A stretch of 64,000 nucleotides of DNA, from contig CAVTQK010000009.1 in assembly GCA_963736855.1 (NCBI GenBank), forward strand, positions 480,001-544,000, written 5' to 3'. The notes under the pieces were generated by a model. It ran no database searches. It was not told the origin of the DNA and saw only the letters and a list, made by a program, of their open reading frames with translations. Source of the DNA: an uncultured delta proteobacterium (lineage in GTDB: Bacteria > Desulfobacterota > Desulfobacteria > Desulfobacterales > UBA2156). Below, in pieces: positions 1-64,000 of the stretch. Position numbers and translations under genes: made by a program. How positions within the stretch are numbered: position 1 is the first letter of the stretch; every line of letters starts with the position of its first letter.

Positions 1-363
1 GTATCGCATCTGATTCAAAAAATTAAGAGCCATCCCCGCTATTCTGAAGCCGGTATGATCCTGATCCACAATGGTGTAGTTCGAAAGACCTCCAGGAACG
101 GAAAAACCGTGAAGGGATTGCGTATAAGCGTGGATCACACCAAGCTCCGGGAGGTCATTGCCGCATCTCAAAATCAGCCCGGCATTGTGGACATACTGGT
201 GGAAATTGCTGAAGATCAGGTCCTTTCTACAGGAGATGACGTGATGCTTCTAGTTGTCGCTGGAGATATCCGTGAAAATGTGATCCAAACCCTTTCTGAC
301 ACCCTCAATGCCATTAAGTCGACTGTTACCCGTAAAACCGAATTTTTCACGGAACAAGAGTGA
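1..363 (+). CDS. moaE: Molybdopterin synthase catalytic subunit MoaE-like protein (5' truncated by window edge)
   Basis: Frame is open from base 1 (VSHLIQKIKSHPRYSEAGMILIHNGVVR). Motifs HNGVVR and GDDVMLLVVAGDIR are typical of deltaproteobacterial MoaE. moaC lies nearby. Confidence 0.75.
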   Translation, partial: VSHLIQKIKSHPRYSEAGMILIHNGVVRKTSRNGKTVKGLRISVDHTKLREVIAASQNQPGIVDILVEIAEDQVLSTGDDVMLLVVAGDIRENVIQTLSDTLNAIKSTVTRKTEFFTEQE

Positions 364-393
364 ACCGATATCCGGTATTGTTCTGATATTGCC

Positions 394-1110
394 ATGGTGA
401 TCAAAAACGTCGTTTTAAAAGAGTTGATGAATCCAATTTTTCATTCCCCGATGAGCTTGGCTTTTGAATACTGTAAAGGAAAAGGGATTGAAATCGGTGC
501 TGCTGCTCATAACCCCTTTAGCCTCCCTGGATGTCTGAATCTGTCCATCTACTCAAACAAACCAAATAGCAGAGCCCATAAAGATTTTTTAATGTACCAG
601 CAAGCCCAGTGCAATATCTGTGGCGCCTATGCCTACATTGACATTGCATCGGAAGCGCAAGCCATTCCATTAAAATCCCGCTCACAAGATTATGTGATCA
701 GCTCTCACGTCATCGAACACATACCTGATCTGATCAGCGCATTTTTAGAATGGAATCGAATTGTTAAAGCCGGGGGAATCATCTTCATCATTTTCCCGAA
801 AAGAGATGCCATTCAGGCCGATTCCATCAGGCCCCTGACCCCGTTAGAACATTTCATCGAAGATTTCAAATTGAAGCGAAACGTTGACAGTCATCCTTTG
901 GATCCGGGTCATACTTTTTGGGGCCACTATCATGTCTTTTCCATTCAAACCATTTTGGACATCCTTGGATGGAGTCGGTCCCATGTCGGTTTAAATTGGA
1001 ATGTTGTGCTTAAAGAGGAGACCGATTCAAAAGTGGGAAACGGACACACCATTGTGTTGAGAAAAAAGAAATTCTCGTTTGATTGGTTAAAAGGAAAAGT
1101 TGGTGTCTGA
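394..1110 (+). CDS. Class I SAM-dependent methyltransferase domain protein
   Basis: GIEIGAAAH SAM-motif-like segment, DYVISSHVIEHIPD, and EWNRIVKAGGIIFIIFP. Confidence 0.7.
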   Translation: MVIKNVVLKELMNPIFHSPMSLAFEYCKGKGIEIGAAAHNPFSLPGCLNLSIYSNKPNSRAHKDFLMYQQAQCNICGAYAYIDIASEAQAIPLKSRSQDYVISSHVIEHIPDLISAFLEWNRIVKAGGIIFIIFPKRDAIQADSIRPLTPLEHFIEDFKLKRNVDSHPLDPGHTFWGHYHVFSIQTILDILGWSRSHVGLNWNVVLKEETDSKVGNGHTIVLRKKKFSFDWLKGKVGV

Positions 1111-1597
1111 ATTTACCCATATCGACGACAAGGGACAGGTTCGCATGGTGGATGTAACGGATAAAAAGAAAACCGTGCGCACCGCTAAAGCGCAGAGCTT
1201 CATTTTCATGAATCCGGATACCCTTGAGAAAATCCGGACACAAGGCGTTAAAAAAGGAAATGTCCTGGAAACGGCCCGAATCGCCGGAGTCATGGCAGCC
1301 AAAAAAACGTCAGAGCTGATCCCCATGTGCCATCCCCTCAGCATCACCCACGTCCAGATCGATTTTTTTCCCGAAACTCCAATGAGTGCCATCCGCGTCG
1401 AGGCCATCGTTCGCCTTGTCGGTGTGACGGGCGTGGAAATGGAAGCGCTGATAGCCGTTTCCGTTGCCGCCTTGACCATTTACGACATGTGTAAATCCTA
1501 CGATAAAAAAATGACTATATCCGACATCTGTCTTCTGGAAAAATCGGGCGGCCAAAGCGGCGATTTTTATCGGTATCCGGAAGTCCAACGCCAATGA
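1100..1597 (+). CDS. moaC: Cyclic pyranopterin monophosphate synthase MoaC
   Basis: FTHIDDKGQVRMVDV, LIPMCHP, TGVEMEAL, LTIYDMCK and LEKSGG signatures. Confidence 0.96.
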   Translation: MVSEFTHIDDKGQVRMVDVTDKKKTVRTAKAQSFIFMNPDTLEKIRTQGVKKGNVLETARIAGVMAAKKTSELIPMCHPLSITHVQIDFFPETPMSAIRVEAIVRLVGVTGVEMEALIAVSVAALTIYDMCKSYDKKMTISDICLLEKSGGQSGDFYRYPEVQRQ

Positions 1598-2784
1598 TCC
1601 GCTGGGCCTTTTCCTTTCTCTGCTTCCTTTTCATTATGATAGGTTGCACCGGGCCCATCACTCGGCATGACGACATCCATCTGAAAGTCGTTGCCCGAAA
1701 AGACCACCCTTGTTTTACCGATGATATGTGGTATGATGGGTTGGAGCAAGCCCTCCAACAAAGTCTTAAATATCTTCGGCGACTGGATCCGGATAAACTC
1801 TTTTTTTTTGGTAAAGAAACCTATTCGGTATCCCACGTAATCCGCTCGCTGGAATTTTTTTTGACATTCGTTCATACCCGGCCGTCCAGTCCGGAGTTAA
1901 ACCGCTTTGTCGAAGACCACTACCGGGTTTACAGGAGCGCGGTAGAGGGAAAACCTGGAGAAGTCTTTTTTACCGGTTACTATGAGCCGATCCTTGATGG
2001 GAGTCTGGAAAAAAACGGATCGTTCATCTATCCAGTATATGACAGACCCCTCGACTTGACTACCATCGATCTTGGGCTTTTCGACGATGCATGGAAGGGC
2101 AAAACCTTAATCGGCAGATATGACGGCCAGACGGTCGTGCCCTACCCTGACCGAAAAACCATCGATGCTGAGAACCGGTTGGAAGGAAAAGCAAAAGCTC
2201 TGGTGTGGTTGAAGGATCCGGTTGACACTTTCTTTTTACAGATCCAGGGTTCCGGAAAAGTCAATATTAACGGCCCTGAGCCGTTGAACATTCATTATCA
2301 CATCTCCAACGGCCGCCCCTACCGGAGCATCGGAAAGCTTCTCATTGAAACAAAGAAGATCGAACCTTCCAAAATGTCCATGCAAAGCATCCGGACCTAT
2401 CTTAAGAGTCATCCGGATGAACTCCAGGAGATCCTCAACTACAATCCCAGTTACGCCTTCTTCAAGACCGAAGAAGAAGGACCCAAAGGGTCTTTGGATG
2501 TGGTGCTGACACCAGGGCGCTCCATCGCGCTGGATCGCCGGCTCTTCCCGCCGGGTGCACTGGCCTTCATCGAAACCCACAAGCCCCTCGTGGATCCTGA
2601 TGGAACGATTCAAAAATGGAGCCGATTCGGCCGATTCGTCTTAAATCAGGATACCGGGGGGGCCATCAAAGGTCCAAGCCGCGCCGACCTGTTCTGGGGC
2701 AACGGACCGTATGCGGAAATCGCGGCAGGTCACATGCAGTATATGGGAACGCTTTACTTTTTAATACTGAAACCCGACGCCTGA
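1594..2784 (+). CDS. mltA: Membrane-bound lytic murein transglycosylase MltA (lipoprotein)
   Basis: Lipobox-like IGC, FTGYYEP, FFLQIQGSG, NPSYAFF, and 3D domain QDTGGAIKG..RADLFWG. Confidence 0.92.
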   Translation: MIRWAFSFLCFLFIMIGCTGPITRHDDIHLKVVARKDHPCFTDDMWYDGLEQALQQSLKYLRRLDPDKLFFFGKETYSVSHVIRSLEFFLTFVHTRPSSPELNRFVEDHYRVYRSAVEGKPGEVFFTGYYEPILDGSLEKNGSFIYPVYDRPLDLTTIDLGLFDDAWKGKTLIGRYDGQTVVPYPDRKTIDAENRLEGKAKALVWLKDPVDTFFLQIQGSGKVNINGPEPLNIHYHISNGRPYRSIGKLLIETKKIEPSKMSMQSIRTYLKSHPDELQEILNYNPSYAFFKTEEEGPKGSLDVVLTPGRSIALDRRLFPPGALAFIETHKPLVDPDGTIQKWSRFGRFVLNQDTGGAIKGPSRADLFWGNGPYAEIAAGHMQYMGTLYFLILKPDA

Positions 2785-2933
2785 CCCTTGCCGCAATACC
2801 CTTATCGCTCGTAACATTCCGATCCAACAGCATCCTTGACACCTTCAACTAAAACCTGTAGGAATACGGATCTTCTGTAACGCACATCGACAATAGACTG
2901 CAAATTCAGCCCCAGCGGATAAGGAGCTTTTTT

Positions 2934-3290
2934 ATGTTCGGCATCGGAGCGTCGGAGATGATCATGATCCTGGCCATCGCCGTTGTTGTGATCGGGCCTA
3001 AAAAGCTTCCGGATCTGGCGAAATCTTTAGGCCGCGCCCTCGGCGAATTCAAAAAGGCCACCCGGGATTTCAAGGAATCGCTGGAAGTCAACGATGATTT
3101 CAAAGAACTCAAAGAGGTTAAAAAGGCTTTCGACGATATCAATAAAGACATCCGGGAAGCCGGAAACATCCCGGAGACACCCGCCGAAAAAACCAAAACA
3201 ACGCCCCCCCAAGACACGGCAGAGATCCGGTCTGAAAATATGACAGCGGAAACGGAGGAATCCCCAAAAGATGGCCAAGGCATTAAATGA
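2934..3290 (+). CDS. tatB: Twin-arginine translocase TatA/TatB subunit
   Basis: MFGIGASEMIMILAIAVVVIGPKKLPDLAKSLGRALGEFKK; overlaps tatC. Confidence 0.85.
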   Translation: MFGIGASEMIMILAIAVVVIGPKKLPDLAKSLGRALGEFKKATRDFKESLEVNDDFKELKEVKKAFDDINKDIREAGNIPETPAEKTKTTPPQDTAEIRSENMTAETEESPKDGQGIK

Positions 3291-4023
3291 AGAGGACAAG
3301 CTTCCGTTCACCGCGCATCTGGAGGAGCTGAGGAAGCGGCTCATCGTCTGTTTCATTGCCATCGGCGTGGGGTTCGCCCTCTCATACGGTTTCAAGGAAA
3401 AACTCTTCGATATCTTGACCCGCCCTCTGATCGCGGCGATGCACGAGGGCGACAAACTGGTCTACACCGGCCTTCCCGAGGCTTTCTTCGCTTACATGAA
3501 GGTCGCTTTTCTGGCCGGCTTGATGCTTTCTGCACCTGTTATCTTGTACGAATTCTGGATGTTTGTGGCTCCCGGTCTGTACCAAAAAGAAAAACGGCTT
3601 CTTTTACCTTTCGTCTTCCTTTCTTCTTTTTTCTTTGTCGGCGGGGCTCTATTCGGCTATTTTGTAGTATTTCCCTTCGGATTCCAATTTTTCTTGAGTT
3701 TTTCCACAGAGACCATCAGGCCCCTTCCCTCCATGAAGGAATATCTGAGTCTTGCTTCCATGATGCTTTTGGCCTTCGGACTTGTCTTCGAGTTGCCGCT
3801 CTTGATCACCCTGCTTTCCCGGATGGGATTGGTTTCCGTGGCCTTTTTAAAGAAAAACCGGAAATACGCTATCTTATTGATTTTCATCGTGGCAGCCATC
3901 TTGACGCCGCCGGACGCGGTTACCCAGATCCTCATGGCAATTCCCATGATGGCTCTTTACGAAATCAGCATCATAGGCGCCCGGATTTTTGAAAGGAAAA
4001 AGCCGGAGGACGATGAAGTGTGA
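3271..4023 (+). CDS. tatC: Twin-arginine translocase TatC
   Basis: HLEELRKRL, FVAPGLY..EK, FGLVFELP and ILTPPD motifs with multiple TM segments. Confidence 0.96.
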   Translation: MAKALNEEDKLPFTAHLEELRKRLIVCFIAIGVGFALSYGFKEKLFDILTRPLIAAMHEGDKLVYTGLPEAFFAYMKVAFLAGLMLSAPVILYEFWMFVAPGLYQKEKRLLLPFVFLSSFFFVGGALFGYFVVFPFGFQFFLSFSTETIRPLPSMKEYLSLASMMLLAFGLVFELPLLITLLSRMGLVSVAFLKKNRKYAILLIFIVAAILTPPDAVTQILMAIPMMALYEISIIGARIFERKKPEDDEV

Positions 4024-4037
4024 AATCGTGTTTCCCA

Positions 4038-4067
4038 TTGACAAGCGATTAAAGAGCTTGATAGATA
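4038..4067 (+). promoter_or_regulatory. Putative sigma70 promoter of the cytochrome c3 gene
   Basis: TTGACA at 4038-4043 with a weak -10 (TAGATA) 18 bp downstream. A strong SD (AAGGAGG) precedes the ATG at 4117. Confidence 0.45.
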
Positions 4068-4116
4068 AACCTCGTTTTTCATGGATCATGAAAACCAACA
4101 GGAAAGGAGGTGAATA

Positions 4117-4608
4117 ATGGCTATGGGAAAACGGTCATGGATCGCAGTTGCAGTGATTGTAAGTGTTGCCGTCCTGTTTGCCGCCGGCAGCATCGTGGCA
4201 GCCGGGAAAGCGCCTGACACCATCAAGATGCAGAACAAGGCCTATGAGCACAAGAAAGGCATTGTGGAGTTCAGCCACAAAAAGCATTCGGCAGATTATG
4301 CGAAAAAGGCGCCGAATCTGTATAAAGACGCCTGTGGCGTATGCCACCATGATGACAAGGGAAAACCTCTGAGCGCTCTCAAGGAGACGGATGCGGTAAA
4401 AAGTTGCTTCGAGTGTCACAAGAAGCCAGGGGAAGCGCCCAAGGGAAAAGACGCCCCGAAGCTGGATAAAAAGGCAAAGTTGGAATACCACGCGGAGGCC
4501 TTGCATGAAAACTGCAGGGGGTGCCATAAGGATTACAACAAGGAATTCAAAACCAAAGACGCCCCCACGACTTGCGCCAAATGCCATCCGGGAGCCAAAG
4601 ACGAATAA
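4117..4608 (+). CDS. Periplasmic tetraheme class III cytochrome c3 (type I-like)
   Basis: Sec-type signal peptide, FSHKKH distal-His motif, four CXXCH motifs (CGVCH, CFECH, CRGCH, CAKCH), Lys-rich. Confidence 0.92.
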   Translation: MAMGKRSWIAVAVIVSVAVLFAAGSIVAAGKAPDTIKMQNKAYEHKKGIVEFSHKKHSADYAKKAPNLYKDACGVCHHDDKGKPLSALKETDAVKSCFECHKKPGEAPKGKDAPKLDKKAKLEYHAEALHENCRGCHKDYNKEFKTKDAPTTCAKCHPGAKDE

Positions 4609-4640
4609 TTCGGGTCCTGGATTCGCACTTCGTTTTAATT

Positions 4641-4683
4641 AAAAGGGCGATCGTCTCTTTCAGGGGCGATCGCCCCTTCTTTT
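4641..4683. terminator. Likely bidirectional intrinsic terminator between convergent cytochrome c3 and dsrN
   Basis: AAAA-GGGCGATCG...CGATCGCCC-CTTCTTTT: GC stem flanked by an A-tract and a T-rich tract, overlapping the dsrN stop. Confidence 0.7.
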
Positions 4684-6120
4684 GGATGAAAAGGTCCGCG
4701 CTTGATTGGTCATTGCCTCGGCCCACGATGGGGTTCCCAGTGCATGGATATGTGTGTAGGTGGCCAGCACATTTTTATAGCAGACCCCGTCTTTTCCATC
4801 CAGAAAACCACTCCCCCGTTTCATGATAAAAGCAAAATCTGCATCCTTGCCATCCCATTTAAGCACACTGGAATAGTGGAACTCATGACCCCGAATCTGT
4901 TCCCCGATCCGATAATAAGGATTTTCGGCAATGACTTCCACGACGGTATAGCCGTGCCCCTGGGGCCGTTTTGAAAATCCGAAGGTTACCGGCAACACCC
5001 CTGCCATCGGATACATCCCTTCTTTCAACACCAGCGCCTGACCCAGATACATCAGTCCGCCGCATTCCGCATAAACGGGGAGCCCGGCTTCCACCATGGA
5101 TCTGAGCGCTTCTTTGAATCGGATATTATCGGAAAGGGCGGCTGCGTGGGTTTCCGGGAAACCGCCGCCGATGTAAAGGGCGTCGATGTCCGGGATATTC
5201 TTTTCCGACAAGGGGCTGAAAAAGACCAGTTCAGCGCCGGCACAAGAAAGAGCCTCAAAATTTTCCGGATAATAAAACTGAAACGCGCTGTCCCGAATCA
5301 CGCCGATCTTCGGGGCCTGGGATTCAGGAACCGGGTATGTGACGCTATCTGCAATCCGGGTGATGGAAAGCGGTGGTTTTTTCGCAGGCTCGGTATCGGC
5401 CTCTTTTGGGGATTGTTTTTTTCTTTGCATCGGAATGCTTGCGGCGATGGTTTCTAAGGCGTCAAGGTCAATATATCGGTCGACCACCCGGGAGGCTTCT
5501 TCGATGGCTTCTTTGGCCCAGTCGTGTTCCGGGGTGGGAACGAGCCCCATGTGCCGCTCGGGAAAGCGCTGTCGGGTAAGCTTTGGAACGGCGCCCACCA
5601 CAGGAACCCCGCAGTAGTATTCGATGCTTTTTCTCTGAACAGCTTCATGGCGCACTCCGGCAACATGATTTAGAATGACGCCTTTAATGGAAACGTCCGG
5701 GTCCAGGTGCATGCAGCCCATGACCACCGCAGCCATGGTTCGTGTGGCTTTGGTGCTGTTGATGATCAGGATTACGGGGGCGCTTAAAAGTTTGGCCAGT
5801 TCCGCAGAGCTGGTTGACCCAAGATAATCAAGGCCGTCATATAACCCGCGATTCCCCTCGATGAGGGCGAAGTCGCCTTCCCGGCTGTGAAGAAAAAAAG
5901 AATCGAGGACAGCTTCGGAGGGAATCAGGAAGGTGTCCAGATTGTGACAGGGCCGGCCCGCCGCCAGGGTGAGCCAGCCCGCATCGATATAATCCGGACC
6001 TTTCTTGAATGGAATGACGCGCTTTCCCCGGGCCCGATATGCGGCAAGGATCCCGATGGAAAGAAAGGTCTTTCCGGATCCGCCGCGGCACGCCGCAATC
6101 ATGATCCGGGGAGTAGGCAT
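4660..6120 (-). CDS. dsrN: Cobyrinate a,c-diamide synthase family amidotransferase DsrN (siroheme amidase)
   Basis: GGSGKT, FKKGPDYID, EGNRGLYDG, ERHMGL, GGGFPE, YAECGGLMYL, GHEFHYS; directly downstream of dsrD. Confidence 0.9.
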   Translation of the reverse strand: MPTPRIMIAACRGGSGKTFLSIGILAAYRARGKRVIPFKKGPDYIDAGWLTLAAGRPCHNLDTFLIPSEAVLDSFFLHSREGDFALIEGNRGLYDGLDYLGSTSSAELAKLLSAPVILIINSTKATRTMAAVVMGCMHLDPDVSIKGVILNHVAGVRHEAVQRKSIEYYCGVPVVGAVPKLTRQRFPERHMGLVPTPEHDWAKEAIEEASRVVDRYIDLDALETIAASIPMQRKKQSPKEADTEPAKKPPLSITRIADSVTYPVPESQAPKIGVIRDSAFQFYYPENFEALSCAGAELVFFSPLSEKNIPDIDALYIGGGFPETHAAALSDNIRFKEALRSMVEAGLPVYAECGGLMYLGQALVLKEGMYPMAGVLPVTFGFSKRPQGHGYTVVEVIAENPYYRIGEQIRGHEFHYSSVLKWDGKDADFAFIMKRGSGFLDGKDGVCYKNVLATYTHIHALGTPSWAEAMTNQARTFSSKRRGDRP

Positions 6121-6161
6121 TTAAATCTGCTGTTGTAAAACGCGGATAAAATGAAGATCGA

Positions 6162-6398
6162 CTATTCGCCTTCTTCGGTCGCCGCCTGCTTGCCGGCCCC
6201 TTTGAGACCATACATGGATGTGCTCCCGCTGGACCAGAATTCCAGAACCTGCTCCTGAATCAACTGGTTGACGATCTTCTTGGCGTCCCTGGGCTTGGCG
6301 TCCAGGATCTTGGCCAAGTCGTTGAAATAGAACTTGCTCTTACCCTTCTTCTTTGAAAGTTCATCAATGATTTTTGCTTTTGCTTCCGCGTATTCCAT
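6162..6398 (-). CDS. dsrD: Dissimilatory sulfite reductase protein DsrD
   Basis: 78 aa with KSKFYFNDL and LEFWSSGSTSMYGLKG; follows dsrB. Confidence 0.95.
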   Translation of the reverse strand: MEYAEAKAKIIDELSKKKGKSKFYFNDLAKILDAKPRDAKKIVNQLIQEQVLEFWSSGSTSMYGLKGAGKQAATEEGE

Positions 6399-6425
6399 GG
6401 AGGTGTTCCTTTATTGAGGGTATAG

Positions 6426-6450
6426 GGGCAGGGGCCAAAAGCCCCTGCCC
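6426..6450 (-). other. GC-rich hairpin between dsrB and dsrD
   Basis: GGGCAGGGGC-caaaa-GCCCCTGCCC, a 10-bp perfect stem with no U-tract on the transcribed strand. Confidence 0.6.
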
Positions 6451-6458
6451 GGGTTGAA

Positions 6459-7607
6459 TTAGAACTTGAACTGCGTTGTCTGGCGCCAGGTGAAATAGGC
6501 CGGATCCCGGAAATCGTCGATGAGGTGATGGGTGAACTCGAGCTCGCATTTTTCAAAGAACCGCTCCCACCCGATCCTTTCAGCCCAATCGCCAAGGCGT
6601 TCGTATTTATGAGCATCCTTAGCGTAGGCTTCGACCATCTTCTTTATAGCGTCCGTCATCGTGGGCCAGCGTGGCATTTCATTGGGGATGAAGGCCACAA
6701 CGACCTTGGAAAACTTGGGCGCGGATATCCGGTTGGACACCTTGCCGCCCGCCATAAGCACGATGCCGTCACCCACGTCGTCGGCCAGCGGCATGGCCGG
6801 ACACATGGTATAGCAATTTCCGCAGAACATGCACCGCTCATTGTTAACAGACACGCTGTTAACCTTTTGTCCGCCGGGCAATTCCACTTTGGCCGGCTTG
6901 ATGGCCGCCGTGGGGCACGCGGCGATGGCCAGCGGGATCTCGCACATCTTATCCAGATATTCATGATCCAGCATGGGCGGTTTGCGGTGGTAACCGAGAA
7001 TCGCGATGTCCGAGCAGTGGACCGCGCCGCACATGTTCAGGCAGCAGGCCATCGAAACCCGGAGATGGGCCGGGAGTCGCATGTTGCGGAAATCGTCGAA
7101 CAGCACGTCCAAGGTGGCTTTCACCGTTCCAGATGCGTCCGTGGCCGGGGTGTGGCAATGGATCCATCCCTGTGTGTGGACGATATTGGAGATCCCGGCG
7201 CCGGTGCCGCCCACCGGGAACTTGTAAGAACCGCCGGAAAACTTCCGTTTCATCAGATCGTCGACCAGCGGTTTGACATTTTCTTTCTTGCTCACCAAGA
7301 ATTCGATGTTGTTTCGAGTGGTAAAACGCAGGTATCCGCCGCAATACTTGTCTGCAATCTCACAGATTTCCCGGATGTGGGTCACGCTCATGAGGCGGGC
7401 ACCGCCGCATCTGACCGTATAGATCTCATCCCCTGTCTCTGAAACGTGAACGAATACGCCGGGCTGTAGATATTCGTGATACAGCCACTTGCCTTTATTT
7501 TTGGCGATAACCGGCGGGTAAAACTCATCGTATTTTCTGGGACCGATGTCGGTGATCCGATCCGTCATCGGGTTGCTCGGATCGTATCCTGAAGATATGA
7601 ATGCCAT
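6459..7607 (-). CDS. dsrB: Dissimilatory sulfite reductase beta subunit
   Basis: [33 protein letters not shown], ferredoxin motif CMFCGNC, and ERIGWERFF. Confidence 0.99.
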
Positions 7608-7619
7608 GGTCTTTACCCC

Positions 7620-8933
7620 CTATCTCTTGTGAAATTCTCTAAACTTGTTAATGTCTCGGGTCCATCCGCCTTCCACTTCTTCTTCTTTCCAGAAGATGTA
7701 GGGGTTGGATCGCGGCTCCTTCACCATTCTTGGATCCGGCGACAGGCCGGTGACTTCCAGGAGCTTCTGGAAACCCTGCCGTTTCATGAGTTCACCGAGA
7801 CGTTCGCGGTTCTTCCCTTCCTCCATCCACCAATCCCAGATCTTTTCGATGACTTCCTTGATCTCGTCATAGGGCTCTTCAACCTTTATGAAAGGTACCA
7901 GCAAGGAACCCATCTGGGCGCCGTCGAGAATCGGGGCCTTGGCGCCGACCAGCATGGACAGGCCCCGGTCATTTCCGATCCGAAGGGCTCTCGGCATGAC
8001 GCTGATGCAGTGCATGCACCGGGTGCATTCCTTGTTGTCGATCTTGAGCGTCGTGCCTTCCATCCACATGCACCTGGTGGGACACAGATCAAGGACCTCT
8101 TTCTGGATGTTGAATTTGCCCCAGTCCCGGCCCATGTGGGCGCCCGCGTTGGGTTTCAACTCGCCGCCGATGTAAGCCTGGACAGCTTTCTGATCGATGC
8201 GGATTGCGTCTCTCCAAGTGCCGATGAAGGAAATGTCGGCCCGGGCGATGGAGGCCACACAGCAGTTGGGGCATCCGTCGAATTTGAACTTGAATTTATA
8301 CGGAAAAGCCGGCCGGTGCAGCTCATCCTGGTAGGCGTTGGTCAAATCGTGGCATAGGGCCTGAGTATCGTAACACGCGTATTCACACCGGGCCTGGCCG
8401 ACGCAGTCCGAAGGAGTCCTCAGGTTCGAGCCCGACCCTCCAAGGTCCTGATTCAAGTTATGGGTCAGTTCATAAAAAATCTCTTCCAATTGGGGCGTTG
8501 TTGTCCCCAGGAAGATGATGTCGCCGGTGGAACCGTGCATGTTGGTGATACCGCTTCCCCGTAAATCCCAAAGATCACAGAGCTGCCTGAGGTATTCGGC
8601 GGTGTAGAACTTCCCAGCGGGCTGGGATACCCGCATGGTATGGAAATGGGCGACTCCCGGAAACATCTCGGGTTGGTCGCAGTACCGGCCGATGACGCCG
8701 CCGCCGTAACCGAAAACACCCACGATGCCGCCATGTTTCCAGTGGGTTCTACCATGTTTAAAAGAGAGTTCCAATACGCCGAGAAGGTCGTCGCAAACAT
8801 CCACGGGAATCTGATATTCAATTTTTCGTTCGTTTTTGGCCCGCGATGCCGCTTCCTGCTTAATGTCGGACACAAAACTCGGCCATGGGCCGGTTTCTAA
8901 TTGGTCCAACATCGGAGTTTGGTGTTTTGGCAT
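7620..8933 (-). CDS. dsrA: Dissimilatory sulfite reductase alpha subunit
   Basis: TPMLDQLETGPWPSFV, HWKHGGIVGVFGYGGGVIGRY, FPYKFKFKFDGCPNCC, CTRCMHC. Confidence 0.99.
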   Translation of the reverse strand: MPKHQTPMLDQLETGPWPSFVSDIKQEAASRAKNERKIEYQIPVDVCDDLLGVLELSFKHGRTHWKHGGIVGVFGYGGGVIGRYCDQPEMFPGVAHFHTMRVSQPAGKFYTAEYLRQLCDLWDLRGSGITNMHGSTGDIIFLGTTTPQLEEIFYELTHNLNQDLGGSGSNLRTPSDCVGQARCEYACYDTQALCHDLTNAYQDELHRPAFPYKFKFKFDGCPNCCVASIARADISFIGTWRDAIRIDQKAVQAYIGGELKPNAGAHMGRDWGKFNIQKEVLDLCPTRCMWMEGTTLKIDNKECTRCMHCISVMPRALRIGNDRGLSMLVGAKAPILDGAQMGSLLVPFIKVEEPYDEIKEVIEKIWDWWMEEGKNRERLGELMKRQGFQKLLEVTGLSPDPRMVKEPRSNPYIFWKEEEVEGGWTRDINKFREFHKR

Positions 8934-9099
8934 TGTTTTCCTCCATTCTTGATTGATGTTACCGTCTCTTATTGTTTCTTGTGAGAAATGGCCTTCTCTT
9001 TTATTACCCCTTGGTCACCCCCCCTCAAAATGATTTTCGTTTGATTCACCCGTAGTGATTATTCTCATATTAGAAAACTCTGAATATTCGAAAGAAAAG

Positions 9100-9128
9100 A
9101 CTATAGAAACAATAAAAAACCGTGTCAA
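9100..9128 (-). promoter_or_regulatory. sigma70-type promoter of dsrABD
   Basis: Minus strand reads TTGACA (9128-9123), 17-bp spacer, TATAGT (9105-9100), about 165 bp upstream of the dsrA ATG. Confidence 0.75.
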
Positions 9129-9270
9129 CAAAAAAAGCGGGTTGTTTTTATTTGGAAATCCCAACAGTTCGACAAAAAATGGCGTCGTCGCCAAACCCTG
9201 GTACCCGGTCTTTTCCAAACGGACCATATCTATGATTTATTCAGATTAAGGGCTGGATCGCCCTGGTGTT

Positions 9271-10489
9271 TCAGACCCGGCCTCTTACGGCTGCCATCAG
9301 TTGCCCGACATGGGTATCCATATGTCTCAAAACAAATGCCGCCTCCTCTTTGACCTGGCCTCTGTGTCCAACAAGGGCGGCCGTTATTTCGAAAACATCC
9401 TTTTCGGTCAGGGATCCAAGATAGGCCTTGAAACAATCGACAAGCGGTGCCGGAAGTATCGGGACGGGATCTTTTTTGTCCAAGGCATTGAAAAATCCCT
9501 CAACGGTCGGACCGACACATTCTCCGTCGGCCCAAATCCATTCACCCGTGCCGGATATCCGATCCATACGAATCCGATAGGACAGGTTCAGGAAAAAGAA
9601 CAACAGGGCTTGGAGAATGGTTTCAACGGATGCCACAGTTTGATGTTCCTCCGGACGAGGTTGAAACATCGCACGGTAATCGCGGACAGAGATCAGGCGG
9701 ATACTCAATGATCCGTTTTCAACCTTGACCACGAAGTCACCGGATGCATGATGCCAGGACCGGATCTCTTCAAAGGTAACCGGATCATAATAAGAAGTGA
9801 GAATATAGGCAATCTGCCGAAAAAGAGTTTCGGTCATTTGATCGCTCAGGAGATAGGCGCCATGAGTTTCGTCCCAAACGTTCACCCCAACACGGTCTTT
9901 TTTGGATTCCAAAGAAAGATGAAACTCATGATATCCTTCAAACCATTCTCCTAGAAACATCGAAAAGACGCCTGCTTTCGTGGAAACGGATCCGGTACTA
10001 TAAACCCGCGGGACAAACGAAAATGGGTGAGGCTTTTGTAATCGCTCAATGCTTTGAACCTCCCTGTTCAGGATCCTGTTTCCCGCATCGGAAAGGGCAA
10101 CATTAAGCACAAAGCTTGCTGAAAATCGGTCCCCTAAGAGCGTGATCTTTGCCGGGTGGTAAAATTCCCCGTGCTTTTTCAAACAGATGCGAACTGTGCG
10201 GACATCGGTAGGTCGTGCTGTTTGCCCGGGTTTCCGTGAAAAAGCATGCGGTATCCAAGGGATTAGCACTTTCTTTTAAGAACCGACCGGCTGCCTGGAA
10301 ATAATCCCCGAGGGTCACCCTGTTGTGGGGATCGGGGGTCGAGCTTGGAAATGCAGCCTGGCTGCGTGTTAGAGGTATGATTTTTCCCCAAGCCGGCGAG
10401 CCTTTTTCGACAAGGGAATCCTCATGATAGAGGTAATATTCAAACTCGGCGTCGCTTCCGATCACAGCAGTGACGACCGCGCTTTTCAC
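9271..10489 (-). CDS. Hypothetical protein with possible kinase/phosphotransferase-like fold, split by one frameshift near 10270
   Basis: ORFs 10103-10489 and 9271-10269 overlap in adjacent frames and read as one protein. Motifs KHGEFYHP, EWFEGYHEFH and WHHASGDF. Confidence 0.55.
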
Positions 10490-10507
10490 GAACCAATCCC
10501 TGTGAGT

Positions 10508-11143
10508 TCACTCAGAGTGTGGAGTGCGATGAGGTTGAATTTCTTTGAGTATTTCCGGTGCCACCTCGTATCCCAACTCCAGAGCCTTCTCACAGTGGCT
10601 CGCCGCCAACGCTTGAGCACCCTCTTCAAGATAGGCAATGGCCAGATTATTGTGCGCTATGGCGAAATTCGGCTCGACAGAGAGGGCCTTAAGATTGGTA
10701 TCGATGGCCTCTTTCGTCATCCCTTTCATGAGATAGGCATTGGCCAGGGTGGTAAGGGCCTGGAGAAAGTTCGGATTCCATCGGATCGCCTTTTCCAATG
10801 CCTCGATGGCTTTGTCCACTTCTCCCTTTTGCATGTGGACAAACCCGATGTTTCCATACCCTTCCGAAAATCCGGCTCTGGATCGAACGGCTTGTTGATT
10901 GTACGACAGGCAACCGTCCAAATCTCCGCGCACCAGTGCGATGCCTCCCAACTGAACGTAGGCTTCCGCCAGATTAGGGCTGCAGGAAACGGCCTCGTGC
11001 AACTCATTTTCGGCCTCGTCATATTTTTTCTGGCCCAACAAGCCAACGGCAAGGTTATAATGAGAAGTACCGCACTCCGGATTGGAAGCGACGGCAACTT
11101 TTTGCTTGTTGATATATTCTTCTACATTTTTTGATTTTTCCAT
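10508..11143 (-). CDS. Tetratricopeptide repeat protein
   Basis: Repeated TPR patterns (HYNLAVGLL, AEAYVQLG, GYGNIG, AHNNLAIAY). Confidence 0.88.
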   Translation of the reverse strand: MEKSKNVEEYINKQKVAVASNPECGTSHYNLAVGLLGQKKYDEAENELHEAVSCSPNLAEAYVQLGGIALVRGDLDGCLSYNQQAVRSRAGFSEGYGNIGFVHMQKGEVDKAIEALEKAIRWNPNFLQALTTLANAYLMKGMTKEAIDTNLKALSVEPNFAIAHNNLAIAYLEEGAQALAASHCEKALELGYEVAPEILKEIQPHRTPHSE

Positions 11144-11219
11144 TTCAGGACCTCTTTAAAATGAAATCTTATTGCGATCATCGTGATTGATTTGAAAATG
11201 TAGGATTTAAAGGTTTACC

Positions 11220-11261
11220 TTGTCAAGAAAAAGAGGAGGGCACACCCTTTTTTCTTGACAA
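11220..11261. promoter_or_regulatory. Back-to-back divergent promoters in a 13-bp inverted repeat
   Basis: TTGTCAAGAAAAA (11220-11232) and TTTTTCTTGACAA (11249-11261). Each arm holds an outward-facing TTGACA for the TPR gene and dapA. Confidence 0.6.
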
Positions 11262-11355
11262 AATCGCCCTGTTTTTTTATTTTTTTTAATAGATGGCTTC
11301 ATGTCCATTTTTTCCGCCGTCGATTTCACCGGACCGACAAAAAAGGGGGGATGGC

Positions 11356-12390
11356 ATGTTAAAAGGATGTTACACGGCTTTGATCACTCCGTTTTCAGGG
11401 AACGCCGTCGATTACGAGGGTTTGAACCGACTGGCCGCATTCCAGATCGAAAACGGTATCACCGGGATTCTGGCTGTTGGAACAACGGGTGAAAGCCCGA
11501 CGCTGAATTGGGACGAACATAATCAGGTCGTCGACAAAATCGCAAAAGCCAGCAAAGGCAAGTGCGCCTGCATTGCGGGAACGGGCAGCAACAACACACG
11601 GGAGACCCTCGATGCCACAGAGCATGCCGTCAAGGCCGGGGTGGATGCCGTTCTACTCGTAGACCCTTACTACAACGGTCCCAGTTCTCTCGAAATTCGA
11701 AAAGAATATGTAGCACCGGTGGCCAAGGCATTTCCCCACCTTGCTGTGATCCCATATGTCATCCCCGGACGCACCGGCGCCCAGTTGTTCCCGGAAGATC
11801 TGGCCCTCCTTAACCAGGAATTCCGGAATGTTCATACGGTCAAGGAAGCCACGGCCGACCTTTCCAATATGCGAAGAACGCGGGCCTGCTGCGGGTCGTT
11901 GTTTACGATTTTATCCGGAGATGATTCTTTGACTTTTGAAATGATGACGGATCCAAAGATTCGAGCGGCCGGCGTTATCTCCGTGGCCTCCAACGTGGCC
12001 CCGGGACCTGTTACCGAGATGGTGCGCCTTTTAGAACAAGGAAAAAACAACGAAGCTCAGGCCCTTGCCGCCGCACTGGCACCTCTTTTTAACATTGTCA
12101 CCGTCAAAACCCAGGAAAAGACACCTTTTGGGGAAGTGATGTGCAGGGCACGAAACCCTCTGGCAATTAAAACCCTGATGACCATCCTCGGCATGTCTTC
12201 CGGAGGATGCAGACCTCCCTTGGGCAAAATGACGCAGGCCGGATTTGAAAAGGTCTTATCGGCAGCACGAACGGTGCAGGCGCAAAACCCGGAAATTTTT
12301 GCACCCATCGCTCGTTTTTTCAACGTGGACATCGACAGCCGACTCAACAACCCCGTCTGCCGAAAAGACCTGTCTTACGACGGATATTAG
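11356..12390 (+). CDS. dapA: 4-hydroxy-tetrahydrodipicolinate synthase
   Basis: TALITPF, GTTGESPTL, AGTGSNNT, PYYN, YVIPGRTG, VKEA, LSGDD. Start reassigned to ATG 11356 after a purine-rich SD. Confidence 0.9.
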   Translation: MLKGCYTALITPFSGNAVDYEGLNRLAAFQIENGITGILAVGTTGESPTLNWDEHNQVVDKIAKASKGKCACIAGTGSNNTRETLDATEHAVKAGVDAVLLVDPYYNGPSSLEIRKEYVAPVAKAFPHLAVIPYVIPGRTGAQLFPEDLALLNQEFRNVHTVKEATADLSNMRRTRACCGSLFTILSGDDSLTFEMMTDPKIRAAGVISVASNVAPGPVTEMVRLLEQGKNNEAQALAAALAPLFNIVTVKTQEKTPFGEVMCRARNPLAIKTLMTILGMSSGGCRPPLGKMTQAGFEKVLSAARTVQAQNPEIFAPIARFFNVDIDSRLNNPVCRKDLSYDGY

Positions 12391-12427
12391 ACCGGTTTGA
12401 AGGAGTACGGTGTGGCTCCTGGTCGCA

Positions 12428-13210
12428 TCAATGGGCGGATGGGGTCGCCATTTCCGAATCTTTGGGTTTGAACAAGACGGTCTTCAGCCACTGCATGCCG
12501 AACTTTAGTAAAGCCACATCCTGGGTGCGGATCTCCTCCAACGTCTTTCCATCCAGCGAAAAACGCTGCAAGAAACTGCTTTCGAACACAAATCGTCGGA
12601 AGGCGTCGATGTTGTAACTGACCATAAAAAAGAGTTCTTTGGCCTTTTCCGTCAGGTGGATATTGGGCGGAAAAGAGCGTTTCCGCACCACAAGATCGGT
12701 CCATTCCGCATTGATGGTGTCATGAATATCCACTCCTTGGTCCGTACGCCATTCTTCGACCGTCCATTCTTTTTTCTCTTCAAAACCCCTGCAATGGGGC
12801 TCATTGACGAAAAAGAAAAAGCCCTCATCGTCGGCGCCCTCCCTATGAACAAGGGAAGCGACTCCTAAAGGGTAATACCTACAGGTGGTGGGCCTATCCT
12901 CATAGACGATGCAGCCGTTTTCCCGAACAAAGGGACACGATTTTTGATCATCATCTAAAAGCTTGAGAATCACCACCGGAAGATCGGTCTTATCCAACAG
13001 TTGGGGATCTGTGTAGATGGACAGAAACTCCCCGGAAGAAAGGCCAAGGCGGTTTTTCAGCAAAATAATATCGTAAGGGGTCAGCGTGATGGAAATCCCT
13101 CTACAGCACTGGGTAAAGCAGGATATGTCCTTGTGGCATCTGAATTGGAATCGGCTTTTAAGACCGATCCGAACCGGTGTAATGCCTGCCGGATTCTCTT
13201 GGCTTTCCAC
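12428..13210 (-). CDS. YkgJ family cysteine-cluster (putative Fe-S/Zn) protein
   Basis: FRCHKDISCFTQCC, CPFV..GCIVYEDRPTTCRYYP, EPHCRG. Probable GTG start at 13210 after AAAGGA. Confidence 0.85.
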   Translation of the reverse strand: MESQENPAGITPVRIGLKSRFQFRCHKDISCFTQCCRGISITLTPYDIILLKNRLGLSSGEFLSIYTDPQLLDKTDLPVVILKLLDDDQKSCPFVRENGCIVYEDRPTTCRYYPLGVASLVHREGADDEGFFFFVNEPHCRGFEEKKEWTVEEWRTDQGVDIHDTINAEWTDLVVRKRSFPPNIHLTEKAKELFFMVSYNIDAFRRFVFESSFLQRFSLDGKTLEEIRTQDVALLKFGMQWLKTVLFKPKDSEMATPSAH

Positions 13211-13393
13211 GAAAAGGTTTCCTTTCTCGTTTTCATCTGTTTTTCTTATGAACTGTTTCTCTTTTCTTCTATCTGAGGTCAAAACCGATGTCAAATCGGG
13301 GTGTTTAAGGCGATAGGGCTTTCGAAACTTTTTGCCATAAATCATTGAGTTACGAAACTCGGAAAAGAATCCTTGAGATGAATGAGTTAACGA

Positions 13394-14263
13394 TCAGCGA
13401 CAGAAGGATTTTCGAAAAGCGCTTCCGTGTTCGACGATGGCTTCGCCCAATGTTTTTTTCAGTATATCCGTCCTGATATCATGAAAGGTGCCGCTGTTTT
13501 CATCCATATACATTTTTAAAATCTCTGTTGAAAGCACCAAAATATTGGGCCCCCAACTCGTCAATTCGCGGCAAAACGCTCCCTCTCCGCCGAAGACTTC
13601 ATTTTCGGCAACAGTGGTAAAGACATCCGGAATTCTGACGCGACTCAGACAATTTAGCCATGTCTGAACAGGTATTTCCCACCTGGCCCGATTGATGCTC
13701 CGAGTTCCCAGATTGAACACCGGCGGTGAGCGATGGCCGTTTTCAACCTGCCGCCGGCCGTTATAGGAATGGATGTCATAGATGACACAAGCGCCGAAGC
13801 GATCCAAAAGGATTTGAATTACTGTGGCGACGAACCGATAAAAGGCGCTGTATTTCTCCAGGCTTCGCTTTTGCATCGCTTTGGTCGGGGGTGAACCATA
13901 GATCTGTATGCCCCAAAACCTTTCGGGTGTCAATGGCAGTGCCAGATCGATAGGGCGGTTGAGATCGTATTCCGCCCTGGAATCCAGCCCCCAGATGGTA
14001 CTGGGGCAATCGCTGATAATCCGGTCGGTGGCCGCATCTTCCTCCGTCAGACGTTCTATGTCTGAAATCGACATCAGGGGTAAAAGCTCGTCGCGCACCC
14101 TGTGGCCGGCATGGATCGCAAAGGTAATATATGGAACCGAAAGATCCAAGTCGTAGACGAATCCACCCAATGGGCCAATGCCCGACACTTGCGATTGAGA
14201 GCTTAAAAAGGCATAAATTTCCGGATCGGATAAGATTCCCATGGATTTATCCACCATCGGCAA
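13394..14263 (-). CDS. N-formylglutamate amidohydrolase family (Zn-carboxypeptidase fold) protein
   Basis: AIHAGH, EEDAATD, SRAEYDLNR, YDIHSYN and FNLGT motifs. Confidence 0.8.
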   Translation of the reverse strand: MPMVDKSMGILSDPEIYAFLSSQSQVSGIGPLGGFVYDLDLSVPYITFAIHAGHRVRDELLPLMSISDIERLTEEDAATDRIISDCPSTIWGLDSRAEYDLNRPIDLALPLTPERFWGIQIYGSPPTKAMQKRSLEKYSAFYRFVATVIQILLDRFGACVIYDIHSYNGRRQVENGHRSPPVFNLGTRSINRARWEIPVQTWLNCLSRVRIPDVFTTVAENEVFGGEGAFCRELTSWGPNILVLSTEILKMYMDENSGTFHDIRTDILKKTLGEAIVEHGSAFRKSFCR

Positions 14264-14285
14264 GCGACTTTCTTTTCGACCCGGG

Positions 14286-15275
14286 TTACATCAGGTTGTA
14301 TCGGTGCAGGGCCGAATCGACGATTTTATGGACCAGTTCCCGATAATCTTCCTCTGGGCCTTTCGCCGACTTATGGTATAAGGAATAGATCTGAGGACTC
14401 CAGCTCTTGATGGGTTTCAGGCCCGGAATTCCGTTGACTTCGATGATCCGCAACTGATCGTTGGCGTCCACCCGCATGTCAACCCGTACGTGATCACGGC
14501 AATTCAATGCTTCCACAGCGGCTTTGCACAAGGACTTGGCCTCTTCGGACCGGGTTTCAGGGATGCGAATTTGCGTGATCCCCACACCGCGCATATCGCT
14601 TCTCAGGATGGGATACTTTCCGTAGCGACTGCCTTCAACAGTGACCAAACCGGGCAAAAACTCCTGGGTTTCCCCGTTGCCGATCATCAGCACCGTATAT
14701 TCAGCTCCCGGCAGATAATCTTCGATCAAAGCCGGCTGTTCAAAGGTCCGGTGGATGTACCGGACCCGTGCTTCGAGTTCTTCCGGCGTGTGTACCACGC
14801 TCTCATCGCCGACACCCACCGAGCGGGATTCGAAGCTCGGTTTCACGAAAGCAGGAAAGCGAACATCCGGAATCGGTTCGCCGATTCCCACGGTACGATG
14901 GGAGGGAACCGTAACTTGGTTGGCGTGAAGGATTTGGTGGGTCCAGCTCTTGTTGATCATCTGCTTCATCGCCAGGGATCCAGGGCCTATGTATGGGATT
15001 TGTCTTCGGTCGAAGATATCCGCCACCCACGCATCCTCATCCACATTGAGGCCGACGATATCCTTCCGGTCGGAAATGTAGTAAAGGGCGCTCCAGGCAA
15101 TATCATAGCGCTTGCCTTCGATGGCCTTCAGGAAATCTTTCATGGTTTCCACGAAAGCGATCTCTGCGGACTTGCCGTTGAAATTCAACGCATCACAAAG
15201 AGTTTTCGTCACCTTGATGTCTCCCCATCCCTGAGCCTCTCCGCCAGGTCCGGTAGTGATTAAAATCTTTTTCAT
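14286..15275 (-). CDS. D-Ala-D-Ala ligase-like ATP-grasp amide ligase
   Basis: IPYIG, FVKP..ESRSVG, IEDYLPGAEY, RVDMR, IEVNGIPG. The N-terminus lacks the canonical Ddl GGxSxE motif. Confidence 0.8.
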   Translation of the reverse strand: MKKILITTGPGGEAQGWGDIKVTKTLCDALNFNGKSAEIAFVETMKDFLKAIEGKRYDIAWSALYYISDRKDIVGLNVDEDAWVADIFDRRQIPYIGPGSLAMKQMINKSWTHQILHANQVTVPSHRTVGIGEPIPDVRFPAFVKPSFESRSVGVGDESVVHTPEELEARVRYIHRTFEQPALIEDYLPGAEYTVLMIGNGETQEFLPGLVTVEGSRYGKYPILRSDMRGVGITQIRIPETRSEEAKSLCKAAVEALNCRDHVRVDMRVDANDQLRIIEVNGIPGLKPIKSWSPQIYSLYHKSAKGPEEDYRELVHKIVDSALHRYNLM

Positions 15276-15306
15276 ATGGCTTGTGCTCCTTAGCAAAGAA
15301 ACATCG

Positions 15307-16239
15307 TCAGAATGCAAACAGATCCGGTAACCACTGGTAGTTTCTTAAGGCTTGGGCCGTTTCTGCCGATAGGGGTTGGATGACGTTCGAAATGGCATCG
15401 ATTCTCTTTTTGTCCCAAATAATTTTTGAAACGATTCTTAAGTCCACAATGGCATTATCGTGGCCGATGCCGTCGGTGGTTTCGAACAAAAAAGCGGCCA
15501 TGCGTTGATTTGGATCGAGAACCGTCACCTCTCCGGAAACCCGTTTTTGCATGCTTTCCCGGATGATATTCCGACTGTATCCAAAGTGAGTGCAAAACAG
15601 CGCGACCACAACGTTGGTTTGAGCATGGCCGAGTTCCTTCGCCGCCTGATCCATACAGGTATTTATCAAGCGTACGACCGCATTGTTTCCCGGCCCTTTT
15701 TCGATCTGGGTTGCCAACTGGTCGCAAGGTTGAACGACGATCCGATCGGCCGAAATACCCTTATCGATCAGCTGCGAACGGTGAAGGTCGGAAGCAATAG
15801 TGGTGACGGTGCCCAGCAGCACCGCCTTCGCTTCCGGATTCCGTAAGAGCTGTTCATAAACCATATCCACGCCGAAACGGACAACATCAACAACAGGGAT
15901 CGATTCCCGGCGACTGAAGGCGGTGCGTCCATAGAGCACGGAAAGGGTATTGCAGGCGATCATGATCAAATCCGGTTTATGCCTCTTCATCCCTTCCAGT
16001 GCCCCATCGAACACCCGGATCCGCTCATCCATGTCTTTCAAGGTGTTGAATCCCCGATTCTGCTCGGGCATTGCGTTGAAGTAGATCAGGGACACCCTGG
16101 GAAAAATCGGCTCACTTTTGAGCCTCGAAGCAATTTGTGCAAAGATGGACAGGCCTCCAAGGCCCGAATCGGTGATAAGAACGGTAACCTGTTTCTTTGA
16201 AAACAGCGAAGCGATCGATTTGTTTCCGGTCGAATGCAT
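15307..16239 (-). CDS. Aspartate/glutamate racemase family protein (MurI-like)
   Basis: TDSGLGGLSI, IACNTLS and FCTHF; both catalytic cysteines present. Confidence 0.85.
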   Translation of the reverse strand: MHSTGNKSIASLFSKKQVTVLITDSGLGGLSIFAQIASRLKSEPIFPRVSLIYFNAMPEQNRGFNTLKDMDERIRVFDGALEGMKRHKPDLIMIACNTLSVLYGRTAFSRRESIPVVDVVRFGVDMVYEQLLRNPEAKAVLLGTVTTIASDLHRSQLIDKGISADRIVVQPCDQLATQIEKGPGNNAVVRLINTCMDQAAKELGHAQTNVVVALFCTHFGYSRNIIRESMQKRVSGEVTVLDPNQRMAAFLFETTDGIGHDNAIVDLRIVSKIIWDKKRIDAISNVIQPLSAETAQALRNYQWLPDLFAF

Positions 16240-16243
16240 CCCT

Positions 16244-17479
16244 TTATCCGGTAAATCCTTCGGCCGCCTTTCGAGTGAAGTACTCGGCAACGAACGCGAC
16301 GGTCCACGGTGGGGCATCATCCAGGCTCCCTTCCATGATCCGGGTCATTAATTCGGTCAAATGAAAAGAATGCTGCCATGTGGATAGGCGGTTCCTGAAC
16401 ATGGCGGCCCCTTTTTGAGGCTCTTCTTCAAATTGTTCCATAATCATGGCGATCTCATTTTTGAACCCGTCTGCCCCGTAGTACTTGAGGAATCCGTGCC
16501 AAGCCTCTACCACGCTTTCTTTATTCGACAGGGGGGTGGATAGAGCTTCGAGTTTCTTCAAGGCTCTTTGCAGATTTTCTTTCTTAAGCCGGGTAAGCCG
16601 GTCGGGTCCGATTTCATACGGGACAATCCGGATGGCGTCGACACCGTCTTTTGTGATACCGACTTTTACCAAATAGCCGATTTTTCGGTAGAGGAGCTCC
16701 GTAGGCTGGAAAAAGATGAAATTGCCCAGGCTGAAGCAGATAGGGACCCCGTTATGGATCTTTACTCCCTGGGGTACATGGGGGTGATGGCCGATGACGA
16801 GATCGGCCCCGCATTCGGCAATGCGCGTTAGAGCGTCCACCAGATAGGGTGGCGGAAACGGAATGTATTCCACTCCCCCGTGGCAGACAACTATGACGAT
16901 GTGCACACGGGATCGAAGCTCTTTAACAAGGTTGATGATCCGTTCGATCTCCCAACCCAGCACTCCGGGTTTATCAGGTTCGGCCGCGGTGAGGTCTTCT
17001 CCTTCACCGAAGCTGAATACACCGATCGTGATTCCATTCACGGTTATCTTTGCAGGCTTTTCTGCCTCGGCAAGTGACAAGCCCGCGCCGGTGAAATGGA
17101 TGCCGTTTGAAGAAAGAAGATCCCGGGTTTGGATGAAACCTTCGATGCCGCAGTCAAAAATATGATTGTTCCCCAAGGTGGCGATTTCAAAAGGAACCGC
17201 TGTAAGACCGACGATGTGTGCCGGAAGCCCTTTCAGAACAGAGCCACTTTTCCACACCGGTATTCCTTCATCCACCAGCGGACATTCCAGGTTGACGATC
17301 CTCAGATGGCTTTCCCGGAACACCTCCAGTAGATCCCCGTATACATACTCCGGTTTTTCGAGGATCGTGTCGCTGAAATCTCGAATAGGCGCCCAATCAC
17401 CGGCAATAACGATTTCGGCTTCCGGTTTTTTCCCCTGTGGGCGCTTCCAAGTTCCATTTTCCCAATCAACCGGGTTCAT
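16244..17479 (-). CDS. CapA/PgsA family metallophosphoesterase
   Basis: IAGDW, VNLECP, LGNNHIFD, CHGGVE, IGHHPHVPQ, SLGNFIF; no signal peptide evident. Confidence 0.88.
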   Translation of the reverse strand: MNPVDWENGTWKRPQGKKPEAEIVIAGDWAPIRDFSDTILEKPEYVYGDLLEVFRESHLRIVNLECPLVDEGIPVWKSGSVLKGLPAHIVGLTAVPFEIATLGNNHIFDCGIEGFIQTRDLLSSNGIHFTGAGLSLAEAEKPAKITVNGITIGVFSFGEGEDLTAAEPDKPGVLGWEIERIINLVKELRSRVHIVIVVCHGGVEYIPFPPPYLVDALTRIAECGADLVIGHHPHVPQGVKIHNGVPICFSLGNFIFFQPTELLYRKIGYLVKVGITKDGVDAIRIVPYEIGPDRLTRLKKENLQRALKKLEALSTPLSNKESVVEAWHGFLKYYGADGFKNEIAMIMEQFEEEPQKGAAMFRNRLSTWQHSFHLTELMTRIMEGSLDDAPPWTVAFVAEYFTRKAAEGFTG

Positions 17480-17511
17480 TTTTTATTTTTCATTCGACAC
17501 TGTTTTAACTC

Positions 17512-18699
17512 TTATTCGATGTAAATTCTGGCAACCCGGGATGTGAGCGACGATACTATCTCGTAATTGATGGTGCCTAAAAGGCCGGCAATTTCATCGG
17601 CTGTGACCGATTCGTTCCCCTGGCGACCCAAAATGACCACCTCATCTTTAAGCATCACACCAGGAATACGCCCAACATCGATCAGGGTTAAGTCCATGCA
17701 TATCCGGCCGATGATGGGGGCACGGACTCCTTTTACCAGCATGTGCCCCCGGGAGGATAGAGCCCGATTCAAACCATCGGCATAGCCGATGGGCACGGTG
17801 GCGATCCGCGTGGGTCTTGGGGTGCGATAGGTGCTTCCGTAGCTCACCGCAAATCCTGGTCCTACCTGCTTGACTTGAATGACCCGGGATTTAAGTGTCA
17901 TGACCGGTTTGATATCGATCAGGCTTTTATCCACTGCGTTCGAAGGCCAGAGTCCATATAGGGATATTCCCGGCCGAACCAGATCCAGATGAGTTTCGGG
18001 CATTTCAATGGTCGCCGCACTGTTGGCCGCATGGCGGAATCGAACCTGAAACCCCGCCTTTTTAAGTGTTTCCAAAAGCTCCACGAATAGGGCGAATTGC
18101 CTACGGGCATCCGTTTTGTCTTTGGCATCCGCATCGGCAAAATGGGTGTATATGCCTTCCACCTCGATATGCGGCATCGAGGCAATTCTCAACACGTCAT
18201 ACACTGTTCCGGACCGGATCGGGCCTTCAGCCGCATCCGCGTTCAAGGCATCTGAGAGAATCCCCAGGCGTCCCATGCCCGTATCGATTTTGATGTGGAC
18301 TATAAGAGTTTTCCCGATGGAAAGAGCCTTTTCGGACAGCTGCCGGGCCGATGTCACGGAGTTGATAGAAGCCCGGATGTCGTTTTCAATCATGTAGGCT
18401 GCATAGGTCGGAAGGCTGTGTCCAAACAAAAGAATGGGTGCAGCAATTCCGGCTTTCCTTAAGCAAACGGCCTCATCGAACCGGGCAACCGCCAAAAACT
18501 TTGCTCCGCATTTCAAAGCGGTCCGAGCGACCTGGACAGCACCGTGACCATAACCGTCCGCCTTGACCACCGCCATGATCTCGGCCCTGGAAGAGGTAAC
18601 CCGCCGCAGTTCCCGATAATTGTGAGCCAGGGCCTTCAGATCGATCTCCGCCCAGGTCATTGAGGGATAACCGGCCTGAGAATCAGCGGCCTGTGACAT
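17512..18699 (-). CDS. alr: Alanine racemase
   Basis: AVVKADGYGHG (PLP Lys), KIDTGMGRLG, HAANSAA, VRPGISLYG, VSYG, GRICMD, GTINYE. Confidence 0.96.
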   Translation of the reverse strand: MSQAADSQAGYPSMTWAEIDLKALAHNYRELRRVTSSRAEIMAVVKADGYGHGAVQVARTALKCGAKFLAVARFDEAVCLRKAGIAAPILLFGHSLPTYAAYMIENDIRASINSVTSARQLSEKALSIGKTLIVHIKIDTGMGRLGILSDALNADAAEGPIRSGTVYDVLRIASMPHIEVEGIYTHFADADAKDKTDARRQFALFVELLETLKKAGFQVRFRHAANSAATIEMPETHLDLVRPGISLYGLWPSNAVDKSLIDIKPVMTLKSRVIQVKQVGPGFAVSYGSTYRTPRPTRIATVPIGYADGLNRALSSRGHMLVKGVRAPIIGRICMDLTLIDVGRIPGVMLKDEVVILGRQGNESVTADEIAGLLGTINYEIVSSLTSRVARIYIE

Positions 18700-18700
18700 G

Positions 18701-19546
18701 TCAAACCTTTCCCTGCCCGTAAGCCGTGGTGTATTCTTTAAACAGGTGCATGACTTTTCGCGTGGTGTTGCCGGGTTTTCCATTCCCGATATGGAACTGG
18801 TCGATCTGGATGACGGGTACGATTTCCTTGTTGGAAGCCGTGATGAAGACCTCTTCCATCGTTACTATCTCGCTGATATCAACATCTCTGAGTTCGACGT
18901 CGAAATGATTTTTCACCAATTCCAAAACCACGCTTCGGGTGACACCGGGCAGTATGTCCGACTTCGGGGTAACCAACCTGCCTTTTTTGAAAAAGAAAAT
19001 ATTCGTGGTGGTACCTTCGAGCATGCGGCGATTCCGATCCGCATAGATGGATTCAATAGCCCCCTTCCGATGGGCCTCTTGAAGGGCCCAGACCGCGGTC
19101 AGGTAGTTGGTGCTCTTGGCTTTCGGGATGAAGCGTTCGATGTCCAGGGTGATGATCTTGACCCCGTCCGTGTACCACCAATCCGGGAGGTTCAACCTGG
19201 GCGTAACCATCACGATCAGTTTGCCGTTTCCCTCCGGAGTAACTCCGTCCGAACTGACGCCGCCGGTATAAACAATCCGGATGTTCGATTCCCCTTGGTG
19301 GGCATTGCGGCGGATCGTTTCTTCCACGATGCCGCAGATGTTATCCCGGGTATGATTCAGTTTGAGACCGATATTTTCGGCCGAGTTCTCCAGTCGCTGC
19401 ACATGCGTTTTAAGATAAAATGGACGTTTGTTGTAGGTAATTAAAAAATCGAACACACCGAAGCCTCTCAGTACCGATAAATCTTTTACCGAGATGACGG
19501 CTTGGTCTTCGGTAACAAACTCTTTATCGATGTAATAAATATCCAT
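18701..19546 (-). CDS. Class IV PLP aminotransferase, probably D-amino-acid transaminase
   Basis: LRGFGVFD, HVQRL, KSTNY, EGTTTNIF, ILPGVTR. Lacks the BCAT-type LHYG motif and abuts alr. Confidence 0.75.
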   Translation of the reverse strand: MDIYYIDKEFVTEDQAVISVKDLSVLRGFGVFDFLITYNKRPFYLKTHVQRLENSAENIGLKLNHTRDNICGIVEETIRRNAHQGESNIRIVYTGGVSSDGVTPEGNGKLIVMVTPRLNLPDWWYTDGVKIITLDIERFIPKAKSTNYLTAVWALQEAHRKGAIESIYADRNRRMLEGTTTNIFFFKKGRLVTPKSDILPGVTRSVVLELVKNHFDVELRDVDISEIVTMEEVFITASNKEIVPVIQIDQFHIGNGKPGNTTRKVMHLFKEYTTAYGQGKV

Positions 19547-19616
19547 TGCGATCCCCTCGAGTGTCTATTCTGTTCGGCTTCAGGCTTGTCTTTTCTCTTG
19601 AATCCTCGGATATAAA

Positions 19617-19654
19617 GCACCCCGACCAAGCCGGAAGCCCAACGGTCGGGGTGC
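19617..19654. other. Intergenic hairpin
   Basis: GCACCCCGACC...GGTCGGGGTGC, an 11-bp stem between the HisC-like and class IV transaminase genes. Confidence 0.55.
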
Positions 19655-19684
19655 GCTATCTTTCGATTTCAGCTTTTCCTGAGA

Positions 19685-20776
19685 TTACCTAAAGTAAGCC
19701 CGGATGAATTTCAGAAAGCGCTCGTTTTCTTCATCCTTTCCCGGTGTCACGCGGAAATAGCCGCTCTTGCCGTGAATCTCGCCGATCTTTTTAAGGAAAA
19801 TCTTTTCCATGTCCATAGCGGCCGCAAGGATTTCATCTGTGGTCTTTCCGGTCATGGTGGCGTCAATGAGCATATAATTGCCATGGGCCGAATACGGTTT
19901 GAGGCCGGCTTTCTTGAGTTCCTCGGTAAAGATGGCCATCCACTTGTTGTTGTGCGCCACCTTTGCCTTGACTTCTTCAGGGTTGTCGAGGATCGCCTCC
20001 GCTGCTGCTGCGGACATCACGCTGACGTTCCAAGGCAGGAACATGCGCTTGAAGGCGGCGATCATCTCTATAGTTCCCAGCACAAACCCAAAGCGGATGC
20101 CTGCAAACCCGTAAGCCTTGGAAAAAGTCACCGACAGAAAAACCTGGGGATATTTCTTGATCAATGGAGCTTTCGACGGATGGTCAGGGTTATAATCCAG
20201 GTAGGCTTCATCCACGCAAAGCGGCACACCGGTTTCGCAGAATCGGATCAGATCCTTGTCATCGATAAACACCCCGGTGGGATTGTTTGGATTGATAATC
20301 AGAATCAGCTTCGTGCGTGTATTGATGGCGTTGAGCATGCCTTCGACATCGTATTGAAGATCCCCTTTTCGAACCGAAATCTGGACCACTTTACCGCCGC
20401 ACAGTTCGGCGCGGGGCGGAAAGAGCTCGAAGGTGGGAGTGGAACAGATGAATTCATCTCCGGGTTTTAGAAAAATCCGCATCATCGCATCGATGATTTC
20501 CGATGAACCGTTGCAGAGCGCCACGTTTTCAGGACCCAGGCCGTACATTTTTCCGATCTTGGTCCGTAGACGGAGAAAGCTGTCAGGATACCAGTTTCCG
20601 TGTTTCATGGAGTTGGCGACAGCACTGATGACCTTGTCCGATGGGGGTATCGGGTTTTCATTGAGCATCAGCCGGCCTTTTTCTGGGCTGGCCCAAGCCT
20701 TATCTAGAATGCCGACGTTGTATTCCCGTGACGTGAGCAGCCACGGCACAAACCAGTCTTTGAGTTCTTTTGCCAT
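19685..20776 (-). CDS. Class I/II PLP aminotransferase, HisC/CobD-like
   Basis: LNENP, NGSSEII, NPNNPTG, VDEAY, TFSKAYGFAGIRFG. Confidence 0.85.
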   Translation of the reverse strand: MAKELKDWFVPWLLTSREYNVGILDKAWASPEKGRLMLNENPIPPSDKVISAVANSMKHGNWYPDSFLRLRTKIGKMYGLGPENVALCNGSSEIIDAMMRIFLKPGDEFICSTPTFELFPPRAELCGGKVVQISVRKGDLQYDVEGMLNAINTRTKLILIINPNNPTGVFIDDKDLIRFCETGVPLCVDEAYLDYNPDHPSKAPLIKKYPQVFLSVTFSKAYGFAGIRFGFVLGTIEMIAAFKRMFLPWNVSVMSAAAAEAILDNPEEVKAKVAHNNKWMAIFTEELKKAGLKPYSAHGNYMLIDATMTGKTTDEILAAAMDMEKIFLKKIGEIHGKSGYFRVTPGKDEENERFLKFIRAYFR

Positions 20777-20833
20777 TTTTTCCTCCTGATACCATATTTA
20801 GTGTTCAAAAACCTGCGGGAAACGGTCGATCGT

Positions 20834-21946
20834 TTACAGCACCGCATCCAACGGTTTGTATTCCAATCCAAAAGCCTCGGCCACGCCTTTATAAGTCACC
20901 TTACCGTCGATGATGTTCACCCCTTTGGCCAAATCGGGGTTTTGCCTTACCGCGACCTTGTATCCTTTTCCCGCCAGTTCCAGCGCATAGGGCAGGGTGG
21001 CGTTGGTCAACGCAATGGTGGAGGTCATGGAAACCGCACCAGGCATGTTGGCCACACAATAGTGGATAATGCCGTCCACTTCATAGATCGGATCATCGTG
21101 GGTGGTTGGCTTTGCAGTTTCGACACACCCTCCCTGATCAATGGCCACATCCACGACAACCGAGCCTTTTTTCATCAAGCCCAGCATCTCCCGGGTAACC
21201 AGCTTGGGTGCCATGGCGCCTGGAATCAACACGGCGCCGACCACCAGATCGGCCTCCGGCAGAAAATGCCGAATGGTGGCGGGATTGGACATGACCGGAA
21301 AACAATTTTTAGGCATCACATCGGAAAGGTACCGCAAGCGTTCGAGATTGTTGTCCAACAGATAAACCTTGGCCCCCATCCCGCAAGCCACCTTTGCGGC
21401 GTTGGTCCCAACGACGCCGCCTCCGATGACCAGGACAGTCCCTGAATTCACCCCTGGTACGCCGCTCAGCAGAATCCCTTTACCGCCATACGTTTTTTCC
21501 AGGTACTTGGCCCCTTCCTGAATTGCCATCCGACCGGCCACCTCACTCATCGGCGTCAAGAGCGGCAATGATCCGTTGGGCTTTTCCACAGTCTCATAAG
21601 CGATCGCGACACATTTGCTGGCCATGATGGCGCGTGTCAATTCTTCCGATGCCGCAAAATGAAAATAGGTAAAGAGGACCTGCCCCTTCCGGATCAGAGC
21701 GTATTCAACCGGCAAGGGTTCCTTGACCTTCATAACCATTTCGCAGGAACTGTAGATTTTTTTCGGGGTTTTCGCAATGGCGGCTCCGGCCCTGACATAG
21801 TCACCATCCGAGAAACCGGAACCACTCCCCGCCAGGGTTTCGATGAGGACCTTGTGCCCGCGGGTTGCCATTTGTTCCGCACCGGCAGGCGTCATGGCTA
21901 CCCGGTTTTCTTTTCTCTTTATCTCTTTCAAAACACCTATTTGCAT
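20834..21946 (-). CDS. ald: Alanine dehydrogenase
   Basis: [48 protein letters not shown]. Confidence 0.97.
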
Positions 21947-21969
21947 GAGATGACCTCCTTCTTTGAATA

Positions 21970-23190
21970 CTATTTTTTCGAAGCGAAATTACAGGCCGAA
22001 TCCAAGCACTTTCCTGCAAAGGTTACCATCTCCTGTGTAGCCTTCGAAAACTGATCGGCCGTTCGCTGTAAGGCCGAATGTGTATTGTATTCATCACGGG
22101 TATATCCGTCTTCGGCATAGGCCCTTTCGAAATAGGGAACCCTCATGAGCTTGTCCATCACGTTCTTGGGAATATTCGCATGGATCCGATCCGGCTCGTA
22201 AACGATATTTTTTTCCTCCTCAAAATTCATGACCTGATCGATGAACGACGGCGGACAGGTGACAACGATGGATGCGCCGGTTTTTTCTTCCAAGTGCCAG
22301 ATCCGGGTGGCACCGTTTACTTTGGGCCCCAAACGCAGCGAACAGGAAAGCATCTTGCTGGGCATCCGATTTTTTTCTAGGAATTGATAGGCCTTCTTGA
22401 AAATCGCCAGTTCCGCCAACCGAATATCTCCATCGGTCAGTTCAATCCCCTTTTCCTTTGCAAAATCCCTCAAGCCGCCAAGATCGCCGTATCGGGATTC
22501 CATGTGGGTGATGACTGAACGCCATTTACTCAGATCCACGTTGTTTGCCTTGGCCCTTTTCAATCCTTTCTGAACGGTGCGGGCGCAATCCACCAGCTGC
22601 GGCAGAATAAACGTGAGGGTGTTGTTGGTGGAGATCCCCCGTGCGGTCAGCTCTTCGATGATATCGTATCCTTGCTTGGAGCCCGGCACTTTGATCATGA
22701 CATTCGGATTGATCGCGGCCAACTCGAGGGCCTGCCTGAGCATGGCGTCCTTGTCGAACACGCTTCTTGGATCCACCTGACCGGAAAGGAATCCCTCTTT
22801 GTATCCGGATTTTTCAAACACAGACAGATACATGTCCGATCCGCGCTTCACCACTTTCTTGTATAACCTCCAAAACAGGGACTCTTTTTCAATACCCGGA
22901 TTTTGGGCGATAATTTCTTTGGCAACGCCTTCCCAGTAGGGCGGATCGTCCTGAATCGCCTGCAAGGACAAGGGCGGATTGGTGGTCACCCCGCGGAACA
23001 GCTGTTTTTCCGGTGCTTTTTCGTCATACATGCGGCCAAACTGGCGTTGTAAGATATTTCGGTTCTCAGGCGCTGCCTTGTCGAGCATCTTATGGCACCA
23101 GTTTTTAAAAATCACCGGGGAGGAATCCCACCAGATCTCCATTCCAGGGCTGACTTCCACCAACTTTTCAATCAGGTTTTTCTCTTCCAT
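21970..23190 (-). CDS. Transaldolase family protein (divergent)
   Basis: WWDSS, GVTTNP, GQVDP, NVMIKVP (Schiff-base Lys), ISTNNTLTF. Confidence 0.82.
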   Translation of the reverse strand: MEEKNLIEKLVEVSPGMEIWWDSSPVIFKNWCHKMLDKAAPENRNILQRQFGRMYDEKAPEKQLFRGVTTNPPLSLQAIQDDPPYWEGVAKEIIAQNPGIEKESLFWRLYKKVVKRGSDMYLSVFEKSGYKEGFLSGQVDPRSVFDKDAMLRQALELAAINPNVMIKVPGSKQGYDIIEELTARGISTNNTLTFILPQLVDCARTVQKGLKRAKANNVDLSKWRSVITHMESRYGDLGGLRDFAKEKGIELTDGDIRLAELAIFKKAYQFLEKNRMPSKMLSCSLRLGPKVNGATRIWHLEEKTGASIVVTCPPSFIDQVMNFEEEKNIVYEPDRIHANIPKNVMDKLMRVPYFERAYAEDGYTRDEYNTHSALQRTADQFSKATQEMVTFAGKCLDSACNFASKK

Positions 23191-23269
23191 TCACATCCTC
23201 CTTAAAATAATGATTGATCAATACAGTTTGGCTCAATGGGAAGCTTCTCCGGTCTCAGCTTCGGATTGT

Positions 23270-24022
23270 TCATGGGGTCAAATGATATTGTCCCAATTCA
23301 ACTTCAAAAACGCATTTGTCCCCTCTGAAATAACTATAAAGCACTTCAACAGGCATGTTTCGATCATTATAGGTTACACTTTCCGAATACAAAGCAGCGC
23401 TGTTTTGCTTGAGTCCAAGCTGTTGGGCAATTTTCCTGTTCAGGTTGACCGCTCGGATCGTTTGTGCGCTTCGGGCCAGAATGACACCAAATTCCTTGGT
23501 AAAGATCTCGTACATGGAGCCGGTCAGATCCATATCCAGGATTCCCTCGAAAAGATCCGCCGGCACATAGGTCTCCTCATAAATCAATGGGTGGTCGTCT
23601 CCGGAGCGCACCCTTCGGATGGCAATGATTTTGCTGTTCGGGCTCACCGCCAAATTCTTTGCCACATATTGGGTCGGCACCTCGTAGCCTTTTTCAAGAA
23701 GCCGTGTCTTTTCGCGGATGCCGGACTGTTGAAGCTCCAGGCCCAAACTCGAAATCCGGTTTAGCTTGTGTCTCACTGGAAGTGATTCGACAGATGAAAC
23801 GAACGTGCCGATCCCTTTGACTTTTTGCAGCAACCCGCCGGCGGTCAATTCTCCGATGGCCTGTCTCAGCGTATTGCGGTTGACCCGGCACATCCGTGAC
23901 AATTCGATTTCAGAGGGAAGCTTTTCGCCGATCTTGTATCTTCCCTGCTGAATCGCATCTTTAAGCCATGCGCTGATCTGAAGATATTTGGGTATCGGGT
24001 TGTTGGGATCAACAATAATCAC
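23270..24022 (-). CDS. GntR family regulator, HutC/UTRA subfamily
   Basis: PKYLQI, KLPSEIEL, VNRNTLRQAI, GIGTFV winged HTH followed by a UTRA-type C-terminal domain ending YFRGD. Confidence 0.92.
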   Translation of the reverse strand: MIIVDPNNPIPKYLQISAWLKDAIQQGRYKIGEKLPSEIELSRMCRVNRNTLRQAIGELTAGGLLQKVKGIGTFVSSVESLPVRHKLNRISSLGLELQQSGIREKTRLLEKGYEVPTQYVAKNLAVSPNSKIIAIRRVRSGDDHPLIYEETYVPADLFEGILDMDLTGSMYEIFTKEFGVILARSAQTIRAVNLNRKIAQQLGLKQNSAALYSESVTYNDRNMPVEVLYSYFRGDKCVFEVELGQYHLTP

Positions 24023-24113
24023 GGTTTATTCACCCTTTTTTGCTGAAAGAAACCTAGTCGGGAGGCCGTTACAAATATTGAAATCTGTTGACATAGGGAA
24101 CAGCTTGTTCCGA

Positions 24114-26006
24114 CTACCTTTTACTCATGAACCTGATTTTATCCCTTATGTTATCCGGGCCGAGTCCTTGATACAGGATCTGCTCATTCAGACCGCCACG
24201 CCCTTCTTTGGTGGTCCCCATGTAGGCATAGGCGCCTTTGAATCCTTTTTCCAAAAGCCAGGTGCCGAATCGAACGCCCAGGCCCGATTTTGCGTTCTGG
24301 GTCTCCACCACCAGGACAAATTTTGCTCCTGCCAATCGCCTCATCATTTCTTCATCAATGACATTCAGCGTCGGCTTGTTAATGAGTCCCACTCGAATAT
24401 CATCGGCCTTCAGGCGTTCCACCGCATCGAGGCAGCGGTAGAGCATCTCACCGTAAGAAACGACAAACCCTCCTTCGCCTTCCCGGATCACTTCATCCTT
24501 TCCCGGGACAAACCGATAGTTTTTATCAAAAAATGTTTCCCCATGGGTGTTCAGGATAAACGGAGTCGCAGACCGCGTTGAAAAGACAAACCGCAAGCCC
24601 TCGTCATGAAAAACCTCTTGAAGGACAGCCCGCATCTGGTTGGAATCGGCCGGAAAGTACAATCGGGTGGCGTCCTTTTCCGGCAAACCGTTGTCGGCAA
24701 AAAAAATGTTGATCCCGAAATGGCAGGTGTTGTCCGCCATATCATCCACGCCGGCGTGGGAAAAATGGGCCAGCACATTGGCCCGGTTCAGACGAGCCAT
24801 GGTGACTTCCGAAACCACCATTTCCAGAAACGCGGAAAAGGTTCCAAAGATTCCCTGTCTTCCTTTTTCCGAACCGAATCCGGAGGCCACCGAAAAATTA
24901 CTCCGTTCCATGATGCCGCCCAGGATATAAATTTCGGGAAACGATTTTCGGATATGATGGAGCCCGCAGGATCCCTCCAGATCCGAATCCACGACGAGCA
25001 CCCTGGATTTGCGGTCCGGCATCGTTTTAAGAATATCGCAAAGGATCTTTCCGAAATCGTCCCGGTTTTTCGCTTGTTCCCGGGTACTCCCAAGATAGAC
25101 GGTTGCAGACTTTGGTTTGGCTGTCGTTTCCAGAACCCGAACGGCTTCCTGACGGCCCTTTTCTTTCAGATAGGAAACGGCAAGATCTACAGAAATCACA
25201 TCATGGGCCTTGGGGGAGCCCTCGATTCCCGGAATGCCTGCGGCCATTTTTCGCTGATTGATCATCGCCACCGGCCCATCGGTGGTCAGTGCCCGATGTA
25301 TCCTTTGATATAAAGCCGGCAGATCTTCGCCCAAACCGGTATCCACCTTCACTCCATGGCCCTTCAACGTTTTTTCGACGCTGAATCCTTTCAAATAGTC
25401 GCTGGGATGTCCGGCAATGGTCACATCATTGTCATCGATCAGGAGTTTGATGTTGAGATGCCGGGCCACGGCATACCGGGCCGCTTCCGCATCTCCGCCT
25501 TCCTGCTGGGAGCCGTCACTGCCGAACAGTACCACTATCTTGCCCGGATGGGCTGAAGCTACGCCGTTGACATAGCCCCACAAGTGACCCAGGCGTCCCG
25601 AGCTGAAAAAGACGCCCTGTTTGTCGTCCCTTTCGGGGTGCCCATAAAGGCCGCTGCCAAACTCCCTATAATGCAGCAGCGACTCGATCGGTTTGTACCC
25701 GTTCAGGACTGCCATAAGGTATTGAATGGCAACCCGGTGACCCGCCTCATCAAAGTACACAGGATAAATCGTATCGCTGCCCTTCATGAAACCATCCACA
25801 ATCAGAAGCTCGGGTACGATATCATATGCCCCTCCTGTATGGCCGCCCAGACCCTTGGTGTTGGCATAGGCGGTAAAAAAGACAATACTGTCGCGCACCA
25901 ACGCTATGTTTTGCCGCAACTGCACCTCGTTTTCATCGGTGAGTTGTCTTTGTGAGAAGGAAAACTTCAGGGGTTTAAACGCGCTAAAATCGATTGGAAA
26001 ATTCAT
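24114..26006 (-). CDS. Atypical single-chain transketolase-like ThDP enzyme
   Basis: GGHTGG, GHPE, ThDP motif GSDGSQQEG...DDN, DSDLEGS, GIMER, FGTFSAF. Confidence 0.85.
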   Translation of the reverse strand: MNFPIDFSAFKPLKFSFSQRQLTDENEVQLRQNIALVRDSIVFFTAYANTKGLGGHTGGAYDIVPELLIVDGFMKGSDTIYPVYFDEAGHRVAIQYLMAVLNGYKPIESLLHYREFGSGLYGHPERDDKQGVFFSSGRLGHLWGYVNGVASAHPGKIVVLFGSDGSQQEGGDAEAARYAVARHLNIKLLIDDNDVTIAGHPSDYLKGFSVEKTLKGHGVKVDTGLGEDLPALYQRIHRALTTDGPVAMINQRKMAAGIPGIEGSPKAHDVISVDLAVSYLKEKGRQEAVRVLETTAKPKSATVYLGSTREQAKNRDDFGKILCDILKTMPDRKSRVLVVDSDLEGSCGLHHIRKSFPEIYILGGIMERSNFSVASGFGSEKGRQGIFGTFSAFLEMVVSEVTMARLNRANVLAHFSHAGVDDMADNTCHFGINIFFADNGLPEKDATRLYFPADSNQMRAVLQEVFHDEGLRFVFSTRSATPFILNTHGETFFDKNYRFVPGKDEVIREGEGGFVVSYGEMLYRCLDAVERLKADDIRVGLINKPTLNVIDEEMMRRLAGAKFVLVVETQNAKSGLGVRFGTWLLEKGFKGAYAYMGTTKEGRGGLNEQILYQGLGPDNIRDKIRFMSKR

Positions 26007-26140
26007 GGACTGCCTCCCATGGATCACATAGTCTTTCGCCCATCAGCCGCATACCGTCGACCGACCATCTTCTATCGAACCCCGCTGTCGCATCTTTCGA
26101 TGCGATTGTTTCCGGATGTTCAAGCCCCTCTGTCTAATGT

Positions 26141-26156
26141 TATAGATGTATATACA
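26141..26156. promoter_or_regulatory. HutC-type GntR operator 1
   Basis: TATAGATGTATATACA with core palindrome TGTATATACA, just downstream of a minus-strand TTGACA (26191-26186) promoter for the transketolase unit. Confidence 0.75.
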
Positions 26157-26283
26157 TGTTAAATATATCCGGGAACCTGTTTTCATGTCAAGAAAAATTT
26201 GTGAGCTTAACCCGACCTTAACAGAGATATAAGACACCCTATTGAAAGATTGATATTTTTAATCCAGATGCTATGGTGGTTAT

Positions 26284-26349
26284 ATGTCCCATAAAACCAG
26301 CATAGACGCTCCCGGAGCCATTCATTTCCCAATCATCGGCGGCAAATGG
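26284..26349 (+). pseudogene. Possible N-terminal remnant of a REP-associated (Y1/IS200-like) tyrosine transposase
   Basis: Translates MSHKTSIDAPGAIHFPIIGG, resembling the MPRKARIDAPGALHHIIxRG start of such transposases; there is no continuation. Confidence 0.35.
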
Positions 26350-26488
26350 GTGCGAAGCCGGATGCAGGATGATTTCATTCATAAATAGCGGCAGAACGAA
26401 AATATGAACGCATCTGTCGATATGTCATGAGCATCCCTGGAACTTTTACGCCCTAAGAGTTTACAAAGTTTTTCAATAGGAGGGCCGG

Positions 26489-27172
26489 ATGTTAAAGCTG
26501 GATGTCGGATGCGGTCAGAACAAAAAGAACGGTTTTTTGGGTATAGATATCGCCAGCTCACAAGGGGTTGATTTTGTTCTTGATATTACCAATGAGAAGC
26601 TTCCGCTTCAAGACAATTCAGTGGATGAAGTATTTTCAAATCACTTCTTTGAGCATATTGATTCACCCAAAGAGGCCCTTGAAGAACTGATCCGCGTATC
26701 CGTGGAAGGAGCGACCTTCGAAATCTGGACTCCCTATCTGAAATCCGACGAGGCCTTTCTTCTCGGTCACCGTCATTTCTATAACGAGACCATCTGGAGG
26801 CATATATGCATCGAATACCCTTACTTCTGGCTGAAAGATGTGGAAGCAACCCTAAGGCTGGATAAGTTATGTTATGTGCTCAAACCGGATGCGGTCGCCG
26901 AGCTGGAACAGCTCAAAATTCCCCTCTTTTTTGCCCTGAAACACATGTTCAATATTGCCAGTGAAATGGGAGCCATCATGACCGTCATCAAAGGAAAGGA
27001 TGTAAAAGGGATTCCCTGCGCCGAACCCGAGCGGTTCGTGTCTCTTTCGAGGCAAGGACCGTTTGAAAAACTGACTGATGCCGGAATTCCCTCAACGAAT
27101 ATGGCAACCTTAACAAAGGTTCGCCGGAAAATATCCTTATTATCCCAAAAGCTGTTTTCCTCCCGTTCCTAA
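26489..27172 (+). CDS. Class I SAM-dependent methyltransferase domain protein
   Basis: LDVGCGQNKK, LGIDI, LPLQDNSVDEV, HFFEHI. Confidence 0.8.
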   Translation: MLKLDVGCGQNKKNGFLGIDIASSQGVDFVLDITNEKLPLQDNSVDEVFSNHFFEHIDSPKEALEELIRVSVEGATFEIWTPYLKSDEAFLLGHRHFYNETIWRHICIEYPYFWLKDVEATLRLDKLCYVLKPDAVAELEQLKIPLFFALKHMFNIASEMGAIMTVIKGKDVKGIPCAEPERFVSLSRQGPFEKLTDAGIPSTNMATLTKVRRKISLLSQKLFSSRS

Positions 27173-27341
27173 TTTCGTCGATCCAAAAAAGCCATTTTAA
27201 TGCACGCAAGGATTCCGGACCTTGCCATCAGGTCGCTTGGAATAAAGCAAGGATGCGGCCGCAGTCCATAAATGAACCTTCAACAGCGCCGCTGCCGCCC
27301 CTGATCCGTCAAGGATCTGCAGTTTCGCCCCGGTCGACAGC

Positions 27342-28301
27342 TTAAACGGCGACACCGCATTCTTCCCGGATGAACTCCAGATTCTTGACGGCATTCTCAT
27401 ACTTGACCTTGCCGTAGGCATAATAATCGAAGGTAATCTTGGAGACATTCAGTTGAATCAAGCTCCATAAAAACCAGTAGATGTCTGGAAACGGCTTAAA
27501 AAGATCAATGAAAAACATGGTCTTTTCAAACTCATGGTCTCCGCAGTAGGTTGCAACAATCTCTTTTTCGTACTGCCGAGGAACGAGGATTTCCTGGAAC
27601 ATATCGGCGATATCGTAATATTTGGGCGCCATCCCCGCGTATTCCCAGTCGATGATATACATGGGGGATGCATACTTTTCCAATGCGTCTTCATTGATGA
27701 GGATGAAATTGTCCGCCAGCAAGTCGTTGTGGCAGGGGGTATATTCGGACTCGGGAATGTTGATGATGCTTGATAGTTTGATGAGACGATCGATGGTTTC
27801 CGCGATATCGAACTCCGGATAATTGACATCCAGCCGCCTGAGGATGGCGGACATCTTCATGACCTCGATAAGGGGATTGAAAATCTTTTTCAATTTTGCC
27901 CCGCTGGTATGGATCTTTCGAATCGGCTCAACGATTTTGGGATGCAGTGACGTATCCAGAAAATGGTGGTTCTTTAACACAATAGAATCCCCGATGAATT
28001 CGACGATCGTCACTCCCAGTTCGGGCATGAACTTGATCAGTTTTGAACATACGCCGATTTTTGAAATTTCACGAACCGCCTGCGCCTCGTATTCCCGGTT
28101 GATGAAGAGATCGGTTTTGTCCCCATAGATCCGAACCGTATAATCGCCTTTTTCGGATTGAATCCGATACAGCTTGTTGGTGATCCCGCCTTTCAACTGG
28201 GTAATCCGGACATCAAGACCTTTCCATTCAGGCAAAAGGTCATAACAGATTTGCGGGGTCAAATCCCGGTCCAGTAAAGATATTGCACTGTGCATGTCCA
28301 T
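27342..28301 (-). CDS. Choline/ethanolamine kinase family phosphotransferase
   Basis: GGITNKLY, VRIYG, INREYE, Brenner motif CHNDLLADNF and IIDWEYAG. Confidence 0.88.
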   Translation of the reverse strand: MDMHSAISLLDRDLTPQICYDLLPEWKGLDVRITQLKGGITNKLYRIQSEKGDYTVRIYGDKTDLFINREYEAQAVREISKIGVCSKLIKFMPELGVTIVEFIGDSIVLKNHHFLDTSLHPKIVEPIRKIHTSGAKLKKIFNPLIEVMKMSAILRRLDVNYPEFDIAETIDRLIKLSSIINIPESEYTPCHNDLLADNFILINEDALEKYASPMYIIDWEYAGMAPKYYDIADMFQEILVPRQYEKEIVATYCGDHEFEKTMFFIDLFKPFPDIYWFLWSLIQLNVSKITFDYYAYGKVKYENAVKNLEFIREECGVAV

Positions 28302-28488
28302 TCCCCCTTCAAATAAAGCGGTTGGCGATTTACATAAAAATCTTGACAAAAGTAAACCTTACACGTTAGGCAGAAAATCAATTTGAGTCCTCTGATTTGA
28401 TGAAGTTTAGTGACGGAATGCGTTCACGACGCCGATGGATCGATAGAGTCCTTTTTGACTGCTGAAGACTATTATTTTTCAGTTATGC

Positions 28489-28504
28489 TGTATATACATC
28501 TATA
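28489..28504. promoter_or_regulatory. HutC-type GntR operator 2
   Basis: TGTATATACATCTATA, the exact reverse complement of 26141-26156. It overlaps the -10 of a minus-strand promoter TTGACA (28527-28522)-17 bp-TATAGA. Confidence 0.75.
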
Positions 28505-28585
28505 TCAATAAGCCCAATTCATGTCAAGGGGAAACGGCGGGACGAACTTGATGCTGACCCAACACCCAAAAAGGAGGCTGGTTCA

Positions 28586-29635
28586 ATGAAACGACGCGAT
28601 TTTATGAAAAAGGCAGGGATAGGCGCCGCCGCAGTGGCGGCCACAGCGGTCAATGCACCTTACGTGATCGCGCAAAAGAAAACGACTATAAAATGGCGGA
28701 TACAAACCTATGCCGGGCCCGCTCTGGCCGCACATGTTATTAAGCCGTCGATCGATGCATTCAACAAGGCGGCAAACGGAGAAATGGTGATCGAGCTGTA
28801 CAACGCGGACCAGTTGGTGCCCCAGGGGGAGCTCTTCAGGGCCGTACAGAAAGGGACCATGGACGCATGCCAGAGCGACGATGATTCCATTGCGGCCCCG
28901 GTCGATGTGGCGGTGTTTGCGGCATATTTTCCCTTTGCATCGCGCTATTCGCTGGACGTTCCCACCCTGTTTCACTGGTATGGACTGGATAAGATCTGGC
29001 AGGAAGCCTATGCCGGCATAAAAGGTGTCACCTGGCTGGGTTCGGGGTCCTGGGATCCCTGCAACTTTGCCACCGTCAAGCCCATCAACCATCTGTCTGA
29101 TCTCAAAGGGTTGAGAATGTATATGTTCCCCACCGGAGGCAGGTTCATGCAGCAATTCGGCGTGGTGCCCATGTCGCTCAAATACGAAGATGTTCAAATG
29201 GCCATCCAGACCGGTGAGCTCGACGGCGTCGCCTGGTCCGGCATCACCGAAGATTACACGGTGGGCTGGGCGGATGTCACCAAGTACTACCTGACCAATC
29301 CCATATCCGGCGCCTGGTCAGGATCCTACTTTGTGAACACCGCCGCGTGGGAAAAAGTTCCGGAACATCTGAAAGCGTTGTTCAAACTGTCCATGGACAG
29401 CTCCCATTACTACCGTCTGCATTGGTACTGGTGGGGTGAAGCGCATTATCGTGTCAAAGGCGGTAAACTGAAACTGACGACGATCCCGGCCAACGAGTGG
29501 AAAACCGTAGAAGATGCGGCCCTCAAATTCTGGGATGAGATCGCCGCCAAGAGCCCCAGGAACGCCAAGGTGGTAAAAATCCTCAAGGAATATGCCCAGA
29601 TCATGAAGGATGCCGGCCCTCCGTATCGATATTAA
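28586..29635 (+). CDS. TRAP transporter substrate-binding protein (DctP family) with Tat signal
   Basis: RRDFMKK twin-arginine signal, WRIQTYAG, LSDLKGLR, AIQTGELDG. Confidence 0.9.
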   Translation: MKRRDFMKKAGIGAAAVAATAVNAPYVIAQKKTTIKWRIQTYAGPALAAHVIKPSIDAFNKAANGEMVIELYNADQLVPQGELFRAVQKGTMDACQSDDDSIAAPVDVAVFAAYFPFASRYSLDVPTLFHWYGLDKIWQEAYAGIKGVTWLGSGSWDPCNFATVKPINHLSDLKGLRMYMFPTGGRFMQQFGVVPMSLKYEDVQMAIQTGELDGVAWSGITEDYTVGWADVTKYYLTNPISGAWSGSYFVNTAAWEKVPEHLKALFKLSMDSSHYYRLHWYWWGEAHYRVKGGKLKLTTIPANEWKTVEDAALKFWDEIAAKSPRNAKVVKILKEYAQIMKDAGPPYRY

Positions 29636-29665
29636 TCCTTAAAAAGCTTTCTGTCAGGCCTTAAA

Positions 29666-29707
29666 TCACCTTCCCGGGTCAGAGTGAAAACCGGTCCGGG
29701 AAGGTGA
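29666..29707 (+). other. Hairpin after TRAP SBP gene
   Basis: TCACCTTCCCGG...CCGGGAAGGTGA, a 12-bp stem. Confidence 0.6.
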
Positions 29708-29734
29708 ACCTTTTAAAAGTCATAAGGAATCGAT

Positions 29735-30247
29735 ATGCCGAAAATCATTCAGAACTTCGTACGATACACGGAAGCCACCAGCAAAGCCGTCGGCCGTTTT
29801 TCCCAGTACTTGGTTTTCGCCATGATGGGCATTCTGCTGTTCGAGTCCCTATCTCGAACCTTCTTTAACCGCCCGCACATCTGGGTTGTGGAAACCTCTC
29901 AATTTCTCATGGCCGCCTATTACCTTTTGGGCGGCGCTTATTCCATGATCCTGGAAGGGCATGTTCGCATGGACCTCTTCTACGGCCGCTTGTCAAAGAA
30001 ACGGCAGGGGCTGACGGATGTGATCACCGGCCCTTTTATGATCTTTTACCTGGTCTTTCTTCTGATCGGCGGCATTTCCAGCATCGATTACGCTATAAGA
30101 TACGGGCAAAAAAATTATACGCCCTGGGCGCCGCCTTTGACTCCGATTAAAATCATCATGGCCATCGGAATCCTGCTGATGCTGCTCCAAGCCATCGTAT
30201 TCTTTATCAAAGACATCGCTAAAGCCAGAGGAAAGGAATCCTCATGA
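29735..30247 (+). CDS. TRAP transporter small permease (DctQ)
   Basis: Four TM segments, GHVRMDLFY; lies between the SBP and the large permease. Confidence 0.9.
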   Translation: MPKIIQNFVRYTEATSKAVGRFSQYLVFAMMGILLFESLSRTFFNRPHIWVVETSQFLMAAYYLLGGAYSMILEGHVRMDLFYGRLSKKRQGLTDVITGPFMIFYLVFLLIGGISSIDYAIRYGQKNYTPWAPPLTPIKIIMAIGILLMLLQAIVFFIKDIAKARGKESS

Positions 30248-31570
30248 GTCATGAACTGATCGCCCTTCTGATCTTTTCCTCGATGTTGCTCATGTTGCTG
30301 ACGGGGCAACGGATCTTTGCCGCCATCGGCGGAGTGGCAACCTTGTTCGCCCTCTGGTTATGGGGGGAAGGCGGAGCGGAGATGCCCTATCATGCAAGCT
30401 TCATTCTCCTGAACTGGTATCCGCTTCTTACTTTGCCCTTGTTTATCTATATGGGCTACATGTTTGCAGAATCGGGAATCGCCGATGACCTCTACCGCAT
30501 GTTCCATGTCTGGATGGGTCCCGTCAACGGGGGTTTGGCCATCGGAACCACCGGCTTGATGGTGGCGGTAGCCGCCATGAACGGGTTGAGTGTCGCCGGT
30601 ATGGCCATCGGCGCCAGTATCGCCATGCCGGAAATGCTGAAGCGAAAATACGACAAGGTCATGGTCACCGGCGTCATCCAGGCCGGAAGTTCTTTGGGCA
30701 TCATGATCCCTCCCAGCGTGGTCCTGGTCCTTTACGGCATGATCGCCCGACAGCCGGTGGGCCATCTCTGGATGGCCGGGGTTTTTCCCGGGCTGTTGTT
30801 GGCGGGGCTGTTCGTTCTCTATATTCTCATTCGATGCTGGATCCAACCCCAAATGGGCCCGGCCCTGAGCTTGGAAGAGCGTCAGCAGATCACCTGGGCC
30901 GAAAGATTCCGACTCCTTCGGGCGGGGATCATTCCCCTCTTGATTATTTTTTCCATGACCGGACTGTTTTTGATGGGGATCACCAGTCTCGTGGAGTGCT
31001 CCGCAGTAGGGGCAGTGGTGACAACCGTCGCAGCCTGGATGAAAAAGCGGCTGAATCGACGGGTCATGGAAGACACTCCTCCGAAACACCCTGAGCGTCA
31101 GTTGCATGTTCATGTGGGTGATTCTTGCGGCGATGTGCTTCGGGGCTGTCTTCGACGGCCTGGGGGCCGTTCATGCCATCGAGAATCTTTTCATCAAGAA
31201 ATGGGAACTCAGCCCATGGGGGATCCTGATCATGATGCAGGTTACCTATATCCTGATGGGTATGTTCCTGGATGATACCGCCATGCTCATCATCGTGGCG
31301 CCCCTGTATATCCCTCTGGTCATCAAGCTGGGATTCAACCCCATCTGGTATGGTGTACTCTACACCATCACCTGCCAGATCGCTTATATGACGCCGCCTT
31401 TCGGTTACAACCTGTTTCTGATGAAAGCCATGGCACCTCCGGAGGTGACGCTGGCAGACATCTACCGTTCCATTGTCCCCTTTGTTCTGGTGATGATGGT
31501 GGGTCTGGCGATTGTCATCCTCTTTCCCCCGATCGCCCTGTGGCTTCCCAATTTATACTTTGGAAAATGA
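30244..31570 (+). CDS. TRAP transporter large permease (DctM), frameshifted near 31080
   Basis: LGIMIPPS and IAYMTPPFGYNLF. Removing one C from GAAGACACTCCTCCGAAAC joins ORFs 30244 and 31106. Confidence 0.85.
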
Positions 31571-32094
31571 CAACCATGAAAATGCCGGATATTCGAATCC
31601 AAAAGATCCTCTTTGCCACCGACTTATCGGAAAGCTCCGTGCACGCCTTTGCCTATGCGGTGAGTCTTGCCAATATCTTTGGAGCCGGGATGACGATCCT
31701 TCATGTGATGGCCGAATTCCCCGGAGAAAAATTCATCCTGAACATGATCCAAACCGACACGTGGAAGGAAATCAAAAAACGGCATTATTCCGAAGCCCGG
31801 GATGACCTGATCCTGAAAAAAAGAGACCATGTCGCCATCAAGGAGGTTCTGGAGGCCTTTTCCGAAGCGGTTAAAAACGGAGACCCCAATCACGATTTCG
31901 TCACCGACGAAATCATCATTAAAAGCGGGCCTCCTGCCGAAACGATCGTCGAAACGGCAAAAAAGCGGAAGTGCGATCTGGTCGTCGTGGGAACCCACGG
32001 CCAGAGCGCCCTCGCCGATGTGTTGATCGGCAGCACCGCCCGATGGGTGGTCCGGAACTCACCGATTCCGGTTTTGGTTGTCCGTTTGCCCTAA
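31567..32094 (+). CDS. Universal stress protein (TRAP-associated)
   Basis: ILFATDLS, CDLVVVGTHG, IGSTARWVV..SPIPVLVV. Confidence 0.9.
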   Translation: MTTMKMPDIRIQKILFATDLSESSVHAFAYAVSLANIFGAGMTILHVMAEFPGEKFILNMIQTDTWKEIKKRHYSEARDDLILKKRDHVAIKEVLEAFSEAVKNGDPNHDFVTDEIIIKSGPPAETIVETAKKRKCDLVVVGTHGQSALADVLIGSTARWVVRNSPIPVLVVRLP

Positions 32095-32146
32095 TAGCCG
32101 CGCCTCGGATAGCCACCTGTAAAAAGCCACCCGAACCGTTGGATTA

Positions 32147-32875
32147 GTGCGGATGAAACCATTTACCATCATCTGGGATTTTGACGGGACCCTGCTCCCC
32201 TCCGATCCCTATGACAGCGAACACACCTTGTTGCTGTACAATATCCATGCTTCCGATGATAGGCTCTCCCTGGCCAAACGGATCGTCGGCCTAACCATCA
32301 TCTTTTTAGACAGAAAAAAATGGATGGGCCCGGCATTCAAGAGATATTATGCCTGGGTGCTTTCAGGAACCCGTATGAATCGGCTCGATGGGGTCTCTGA
32401 GATGCTGGCCCAAAAAATTTCCGCATCCGACCGGGCCTCTCTTCTGAATTTATATCACCGTGGGCATACCCAGATGATCATCAGCTGCGGAACCCTCGAT
32501 CTGATCGAGAGGATCCTGGAGATTGCCGGCATCAAAAGCTGTTTTAAACGTATCGAAGGAAATCGGTTCCTTTCAGCCAACGATCGAATAATCGGAATCC
32601 AAAATCGCATCATTCATCCGACCGATAAACTGAAACCGCTCAAAGGACAAGACCTCGACGCCGATCGGGTCATTGCCATCGGGGACGGGTACACGGATCT
32701 TCCCCTCCTGGATTGGGCCCACTTTCCGGTCTTGATGGACCGATCTCAAACCAAAAGCCGATTGCCCGCCGAGCGATGTTATTCTAAGATCGCATCGATT
32801 TCAGACCTTGTCGAATGGATCGAACACCTATCCTCTGAAAACGGACCCGCAATATGCCGGCAAAGAAGAAAATGA
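32147..32875 (+). CDS. HAD hydrolase, phosphoserine-phosphatase-like
   Basis: WDFDGTL motif I, IISCG motif II, AIGDGYTD motif IV. Confidence 0.78.
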   Translation: MRMKPFTIIWDFDGTLLPSDPYDSEHTLLLYNIHASDDRLSLAKRIVGLTIIFLDRKKWMGPAFKRYYAWVLSGTRMNRLDGVSEMLAQKISASDRASLLNLYHRGHTQMIISCGTLDLIERILEIAGIKSCFKRIEGNRFLSANDRIIGIQNRIIHPTDKLKPLKGQDLDADRVIAIGDGYTDLPLLDWAHFPVLMDRSQTKSRLPAERCYSKIASISDLVEWIEHLSSENGPAICRQRRK

Positions 32876-33876
32876 AACGGAAAAATCTGATCGTGTTCGA
32901 CATGGACGGCGTGCTTATCGACGTCTCCCTGTCGTACCGGGACACCGTGCGTCAGACAGCCCGGCTCTTTTTCAAAGGGGCCCGAGGGTGGGAAGATCTT
33001 CCGGACCCGCTTTTTTCACTTTTGGATCTGGCCCGGGTCAAACAAAGCGGCGGGTTGAACAACGACTGGGATCTGTCATTTACCATAATCAGCCTGATTT
33101 ATTCCCTTGTCAAAGGCCCTAAGGCCCCGACGGCAGCCGAGCCCTGGCAGTATTACCGCGCCGGCATTTCCCGTTGCGATGTTTCCGAACTGGCGTGCTT
33201 TTTAAAGAGCGAATCGCAACCGCTAACCCGGCTTTCGGAAAAAATCGGAAGACCGATCCATGAATTCATATCCGCCTGCTATGCCGGCGATGTGGGAACC
33301 GGAAATATCATCAAACAGATTTTTCAGGAAATTTACCTTGGATCCGAACTCTTCCAGGCAACCTATGGGATCTTTCCTTCTGCTTACTTTGAAAAAGGGT
33401 TGATCGATAAGGAAAGGCTCCTCATCGATCCGTCGATTTTGGAACATCTCTTTCTTCGTCATATCCTGGCCATCGCCACCGGCCGCCCTAAAATAGAGGC
33501 GGACTACCCCTTGGACCGCTTTCAGATTCGACGCTATTTTTCGGCGGTATACACCCTGGATGATTGCCTGCGGGAAGAAAAGAAACGGTTTGAAGCCGGA
33601 AAGGAGCGCATCGATTTGGGCAAACCCAACCCTTACATGCTGGATGCCCTGAAGGCCGCTTTCCAGGAGGAAGCTTCAGGCTTTTATTATATCGGGGATA
33701 TGCCCGACGACATGATGACCGCCGCCCACTCCGATGCCCCTTTCCTGGGAATTGGAATCCTGCTTTCTTCCGAGGACAGAAAGGAGCTTGCCGAAGCGCT
33801 GCGCAAAGCCGGTGCGGCGGCAATCATCGATGACTTTGAGTCCCTGTTGACCCTCGTGAATACAGAGAAGCGCTGA
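32872..33876 (+). CDS. HAD superfamily IA hydrolase
   Basis: VFDMDGVLID, ATGRP, KPNP, YIGDMPDD. Confidence 0.8.
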   Translation: MKRKNLIVFDMDGVLIDVSLSYRDTVRQTARLFFKGARGWEDLPDPLFSLLDLARVKQSGGLNNDWDLSFTIISLIYSLVKGPKAPTAAEPWQYYRAGISRCDVSELACFLKSESQPLTRLSEKIGRPIHEFISACYAGDVGTGNIIKQIFQEIYLGSELFQATYGIFPSAYFEKGLIDKERLLIDPSILEHLFLRHILAIATGRPKIEADYPLDRFQIRRYFSAVYTLDDCLREEKKRFEAGKERIDLGKPNPYMLDALKAAFQEEASGFYYIGDMPDDMMTAAHSDAPFLGIGILLSSEDRKELAEALRKAGAAAIIDDFESLLTLVNTEKR

Positions 33877-33906
33877 GCCGTTGTCCGGAATCTTTTCCCC
33901 CCGGCT

Positions 33907-36330
33907 TCAGACCCGGATCTTTTCCCGTTGGGGATCATAAAGAATCCGGTTCAGATGGCAGGTGGCCGGGTAGACCTTCCGGTAGGATTCGATTTCCCAA
34001 CCTTGGCCGGAGACGGCTTTTTCTGCCGGAACATATCCATAGGCGATCGTCTTTTCAATGGTATGGCCGTATCCGGCGCTGCTCGTCACTCCGATCACCT
34101 CGCCTTTTCGAATAATCGGGGCGCTTCCCTGGATCATGACCGGATCCTTTTCATCAAGGGTAAAGCTGCACAGTCGCCATGGGGCTCCATCCTTTCGAAT
34201 CCTGGCCAACGCGACTTTTCCCATGAAATCTTCTTTATCAAGGAACACGCAGGTATCGAGGCCGGCATCATAAGGGGTGTATTCGGGCGTGAGTTCAGAC
34301 CCCCAGTCCGCATTTCCTTTTTCAAGTCTCATCGAGTTGATGGCCCGATAACCGGCATTTCCGATTGAAAAATCCTGTCCAGCCTCCCAGAGAGTTTCAT
34401 AAACATGTCCGGCAAAATCCACAGGAATGTAAAGCTCGTATCCCAGTTCTCCCACATAGGTGATCCGGAATGCCGTCACCGGCGCATGACCGACGGCTAT
34501 CGGCTTGCAGGCCCCGAATCGAAAGTCCTTGATTGCTGAGGTCGTCTTTTGTAATCCTCTGGAGCAGTTCCCTCGATTTCGGCCCAACGACGTTGATGAC
34601 CCCAAAAGCCGATGTGACCTCATGGAATACGACCGAGCCGTCGGTCGGCAGGTGCTTCCTGATCCACCATCCGACGCGAAGTCCGAAGGCGGTTCCCACC
34701 ACCAGCAGGAACCTCTCAGTTTCCAAACGAGCGACGGTAAGGTCACACTCGATCCCTCCACGATCGTTACACATGGGGGTGTAGATCACCGAGCCGACCG
34801 GTCGATCGATCCGATTCGTGCATAGGCGGTTCAAAGACTCCAGCGCTTTTGGGCCTGTCATCTCGAATTTGCAGAAGGATGACTGATCGATGAGGACCAC
34901 TTTTTCCCGGGCCCGGCGATGTTCATCAGCAACGCATACAAACCACCCGGGAACTTCAAAGGTGGGCCGGTCCTTGTACTCGGCCCCTGGGGGGCAAACC
35001 AGTTCGGCCGTTCCCATCCGTATTTGGCGCCGAATACCCCCCTTTTTGCCTTTAAAAGGTTATAAAGGGGGCTCCGCCGGACTCCCCGGGCCGAATCATG
35101 TTCTTCATGGGGCCAGTGGATCGTGTAATGCTTTCCGTAAAGCTCGGCGGTTCTTTCAACCTGATAAGACCTGCTCTTATGATGGGGGCCGAAGCGACGG
35201 ATATCGAGGGGCCACAGATCGAGACTCGGTTCCCCATGGATAATCCATTCGGCCATCATTTGTCCGGCACCCCCTCCTGCAGCAATCCCGAATGCATTGA
35301 AACCGACGGCCACAAAGAGATTGTCAAGTTCGGGCGCCGGCCCCATGATGGCGTTGCCGTCCGGGGTGAACCCTTCCGGACCGTTGATCAGCTTGATGAT
35401 CCCCGCACTTTTCAGGCATGGGGTTCGGCGAAGGGCCGGTTCGGAAAGGATCTGAAAATGATCGAAATCCGGCTCCAGGAGCCTTCCCGAAAAGTCATTG
35501 GATACGCCATCCACCGACCAGGGGATTCCGTTTCTCTCGTAACCGCCCATGACAAGCCCGCCGACTTCCTCTTTATAGTAGATCAGGTTGTCCTTGTCCC
35601 GGATGGTCGGTAAATTCTTCGGCATGCCTGGGATCTTTTCGCTGACCAGAAACTGATGTTGAAACGGAACCACCGGTGTATTGACCCCCAGCATCCTTCC
35701 AACCTGGTATCCCCACATGCCCGTGCAGTTGACGACGGTTTCACATTCGATCTTTCCTGTTTGGGTTAAAACCGCTTGGATTCGCTTTCCCTGTATGTCA
35801 AAGCCGGTGACCAGGGTGTCCGTGGAGATCTTTGCCCCCCGATCCCGTGCTCCCCTCGCCAGCGCCTGGGTAATGCCGGAAGGATCGGCCTGCCCGTCCG
35901 TGGGCATGAAAGCCGCCCCGATGATCCCTTCAAGGGAGAGGATGGGGCAAAGATCGTAAGCTTCTTTGGGGGTAAGAATGTGCATTTCAAGTCCGAAGCT
36001 GCGGGCGGTGGTGGCGCCCTTTTTCAGTTCGTACATGCGATCCCGGGTGGAGGCCAGGTGCAGGCAACCGGTTTTTTTCCACCCGGTGGACAGTCCGGTT
36101 TCCGCCTCAAGAGTCTCATATAAGCTGACGCTCATCTGCAGCATCCGGGTGATGTTGCGTTCACTGCGGAGTTGGCCCACCAAACCGGCCGCATGCCATG
36201 TGGACCCGCTGGTCAACTGATTCTTTTCCAGAAGCACGATATCCTTTATGCCGAGTCGGGTCAGGTGATAGGCCGTGCTGCATCCGATGATGCCGCCGCC
36301 AATGATCACAACCCGGGCGCTTTGCCGCAT
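33907..36330 (-). CDS. FAD-dependent GcvT-family oxidoreductase (dimethylglycine/sarcosine dehydrogenase-like), split by two frameshifts
   Basis: IIGGGIIG, TSGSTWHAAG, FTPDG, GWERPNWF, GGIECDLTV, YVGELGYEL, MRLEKG. Shifts at the G6 run 34989-34994 and near 34530. Confidence 0.85.
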
Positions 36331-36353
36331 TGTCTCACTCTCCTTTGTTCGGA

Positions 36354-38066
36354 TCAAACTTCGGCCGTCAATCCTTTCCGACTGCCTCCCGTTTTTATGG
36401 ATACGATTTTCAGCAATCCCAGTACAACCAATACGATTAAAATAATGCACGTACACATTGCGTTGGCGCTGGCGGTCCAGCCGTCATTATCCAGCATGAT
36501 GATTTCAATGGCCGCCAGATGGACCGTTGCCGACACCAGGAAGATGACCGCGCTGATGGTGGTCATGGATCTCATGAAAAAATAGAGGAAGGTTTGAAAG
36601 AATGCGACCCGGGAAAGGGGAAAGATGATTCTAAAAAAAGTGCGCAGCGTATCCCCGCCGAGACTGATGGAAGCCTCCTCGATGGATGGATCGATATTTC
36701 TCAGAGTCGAAATACCCGATAAAATTCCCAGGGTGAAATTGCAGATGATATTGTTGATGACCACGATCCAGGGTGTTCCATAAAAAAAATAGTAGGACTT
36801 ATTGAACGCCAGGACATACCCCAGCCCCATGACCAGACCGGGAATCGCCGCGGGCATGACGGAGAGCAGATAAATAAACTGCTTGAATAACGGTTTGCGC
36901 GTTTCCATAACATAAGCGGCCACCAGCGTAATAAGAGCACCGACGATGCCGACTACCAAAGAAACCCAGACGCTGGTCCAGAGGGCCGAATACCCGGCGA
37001 TGGACGGAAAATGATAATGCTTGAAAGTCAGAGACCAGTCATAAGGCCAGACCTTAACAACAGAACCCACAATAACAACAATGAAAATAAGGATGATGGC
37101 AAATGAGATCAGACTGCAAAATGTAGTAAAGCTGATCTTTTTCAAGAGCCTGGAGGGAGGAATCACCGGTTTGGCAGCACCGCTGATCATGGAAAAGGTT
37201 TTTCTTGAAATGTAATAATTGAACAAAAAGGCCATGAGGGAGGGCACCAGCAGGATGATGCTGATGGTAGCCCCCAGGTCGAACCGGTACAGATTGGTGA
37301 CCTGGGCGTAAATTTCGGTGGCCAGAACATTATAATCACCCCCGATGACCACCGGATTCCCGAAGTCCGTGATCGTCAAGTTAAACGTCAATGCGGCGGC
37401 ACTGAGTATGCCGTACTTGGCGGAAGGCAGCGTGATACGGGTGAACACCTTGAATGGGGTCGCCCCCAGACTTTCCGCGGCCTCGTCGAGCCGAATGTCC
37501 ACCGCGGAAAGGGTCGTGTACAAAATCACATAGGCATGGGGGAGGCAATAAAGAACCTCGGAAATGATGATGCCGATGGGACCATAGATGCTCCATTCTG
37601 TTCGAATCAGATGCGCCGTGATCAAACCGTTGCGTCCGAAGAGATAAATCAGCGCCAGTGCCTGGGTGATGGAAGGGGCTACCAGCGGCATCATGATGAT
37701 GTTGCGAAAAAACCCCTTTCCAGCGATCGTGGTGCGCGTCATGGCATAAGCAAAAAAGAAGATGATGACGGTGACGATGATCATCGTGACAATGGACACA
37801 TAAAGACTGTGCCAGAGCGCTCTCACCGTGTAGGCGGTGGTGAAATATCTTTGGAAATTGGCAAGGGTGAAATTGGCGACGGCAAACTCGCCCCCTTTAA
37901 AAAAGCTCAGTTTGAGAATGGCAAACAGGGGAAAGAGCATGAAAAAGAAGAGGAGCAAGGCAATGAACAAGGTCACGGCCGGTAGCACAAACCGGTCGAC
38001 TTCCATTCGAAGCGGTGAAACCGTGTATCTTTCTCTGACGTCGCTTGCGCTGGAATTGAAAGGCAT
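36354..38066 (-). CDS. ABC transporter permease (duplicated-domain FbpB/PhnU-like)
   Basis: Two EAA loops (LDEAAESLGA, IEEASISLGG), LIYLFGRNG, TDFGNPVVIGG. Confidence 0.88.
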   Translation of the reverse strand: MPFNSSASDVRERYTVSPLRMEVDRFVLPAVTLFIALLLFFFMLFPLFAILKLSFFKGGEFAVANFTLANFQRYFTTAYTVRALWHSLYVSIVTMIIVTVIIFFFAYAMTRTTIAGKGFFRNIIMMPLVAPSITQALALIYLFGRNGLITAHLIRTEWSIYGPIGIIISEVLYCLPHAYVILYTTLSAVDIRLDEAAESLGATPFKVFTRITLPSAKYGILSAAALTFNLTITDFGNPVVIGGDYNVLATEIYAQVTNLYRFDLGATISIILLVPSLMAFLFNYYISRKTFSMISGAAKPVIPPSRLLKKISFTTFCSLISFAIILIFIVVIVGSVVKVWPYDWSLTFKHYHFPSIAGYSALWTSVWVSLVVGIVGALITLVAAYVMETRKPLFKQFIYLLSVMPAAIPGLVMGLGYVLAFNKSYYFFYGTPWIVVINNIICNFTLGILSGISTLRNIDPSIEEASISLGGDTLRTFFRIIFPLSRVAFFQTFLYFFMRSMTTISAVIFLVSATVHLAAIEIIMLDNDGWTASANAMCTCIILIVLVVLGLLKIVSIKTGGSRKGLTAEV

Positions 38067-38102
38067 GTCCGTTCTTTCCCTGGATAGGGAATTGGGTGGC
38101 TT

Positions 38103-39191
38103 TTAGATCAGCTTTCTGAAAAGTTCCTTATAGACATGAAAGGCCTCCGGAGGAAAGTAGAGCCTGATTTTGTCCCCCCGTTTCAGGTTGCGTTTTTCAA
38201 ACTCCTTTTCAGAGATATCCACCAGCATCTCTTCGTCCTCCAGCATGAAGGCGATTCGCACTACAGCCCCAAGAAAGTTGATGACCTCCACTATCGTTTC
38301 GACAATGTTTGAGGAAACCAAATCATCTACGGGGCTTTCAGGAAAGAGGACTTCGATGTTTTCGGGACGAATGGCAAGGTGCACCGTCTCGCTGTCCATA
38401 GCTTCGAGGCCGGTAATCTGGAATGTCCGGAGACCGAATCGCACTTGGTTATTTTCTTTTTTCCCGGCAATGAAATTGGATATCCCCACGAAGCCGGCGA
38501 TAAAACTGCTTTGCGGTTTTTTATAAATTTCCCACGGGGTTCCGATTTGCCTGAATTCGCCATCCCGCATGACCACTACTCGATCCGCCAGAGCCAATGC
38601 TTCCTCCTGATCATGGGTCACGTAGATCAGGGTGATTCCAAGCTCCTCCTGGAGCCGCTTGATGACGGTTCTCAACCGGATACGGATTTTGGCATCCAAA
38701 GCACTTAACGGTTCATCCAACAAGAGAATTTTCGGTTTGATGGCCAGTGCCCTGCCGAGGGCCACCCGTTGCTGCTGCCCGCCGGAAAGCTGGGACGGAT
38801 AATGGCTTTCCCACCCGCGCAAGCCGATAAGACCCAGTATTTCATCGACCCGCGCATCGATCACCTTCTGCGGCACTTTGCGCATTTTTAGCCCGAATGC
38901 GACGTTCTGGCTTACCGTCATGTTGGGAAAAAGGGCGTAGGACTGAAAAACGATGCCGAATTCTCGCTTTTGAGGGATGACGTCGTTGATGACCACGCCA
39001 TCGTAGAGGATCTTTCCGGACGTGATTTCTTCAAACCCGGTGATCATCCTCAGGATCGTCGTTTTCCCGCATCCGCTCGGACCCAGAAAACAGAGGAATT
39101 CTCCAGGTTGGATTTCCAGGTTAACGTTATTGACGGCAATCAGCGAGCCATAGTGTTTGCTCAAATTCTCCAGAATCAGGTTTTTGGACAT
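38103..39191 (-). CDS. ABC transporter ATP-binding protein
   Basis: GPSGCGKT, LSGGQQQR, LLLDEPLSALD, C-terminal TOBE-like domain. Confidence 0.95.
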   Translation of the reverse strand: MSKNLILENLSKHYGSLIAVNNVNLEIQPGEFLCFLGPSGCGKTTILRMITGFEEITSGKILYDGVVINDVIPQKREFGIVFQSYALFPNMTVSQNVAFGLKMRKVPQKVIDARVDEILGLIGLRGWESHYPSQLSGGQQQRVALGRALAIKPKILLLDEPLSALDAKIRIRLRTVIKRLQEELGITLIYVTHDQEEALALADRVVVMRDGEFRQIGTPWEIYKKPQSSFIAGFVGISNFIAGKKENNQVRFGLRTFQITGLEAMDSETVHLAIRPENIEVLFPESPVDDLVSSNIVETIVEVINFLGAVVRIAFMLEDEEMLVDISEKEFEKRNLKRGDKIRLYFPPEAFHVYKELFRKLI

Positions 39192-39252
39192 CTTCCCGCT
39201 GTGCGCTCCTCAAAAAAGAGTATCCGTCTCATACCCTTTTTAAGAAGGGGAT

Positions 39253-39292
39253 GATCGTCTCATCGATCCAACAAAGGATTGATGAGACGATC
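39253..39292 (-). other. Hairpin after ABC SBP gene
   Basis: GATCGTCTCATCGATCC-aacaaa-GGATTGATGAGACGATC. Confidence 0.6.
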
Positions 39293-39310
39293 GGTCGATT
39301 GGCTCTTTGA

Positions 39311-40336
39311 TTATTTTACGAAAAGACGCTGCCAGACTTCGAGAATCTTTTCGCGATTCTGCGACTGCCAGGGAAAGTCCATGGGGGCAAGATTGATGGT
39401 GCTAAAGGCCGGCAGATCCGCAGGTCCGGGAATGCCGGGGTAGGTCACACCCAGCTTAAAAGTCGCATAACGTTTCATGGCGCTTTCGCCGATGGCCCAA
39501 TCCAGGAACTTCTTGGCGGCCTTTTCGTTTTTCGCTCCTTTTAACAGCCCGTTGGCTTCCAACTCATACCCGACCCCTTCTTCCGGCAGGACCAAGGAAA
39601 CTGGGAATCCCTGCTTTTTCAGGGAAGCATAAACAAAGGCAAAGGAGCAGCCGATGGCGTATTCTCCGGCAGCCGCCAGTTTGGCCGGCTTGGACCCGCT
39701 CTTGATATACTGCCCCATATTTTTATCCAGCTCTTTCAAGAAATCCCAGGCCTTGTTTTGTTCCACCGGCTTCTTTTTATAGTCGGGATCCATAAGGACC
39801 AAAAGGCTGGCAATCTGCAGGAATCCCGTACCGGAACTGGCGGGATTCGGCATGATCAGCATCCCCTTGTAAACGGGATTGAGCAGAGATTTCCAGCCCT
39901 TTGGCATGGGGAGCTTCTTTTCTTCCATGACTTTGGTATTTACGACTAATGCAGCCTCATAGGTGTCGATGGCCGTCCAGTATCCGTCAGGATCCTTGAA
40001 TTTGGCTGGAATTTTGTCCCACCCCGCAGGTTTGTAAGCCGTAAGCATCCCCTTGGGAACGAATTCGGCCATGTTGGTGACAGCCCATCCCCAAACGCAG
40101 TCGGCCTGGGGGTTGTCCTTTTCCGCCATCATGCGGGCTCCCAGTTCACCGGTCGACAAACGGATGGCCTGAATGTCGAGATCCGGAAGTTCCTTTTTGG
40201 CCAGATCTAGATAATCCACCACCTCTTCATTTTCCAGGGAAGTATACACCACGACCTTGTCTGTTGCCGATGCCGGGACTGCCCCCACGGCGAGGGCAAT
40301 CATGACGCAAAGAATTAAAAAAACGGTTTTTTTCAT
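39311..40336 (-). CDS. ABC substrate-binding protein (Fe3+/2-aminoethylphosphonate class)
   Basis: Signal peptide, VYTSLE, STGEL...AEKDNPQAD, MPNPASSGTG, KSGSKP. Confidence 0.85.
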   Translation of the reverse strand: MKKTVFLILCVMIALAVGAVPASATDKVVVYTSLENEEVVDYLDLAKKELPDLDIQAIRLSTGELGARMMAEKDNPQADCVWGWAVTNMAEFVPKGMLTAYKPAGWDKIPAKFKDPDGYWTAIDTYEAALVVNTKVMEEKKLPMPKGWKSLLNPVYKGMLIMPNPASSGTGFLQIASLLVLMDPDYKKKPVEQNKAWDFLKELDKNMGQYIKSGSKPAKLAAAGEYAIGCSFAFVYASLKKQGFPVSLVLPEEGVGYELEANGLLKGAKNEKAAKKFLDWAIGESAMKRYATFKLGVTYPGIPGPADLPAFSTINLAPMDFPWQSQNREKILEVWQRLFVK

Positions 40337-40463
40337 GGCACGCCTCCTTTGATGGGTTGAATGGTAATGAAATTCCCCGAACAAATGTAATCCGTTGATG
40401 GATAAGCAAATACCTATCATATCAGCTTTGAAAGTCAACTCCGCTCTTTTTTTTGGAGTTCTT

Positions 40464-41243
40464 TCATTCGGCGATATCCCCCACGCCCGAAAGGATGTAA
40501 AGGGGCTGATAGGGGTACTTTTTAAGATCTTCCCGGGATGTCACCCCGGAAAGGACCAGAACCGTATCGATCTCCGAATGTATACCGGCGATGATGTCGG
40601 TTTCCATGCGATCGCCGACGATGGCTGTTTCTTCTCGACTGCATCCGAGCATTTTTCGGGCATGTCGCATCATGAGGGGATTGGGTTTTCCTAAAAAATA
40701 GGCTTTTTTTCCGGTGGCCAGTTCGATGGGAGCAATGAGAGACCCGGTCCCGGGGACCACGTCCTTTCCCATGGAATCCGTTACATCAGGATTGGTACCA
40801 ATCAACTTGGCGCCTGCCCGCACCAGATTGATGGCCTTTTCGATCTTTTCATAGGAATAAGAATGGGTTTCCCCCACCACCACATAGTCGGGGTTTACCT
40901 CGTTCATGGAAAAGCCTGCATCATAGAGGGCATTGATCAATCCGGCTTCTCCGATGACATAGGCGGAACCGTTCGGTCGTTGGGATGCGAGGAAGCTCGC
41001 CGTCGCCAGTGCGCTGGTGTAAAAGTGAGAGGCGTCCGCCTGTATTCCGAGCCGATCGAGTTTTTCTCTTAATTCGCGGGGGGAACGCTCGCTGCTGTTG
41101 GTCAGGAATAAAAACTTTTTCTCATTTGTTCTGAGCCATTCGATAAAACGATTCACCCCGGGCAGCAGTCGATCTCCGTGGTACAGGACGCCGTCCATGT
41201 CGCAGATAAATCCCTTTTTTGCGCGCAATACCTTTAGCTCCAT
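40464..41243 (-). CDS. HAD-IIA family phosphatase, NagD-like
   Basis: CDMDGVLY, LTNSS, IGTNPD, GKPNP, VGDRMETDI, LVLSGV. Confidence 0.9.
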   Translation of the reverse strand: MELKVLRAKKGFICDMDGVLYHGDRLLPGVNRFIEWLRTNEKKFLFLTNSSERSPRELREKLDRLGIQADASHFYTSALATASFLASQRPNGSAYVIGEAGLINALYDAGFSMNEVNPDYVVVGETHSYSYEKIEKAINLVRAGAKLIGTNPDVTDSMGKDVVPGTGSLIAPIELATGKKAYFLGKPNPLMMRHARKMLGCSREETAIVGDRMETDIIAGIHSEIDTVLVLSGVTSREDLKKYPYQPLYILSGVGDIAE

Positions 41244-41530
41244 ATTCGATTCCTCTGGTTGTCTCTTTTCGGCAATAGTTGTCAACCATCATGATATCAT
41301 CATTCTTACCTTTTCAAAGGGTAAGTCTTTACTTCTATGATCCCGGTTACAGTTGAAAAAAGCGCAGTTTTTGGATCAAACAACATAAGGTATATTGCCA
41401 AAAGATTATATTTCTATTATTTTGTCAATATTGAGAAATCCCGGGTGCACACCCATTGGCTTTTTGCTGAAAATCAAAAGCCTTTGAAAAATCAGGTCGA
41501 GACAGGGACCAAAGGCTAAATACTTTCGCC

Positions 41531-42340
41531 ATGTTGCCCTTTGACCAATTTCCCGAAGACGGAAAAAAGCACATCGAATTCGTCCTTACCGATATCGACG
41601 ACACCCTGACGTTTATGGGGCGGCTTCCGTCTGTCGCCCTTGCCGCCATGGAACAACTGCAGCAAAACGGCATACGGGTGATCCCCATCACCGGGCGTCC
41701 GGCCGGGTGGTGCGATCATATGGCTCGCATGTGGCCCATCGACGGCATCGTCGGGTGAAAATGGGGCCTTCTATTTTCAATTATGATCATGAAGATCGAA
41801 GGAAATGCACCGCCGATTCGCGAAAACAGCCGAGCCGATCGGGATGTCGGACAGAAAAAAACTGAATGAAATCGAAAAGGAAGATCTTAAGAAACGTTCC
41901 CGGATGCCGCGTGTCCGCGGATCAGGCGTATCGGGTGGCGGATCTTGCCATCGACTTCTGCGAAGATGTGCCTTGCCTTTCCGATGAAGAAGTAGACCGG
42001 ATCGTTCTGATTTTCAAAGCAGCCGGAGCCCACGGCCAAAATCAGCTCCATTCATGTCAACGGCTGGTTCGGCGATTATGACAAGCGGACCATGACGAAC
42101 ATCCTGTTTGAAGAGGTCTTTCAGAAGGATCTGGAAAAGATTAAAAACCGGGTGCTTTTTTCAGGCGATTCCCCGAATGATGCACCCCTGTTCGCGTATT
42201 TCCCCCATTCCGTGGGAATGGCCAATATCGTCACATTTAAAGAGCGCCTGACAACGCCTCCGGCATGGGTCACATTCAAGGAAGGGGGGTACGGTTTTGC
42301 CGAGATGGTGGGAATACTTTTAGCAAATTCGGTCCATTGA
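41531..42340 (+). pseudogene. HAD-IIB family hydrolase broken by multiple frameshifts
   Basis: Segments TDIDDTLT, ITGRPAGWC, ENGA, SADQAYR..DLAIDF, KISSIHVNGWFG and GDSPND lie in different frames. Confidence 0.75.
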
Positions 42341-42694
42341 TCGGCTCGCCACCAAGTGGATCCCCTGTTCCCCCATGAATTCTTCCATCAGAATATGCCC
42401 CATCTTCACAGGCGCCTCCACCCGGATTTGGTGGATAATACGGACGGCTTCCAGGATGCGGTCTTTGGGGATCGGTCCGGTGAGCCTTACCGGGAGCCGG
42501 GGCCACAGGGCGTTTGAAATGGCAATCGTGGTGCTTACGTCCCGGCGCGGATCGATAAATTCCTGCCTGGCGTATTTAGCCCCCCGATCGCATTCGTAAC
42601 CGGATACTTCCCGGATCTCGCTTCCTTCGTGCTCCAACTGCAGAGGGCATCCGATGGGGCACCCGATGCAGGTATAGTGGACGATTTCAGGCAT
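42320..42694 (-). CDS. DUF1667 CxxC protein (partner of GlpA-like oxidoreductases)
   Basis: [23 protein letters not shown]; overlaps the upstream oxidoreductase. Confidence 0.85.
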
Positions 42695-43958
42695 TTTTCC
42701 CCCTGGATCGAACGGGCCGGATGTCGATTCTCAACGTGTCGCCATGAAACCGTTCCAGGAGATCGGGCTTGATTTTGAGCATGATCATCTCTGCAGGAAC
42801 CACGAATTTGAGCTTTTTCTCCAGGATCTCTCCCACTCGAACGATGCAGGGTTTCATCGGCGCCTTACAGCGCAGATAGATGGTATGGGCCCGTTCCGGG
42901 CTGAGGGAATGGGGGACGCAATAGCGCACATTGTCTCCCGGTACCAGCAGGATGTTATCCCGGGGCCGCTGAATCCCCTGTCCCCACTCGCCGGCAAAAC
43001 TCCCGGCCAGGATCGCTTCCCGGGTGACAAAATCGACCAGGTCGTGGACATGCAAGACGTTTCCGCAGGCGAAAACACCCGGCATGCTGGTTTCGAGCGT
43101 GCTGGACACCCGGGGACCTCCGGTCACCACGTCGAGTTGGATCCCCAGGCTCTGGGACAACTCGTTTTCCGGAATCAGGCCGATGGAAAGGAGCAAGGTG
43201 TCACACGGCACGTCCCGGCTCCGGCTCATGTCCGGTAAGAAATCCTGCCCCACCGGAGCCACGGTGACCTTTTCCACCCGATCCCGGCCGTGGATGTACG
43301 CCACGGTGTTTGAAAGATAAAGAGGGATGCCGAAATCCTCAAGGCACTGGACGACATTGCGCGTCAGTCCGTTGGAGAAAGGCATGATCTCGAAAACTCC
43401 TACTACTTCGCATCCCTCCAGGGTGAGTCGTCTGGCCATGATCAGGCCGATATCCCCGGAGCCCAGGATGGCGATGCGCCTTCCGGGCAGGTATCCTTTC
43501 ATGTTGACGAACTTTTGAGCCAGTCCGGCCGTCAGGATGCCGGACGGCCGTGTTCCCGGAATCCGGATGGCTCCACGGGTCCGTTCCCGGCATCCCATGG
43601 CCAAAACCACTGCTTTTGCCTTTACATGGACCATTCCCTTCCCCGGGTTCATGACTCGCACCGTCTTGATTCCGTCCGAATCGACGGCCACTCCGGAGAC
43701 ATAGCTTCCGGAGATCACGTCCACATCCTGGTCGATGACCTTTTCCAAAAAGCGTTGGGCATATTCCGGTCCGGTGAGGTCTTCGCGAAAATAATGGAGC
43801 CCGAAACCGGCGTGAATGCACTGCAAGAGGATTCCGCCGGGCTCGGGTTCCCGATCAAGGATCAAAATACGGCGGGCGCCGGAATCACGGGCTCCCAGGG
43901 CCGCTCCCATCCCGGCAGGTCCGCCGCCCACAATCGCCACATCGTATGCTTTTTTCAT
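42687..43958 (-). CDS. NAD(P)/FAD-dependent pyridine nucleotide-disulfide oxidoreductase
   Basis: [49 protein letters not shown]. Confidence 0.88.
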
Positions 43959-45424
43959 CCTTCCGAGCATGGCGACTCCTCCCTTTTGGTTTCTGCGGAC
44001 GGGGAGTCGTCTCTGGGAATGACGATCCAGGAATCGCCGCCGCGTTTGGTGATCCGTTCAAAGGGTTGCCCGGTGCGAGCGGCCAGGATGTCCATGCAAC
44101 GCGCCGTACAAAAGCCCCCTTGACACCGCCCCATCCCGGCCCGACTCCGGAACTTGATGCCGTCCAGTGTGCGGGCGCCGTGATCGATGGCATGATGAAC
44201 CTCCGCCTCGGTCACCAATTCGCACCGGCACACCACCTTGGCAAACAACGGGTTTTGACGAATGAGGCGCGACTGTTTTTCCGTGGACAACGTGGCAAAT
44301 CGGGGCGGCGCCTGCACAAACGGATCGAAGTCTTTCTTTTCCTCAAGGCGCAGCCCTTCGGCTTTCAAGATTTCCCGTACATACTCGGCAATGGCAGGCG
44401 AGGCGGTCAGGCCGGGAGACTGGATGCCGGCCACGTTGATGAAACCCTTCACCTTGGTCGGACCGATGATGAAGTCGTTAGTGTTGCTGACGGCCCGAAG
44501 CCCGGCAAATTCTGTGATGGTGTCCTTTTCGGTGATGGAGCTACAAAGTCCTTTGATGAAAGAAAAGACCTCCGCCGCACCTTCGTAGGTGGTGGAAAGG
44601 TCCCACCGGTCCGGGGTGTCCCAGGCAGTGGGGCCCACCATGAGGGTTCCGTCATAAGTCGGAATGATCAGTATCCCCTTGGTGTGTTTTTGAGGAACGG
44701 GGAAGATGAGGTGCCGAACGATCCCTTTGAGGCGTTTGTCCAGCATGTACTCTTCACCCTTTCGGGGATGAATGGTGAAATCGTCTATGCCAACCATATG
44801 AGAGATGTGATCGGCAAATATACCGGCACAATTGATGACAAAACGCGATTCGATACGTTCTCGGGGCGTTTGCAGGAGCAATCCGGCCCCGGTGACGTCG
44901 ATGCCCTCTACCGGACTGTCCACCTTCAGCGATACGCCGTTTGCCACCGCATTTTCGATGAGAGAGAAAGCGAACTCATAGGGGTTGATCACCCCGGCGG
45001 AAGGGGCATAAAGAGCGGTGATCAGGTCTTTGGAGAGGTTCGGCTCCTCCCGCATGAGACGATCGCGTTCCCACATCTCAAGCCCGGGAACCCCCTTCCG
45101 ATCGCCCTGCTCTTTTAAATGCAACAGAACCTTGACTTCGGCATCATTTTTGGCCACCACGAGTTCACCAATACGGGAAAATCCGAAGTTCAGCTCCTTA
45201 GAGAGGGTGTCGAAGAGTGCGTTTCCGCGGACCACAAGCCTTCCTTTCAGTGTGTCCGGAGAGCTGTGATGTCCGGCGTGAACGATACCGCTGTTGGTTT
45301 TGCTGGTGCCGAACCCTACTTCAGCATACTTTTCCAATAAAACCACATCGATCCGATATCGGGACAGCTCTCTGGCGATGGCACATCCGGTCACCCCCCC
45401 GCCGATGATGGCAACATCATGCAT
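43955..45424 (-). CDS. GlpA/LhgO-like FAD oxidoreductase with C-terminal BFD-like [2Fe-2S] domain
   Basis: [40 protein letters not shown]...[12 protein letters not shown]. Confidence 0.88.
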
Positions 45425-45441
45425 CCGATGCCCTTTCTGTC

Positions 45442-46383
45442 TCAATCCGGAAAATAGTATAAATTGCTGGTCACATAAATGACGATCGTAAAAAGGCAGG
45501 CAAGAAGCGGTGTCAGTCCCCATCCTAAAATGATATGACCCAGCATGCGTCGGTTGACCGTTTTAACGCTTCGTATGATCCCGATTCCCAAAACGCCGCC
45601 GACCGTGGCGTGGGAAGTGGAAACCGGAACACCGATCCAGGTGAAGATATGTGTCGTAAGCCCCATGGCCAGGACCACGATTAAGGCTGAAAAGGGTTCC
45701 ACCCTGACCAACCCTCTCCCCACGGTCTCCATAACCGGCCGGCCGAAGGTTAAAATGCCTAGCGCGATGCTCAACCCCCCGAAGAGGGCGGCGTTGAATG
45801 CGGTCAAAGAACCTGCTCCTACAAAAACCGCCGAGACATTGGCCACATTGTTCGCCCCCAGGGAGTAAGCGCCGTAGGCTCCCGAGCAGATCAGGCCGAC
45901 TTTAAGCAGCCGGTCGGATTGAAAGTGGTTCAGATTCATGCGGTTATACACGCGCCCCAGAAGGTGATACAGCAAAACGGCGACCAATGCACTTCCGATG
46001 GGGGTGGCAACCCAGCAGATCACCACTTTGCCCAATCCCGAAAGGTCCAGCCTGTGGCTGACAACGCCGATCCCTATAATGGCCCCGACGACGGCCTGGG
46101 AGGTGGATATCGGTAGCCCGAAGAGGGTCATGAGCGTCACGGTTATCGCAGCCCCCACCGAACATATGGCGGCCTTTTTCAAGCTGAAGGTGGTCAGCCC
46201 CTTCAATGTCTCGATTCCGGCCTGCCCTTCCAGAATGGCGCCGAGCACCACAAAAACGGCTGCGGTTGCCGCCGCCGTATAAAATCGGATCATCCGGGAT
46301 GAAACCGCAGTTCCAAAGGCGTTGGCAGCATCATTGGCCCCTAATGACCACCCTAGAAAAAGACCTCCCAAAAGCGAGAGCAT
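45442..46383 (-). CDS. PiT family inorganic phosphate transporter
   Basis: GANDAANAFG, PISTSQAVVG, GANNVAN, PVSTSH. Confidence 0.92.
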   Translation of the reverse strand: MLSLLGGLFLGWSLGANDAANAFGTAVSSRMIRFYTAAATAAVFVVLGAILEGQAGIETLKGLTTFSLKKAAICSVGAAITVTLMTLFGLPISTSQAVVGAIIGIGVVSHRLDLSGLGKVVICWVATPIGSALVAVLLYHLLGRVYNRMNLNHFQSDRLLKVGLICSGAYGAYSLGANNVANVSAVFVGAGSLTAFNAALFGGLSIALGILTFGRPVMETVGRGLVRVEPFSALIVVLAMGLTTHIFTWIGVPVSTSHATVGGVLGIGIIRSVKTVNRRMLGHIILGWGLTPLLACLFTIVIYVTSNLYYFPD

Positions 46384-47033
46384 TATACCCGTCGTTTCAT
46401 GTTGATGATGTTGATCCGCTTGGAAACCTGGTCCGCCTGATCCGAGATTTCCCCGATCTGGACGATAAGATCTTTGAGTTGCAGCTTCAGGAACGGGTCG
46501 GTTTTGGATTCAAAAAGTTTGGTGATGGTCCGTCGTTCGATGCGGTCGCAATGGCTTTCATGGGTGTCGATAACGTTCACCAAGTCCCGAATACTCTCGT
46601 TTTTCTTGAACAAGGCAACGGCCTGCCTTCGCATCAAACTGCTGCATTCCATGCTCAACTGGACCAGCTCCATGATATCGGGCAGGAGGAAGTTCGGGAT
46701 CTCCAATTTCTGAGTCTGAATGATATAGAGTATCCGCTCGAACAGGCGGGGGACGACGTCAATGGCTTCCAGGAGCCCCATAATATCTCCCCGAGCATCG
46801 GGGATGAGGGCTTTGCTGTACATCATCCCCTTGATTTCTTCCCGAATATCGTCCGCTTTGGATTCGAATTTGTGGGTTCTTTCGATGAAAAAGTCGAAGT
46901 TCTCACAAAACGGATTGTCAATGCAGGAGGTAAAAGCCTTTAAAAAATTTTCCTGGGTGCGCTCAACGTTGTCCAGGTACTCGTAAATGAGCGCTTCAAC
47001 CCGCTGTTCCTTCTTGAATAAGAAGCTGAGCAT
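46383..47033 (-). CDS. DUF47 (PhoU-like) Pit accessory protein
   Basis: HKFESKADDIR and HESHCDRIER; overlaps the Pit gene. Confidence 0.88.
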   Translation of the reverse strand: MLSFLFKKEQRVEALIYEYLDNVERTQENFLKAFTSCIDNPFCENFDFFIERTHKFESKADDIREEIKGMMYSKALIPDARGDIMGLLEAIDVVPRLFERILYIIQTQKLEIPNFLLPDIMELVQLSMECSSLMRRQAVALFKKNESIRDLVNVIDTHESHCDRIERRTITKLFESKTDPFLKLQLKDLIVQIGEISDQADQVSKRINIINMKRRV

Positions 47034-47181
47034 ATCCGCAACTCCGAGTCGTCGTTTATATTAGAGCACAGATAGCTCTTGTATCATAATTTCTTTCCCT
47101 TTCAAAAAAAATCGTAATGTCGGCGGCAGAACAGACGGGACCGTCTCCGCCGCGGGCAACAGCAACGGCATGTCAACAGGA

Positions 47182-48489
47182 TTACCGGATCACAATCCAG
47201 AAAAGGCGGGCCGCGGTGGATCCCGCATTCCACCAGCCATGGGGTGTGGCGCTGGTGAGGGAAATCACGTCTTCCTCACGGCAGGTATGGTCAAACTCCT
47301 CCAACCGAAAGCTGATCTCTCCTGAAAGCACGCACCCCATTTCCTCTCCCTTGCAATCCAGGAAATGCCCGCTGACCGAAGCGTCGGGCGGCATCTCCAC
47401 GAGGTAGGCTTCCCCTTTCCCTTGGAAATCGACCGGTGTCAACCGCCGGATACGAATATTTTCCGCAACGCTTTTCGACTTAACCTCGACGGCCTCGGAA
47501 GCCTGAAAAACGATCCGCTTCCCAATCGACTCCGACTCTCTGAAAAAGGACCGCACATCCACCGCAAGGACATCGGCTATCTTGATGAGGGTGGACAAAG
47601 AAGGATAAATCTGATTGCCTTCCACCTGGGATATGCTGCTGGATGTTACGCCGACGCGCTTGGCCAATTCCGCCTGAGACAGACCCTGGCGTTTCCGCAT
47701 TTCCCTCAGACGCCGCCCGATATCCAGACGCCAGGAAGTTCCCTTTTCCGTGTCGATTCGGACTGCTAATTCTTTTGCCCAATAGATGTATGGCTGGTTC
47801 TGAGCTTCCAGGTCACGCTTCTCGGCCTTCAGGATGGCCAGAGAAGTGACCCCTCTTTTCACGGAAAGCTCGATGGCCACCTGGGCGATGCGATTGATCT
47901 GAGCCCGCAGTCGGGGGGAGTGGGCGTGTTTCTCGAGAATCCAGTAGGCGATTGTGTTCAGCTCATAAAGCCTCGGACACGAGTGGGAATAAAACCGGAT
48001 GACGGCCTCTTCACTTCCCCAAAGCTCCTGCATCCCGGTTAAACTCTCGAAAACCAGACGCACGTCTCCTGAAAACCTGGAGTGAATCCCATAAACGGCC
48101 TCCATCACGGATTCAGCGTTTCCGGGATGTTGAATCCGCTCGATTCGGCAGGTCGGGTGTCGATTCTTCTCTTCATAAAACTTAAGAAAGATATCCGAAC
48201 CGCCTCCTTTTCCGCAGGAAAAACAATCCAGGATCACGAGTCGGTCATAATGGGCCAGTTCCCCCAGCTTCTCGGTGAGGTTTTTGGGAGACCGATCAAA
48301 GGAAATATAGAGGATCGGCTTTTTTTGCGACTCCGACATTCGGATAAAATTGACACAAAACACATCGGCCAGACTCCCCGAGTCGTCGTGCCAGACCACA
48401 TTGTCTCCGATATAAAGGCCATTCAAGAGCCGGTCCAGTTGTTCGACCCCCGACGGCACGCTGATGAAATGAGGCATCGGTTTTTCCAT
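47182..48489 (-). CDS. Transcriptional regulator: degenerate RecA/KaiC-like N-domain + XRE HTH + cupin
   Basis: SGVEQLDRLLNGL start, GRRLREMRKRQGLSQAELAKRVGVTSSSISQVE, GEEMGCVLSG...PHGW. Confidence 0.78.
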   Translation of the reverse strand: MEKPMPHFISVPSGVEQLDRLLNGLYIGDNVVWHDDSGSLADVFCVNFIRMSESQKKPILYISFDRSPKNLTEKLGELAHYDRLVILDCFSCGKGGGSDIFLKFYEEKNRHPTCRIERIQHPGNAESVMEAVYGIHSRFSGDVRLVFESLTGMQELWGSEEAVIRFYSHSCPRLYELNTIAYWILEKHAHSPRLRAQINRIAQVAIELSVKRGVTSLAILKAEKRDLEAQNQPYIYWAKELAVRIDTEKGTSWRLDIGRRLREMRKRQGLSQAELAKRVGVTSSSISQVEGNQIYPSLSTLIKIADVLAVDVRSFFRESESIGKRIVFQASEAVEVKSKSVAENIRIRRLTPVDFQGKGEAYLVEMPPDASVSGHFLDCKGEEMGCVLSGEISFRLEEFDHTCREEDVISLTSATPHGWWNAGSTAARLFWIVIR

Positions 48490-48881
48490 CGTTCACCCCT
48501 GTTTAGGATTGGATACGGTGCAAAGCTTACGATGTCAACCAAAAGCAAAACGATAATGCTCCGCATCCATTGTAACTCATATCCATACTAAAATATTAGG
48601 GGGGTGTCCACTTAACTCAGGTACCCCTTGCCCAGAAAAACGCTTGGAACTCCGTACATGGCTTTTGCCGATCGATTCTTGTCAGAATACCATAGACACT
48701 TTCAGTCCGGCGGTTCGGTATCCATCGATGCGCCGGTTCTTTTATCAGCCGAGTCACAGCCGGATTTTATCTGAGTTCCGGCGCAGGAAATAAATGATTC
48801 GCAAACCTCCGTGAGATGTGGTATTGAGCTTCGAATCGGTGATAAGGATGGTTTCTCGTAACTTAAAGAAAGGAGGACGAA

Positions 48882-50184
48882 ATGAGGAAGAGAGCCCTGA
48901 CAAAAACGTTTTTCATGGTCCTGGTAATCGCGTTTTGCCTTCTTCCCTTTGTGGGACAAGCCCAGGCCGCGGATAAAGTGGGCTGGGTCGGACCCATCTA
49001 CAAGGAACTGGCAGATAGCCTGACCAAGGGATTCAAGGAGTTCTACAAGAATACTCACGGCAAAGAGGTGGATATCACCTTCGTGCATCCCGGCGGCTGG
49101 CCGGTCTGTGTGGACAAGGTGCGGGCGTGGGGAGATAAACCGGATGCCGACATCTTTTTGGGAGCAGGCGCTCCGGCGCATGAGGTACTGAAAAAAGAAG
49201 GGCGAATCGTCCCCTACAAGCCGAAGGAGTTGGGAAAAGATTCCCGCCGAATGGCGTGGCTTTAAAGTTAAAGACACCGACGGATGGTGGACATGCTTTT
49301 CACCCTGGATCGTCACCAACCTTTACAACGAGAAGGTCTTAGAGGCCCTGCGACTGCCCCCCGCCTAAGACGTGGAAGGATCTTTTAAATCCCATATACC
49401 GGGGCAACATCGTCTCAAACCCTCCCATACGCCTCCGGCACCCAGCACGAGGTGGTGGAGATCCTCATTCAGGCTTTCGGAGAAAAGGAAGGGTGGGCCT
49501 ACAACCGATTACTGGCGGCCCAGTTGGCCCGTTTTTCCACCGGGAGCACCGATACGACCCACATCGTGAGTCGCGGCGAGGCCCCCATCGGAATCGCCCA
49601 GCCCCAGATGAATGCCATGGTGGCGCGCAAAGACGGCTATCCTGTCCGAGATCTCCTCCCGGATAAAACCATCCTCGCCCCTGAAGCCGTGGCCCTGCTC
49701 AAGGGTGCACCCAATGAAGCAGCGGGAAAAATCTTTCTGGACTGGCTGTTCAGCATGGACGGACAGAAATATGTGCTGGAAGGGAGGCTACTTCCCGGCA
49801 AGGACCGACATCAACTTCTCTGCCTGGGAAAAGTCGGGGATCGCCATGGCCAAGCACGCCAAGGATGCCCTGGGTGTGGATTCGTTCTGGGATTTGAAGG
49901 TGGATTTGATCTCTTACGATCTCGATCTTGCCACCAAGCGATGGGATGAAGTCAACCGCTATTATGAATACGAGATCTATCGGAAATGGGGCGAACTGAA
50001 AAGCAGCCTCTTTCTGATCGAAGAGGTGGAAGGGGAAGTCGGTTCCGCCAAAGCCAAGAAAATCGACGTGACAAAAGCCGAGGCAAAGATCAAGGATGCC
50101 CGGAAACTCTTCGAAATCGACGGCGATTATGCGGCGGCCCGCCTGGCGGCAACCCAGGCGCGTGCACTCCTTGCCGCCCAATAA
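48882..50184 (+). CDS. ABC substrate-binding protein, interrupted by four single-base insertions
   Basis: Signal peptide, ADIFLGAG, PKTWKDLLNP, PYASGT. A continuous protein is restored by removing one base near 49229, 49360, 49415 and 49785. Confidence 0.78.
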
Positions 50185-50217
50185 GGCTTTCATAATAAAA
50201 GCTGCATTCGGTCCGCG

Positions 50218-50253
50218 TATGAAGTGCGGGCGTGTCTGCGCCCGCACTTCATA
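50218..50253 (+). other. Hairpin after ABC SBP gene
   Basis: TATGAAGTGCGGGCG-tgtctg-CGCCCGCACTTCATA, a perfect 15-bp stem. Confidence 0.7.
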
Positions 50254-50275
50254 TCTTTAAACGACAGGACGCGCT

Positions 50276-51952
50276 ATGTCTCGCGGAAATTTTCTGCTGG
50301 CATCACTTCTTTGGCTGGTCATCGCCTTTCTTGTGATTTATCCGTTGTCGATTCTCCTTTTGGAAAGCTTCAAGATCTTCGAAGGCAAGAGCTGGGGTGT
50401 CGGCAATTATCTTGAATTTTTCAGTGATACCTATTATCTTAAAACCTTTGGAAATACGCTGTTTCTCAGCGCCCTGGTGCTGGTGACGAGCACCCTTTTC
50501 GGTATTCCCCTTGCCTACATCCTGGCGCGATACCGGCAGCACGGAAAAACGATCTTTACGGCTCTTATTCTTCTGCCCATCGTCCTTCCCGCCTACGCCG
50601 GCATCTTTGCCTTCATTATCTTTTTCGGTAAATACGGAACGGTCAACCTGCTTTTGATGAATGCCGGGCTGATCGAAAAGCCCATCAACTTCATCTACGG
50701 ATTCCATGGCCTGGTGTTCATCCAGGCCCTGCACATGCTCCCGTTTATCGTTTTGAGTCTTTCGGCAGGATTTACCAATATCGATCCGGCCTTCGAAGAG
50801 GCCGCCGAGGTCGAGGGGGCAAGCGGCTTTAAACGATTCATCACCGTTACGCTCCCCTTATGCACCCCGAGCTACCTGGCAGGCGCCGTGATTGTTTTTC
50901 TATGGCCCTTCACCGACTGGCTGACCCCGCTGATTTTGGGGCAGGTGGACTTTCTCCCTTCTGTCGCATACATCAACATCGCCTATCACTTCACGGACAT
51001 GCATCGCAAATACATGGGGATCGTGGCGGTGGTCGTCTCTTCCATCGTCTGCATCGTCCTCTTCCTGATCGCCCGCTGGTGGGTCGAAAGAAAAAAATAC
51101 ACCGGACTTTCCAAAGGGACCACTTCCGAGGGCAGGGTCATTGAGCCTGGTCTTTTGATTAAATCCGGTTCTTATCTATACATGATCTTCATCGCCGCCC
51201 TGGTCCTCTTGATACCGATCGTTTTGGGGTTGTCCGCCTTTTCGAGGCGCTGGGTCTTCGAGCCGTTTCCGACTTATTGGACCCTGGAAAATTTCAGGGT
51301 CATTCTGCTGGAAACGCCGCTGTTAATCCGGAACTCTTTTGTCTTCAGCATCATCGCGCTGATTTTCGGGGTCCTTTTCGGTCTTCCGGCGGCCTATCTC
51401 ATCGTCCGAACCCGGGTCCCGGGAAAAAACGCCCTCGACTTTATGATCACCCTCATGCTGGCTTTCCCGGGCATGGCCGTCGGCGTGAGTTATCTGCTGG
51501 CCTTCTGGGAGGGGATCCCCCTGGCCACCCATTGGATCATCATGCCCCTGGCGCTCTTTTCCCGCCGCCTTCCTTACTTCCTTCGCATGGCGCATTCCTC
51601 CTACCTTCAGTTGGATGTTTCCCTCGAGGAAGCCTCCGAAGTCTCCGGGGTGGGCAAATTCAGGACCTTTATAAGCATCTCTTTACCGCTGCTCCTCAAG
51701 GGGGTCCTGGTGGGTGTGGTGATGTTTTTCATCATGGCCTTCCAGGAAATCTCCACTGCCATTTTTCTGTACCGGGGAGGATGGGAAACGCTTCCCATCG
51801 GGATTTTTTTGAACTGGCACCGTGGAATGGAATTCGGGATCGCCGCAGCCATGGCGTTTATAATGATCGTCATCACCTTTATCCTGCTTCTCATTATAGC
51901 CAGAATCGGGGGGGGGATGCTCAAGGCAGCCTGGGGTCCGGGAGGAAGTTGA
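50276..51952 (+). CDS. ABC transporter permease (FbpB-like, duplicated domain)
   Basis: FEEAAEVEGA and LEEASEVSG EAA loops; many TM segments. Confidence 0.9.
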   Translation: MSRGNFLLASLLWLVIAFLVIYPLSILLLESFKIFEGKSWGVGNYLEFFSDTYYLKTFGNTLFLSALVLVTSTLFGIPLAYILARYRQHGKTIFTALILLPIVLPAYAGIFAFIIFFGKYGTVNLLLMNAGLIEKPINFIYGFHGLVFIQALHMLPFIVLSLSAGFTNIDPAFEEAAEVEGASGFKRFITVTLPLCTPSYLAGAVIVFLWPFTDWLTPLILGQVDFLPSVAYINIAYHFTDMHRKYMGIVAVVVSSIVCIVLFLIARWWVERKKYTGLSKGTTSEGRVIEPGLLIKSGSYLYMIFIAALVLLIPIVLGLSAFSRRWVFEPFPTYWTLENFRVILLETPLLIRNSFVFSIIALIFGVLFGLPAAYLIVRTRVPGKNALDFMITLMLAFPGMAVGVSYLLAFWEGIPLATHWIIMPLALFSRRLPYFLRMAHSSYLQLDVSLEEASEVSGVGKFRTFISISLPLLLKGVLVGVVMFFIMAFQEISTAIFLYRGGWETLPIGIFLNWHRGMEFGIAAAMAFIMIVITFILLLIIARIGGGMLKAAWGPGGS

Positions 51953-52023
51953 TCTTCTCAAAACTGATCCGCGCAAACAGAGGTTCGGTTCCCCAATCCC
52001 TTTTTTAAAGGAGAATCGGTTCC

Positions 52024-53106
52024 ATGGCTTTTATAGAAATTAAAAACCTTTTCAAACGTTACAAATCCGTTGTGGCGGTGAACCGTATTTGTCTCGAAGT
52101 GAAACAGGGGGAACTGCTGACGCTATTAGGGCCCAGCGGGTGCGGCAAGACGACCATCCTTCGATGCATCGCCGGCCTGGAGAGACCGGAGGAGGGAGAC
52201 ATTATCATCGATGGGAACTCCGTGCTGTTGAACGGATTTGTCCCCCCCTCCAAACGGGGAATCGGCATGGTGTTTCAAAACTATGCGGTCTGGCCCCACA
52301 TGAAAGTGTTCCAAAACGTCAGCTACGGGCTCAAGCTCCAAAAGATTTCTAAAAAGAACATTCTGGAACGAGCGCTAGCGGTGTTGGAACTGGTTGGACT
52401 TTCCGGTCTGGAAAACCGCTACCCCGGACAATTAAGCGGCGGCCAGCAGCAGAGAGTGGCGCTTGCCCGAGCGCTGGTGAGAAATCCCAAGGTGCTTCTT
52501 CTGGATGAACCGTTGAGTAATCTGGATGCCAAATTGAGGGAAAAAATGCGCTTTGAAATCAAAAGCCTGGTGCGGCGGATGGGTATCACAACTGTTTATG
52601 TCACCCATGATCAGGCCGAAGCCATGGTGATCTCCGACCGCATTGCGGTCATTGAATCGGGAAAGATCGTTCAGATCGGTGCGCCGCTTCAAATCTATGA
52701 AACTCCTGCCAACCGCTTTGTCGCCGATTTCATCGGTACGACCAACTTCATATCCGGGGAGATCATCGGGTCGCCCCGGGATCCGGATTCGATTTATCTG
52801 AAAACCGGCTTTTCCGATCAAATGCGCTGCCGGACAAGCACTTCAATCGACACCTCGCCAGGAAGTAAGGTCCATGCCTCCATTCGTCCTGAAGATGTGC
52901 AGGTCTTTTCGGAGTCCCCGGAAATTTCAGAAAATCTTTTCAAAGGCTCCATCGCCCACATGGCTTATCTGGGTAATTTCATGGTTCTCTTCGTCGATTT
53001 GGACGGCACAGAGATTCGGGTTCAGGTATCCCATCACCTCCCGCAGAAGGAAGGAGACACGGTTTTTCTTTACCTGAATCCTGAAAAATGCGTGATCCTG
53101 CCCTGA
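52024..53106 (+). CDS. ABC transporter ATP-binding protein
   Basis: GPSGCGKT, LSGGQQQR, LLDEPLSNLD. Confidence 0.95.
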   Translation: MAFIEIKNLFKRYKSVVAVNRICLEVKQGELLTLLGPSGCGKTTILRCIAGLERPEEGDIIIDGNSVLLNGFVPPSKRGIGMVFQNYAVWPHMKVFQNVSYGLKLQKISKKNILERALAVLELVGLSGLENRYPGQLSGGQQQRVALARALVRNPKVLLLDEPLSNLDAKLREKMRFEIKSLVRRMGITTVYVTHDQAEAMVISDRIAVIESGKIVQIGAPLQIYETPANRFVADFIGTTNFISGEIIGSPRDPDSIYLKTGFSDQMRCRTSTSIDTSPGSKVHASIRPEDVQVFSESPEISENLFKGSIAHMAYLGNFMVLFVDLDGTEIRVQVSHHLPQKEGDTVFLYLNPEKCVILP

Positions 53107-53244
53107 TGAGTTCGCCTTTGCAGTAATCGTAAATTGCCGTTCTTTTTTGGATTCGAGTTATACCTTGATTATTTGAGGATTTTTGCTAAAAGATTGTTCG
53201 GTCGGCAATAATGGCATTTACCGGATAAAAGCCCGTTACAAACA

Positions 53245-53691
53245 ATGTATCGCTCAGGAAAAAAATTCATGGAACGCCTTCCCGCAGGGAAGGACATCCT
53301 CAAAAATATCGAGGAGATTTGTGTAAAGCATACCGTTCAGATGGCGGTCTTTTGCATCATCGGAGCGGTTCGTTCGGCAACACTGGGCGTTTTCGATCAG
53401 AAGCAGCAGGTTTACGTCACCCGAAAAGAAGAAAGTCCTTTTGAAATTATCAGCTGCTTGGGGAACATCTCCATACAAGACGGAAACCCGGTTGCCCATG
53501 CCAAGATCATGCTGGCGGATGAAAAGAACCGGGTATTGGGCGGACACCTTTTTTCTGATACGCTTTTATTTTACGGGGAACTGTATCTTGAGGAAATCGA
53601 GGGGTTCCCCTTAGAAAGACAATACGACGAATCCAGCGGCCTTTTCCTGTGGCCGTTCAACAAACTTGATACATCGTTTCGCTCTACCTGA
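53245..53691 (+). CDS. PPC domain (DUF296) protein
   Basis: IGAV..ATLG, FEIISCLGNIS, HAKIMLAD, GGHL. Confidence 0.82.
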   Translation: MYRSGKKFMERLPAGKDILKNIEEICVKHTVQMAVFCIIGAVRSATLGVFDQKQQVYVTRKEESPFEIISCLGNISIQDGNPVAHAKIMLADEKNRVLGGHLFSDTLLFYGELYLEEIEGFPLERQYDESSGLFLWPFNKLDTSFRST

Positions 53692-53704
53692 CAAAGGAGG
53701 CACC

Positions 53705-54772
53705 ATGCAGCTCATCATCAACAAGACAAAACAACCGAAAACCCATCCGGATGAATCAAAGCTGGGGTTCGGAATCCATTTCACGGACCATATGTTCGTG
53801 ATGGACTACCATCCGGATAAAGGGTGGCATACACCCCGCATCGAACCCTACGGCCCCCTCGCCATGGATCCGGCAACGATGGTGCTGCATTACGGTCAGG
53901 GTATTTTCGAAGGACTCAAAGCCTATCGGACGGACTCCGGAAAGATCCATCTGTTCCGGCCCGGGGAAAATTTCAGACGACTCAATCGTTCGGCACAATT
54001 GCTGTGCATCCCCCTCATCGACGAAGCGTTCGCCTTAAACGCCCTCAAAGAACTCCTGATATTGGAGAAGGATTGGGTACCCAATAAACCGGAAACCTCC
54101 CTTTACATCCGACCCACGATCTATGCCTCGGATCCGTTTTTAGGCGTCCGGGCATCCCACACCTACCGATTTTTTATCATCTTATCTCCGGTAGGCGCCT
54201 ATTATGCCGAAGGATTTAATCCGGTGAAAATTTGGGTCACCGAAGACCATGTGCGTGCCGTCCCCGGGGGTGTCGGTGAGGCCAAGACCATCGGAAACTA
54301 TGCGGCCAGCCTCCTTGCCGGCCATGAAGCTCATCAAGCGGGATATACACAGGTACTGTGGCTCGACGGCATCGAACGAAAATATATCGAAGAGGTGGGC
54401 GCTATGAACATCTTCTTCGTCATTGACGGAAAAGTCGTCACCCCCGCACTTTCCGGAACCATCCTCCCCGGAATTACCCGAGATTCTGTGATTCGTCTGG
54501 CCAAGATGTGGAACGTGCCCGTCGAGGAACGAAAAATCTCCATCGACGAAATCCTTGCAAGCCATGCTTCCGGGGGCCTTGCGGAAATCTTTGGATCCGG
54601 TACGGCGGCGGTCATCTCTCCGGTAGGAGAAATCCGGTACGGTAAAACGGTCATCACCGTCGGTGAAGGCAAAGTCGGCCCTGTGGCCCGTCGACTTTAT
54701 AAGGCATTGACTGATATCCAATACGGACGGGAAGAAGGTCCCAAAGGATGGATCGAACCGGTCATCGGATAA
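53705..54772 (+). CDS. ilvE: Branched-chain amino acid aminotransferase
   Basis: FTDHM, LHYGQGIFEGLKAY, LYIRP, AKTIGNYA, EEVGAMN, ILPGITR, GTAAVISP. Confidence 0.95.
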   Translation: MQLIINKTKQPKTHPDESKLGFGIHFTDHMFVMDYHPDKGWHTPRIEPYGPLAMDPATMVLHYGQGIFEGLKAYRTDSGKIHLFRPGENFRRLNRSAQLLCIPLIDEAFALNALKELLILEKDWVPNKPETSLYIRPTIYASDPFLGVRASHTYRFFIILSPVGAYYAEGFNPVKIWVTEDHVRAVPGGVGEAKTIGNYAASLLAGHEAHQAGYTQVLWLDGIERKYIEEVGAMNIFFVIDGKVVTPALSGTILPGITRDSVIRLAKMWNVPVEERKISIDEILASHASGGLAEIFGSGTAAVISPVGEIRYGKTVITVGEGKVGPVARRLYKALTDIQYGREEGPKGWIEPVIG

Positions 54773-54787
54773 AAGGAACTCCGTAGC

Positions 54788-56185
54788 ATGGCAAGCCCCG
54801 ACGCCCGCCTGTTGTATCTACCGGTTCTGGCTGAAAAGATGCGGGCCGAAGGACTTCCACAGATCGCCATCAATACGTTTTCCCAGTATTACAAACAGGT
54901 AGTCTCCGGTGAAACCGGACTGATCTGCGACACCGAGATACGACCAGTCCACCCGCCCGAAATCAAGGACGCTAAAAACCTCTCCGCTTTTGCCGCATCC
55001 GGAAAAAAGGCTTTTCCCAAGGCAGTTCGAATCGTCTTAAATGGCGGACTGGGGACCAGCATGGGGCTTTCCACCACCAAGTCCCTGCTCTGGGTTAAAA
55101 ACGGCATGTCCTTTCTCGAGATCATTTTTAAACAGGCCGAACAGCAAAACGTCCTCTTGGCCATGATGAACTCCTTCAGCACCGATCGGCAAACCCGGGA
55201 GGCGATCTCGGCGATGCGTACTGCTGTTCGTCCGCTGATTTTTCTCCAGCACCAATTCCCGAAAATCCTTAAAGAAACCCTGGGGCCGGTATCATGGCCG
55301 AAAAATTCGGCCCTGGAATGGAATCCCCCTGGACACGGAGATGTCTATACGGCCCTTTGGGCTTCGGGATCCCTCGATCAACTGTTAAAAAACGGTATCG
55401 AATATGCCTTTATCTCGAATTCAGACAACCTAGGAGCTGTTCTTGATGCATCGCTGCTTGGATATTTCGCGGAAAACGGCTTCCCTTTCATGATGGAGGT
55501 AGCAGAAAGAACGCCTTCGGATATCAAAGGGGGGCATCTTGCCATTCGAAAAAAAGATGGTCAATTCATCCTCAGGGAGGCAGCACAGTGCCCTGAAGAA
55601 GAGTTGACGGCCTTCCAGGACATACAATATTATCGTTATTTCAATACGAACAACATTTGGGTGAACCTTCCATTTTTAAATATATTTCTGCAACAGGCAG
55701 CGGTCTTATCCCTTCCGCTTATCTTGAACGAAAAGACGCTCGATCCCCGGGATGAGACCAGCCCAAAAGTCTTTCAGATTGAAAGCGCCATGGGGGCAGC
55801 GGTTTCTATCTTTAAGGGGGCATCTGCCGTTTTGGTGCAAAAATCCCGTATGGTTCCAGTGAAAAAATGCGGCGATCTTCTCCTTATCCGATCCGATCGT
55901 TACCTCCTTACGGAAGATGCCCGGATTGTGTCCAATCCCGACTGTAAAACGGATAGGATTACGATCGCTCTGGACCCACGATATTACGGAAAAATCGATG
56001 ATTTTGAGTCCCGCTTTAAAATCGGGATCCCTTCCTTATTAGAATGCGAATCCCTCACGATCCGGGGGGATGTGCGATTTGAAGAGAATGTTAAAATTGC
56101 TGGTAGCGTGGTGATTGAAAATCGGAAATCCGTGCAAGCCACCGTAAAAACCGGTTCAGTGGTGAGCCACGATCTGTTTTTTTAA
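54788..56185 (+). CDS. UTP--glucose-1-phosphate uridylyltransferase, eukaryote-type (UDPGP family)
   Basis: LNGGLGTSMG, MNSFST, EWNPPGHGD, SNSDNLGA, KGGHL, FNTNNIW, ESAMGAA. Confidence 0.9.
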   Translation: MASPDARLLYLPVLAEKMRAEGLPQIAINTFSQYYKQVVSGETGLICDTEIRPVHPPEIKDAKNLSAFAASGKKAFPKAVRIVLNGGLGTSMGLSTTKSLLWVKNGMSFLEIIFKQAEQQNVLLAMMNSFSTDRQTREAISAMRTAVRPLIFLQHQFPKILKETLGPVSWPKNSALEWNPPGHGDVYTALWASGSLDQLLKNGIEYAFISNSDNLGAVLDASLLGYFAENGFPFMMEVAERTPSDIKGGHLAIRKKDGQFILREAAQCPEEELTAFQDIQYYRYFNTNNIWVNLPFLNIFLQQAAVLSLPLILNEKTLDPRDETSPKVFQIESAMGAAVSIFKGASAVLVQKSRMVPVKKCGDLLLIRSDRYLLTEDARIVSNPDCKTDRITIALDPRYYGKIDDFESRFKIGIPSLLECESLTIRGDVRFEENVKIAGSVVIENRKSVQATVKTGSVVSHDLFF

Positions 56186-56202
56186 AATCCGCATCTATTC
56201 TT

Positions 56203-56790
56203 CTATCCTTCCCGATATCGTCTGTAATAATACATAACCTTTTCCACATAGGTTTCGGTTTCCTGAAACGGCGGGATGCCGCGATGCCGGTCCACCATCT
56301 CAGCCCCGGCGTTATAAGCCGCAAGAGCCATCATGATGTTTCCTTCGAAACGATCGAGCAGGGACCTGAACAACTGGGTTCCGGCCAGTATGTTTTCCTT
56401 TGGATTGAAGGGATTCTTGAGCTCGAGTCTGCGGCAGTTTTCCGGCATGATCTGCATAAGCCCTTGGGCGCCTTTCCGGGATACCGCCCAGGGATTAAAA
56501 TCCGACTCCACTTTAATGATGGCTTTAACCAACTCCAATTCAACACCATGTTTTTCAGAAGCCTCCCGGATGTACGCATCATAGACAACTACATCCGATT
56601 TTTGAGTATCCGCCCCCCTTTCCCGGATATAAACCGTATACCCGGGTTTAGTGGGCACATTTGTAAAGTGAATCACCCCGTTTTCATCGACAGAGCGGTA
56701 AATGTCGGCCCAAACAGGGGATATGGCGATTCCACCTAAAAAAAGCGAAACCGACCCTAAAAGAATCAGTTTACCTGTTCTTCGATCCAT
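56203..56790 (-). CDS. Soluble lytic transglycosylase (SLT) domain protein
   Basis: IKVESDFNP, GAQGLMQIMP, ALAAYNAG, ETETYV. Confidence 0.92.
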   Translation of the reverse strand: MDRRTGKLILLGSVSLFLGGIAISPVWADIYRSVDENGVIHFTNVPTKPGYTVYIRERGADTQKSDVVVYDAYIREASEKHGVELELVKAIIKVESDFNPWAVSRKGAQGLMQIMPENCRRLELKNPFNPKENILAGTQLFRSLLDRFEGNIMMALAAYNAGAEMVDRHRGIPPFQETETYVEKVMYYYRRYREG

Positions 56791-57080
56791 TGCAAAAACG
56801 GCGGATACCCTTCAGTAATTGCAAAACTGATGATACAGGGACACTCATAGCTATGCATGTTTTTCACCTTTTCGATCAATTGCTGAACCTTCTTTTGTGT
56901 CGTTTTGGCGATCAGCACCGTCTCCCTGTCGTTTTGTAGTCTGTTTTCCCAATAATAAATCGAATGCATGTTTTCGATGATGTTCACACACGCCGCAAGC
57001 CTTGACTCCACCAACGCTTTGCCTATGGCTTGTGCCTCCTCGGGATTTCCCACTGTAATATATACCCATCTCAATTCCAT
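56766..57080 (-). CDS. cutA: Divalent-cation tolerance protein CutA
   Basis: RLAACVNI, SIYYWE, HSYECPCI. Confidence 0.92.
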   Translation of the reverse strand: MELRWVYITVGNPEEAQAIGKALVESRLAACVNIIENMHSIYYWENRLQNDRETVLIAKTTQKKVQQLIEKVKNMHSYECPCIISFAITEGYPPFLQWIEEQVN

Positions 57081-57091
57081 TCACAGGCTCC

Positions 57092-60000
57092 TTACTGAAA
57101 CAACGGCATTTGTATATGCCCGCGCTTTGATTTTATCTTTTTCTTTTGCACCTCATATTGTATCAGATTTTTATGAATATCCAATATAAACGGGGAAAGC
57201 TGTCGTTTGCGGGCCTGACCGAAAAGGGTGCGCTTTTGGGCCCATGTGAGAAAAAGTCCTTCCTTGGCACGGGTGACACCCACATAAAATAACCGTCTTT
57301 CTTCTTCCATGTCACCTGCTTCTGTCTTGGAGCGTTCATGGGGAATCAGATCGTCTTCGCAGCCGGCGATAAAAACAATGGGAAATTCCAGCCCCTTGGC
57401 TGCGTGCAGGGTTAGTAAAGACACCCGCTGGGCGCGTTCATTAAAGATATCTGTATCCCCTGAAAGAGCAACCGCATCCAAAAAACGATCGACATCCGTC
57501 ACATGCTCTTGGGCAAGCCCCAGAAGTTTTCCGTAAGACTCGTCGATATTTTTTCCCGATTCTCTTTTCCATGTGTGTCCATACGCATCGAAAAGAAAAG
57601 TGATTTGTTGGGATACGGTTAAACCTGAAATGTTCTGCCGAATCTCTTGAATTTTCCGATATCCGCTCAAAAAAGGTTCTCTCGGCGTTAAAGGGTTGTC
57701 ATTCAATGATCCTTGCTGAAGTCTATCCAGAGCCTGTTGAACTGAAAAACCATTTTTCAAACACCAGGTTTTGAACCGCAAAAGATCCTTTTTTCCGATT
57801 CGGACACCTGCGAATGAAAACGCCCGATTAAGATCCCCGAAGGTGGCCTGCTTATAGGCCAACTTCAAAAGAGAGCAGATGCCGACAACCGGTTTGGTAA
57901 AAAATGCCTTTTTTCTAACAAACTGATACGGAATGCCGACATTATCTAATGCTTCGGCAATGCGGACTCCCTGTTGTTTTATTCGAAACAGTACAGCAAC
58001 ATCCGAAAAGCCCCGAAGGGCTTCTTCACCTGTCTTGACGGTTTTCCCGGAATCGACGAAAAAGAATCCGGTTCCTCCTACCATCGCTTCAATCGATCTT
58101 GCAATCCCCTCAGCTTCCTGCTTTTCATTCGGATATTCGCTCAGTTCAATCTTCGTCGTTTTTCCCGCTTTAGTAAAACCTTGATCTCTGCGCGGAGTGG
58201 TTGAGCTTTTATAGATGATCTGTTTCGATGCATCCAAGACGGTTTGTGTGCAACGATAATTGGCAACAAGCCGAATCTGTTTTGCTCCGGGATAATCTAA
58301 AACAAATCGATTGAAAAATCTGACATCCGAGCCTCTGAAACCATAGATGGCTTGATTCGGATCTCCAATGGCAAAAAGATCCCTGGAGAAATCCGTCTTC
58401 GGATACAGCATCCGGATCAGACGATATTGGGCATAATTGATGTCCTGGTATTCATCGATGAAAAGATGTGCATATCGTTGTTGATAAAAATGCAAGGTTT
58501 TTTCATCGTTTTCAAAAAGCGACACCACCTTTGAGATCAGATCCTCGTAATCCAAGAGTCGTTGAACTTTAAGGAGCTCTTCATAGGTCCGATAAATAGT
58601 CATGACCGTAAGGGGTTTTCCGTTCGCCTCTGGGTCACAAATCCGATCTTTTGGCAACGTTAATTGCTGTTTTGCCGAAACGATCCGATTCAAAACAGCG
58701 TCAGCGTTGATCCTTCCGATCTTTTCGATAGCCATGCTCATCCGGATGGCATCGGAGACCAGAAGACGGCGGTCGATTTCGTCGATCACCGTTACGGGCT
58801 TGCTCTTTCCGCTGGCCGTTTCTTTAAGTACATCCAGGCAGAAAGCATGAAAAGTCGCTACAAGGGGAGGAGCTGCGCCATTTAGAGAACGTAGGAGCCT
58901 TTCTTTCATCTCAAGCGCCGCTTTATGGGTGAATGTAATGGCCAAAATATTGGCTGCAGGAACCCCATCCGTTTGGATCCGATGAAAGATCCTTTGGGTG
59001 AGTGTATGTGTTTTCCCAGTACCCGGACCCGCAATGACGAGAACCGGCCCGACTGGGCATTGAACCGCCTGCCGTTGATCGTCGTTCAATCCCTCCGGCT
59101 TTTTAGGTGTTAGCTTGTTTTCTTTAATTCGACCCTTTTCCTTGAAAAACAGGTTCAGGGGTTCACTAATCTTTTTTGCCTTGTATTCCTCCTTGTTTGG
59201 TGTCGATTTCTCGGGTTCACTTAAGGCAAACAAGGACCTTTGACCTAAAAGCTTTCGACGCTCATGGTCGGTGAAAATTCGAATCGTTCCGAATTCACCA
59301 TCATATCCTGGCCGAATGAAAATCTCATTGTTTCTGACCCGTCTCAATGCCTCTTTAAAAAGCGGCATGTCGACACCTTCCAACGAGTTCAGGGGAACCT
59401 CATGAAGAATGGTCAACTCTGGACCGTATGTTTTGATCATTTTGTCTTGGGCTGCCGTAACCTTTTTCGAAGCAGGGCCGACTTCGAGTACTTCGGACAA
59501 TATTTCAGAAAGGGGCAAAAGCCTATAAAACGGAATCGCATCATCCGGCCTTTTTCCTTCACCCTGGTCGGCCAGTTCAGAGATTCGATGAAGCACCCCT
59601 AACGTCAGCGGCTTGCCGCATTTAGGGCATAGCCCCTGATGTTTTCGGGTTTCCTCCGGTTTGAGGCGGATTCCACATTTACGATGGCCGTCCAGATGAT
59701 ATTTCCCTTCCTCCGGGAAAAATTCAAAGGTACCTTTGAAAAGACTCCCCTTTTTATCCATAAGGGCAGACCGGATTCCGGAAAATGACAGTTCGGTATC
59801 GAACAGGTTGGCTTCCCGTGCAATTTTCTCCAGTGAATGGGCATCTGAGTTGGAAACCAGATTTAAACCCTTTAGGTTAGAAACACGCCAATTCATCTCC
59901 GGATCTGAAGAAAGACCGGTCTCAAGGGCAAATATATGGGGCGTAAGGTCCTCAAAACATTCTTCAAGGGCATCAAAACCCGACTTGGATCCGAAAATGG

Positions 60001-60511
60001 AAAACCAAGGGGTCCATATGTGGGCTGGTATCAGGAATGCCGTTTCCGAAGTCTCGAGAACGATCTCTAAAAGATCTCTGGCATCCAACCCTATGATCGG
60101 TCTTCCGTCAGACCGGACATTTCCGATCTTTTCCATCCTTTGGTTGAACCTTTCGGCACTTTGCACATCAGGTAAAAAAACTATATTGTGGTTTTTTCGA
60201 ACCTTTCCGTTTTTCTTATAAATATTGCTGATCTCACAGGATAAAATAAATTGAAGGCCATTTTGGCAAGCCGGTGGAACTTGTTGATCTGTCTGCCTTA
60301 AAATGGAGTCTTTGAGTTTAAAAAGTCCATTTTCTAAAGGATTACATTTTTCTTGGATCTCTGAAAACCAGGCAGGATGAGTAAAATCTCCTGTGGCGAT
60401 TACAGAGATCCCTTTTTTTTGAGCAGCAATATGAATATTTTCAAGATCGAGATTCTTTGCTGTTGCCCTGGAATATTTGGAGTGGATATGGAGATCCGCG
60501 ATAACTTTCAT
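57092..60511 (-). CDS. EndoQ-like PHP nuclease fused to a UvrD/PcrA helicase
   Basis: ADLHIHSKYS, PAHIWTPWFS, NSDAHS, GKYHLDGHRKC..CPKC, then AGPGTGKT, DEYQD, GDPNQAIYGFRG, LHAAKGLEF, EERRLFYVGVTRA. Confidence 0.9.
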   Translation of the reverse strand: MKVIADLHIHSKYSRATAKNLDLENIHIAAQKKGISVIATGDFTHPAWFSEIQEKCNPLENGLFKLKDSILRQTDQQVPPACQNGLQFILSCEISNIYKKNGKVRKNHNIVFLPDVQSAERFNQRMEKIGNVRSDGRPIIGLDARDLLEIVLETSETAFLIPAHIWTPWFSIFGSKSGFDALEECFEDLTPHIFALETGLSSDPEMNWRVSNLKGLNLVSNSDAHSLEKIAREANLFDTELSFSGIRSALMDKKGSLFKGTFEFFPEEGKYHLDGHRKCGIRLKPEETRKHQGLCPKCGKPLTLGVLHRISELADQGEGKRPDDAIPFYRLLPLSEILSEVLEVGPASKKVTAAQDKMIKTYGPELTILHEVPLNSLEGVDMPLFKEALRRVRNNEIFIRPGYDGEFGTIRIFTDHERRKLLGQRSLFALSEPEKSTPNKEEYKAKKISEPLNLFFKEKGRIKENKLTPKKPEGLNDDQRQAVQCPVGPVLVIAGPGTGKTHTLTQRIFHRIQTDGVPAANILAITFTHKAALEMKERLLRSLNGAAPPLVATFHAFCLDVLKETASGKSKPVTVIDEIDRRLLVSDAIRMSMAIEKIGRINADAVLNRIVSAKQQLTLPKDRICDPEANGKPLTVMTIYRTYEELLKVQRLLDYEDLISKVVSLFENDEKTLHFYQQRYAHLFIDEYQDINYAQYRLIRMLYPKTDFSRDLFAIGDPNQAIYGFRGSDVRFFNRFVLDYPGAKQIRLVANYRCTQTVLDASKQIIYKSSTTPRRDQGFTKAGKTTKIELSEYPNEKQEAEGIARSIEAMVGGTGFFFVDSGKTVKTGEEALRGFSDVAVLFRIKQQGVRIAEALDNVGIPYQFVRKKAFFTKPVVGICSLLKLAYKQATFGDLNRAFSFAGVRIGKKDLLRFKTWCLKNGFSVQQALDRLQQGSLNDNPLTPREPFLSGYRKIQEIRQNISGLTVSQQITFLFDAYGHTWKRESGKNIDESYGKLLGLAQEHVTDVDRFLDAVALSGDTDIFNERAQRVSLLTLHAAKGLEFPIVFIAGCEDDLIPHERSKTEAGDMEEERRLFYVGVTRAKEGLFLTWAQKRTLFGQARKRQLSPFILDIHKNLIQYEVQKKKIKSKRGHIQMPLFQ

Positions 60512-60691
60512 CTTCGTTCGTTTACATGAAATCGATCTTTTTTTCTAAGATTTTTTTGCCCTGGCCAAAAGACCGTAAAAATATGAGAGATCCTTTCAAG
60601 CAAAGGTGGTTCTTCGTTCAGGCTAAAAGAAATGAAAAACCCCTTGATATCTTTTCTATTTCGGTATATATGCTATCATCATTTTAAACAA

Positions 60692-60707
60692 ATACCATAT
60701 ATAGTGT
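60692..60707. promoter_or_regulatory. NrdR-box-like site
   Basis: ATACCATATATAGTGT matches the NrdR consensus ACACWATATATWGTGT at 14 of 16 positions. Confidence 0.5.
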
Positions 60708-60962
60708 CTTTTTATTTTTATTCCCTCGGCTTGATGAAGAACCGTTTACATCGTGTAGAAACCCTGTCAATTTCAAGGTGGTTTTTGAACACTTAAAATA
60801 TCGATATTGATAACTGAGAATAAATTTACATGGAATCAACAATTTCATATTGGTTCATTTATCGATAATTAGTTGTTAAATGAATGGGTTGGAATTATAA
60901 TATCTATTTTAACACGGCATTATTAAATTCTTTCTTAAATATAATATAAAAAGGAAAGAGCC

Positions 60963-64000
<3,038 letters not shown>

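Follow-up and report, generated by a model that had tools for sequence, protein, structure and literature searches.

What does a gene cluster that combines a TRAP importer, a choline/ethanolamine kinase, a HisC-like transaminase, alanine dehydrogenase (Ald), a transaldolase-like (tal-like) protein and a transketolase (TK) do for a sulfate reducer? The window analysed here, a stretch of 64,000 nucleotides (positions 480,001-544,000 of the forward strand of CAVTQK010000009.1, assembly GCA_963736855.1), comes from a sulfate-reducing Desulfobacterota bacterium. An earlier note had proposed import of an amino alcohol, phosphorylation, transamination with recycling by Ald, and C-C condensation to sugar phosphates, and this is still the best-supported reading, given gene co-occurrence, the class of the solute-binding protein (SBP) and a HisC-like protein that is not the housekeeping one. 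We consider it fairly likely that this conserved regulon of a GntR protein and its operator serves B12-independent catabolism of ethanolamine to xylulose-5-phosphate (Xu5P), all activities being predicted from sequence. The EtoX-type TRAP system would import ethanolamine, and the kinase would convert it to phosphoethanolamine. The HisC-like enzyme would then transaminate this compound with pyruvate to glycolaldehyde-2-phosphate, Ald recycling the alanine, and the transaldolase-fold enzyme would add a dihydroxyacetone unit, giving Xu5P for transketolase. If true, ethanolamine, a common product of membrane-lipid breakdown, could be used without vitamin B12; no description of such a pathway was found in the literature searched.

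Gene content and a shared operator

All open reading frames and families of the earlier note were found again (Table 1), and the gaps within the minus-strand unit, claimed to be below 100 bp, measure 91, 79, 23 and 57 bp.

Table 1. Features of the locus (positions in the window).
Feature	Position	Strand	Remarks
HisC-like class I-beta PLP aminotransferase	19685-20776	-	TIGR01141 260 bits, below 276.6 cut-off
Alanine dehydrogenase Ald	20834-21946	-	TIGR00518 506 bits, above cut-off
Transaldolase-fold enzyme (TAL_FSA), tal-like	21970-23190	-	PF00923
HutC-type GntR/UTRA regulator	23270-24022	-	PF00392+PF07702
Divergent transketolase (tkt)	24114-26027	-	likely start 26006, 630 aa
Operator 1, TATAGATGTATATACA	26141-26156	+	upstream of tkt
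SAM methyltransferase	26489-27172	+	PF08241
Choline/ethanolamine kinase	27342-28349 (ORF)	-	PF01633; likely ATG 28295, 317 aa
Operator 2, same 16-mer TATAGATGTATATACA	28489-28504	-	between kinase and TRAP genes
TRAP solute-binding protein DctP, Tat signal	28586-29635	+	EtoX/Csal_0678 ethanolamine class
TRAP small permease DctQ	29735-30247	+	PF04290
TRAP large permease DctM, frameshifted	30244-31570	+	PF06808 in two pieces
Universal stress protein (USP), end of TRAP unit	31540-32094	+	PF00582
Two HAD hydrolases, second TIGR01548-like	32147-33876	+	role unassigned
Dimethylglycine-dehydrogenase-like (DMGDH-like) flavoprotein	33907-36330	-	60% to intact relative; two frameshifts in assembly
PhnS2/AfuA-like ABC importer	36354-40438	-	TIGR03261/3262/3265, all below cut-offs

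The dctM gene is broken by a one-base insertion near 31077. The extra base is missing from the contigs of 4/4 runs, relatives have a single ORF of 440-441 aa, and the frameshift is probably an assembly error. Both indels of the DMGDH-like gene are missing in 3 of 4 runs. The earlier note had also missed that the kinase gene points in the same direction as tkt, directly upstream of it in several relatives, and that a methyltransferase gene lies between the two. The latter, with a GC content of 0.456 (0.52 for tkt) and a presence in 3 of 80 kinase loci, is probably a lineage-specific insertion outside the pathway. The USP gene is found in 18 of these 80 loci.

The identical 16-bp operator reported for both units is indeed there. 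TATAGATGTATATACA has these two matches alone in the 3.91 Mb genome, even when one mismatch is allowed, and a third appears at two mismatches. Operator 1 contains a palindromic core, TGTATATACA, and lies just downstream of the sigma-70 promoter predicted for the tkt operon (-35 box at 26191, -10 box ending at 26162, minus strand). Among relatives, an equivalent site is present between dctP and the kinase gene, and the position of the operator tracks the first gene of the unit. It was found in 51 of 57 loci with a gntR of this type, against 1 of 240 shuffles, in 4/23 loci without this gntR, and in 0/6 loci bearing DeoR instead. The GntR/UTRA protein is predicted to be a repressor binding this operator.

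Importer, kinase and accessory genes

The resemblance of the SBP to the ethanolamine-binding TRAP class of Chromohalobacter, suggested in the earlier note, proved right: it matches ethanolamine-bound Csal_0678 (4UAB) with an E value of 1.1e-138, the next match being at 1.4e-19. It belongs to the ethanolamine class, with Tyr179 sitting where carboxylate binders carry Arg; Glu222 aligns with Csal_0678 Glu220, provided that the residue numbers of that construct are shifted by 3. In a sample of 401 genomes of the phylum, 4 other SBP orthologs (69-76% identical) were found, with eutB(C) as neighbours in 3 cases and a gamma-glutamylation set (GS-like, C26 peptidase and Fe-ADH genes) in 1. One importer class would thus serve three alternative catabolic modules. 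The absence of EutB, noted earlier for the window, extends to the whole genome (100% complete), and EutB was also absent in 10/10 genomes with EtoX, kinase and tal. The sole GS-family gene of the genome adjoins PII and ammonium-transporter-like genes, as recognised from sequence.

An EtoX-type SBP is encoded in 49 of the 52 kinase loci having at least 1 kb upstream. Of 35 tal genomes, which were chosen by hand for their long contigs and include related, non-independent ones, 31 have the kinase family, versus 5 of the 401 phylum genomes; of the 4 tal genomes devoid of it, 3 carry a phosphate-ester-type ABC SBP. Two counts go against a tight association: tal is present in 9/24 kinase loci having at least 5 kb downstream, so that kinase and TRAP are frequently unlinked from it, and the kinase in 2/19 tal-positive genomes of the phylum sample.

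The kinase is predicted to act on ethanolamine; its closest structure, LicA (4R77, E 5e-23), is a choline kinase. The true substrates might thus be choline, N-methylated ethanolamines or their phosphates, demethylated first, ethanolamine being secondary and the core chemistry unchanged. The DMGDH-like family, found in 20/80 tal loci (ETF in 18/80), is probably an accessory candidate N-demethylase for methylated ethanolamine phosphates, and MttB/MtbB/MtmB and corrinoid genes occur in some loci. MthK/MthB, which work on phosphocholine, have deltaproteobacterial homologs (PMC12155760). We nevertheless regard this alternative as rather unlikely: the SBP belongs to the ethanolamine class, EtoX bound neither PC nor PE (PMC10132767), MttB is absent from the genome searched, the DMGDH-like unit has no operator, and only a primary amine can be transaminated, which leaves phosphoethanolamine as the substrate of the core.

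The ABC importer, in 17/80 tal loci and never in the same locus as EtoX, is probably an accessory candidate importer of phosphoethanolamine that would bypass the kinase; no operator site was found upstream of it in this genome. Its closest structures are 4R72 (AfuA) and 6WCE. Its best NCBIfam matches are putative 2-aminoethylphosphonate (2-AEP) transporter families, as if the core transaminated 2-AEP to phosphonoacetaldehyde and condensed this to a phosphono-sugar. This is very improbable, as all these matches are below cut-off, few pathway genomes could cleave the C-P bond (PhnJ in 1/35 and PhnX in 3/35), and a kinase and EtoX would be pointless for 2-AEP. In many relatives, the ABC importer and DMGDH-like or MttB demethylases would supply this core with phosphoethanolamine or with head groups that are N-methylated. 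The second HAD gene recurs in 14/80 tal loci and 4/16 of the CbbY loci described below.

The core reaction and its product

Neighbourhood analysis showed that the pathway genes do co-occur in other genomes. The HisC-like gene is present in 67 of 80 tal loci, and in 47 of the 49 whose contig continues for 4.5 kb or more downstream; this linkage reaches Syntrophales and Thermoleophilia, and the conserved core is the pair of transaldolase-like and HisC-like genes. Ald, single-copy in the genome (tblastn), is found in 48/80 tal loci and 16/16 CbbY loci; absence of Ald from 11/31 long tal loci, and of TK from 8/31, counts against the pathway reading. The HisC-like protein retains PLP Lys220, NENP and DEAY. 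In 7/7 aligned members of its clade, Lys replaces the first Arg with which HisC binds its substrate, and the N-terminal HGG motif of CobD-type enzymes is absent. Because two other HisC genes elsewhere in the genome exceed the TIGR01141 cut-off, this gene is not the only hisC. We predict that it encodes a phosphoethanolamine:pyruvate aminotransferase, and that Ald recycles alanine to pyruvate, NH4+ and NADH.

The HisC-like protein might instead be a phosphoethanolamine phospho-lyase yielding acetaldehyde, with tal and tkt being housekeeping pentose phosphate genes nearby by chance. Kinase plus phospho-lyase routes exist in Erwinia, the tal-like gene is the sole TAL_FSA gene of the genome, TK appears to be its only intact one, and the TK clade exists without the pathway. 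Such a coincidence is hardly to be expected, since across phyla tal accompanies hisC-like and operator, aldolase and CbbY take its place in relatives, the Ald linkage indicates transamination, and the phospho-lyases known are class III enzymes (PMC8154272).

The AF2 model of the tal-like protein (pLDDT 91) has as closest fold the C. glutamicum TAL 3R5E, at 22% identity. D22, N71, K167, N189, T191, T228, R233, S284 and R286 are kept, as are the TAL phosphate-binding and C1-OH residues. Gln138 replaces the catalytic Glu and Met230 replaces Phe/Tyr; neither of the known acid-base residues, the Glu of TAL and the Tyr of FSA, is present, a point against the predicted chemistry. This uncharacterised Gln/Met clade is broad, occurring also in a Clavibacter inositol cluster and in a Shinella AcoAB-like operon without HisC. 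We predict that the enzyme condenses glycolaldehyde-2-phosphate with a dihydroxyacetone unit to form Xu5P. It may act either as a transaldolase or in the manner of an aldolase; we lean slightly towards F6P/S7P (transaldolase mode) over free DHA (aldolase mode) as source of the C3 unit, and both modes would yield Xu5P.

The acceptor is suggested by relatives. In 16 of them, a class II aldolase and CbbY are encoded where tal would be, while GntR and operator are the same: all 16 loci have class II aldolase-cbbY-ald, gntR is present in 14, and hisC and the operator in 13 each. The two versions are mutually exclusive. Among the genomes of 61 relatives, CbbY was found in 16, tal-like in 11 and both together in 0, and 22 of 24 genomes bearing the HisC-like gene have exactly one of them. 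The swapped-in HAD matches Arabidopsis CbbYA (E 3e-62); CbbY is specific for xylulose-1,5-bisphosphate (XuBP), formed enzymatically in vitro from DHAP and glycolaldehyde phosphate (PMC10212915). From this replacement, and the known chemistry leading through XuBP to Xu5P, glycolaldehyde-2-phosphate is the most likely acceptor and Xu5P the most likely product. The substrate would then be ethanolamine rather than serinol, since serinol-derived DHAP would need no condensing enzyme; of the substrate range proposed earlier, ethanolamine with glycolaldehyde phosphate is favoured over serinol with DHAP.

More generally, a C3 amino alcohol (serinol, 3-amino-1,2-propanediol, aminopropanol) could give DHAP, G3P or lactaldehyde/acetol phosphate. 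The kinase and HisC families are promiscuous, and ethanolamine-binding sites can also accept serinol and alaninol, as reported for CqsR. We find this unlikely indeed: neither DHAP nor G3P needs the dedicated condensing enzyme that accompanies HisC-like in those 22 genomes, the C5 bisphosphate substrate of CbbY implies a C2 acceptor, and eutBC adjoins SBP orthologs. Transaldolases, transaminases and Ald catalyse reversible reactions, and flow could run from cleavage of Xu5P to amination of glycolaldehyde phosphate (alanine from Ald) into phosphoethanolamine, TRAP and kinase serving salvage. There is little chance of this, as the CbbY phosphatase step of the swapped version is effectively one-way to Xu5P, no phosphoethanolamine cytidylyltransferase or phosphotransferase recurs among the loci, and importers and demethylases indicate catabolism.

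With ethanolamine catabolism as the preferred reading, TK is predicted to hand Xu5P on to the non-oxidative branch of the pentose phosphate pathway. It shares His63/97/130/424/436, Glu374, Asp432, Arg322/485, Ser353 and the DG..N ThDP motif with canonical TKs. TKs of three different types occur in the 39/80 tal loci that hold one, and the same clade is found in 6/6 genomes of an unrelated family without tal-like gene; TK is therefore interchangeable, and the condensing role proposed earlier for both enzymes holds for the tal-like protein and not for this general TK. If the transaldolase mode is combined with TK, Rpe/Rpi and regeneration of F6P, the reactions add up to 3 glycolaldehyde-P -> 2 G3P + Pi. 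Neither FBPase (class I or V) nor class II FBP aldolase was found in this genome, nor did motif scans reveal other F6P-regenerating candidates, so cycle closure lacks a genomic candidate.

Comparison with known systems

The cluster shares its importer class and B12-independent purpose with the EtoX/Csal_0678 TRAP and gamma-glutamylation system of Chromohalobacter and Phaeobacter MED193 (4UAB; PMC10132767). The glutamylase, dehydrogenases and amidohydrolase of that pathway are absent from the cluster, activation here would be by phosphorylation, and the predicted carbon fate is Xu5P instead of glycine. With EutBC ethanolamine ammonia-lyase it has the substrate in common, and other Desulfobacterota have the same TRAP followed by eutBC; the route predicted in this genome, which lacks EutB, has no B12/radical step and no acetaldehyde. 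The first step, to phosphoethanolamine, is also that of the Erwinia kinase and O-phosphoethanolamine phospho-lyase route. There, a class III phospho-lyase frees Pi and acetaldehyde (PMC8154272), whereas the class I-beta transaminase is predicted to retain the phosphate ester. A LicA-type kinase activates an amino alcohol in an anaerobe in MthK/MthB choline demethylation of Eubacterium limosum as well (PMC12155760), but that route uses the methyl group only and ends at DMAE-phosphate, whereas the present cluster, in a genome without MttB, would assimilate the C2 backbone.

As for single enzymes, the HisC-like protein shares with HisC/CobD a class I-beta fold and, by prediction, the use of amino-alcohol phosphates; it differs in falling below both cut-offs, in its identity of 26-27% to the two HisC of the genome, and in an altered N-terminal lid and the Arg-to-Lys change. 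Fold, Schiff-base Lys, Asp/Asn/Thr network and phosphate site are common to the tal-like protein, transaldolase subfamily 3 (C. glutamicum 3R5E, Neisseria) and FsaA, from which it departs by ∼22% identity, Gln for Glu, Met for Phe/Tyr and a predicted C2-phosphate acceptor. Finally, CbbY (R. sphaeroides, Arabidopsis; 4UAR/4UAV; PMC10212915), not present in this window or genome, is known only for repair of Rubisco damage; its ortholog, standing in for tal with a class II aldolase in the 16 relatives, is predicted to take a catabolic step.

Conservation of the locus and of its operator

All genes named in the earlier note were found at the locus (see table), and the gaps within the tkt-gntR-tal-ald-hisC unit are short as it had stated, measuring 91, 79, 23 and 57 bp. 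The identical 16-bp operator said to be shared with the divergent kinase and TRAP genes was also recovered: TATAGATGTATATACA and an inverted copy of it are the 2 matches in the 3.91-Mb genome when at most 1 mismatch is allowed, with no others. Site 1 lies immediately 3′ of a sigma-70 promoter, close to consensus, that serves the tkt unit; such a position fits a repressor. The core TGTATATACA of the 16-mer resembles HutC-type operators.

Features discussed in the text, with positions in the window unless a locus is named
Feature	Position	Strand	Content or remark
Sulfite reductase genes	4660-8933	-	dsrAB-like sulfite reductase subunits, CbiA/CobB-type amidase
Genes after hisC	13394-19546	-	D-amino-acid transaminase-like, alanine racemase, CapA-like, glutamate-racemase-like, Ddl-like ATP-grasp, N-formylglutamate amidohydrolase-like
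Strong hairpin	about 19620-19660		between hisC and the preceding entry
tkt unit	19685-26027	-	tkt-gntR-tal-ald-hisC
HisC-like aminotransferase	19685-20776	-
Alanine dehydrogenase (Ald)	20834-21946	-
tal-like gene	21970-23190	-	TAL_FSA
Operator site 1	26141-26156		TATAGATGTATATACA
Methyltransferase	26489-27172		splits the region
Kinase	27342-28349	-	start probably 28295
Operator site 2	28489-28504		inverted copy
TRAP DctP/Q/M	28586-31570	+	dctM frameshift near 31077
TRAP solute-binding protein (SBP)	28586-29635	+	EtoX/Csal_0678 class
Importer unit	33907-41285	-	HAD-IIA phosphatase, PhnS2/AfuA-like ABC importer, DMGDH-like flavoprotein; often one operon with the pathway in relatives
Phosphate-related genes	42687-47033	-	Type-2 glycerol-3-phosphate oxidase-like, FAD oxidoreductase, PiT phosphate transporter, PhoU-like
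Shinella plasmid NZ_CP093338.1	L112:6982-18497		class II aldolase, CbbY-like HAD, AcoAB-like complex with inserted Gln/Met tal-like gene, gph, isomerase, TPI
Clavibacter plasmid NZ_CP021037.1	L113:7836-8960		distant Gln/Met tal-like gene (26%) ending an inositol catabolic cluster

Of 91 tal-like loci in GTDB genomes, the best 80 were used for genome-neighbourhood analysis. The genes do co-occur elsewhere, the HisC-like gene being found in 67 of these 80 loci, including those of Desulfobacterales, Syntrophales and Thermoleophilia, and, where 4.5 kb or more of downstream sequence was available, in 47 of 49. Counted over the same 80 loci, gntR was present in 57, ald in 48, a transketolase of some type in 39, a kinase in 22, a PhnS2-like ABC importer in 17 and the EtoX TRAP in 11, and eutBC was absent throughout; methyltransferase (“MT”) counts, made with no identity threshold, were set aside. 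The transketolases were of three types (the clade of the window, canonical, and split with RpiB), which suggests that a ketose phosphate is the product, rather than that a specialised transketolase is needed.

Of the 11 loci with EtoX, 10 also had the kinase. No locus had both EtoX and the ABC importer; the structures closest to this importer are those of sugar-phosphate and PLP binders. A choline-kinase gene was found in 31 of 35 pathway genomes chosen by hand; in the phylum, 5 of 401 genomes have one. Two results speak against such linkage. Among 80 kinase-anchored metagenome loci, EtoX was found in 49 of the 52 with room upstream, but tal in only 9 of the 24 with at least 5 kb downstream, the others having unrelated neighbours. 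Only 2 of the 19 tal-positive genomes of the phylum sample had the kinase; of 16 loci retrieved from these genomes, 10 had the ABC importer.

With at most 2 mismatches, the 16-mer of the window was detected in 51 of the 57 gntR loci, 4 of the 23 without gntR, none of the 6 with DeoR, and 1 of 240 shuffles. These counts were made with the fixed 16-mer, which was preferred to a PWM scan because the PWM had been trained on the very loci scanned. In relatives, the operator is placed 5′ of whichever gene heads the unit.

The methyltransferase gene that splits the region occurs at 3 of the 80 kinase loci only, and was rejected as a pathway member. The extra base causing the dctM frameshift is missing from the contigs of all 4 runs compared, and true pseudogenisation of dctM or gcvT was rejected on the evidence of the run contigs. 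The dsrAB-like genes inside the window, together with the named relatives, place the host among sulfate-reducing Desulfobacterales.

Further gene groups were seen around the pathway. The importer unit, in which the flavoprotein gene shows two frameshifts missing from 3 of the 4 runs compared, is a probable supplier of phosphoethanolamine or its methylated forms. With the phosphate-related genes, the surroundings as a whole seem given over to phosphate and phospholipid head groups. Five of the genes that follow hisC past the hairpin recur downstream in 14 to 16 of the 80 tal loci, possibly as a separate D-amino-acid or polyglutamate module. In five compared loci (L017, L031, L047, L081 and L104), MttB-, MtbB- or MtmB-type methyltransferases and corrinoid proteins lie in or beside the pathway genes, which suggests demethylation of choline-type substrates upstream.

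Importer, kinase and substrate

The SBP, which the earlier note likened to the ethanolamine-binding TRAP class of Chromohalobacter, matched the structure of Csal_0678 (PDB 4UAB) with an E value of 1.1e-138, the next structure scoring 1.4e-19. This similarity is far inside the cut-off of e-60 given in PMC10132767. When aligned to ligand-bound TRAP structures, the SBP was found to lack the carboxylate-binding Arg, with Tyr179 opposite the Arg of SmoM, and to keep the platform Glu, Glu222 aligning with Csal Glu220 if a 3-residue numbering offset is assumed. Csal_0678 itself, according to PMC12410723 and PMC4646407, has no carboxylate-binding Arg and binds ethanolamine via Glu220, and the Phaeobacter homolog EtoX binds ethanolamine with a Kd of 7.9 uM and did not bind PE or PC (PMC10132767). 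The SBP of the window is thus a predicted ethanolamine binder of the EtoX/Csal_0678 class.

Close SBP orthologs were found 4 times elsewhere in 401 genomes of the phylum. Three are followed by eutB (eutC was confirmed in 2), and the fourth by genes for a GS-like protein, C26 peptidase and Fe-ADH, so that the same importer appears to serve both known catabolic modules elsewhere, and an undescribed one here. The statement that neither module is present was upheld at genome scale for eutBC, as PF06751 gave 0 matches in this 100% complete genome and tblastn none. It was upheld at the cluster for the glutamylase: the sole GS-family gene lies elsewhere, beside PII/ammonium-transporter-like genes, and shares 25% identity with the GS-like protein of locus L129. 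The dehydrogenases and amidohydrolase of the gamma-glutamylation pathway were looked for beside EtoX and not found. EutB was absent from all 10 EtoX-kinase-tal genomes tested, and is carried by 3 of 34 pathway genomes overall.

The kinase scored 109.7 bits with PF01633, above the Pfam gathering score of 29, and has the kinase motifs in an alignment to LicA; it is a candidate ethanolamine kinase. Serinol, also put forward in the earlier note, was rejected as a candidate substrate. So was 2-AEP: PhnX and PhnJ are absent from this genome, and their rarity in pathway genomes (3 and 1 of 35, respectively) argues against phosphonates.

Enzymes and the exchange of tal for aldolase and CbbY

The transaminase is not the only hisC of the genome, a case that would have weakened the earlier reading. 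Two other genes pass TIGR01141, one of them beside cmk and rpsA-like genes, and the HisC-like gene falls below the equivalog cut-off (260.5 against 276.55 bits); a housekeeping HisC identity was rejected on both counts. CobD was rejected as well, with 152 bits for a TIGR01140 cut-off of 290, and no N-terminal HGG motif of the CobD kind. The enzyme keeps the PLP lysine, has an altered N-terminal lid, and carries Lys in place of a substrate-binding Arg. No close plasmid homolog of it was found, the best being about 30% identical. Ald passes its cut-off (TIGR00518, 506 against 392 bits). The transketolase is below the NCBIfam equivalog cut-offs and hence of a divergent clade; its ThDP motif and catalytic His/Glu/Asp/Arg set are invariant with those of two canonical transketolases. 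It is apparently the sole intact transketolase of the genome. As these residues are kept and the clade is also present in another family without the pathway, it is seen as a general enzyme.

Glu96 is a catalytic residue in transaldolase. The tal-like protein is confidently modelled (pLDDT 91) with the fold of the C. glutamicum transaldolase and has the Schiff-base Lys, the Asp and Asn and the phosphate-binding Arg/Ser of that family (Asp22, Asn71, Lys167, Arg233/Ser284/Arg286). Gln138 replaces the catalytic Glu (E96) and Met230 replaces Phe178/Tyr; among 84 clade sequences, 80 have the Gln and 77 the Met. As for FSA, the Gln is present, Met rather than Tyr is found, and the donor site Asn189/Thr228 is polar, not apolar. 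Judged from these residues, the protein is neither a canonical TAL nor an FSA. The roles of F178Y and A129S are described in PMC3962226. E231 was rejected as a relocated catalyst, being invariant in the close clade and not in the 50% clade. In the ESM Atlas, the tal-like protein matched “transaldolase family” clusters only, and the clade numbers 170 representative proteins at E ≤ 1e-30. P0138 and P0227 are fusions in which the tal-like domain is joined to a YieH-like HAD phosphatase and a barrel resembling xylose isomerase.

In the metagenome locus L168, EtoX and the kinase are followed by gntR, genes for a class II ketose-bisphosphate aldolase and a HAD, and two copies of ald, aldolase and HAD occupying the position held by tal in sibling loci. 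This HAD matched Arabidopsis CbbYA (4UAV, E 3e-62) and R. sphaeroides CbbY (4UAR, 1e-39), the next structure being at 2e-17. Among 61 relatives of one tal genome, 16 were found to carry CbbY and 11 the tal-like gene, with no genome carrying both; the HisC-like gene was present in 24, namely 14 with CbbY, 8 with tal and 2 of the 34 others. The 16 CbbY loci all have the order aldolase-cbbY-ald, with gntR in 14, hisC in 13 and the operator in 13. As genomes of relatives do not count as independent, the hypergeometric value of 6e-5 exaggerates the case; the swap in position is unaffected. CbbY is specific for the conversion of xylulose-bisphosphate (XuBP) into xylulose-5-phosphate (Xu5P), and XuBP is made by enzymatic aldol addition of DHAP to glycolaldehyde phosphate (PMC10212915). 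That two unrelated enzyme sets fill one slot points to a shared acceptor, glycolaldehyde-2-phosphate, the compound that transamination of phosphoethanolamine yields, and to a common product, Xu5P.

The Shinella plasmid carries a 44% tal-like protein with relatives of the aldolase (39%) and of CbbY (51%), and no HisC-like gene. These genes also adjoin an FGGY kinase and an ABC importer, and may form an undescribed polyol or tetrose pathway, also via glycolaldehyde phosphate. Given the tal-like gene of the Clavibacter inositol cluster, several substrates are likely for the clade.

Proposed route and known ethanolamine pathways

The locus is a real, conserved regulon, and we consider it most likely that it encodes an undescribed ethanolamine-to-Xu5P pathway. 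Ethanolamine would be imported by the TRAP system and phosphorylated by the kinase; the HisC-like enzyme would then convert phosphoethanolamine and pyruvate into glycolaldehyde-2-phosphate and alanine, and Ald would regenerate pyruvate, releasing NH4+ and NADH. The tal-like enzyme would add a DHA unit, taken from F6P/S7P or, nearly as probably, from free DHA, to give Xu5P. A HAD-tal fusion protein exists and HADs recur at the loci, which fits the aldolase mode without proving it. With transketolase, Rpe, Rpi and F6P regeneration, the balance would be 3 glycolaldehyde-phosphate to 2 G3P and Pi. A search of the genome for F6P-regeneration enzymes showed ATP-PFK, RpiB, Rpe and TPI. No FBPase (class I or V) or class II FBP aldolase was found in this 100% complete genome, and motif scans, which are weak, gave no other candidate; closure of the cycle is therefore hypothetical, and the route might serve chiefly as a source of nitrogen and pentose phosphate.

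In sediments and anaerobic digesters, the ethanolamine and choline of membrane lipids are plentiful sources of C, N and P, and trimethylamine is a methanogen substrate. On balance we favour, with somewhat less assurance, a wider reading, in which an undescribed carbon-conserving anaerobic route leads (phospho)ethanolamine and demethylated choline through glycolaldehyde-2-phosphate into the pentose phosphate pathway, using the first natural phosphoethanolamine aminotransferase and either a new Gln/Met subfamily of the transaldolase fold or a class II aldolase with CbbY. If so, head groups would be usable by sediment Desulfobacterota, Syntrophales and Thermoleophilia with no B12-dependent lyases and no trimethylamine release, and choline breakdown without trimethylamine would be possible when coupled with demethylases. 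CbbY would act in catabolism and not in Rubisco repair alone, and the uncharacterised transaldolase and HisC-like clades would gain functions. For engineering with ethylene glycol or glycolaldehyde, the route would also be a natural module that assimilates C2 units while conserving carbon.

In the open literature searched, no account of the route was found. A 2022 review (PMC9397018), in the part available, lists Eut, gamma-glutamylation, oxidation to glycolaldehyde and lipid recycling, and the term “phosphoethanolamine” is absent from that part. Beside these, a route that retains the phosphate ester and channels the two carbons to Xu5P would add one more pathway.
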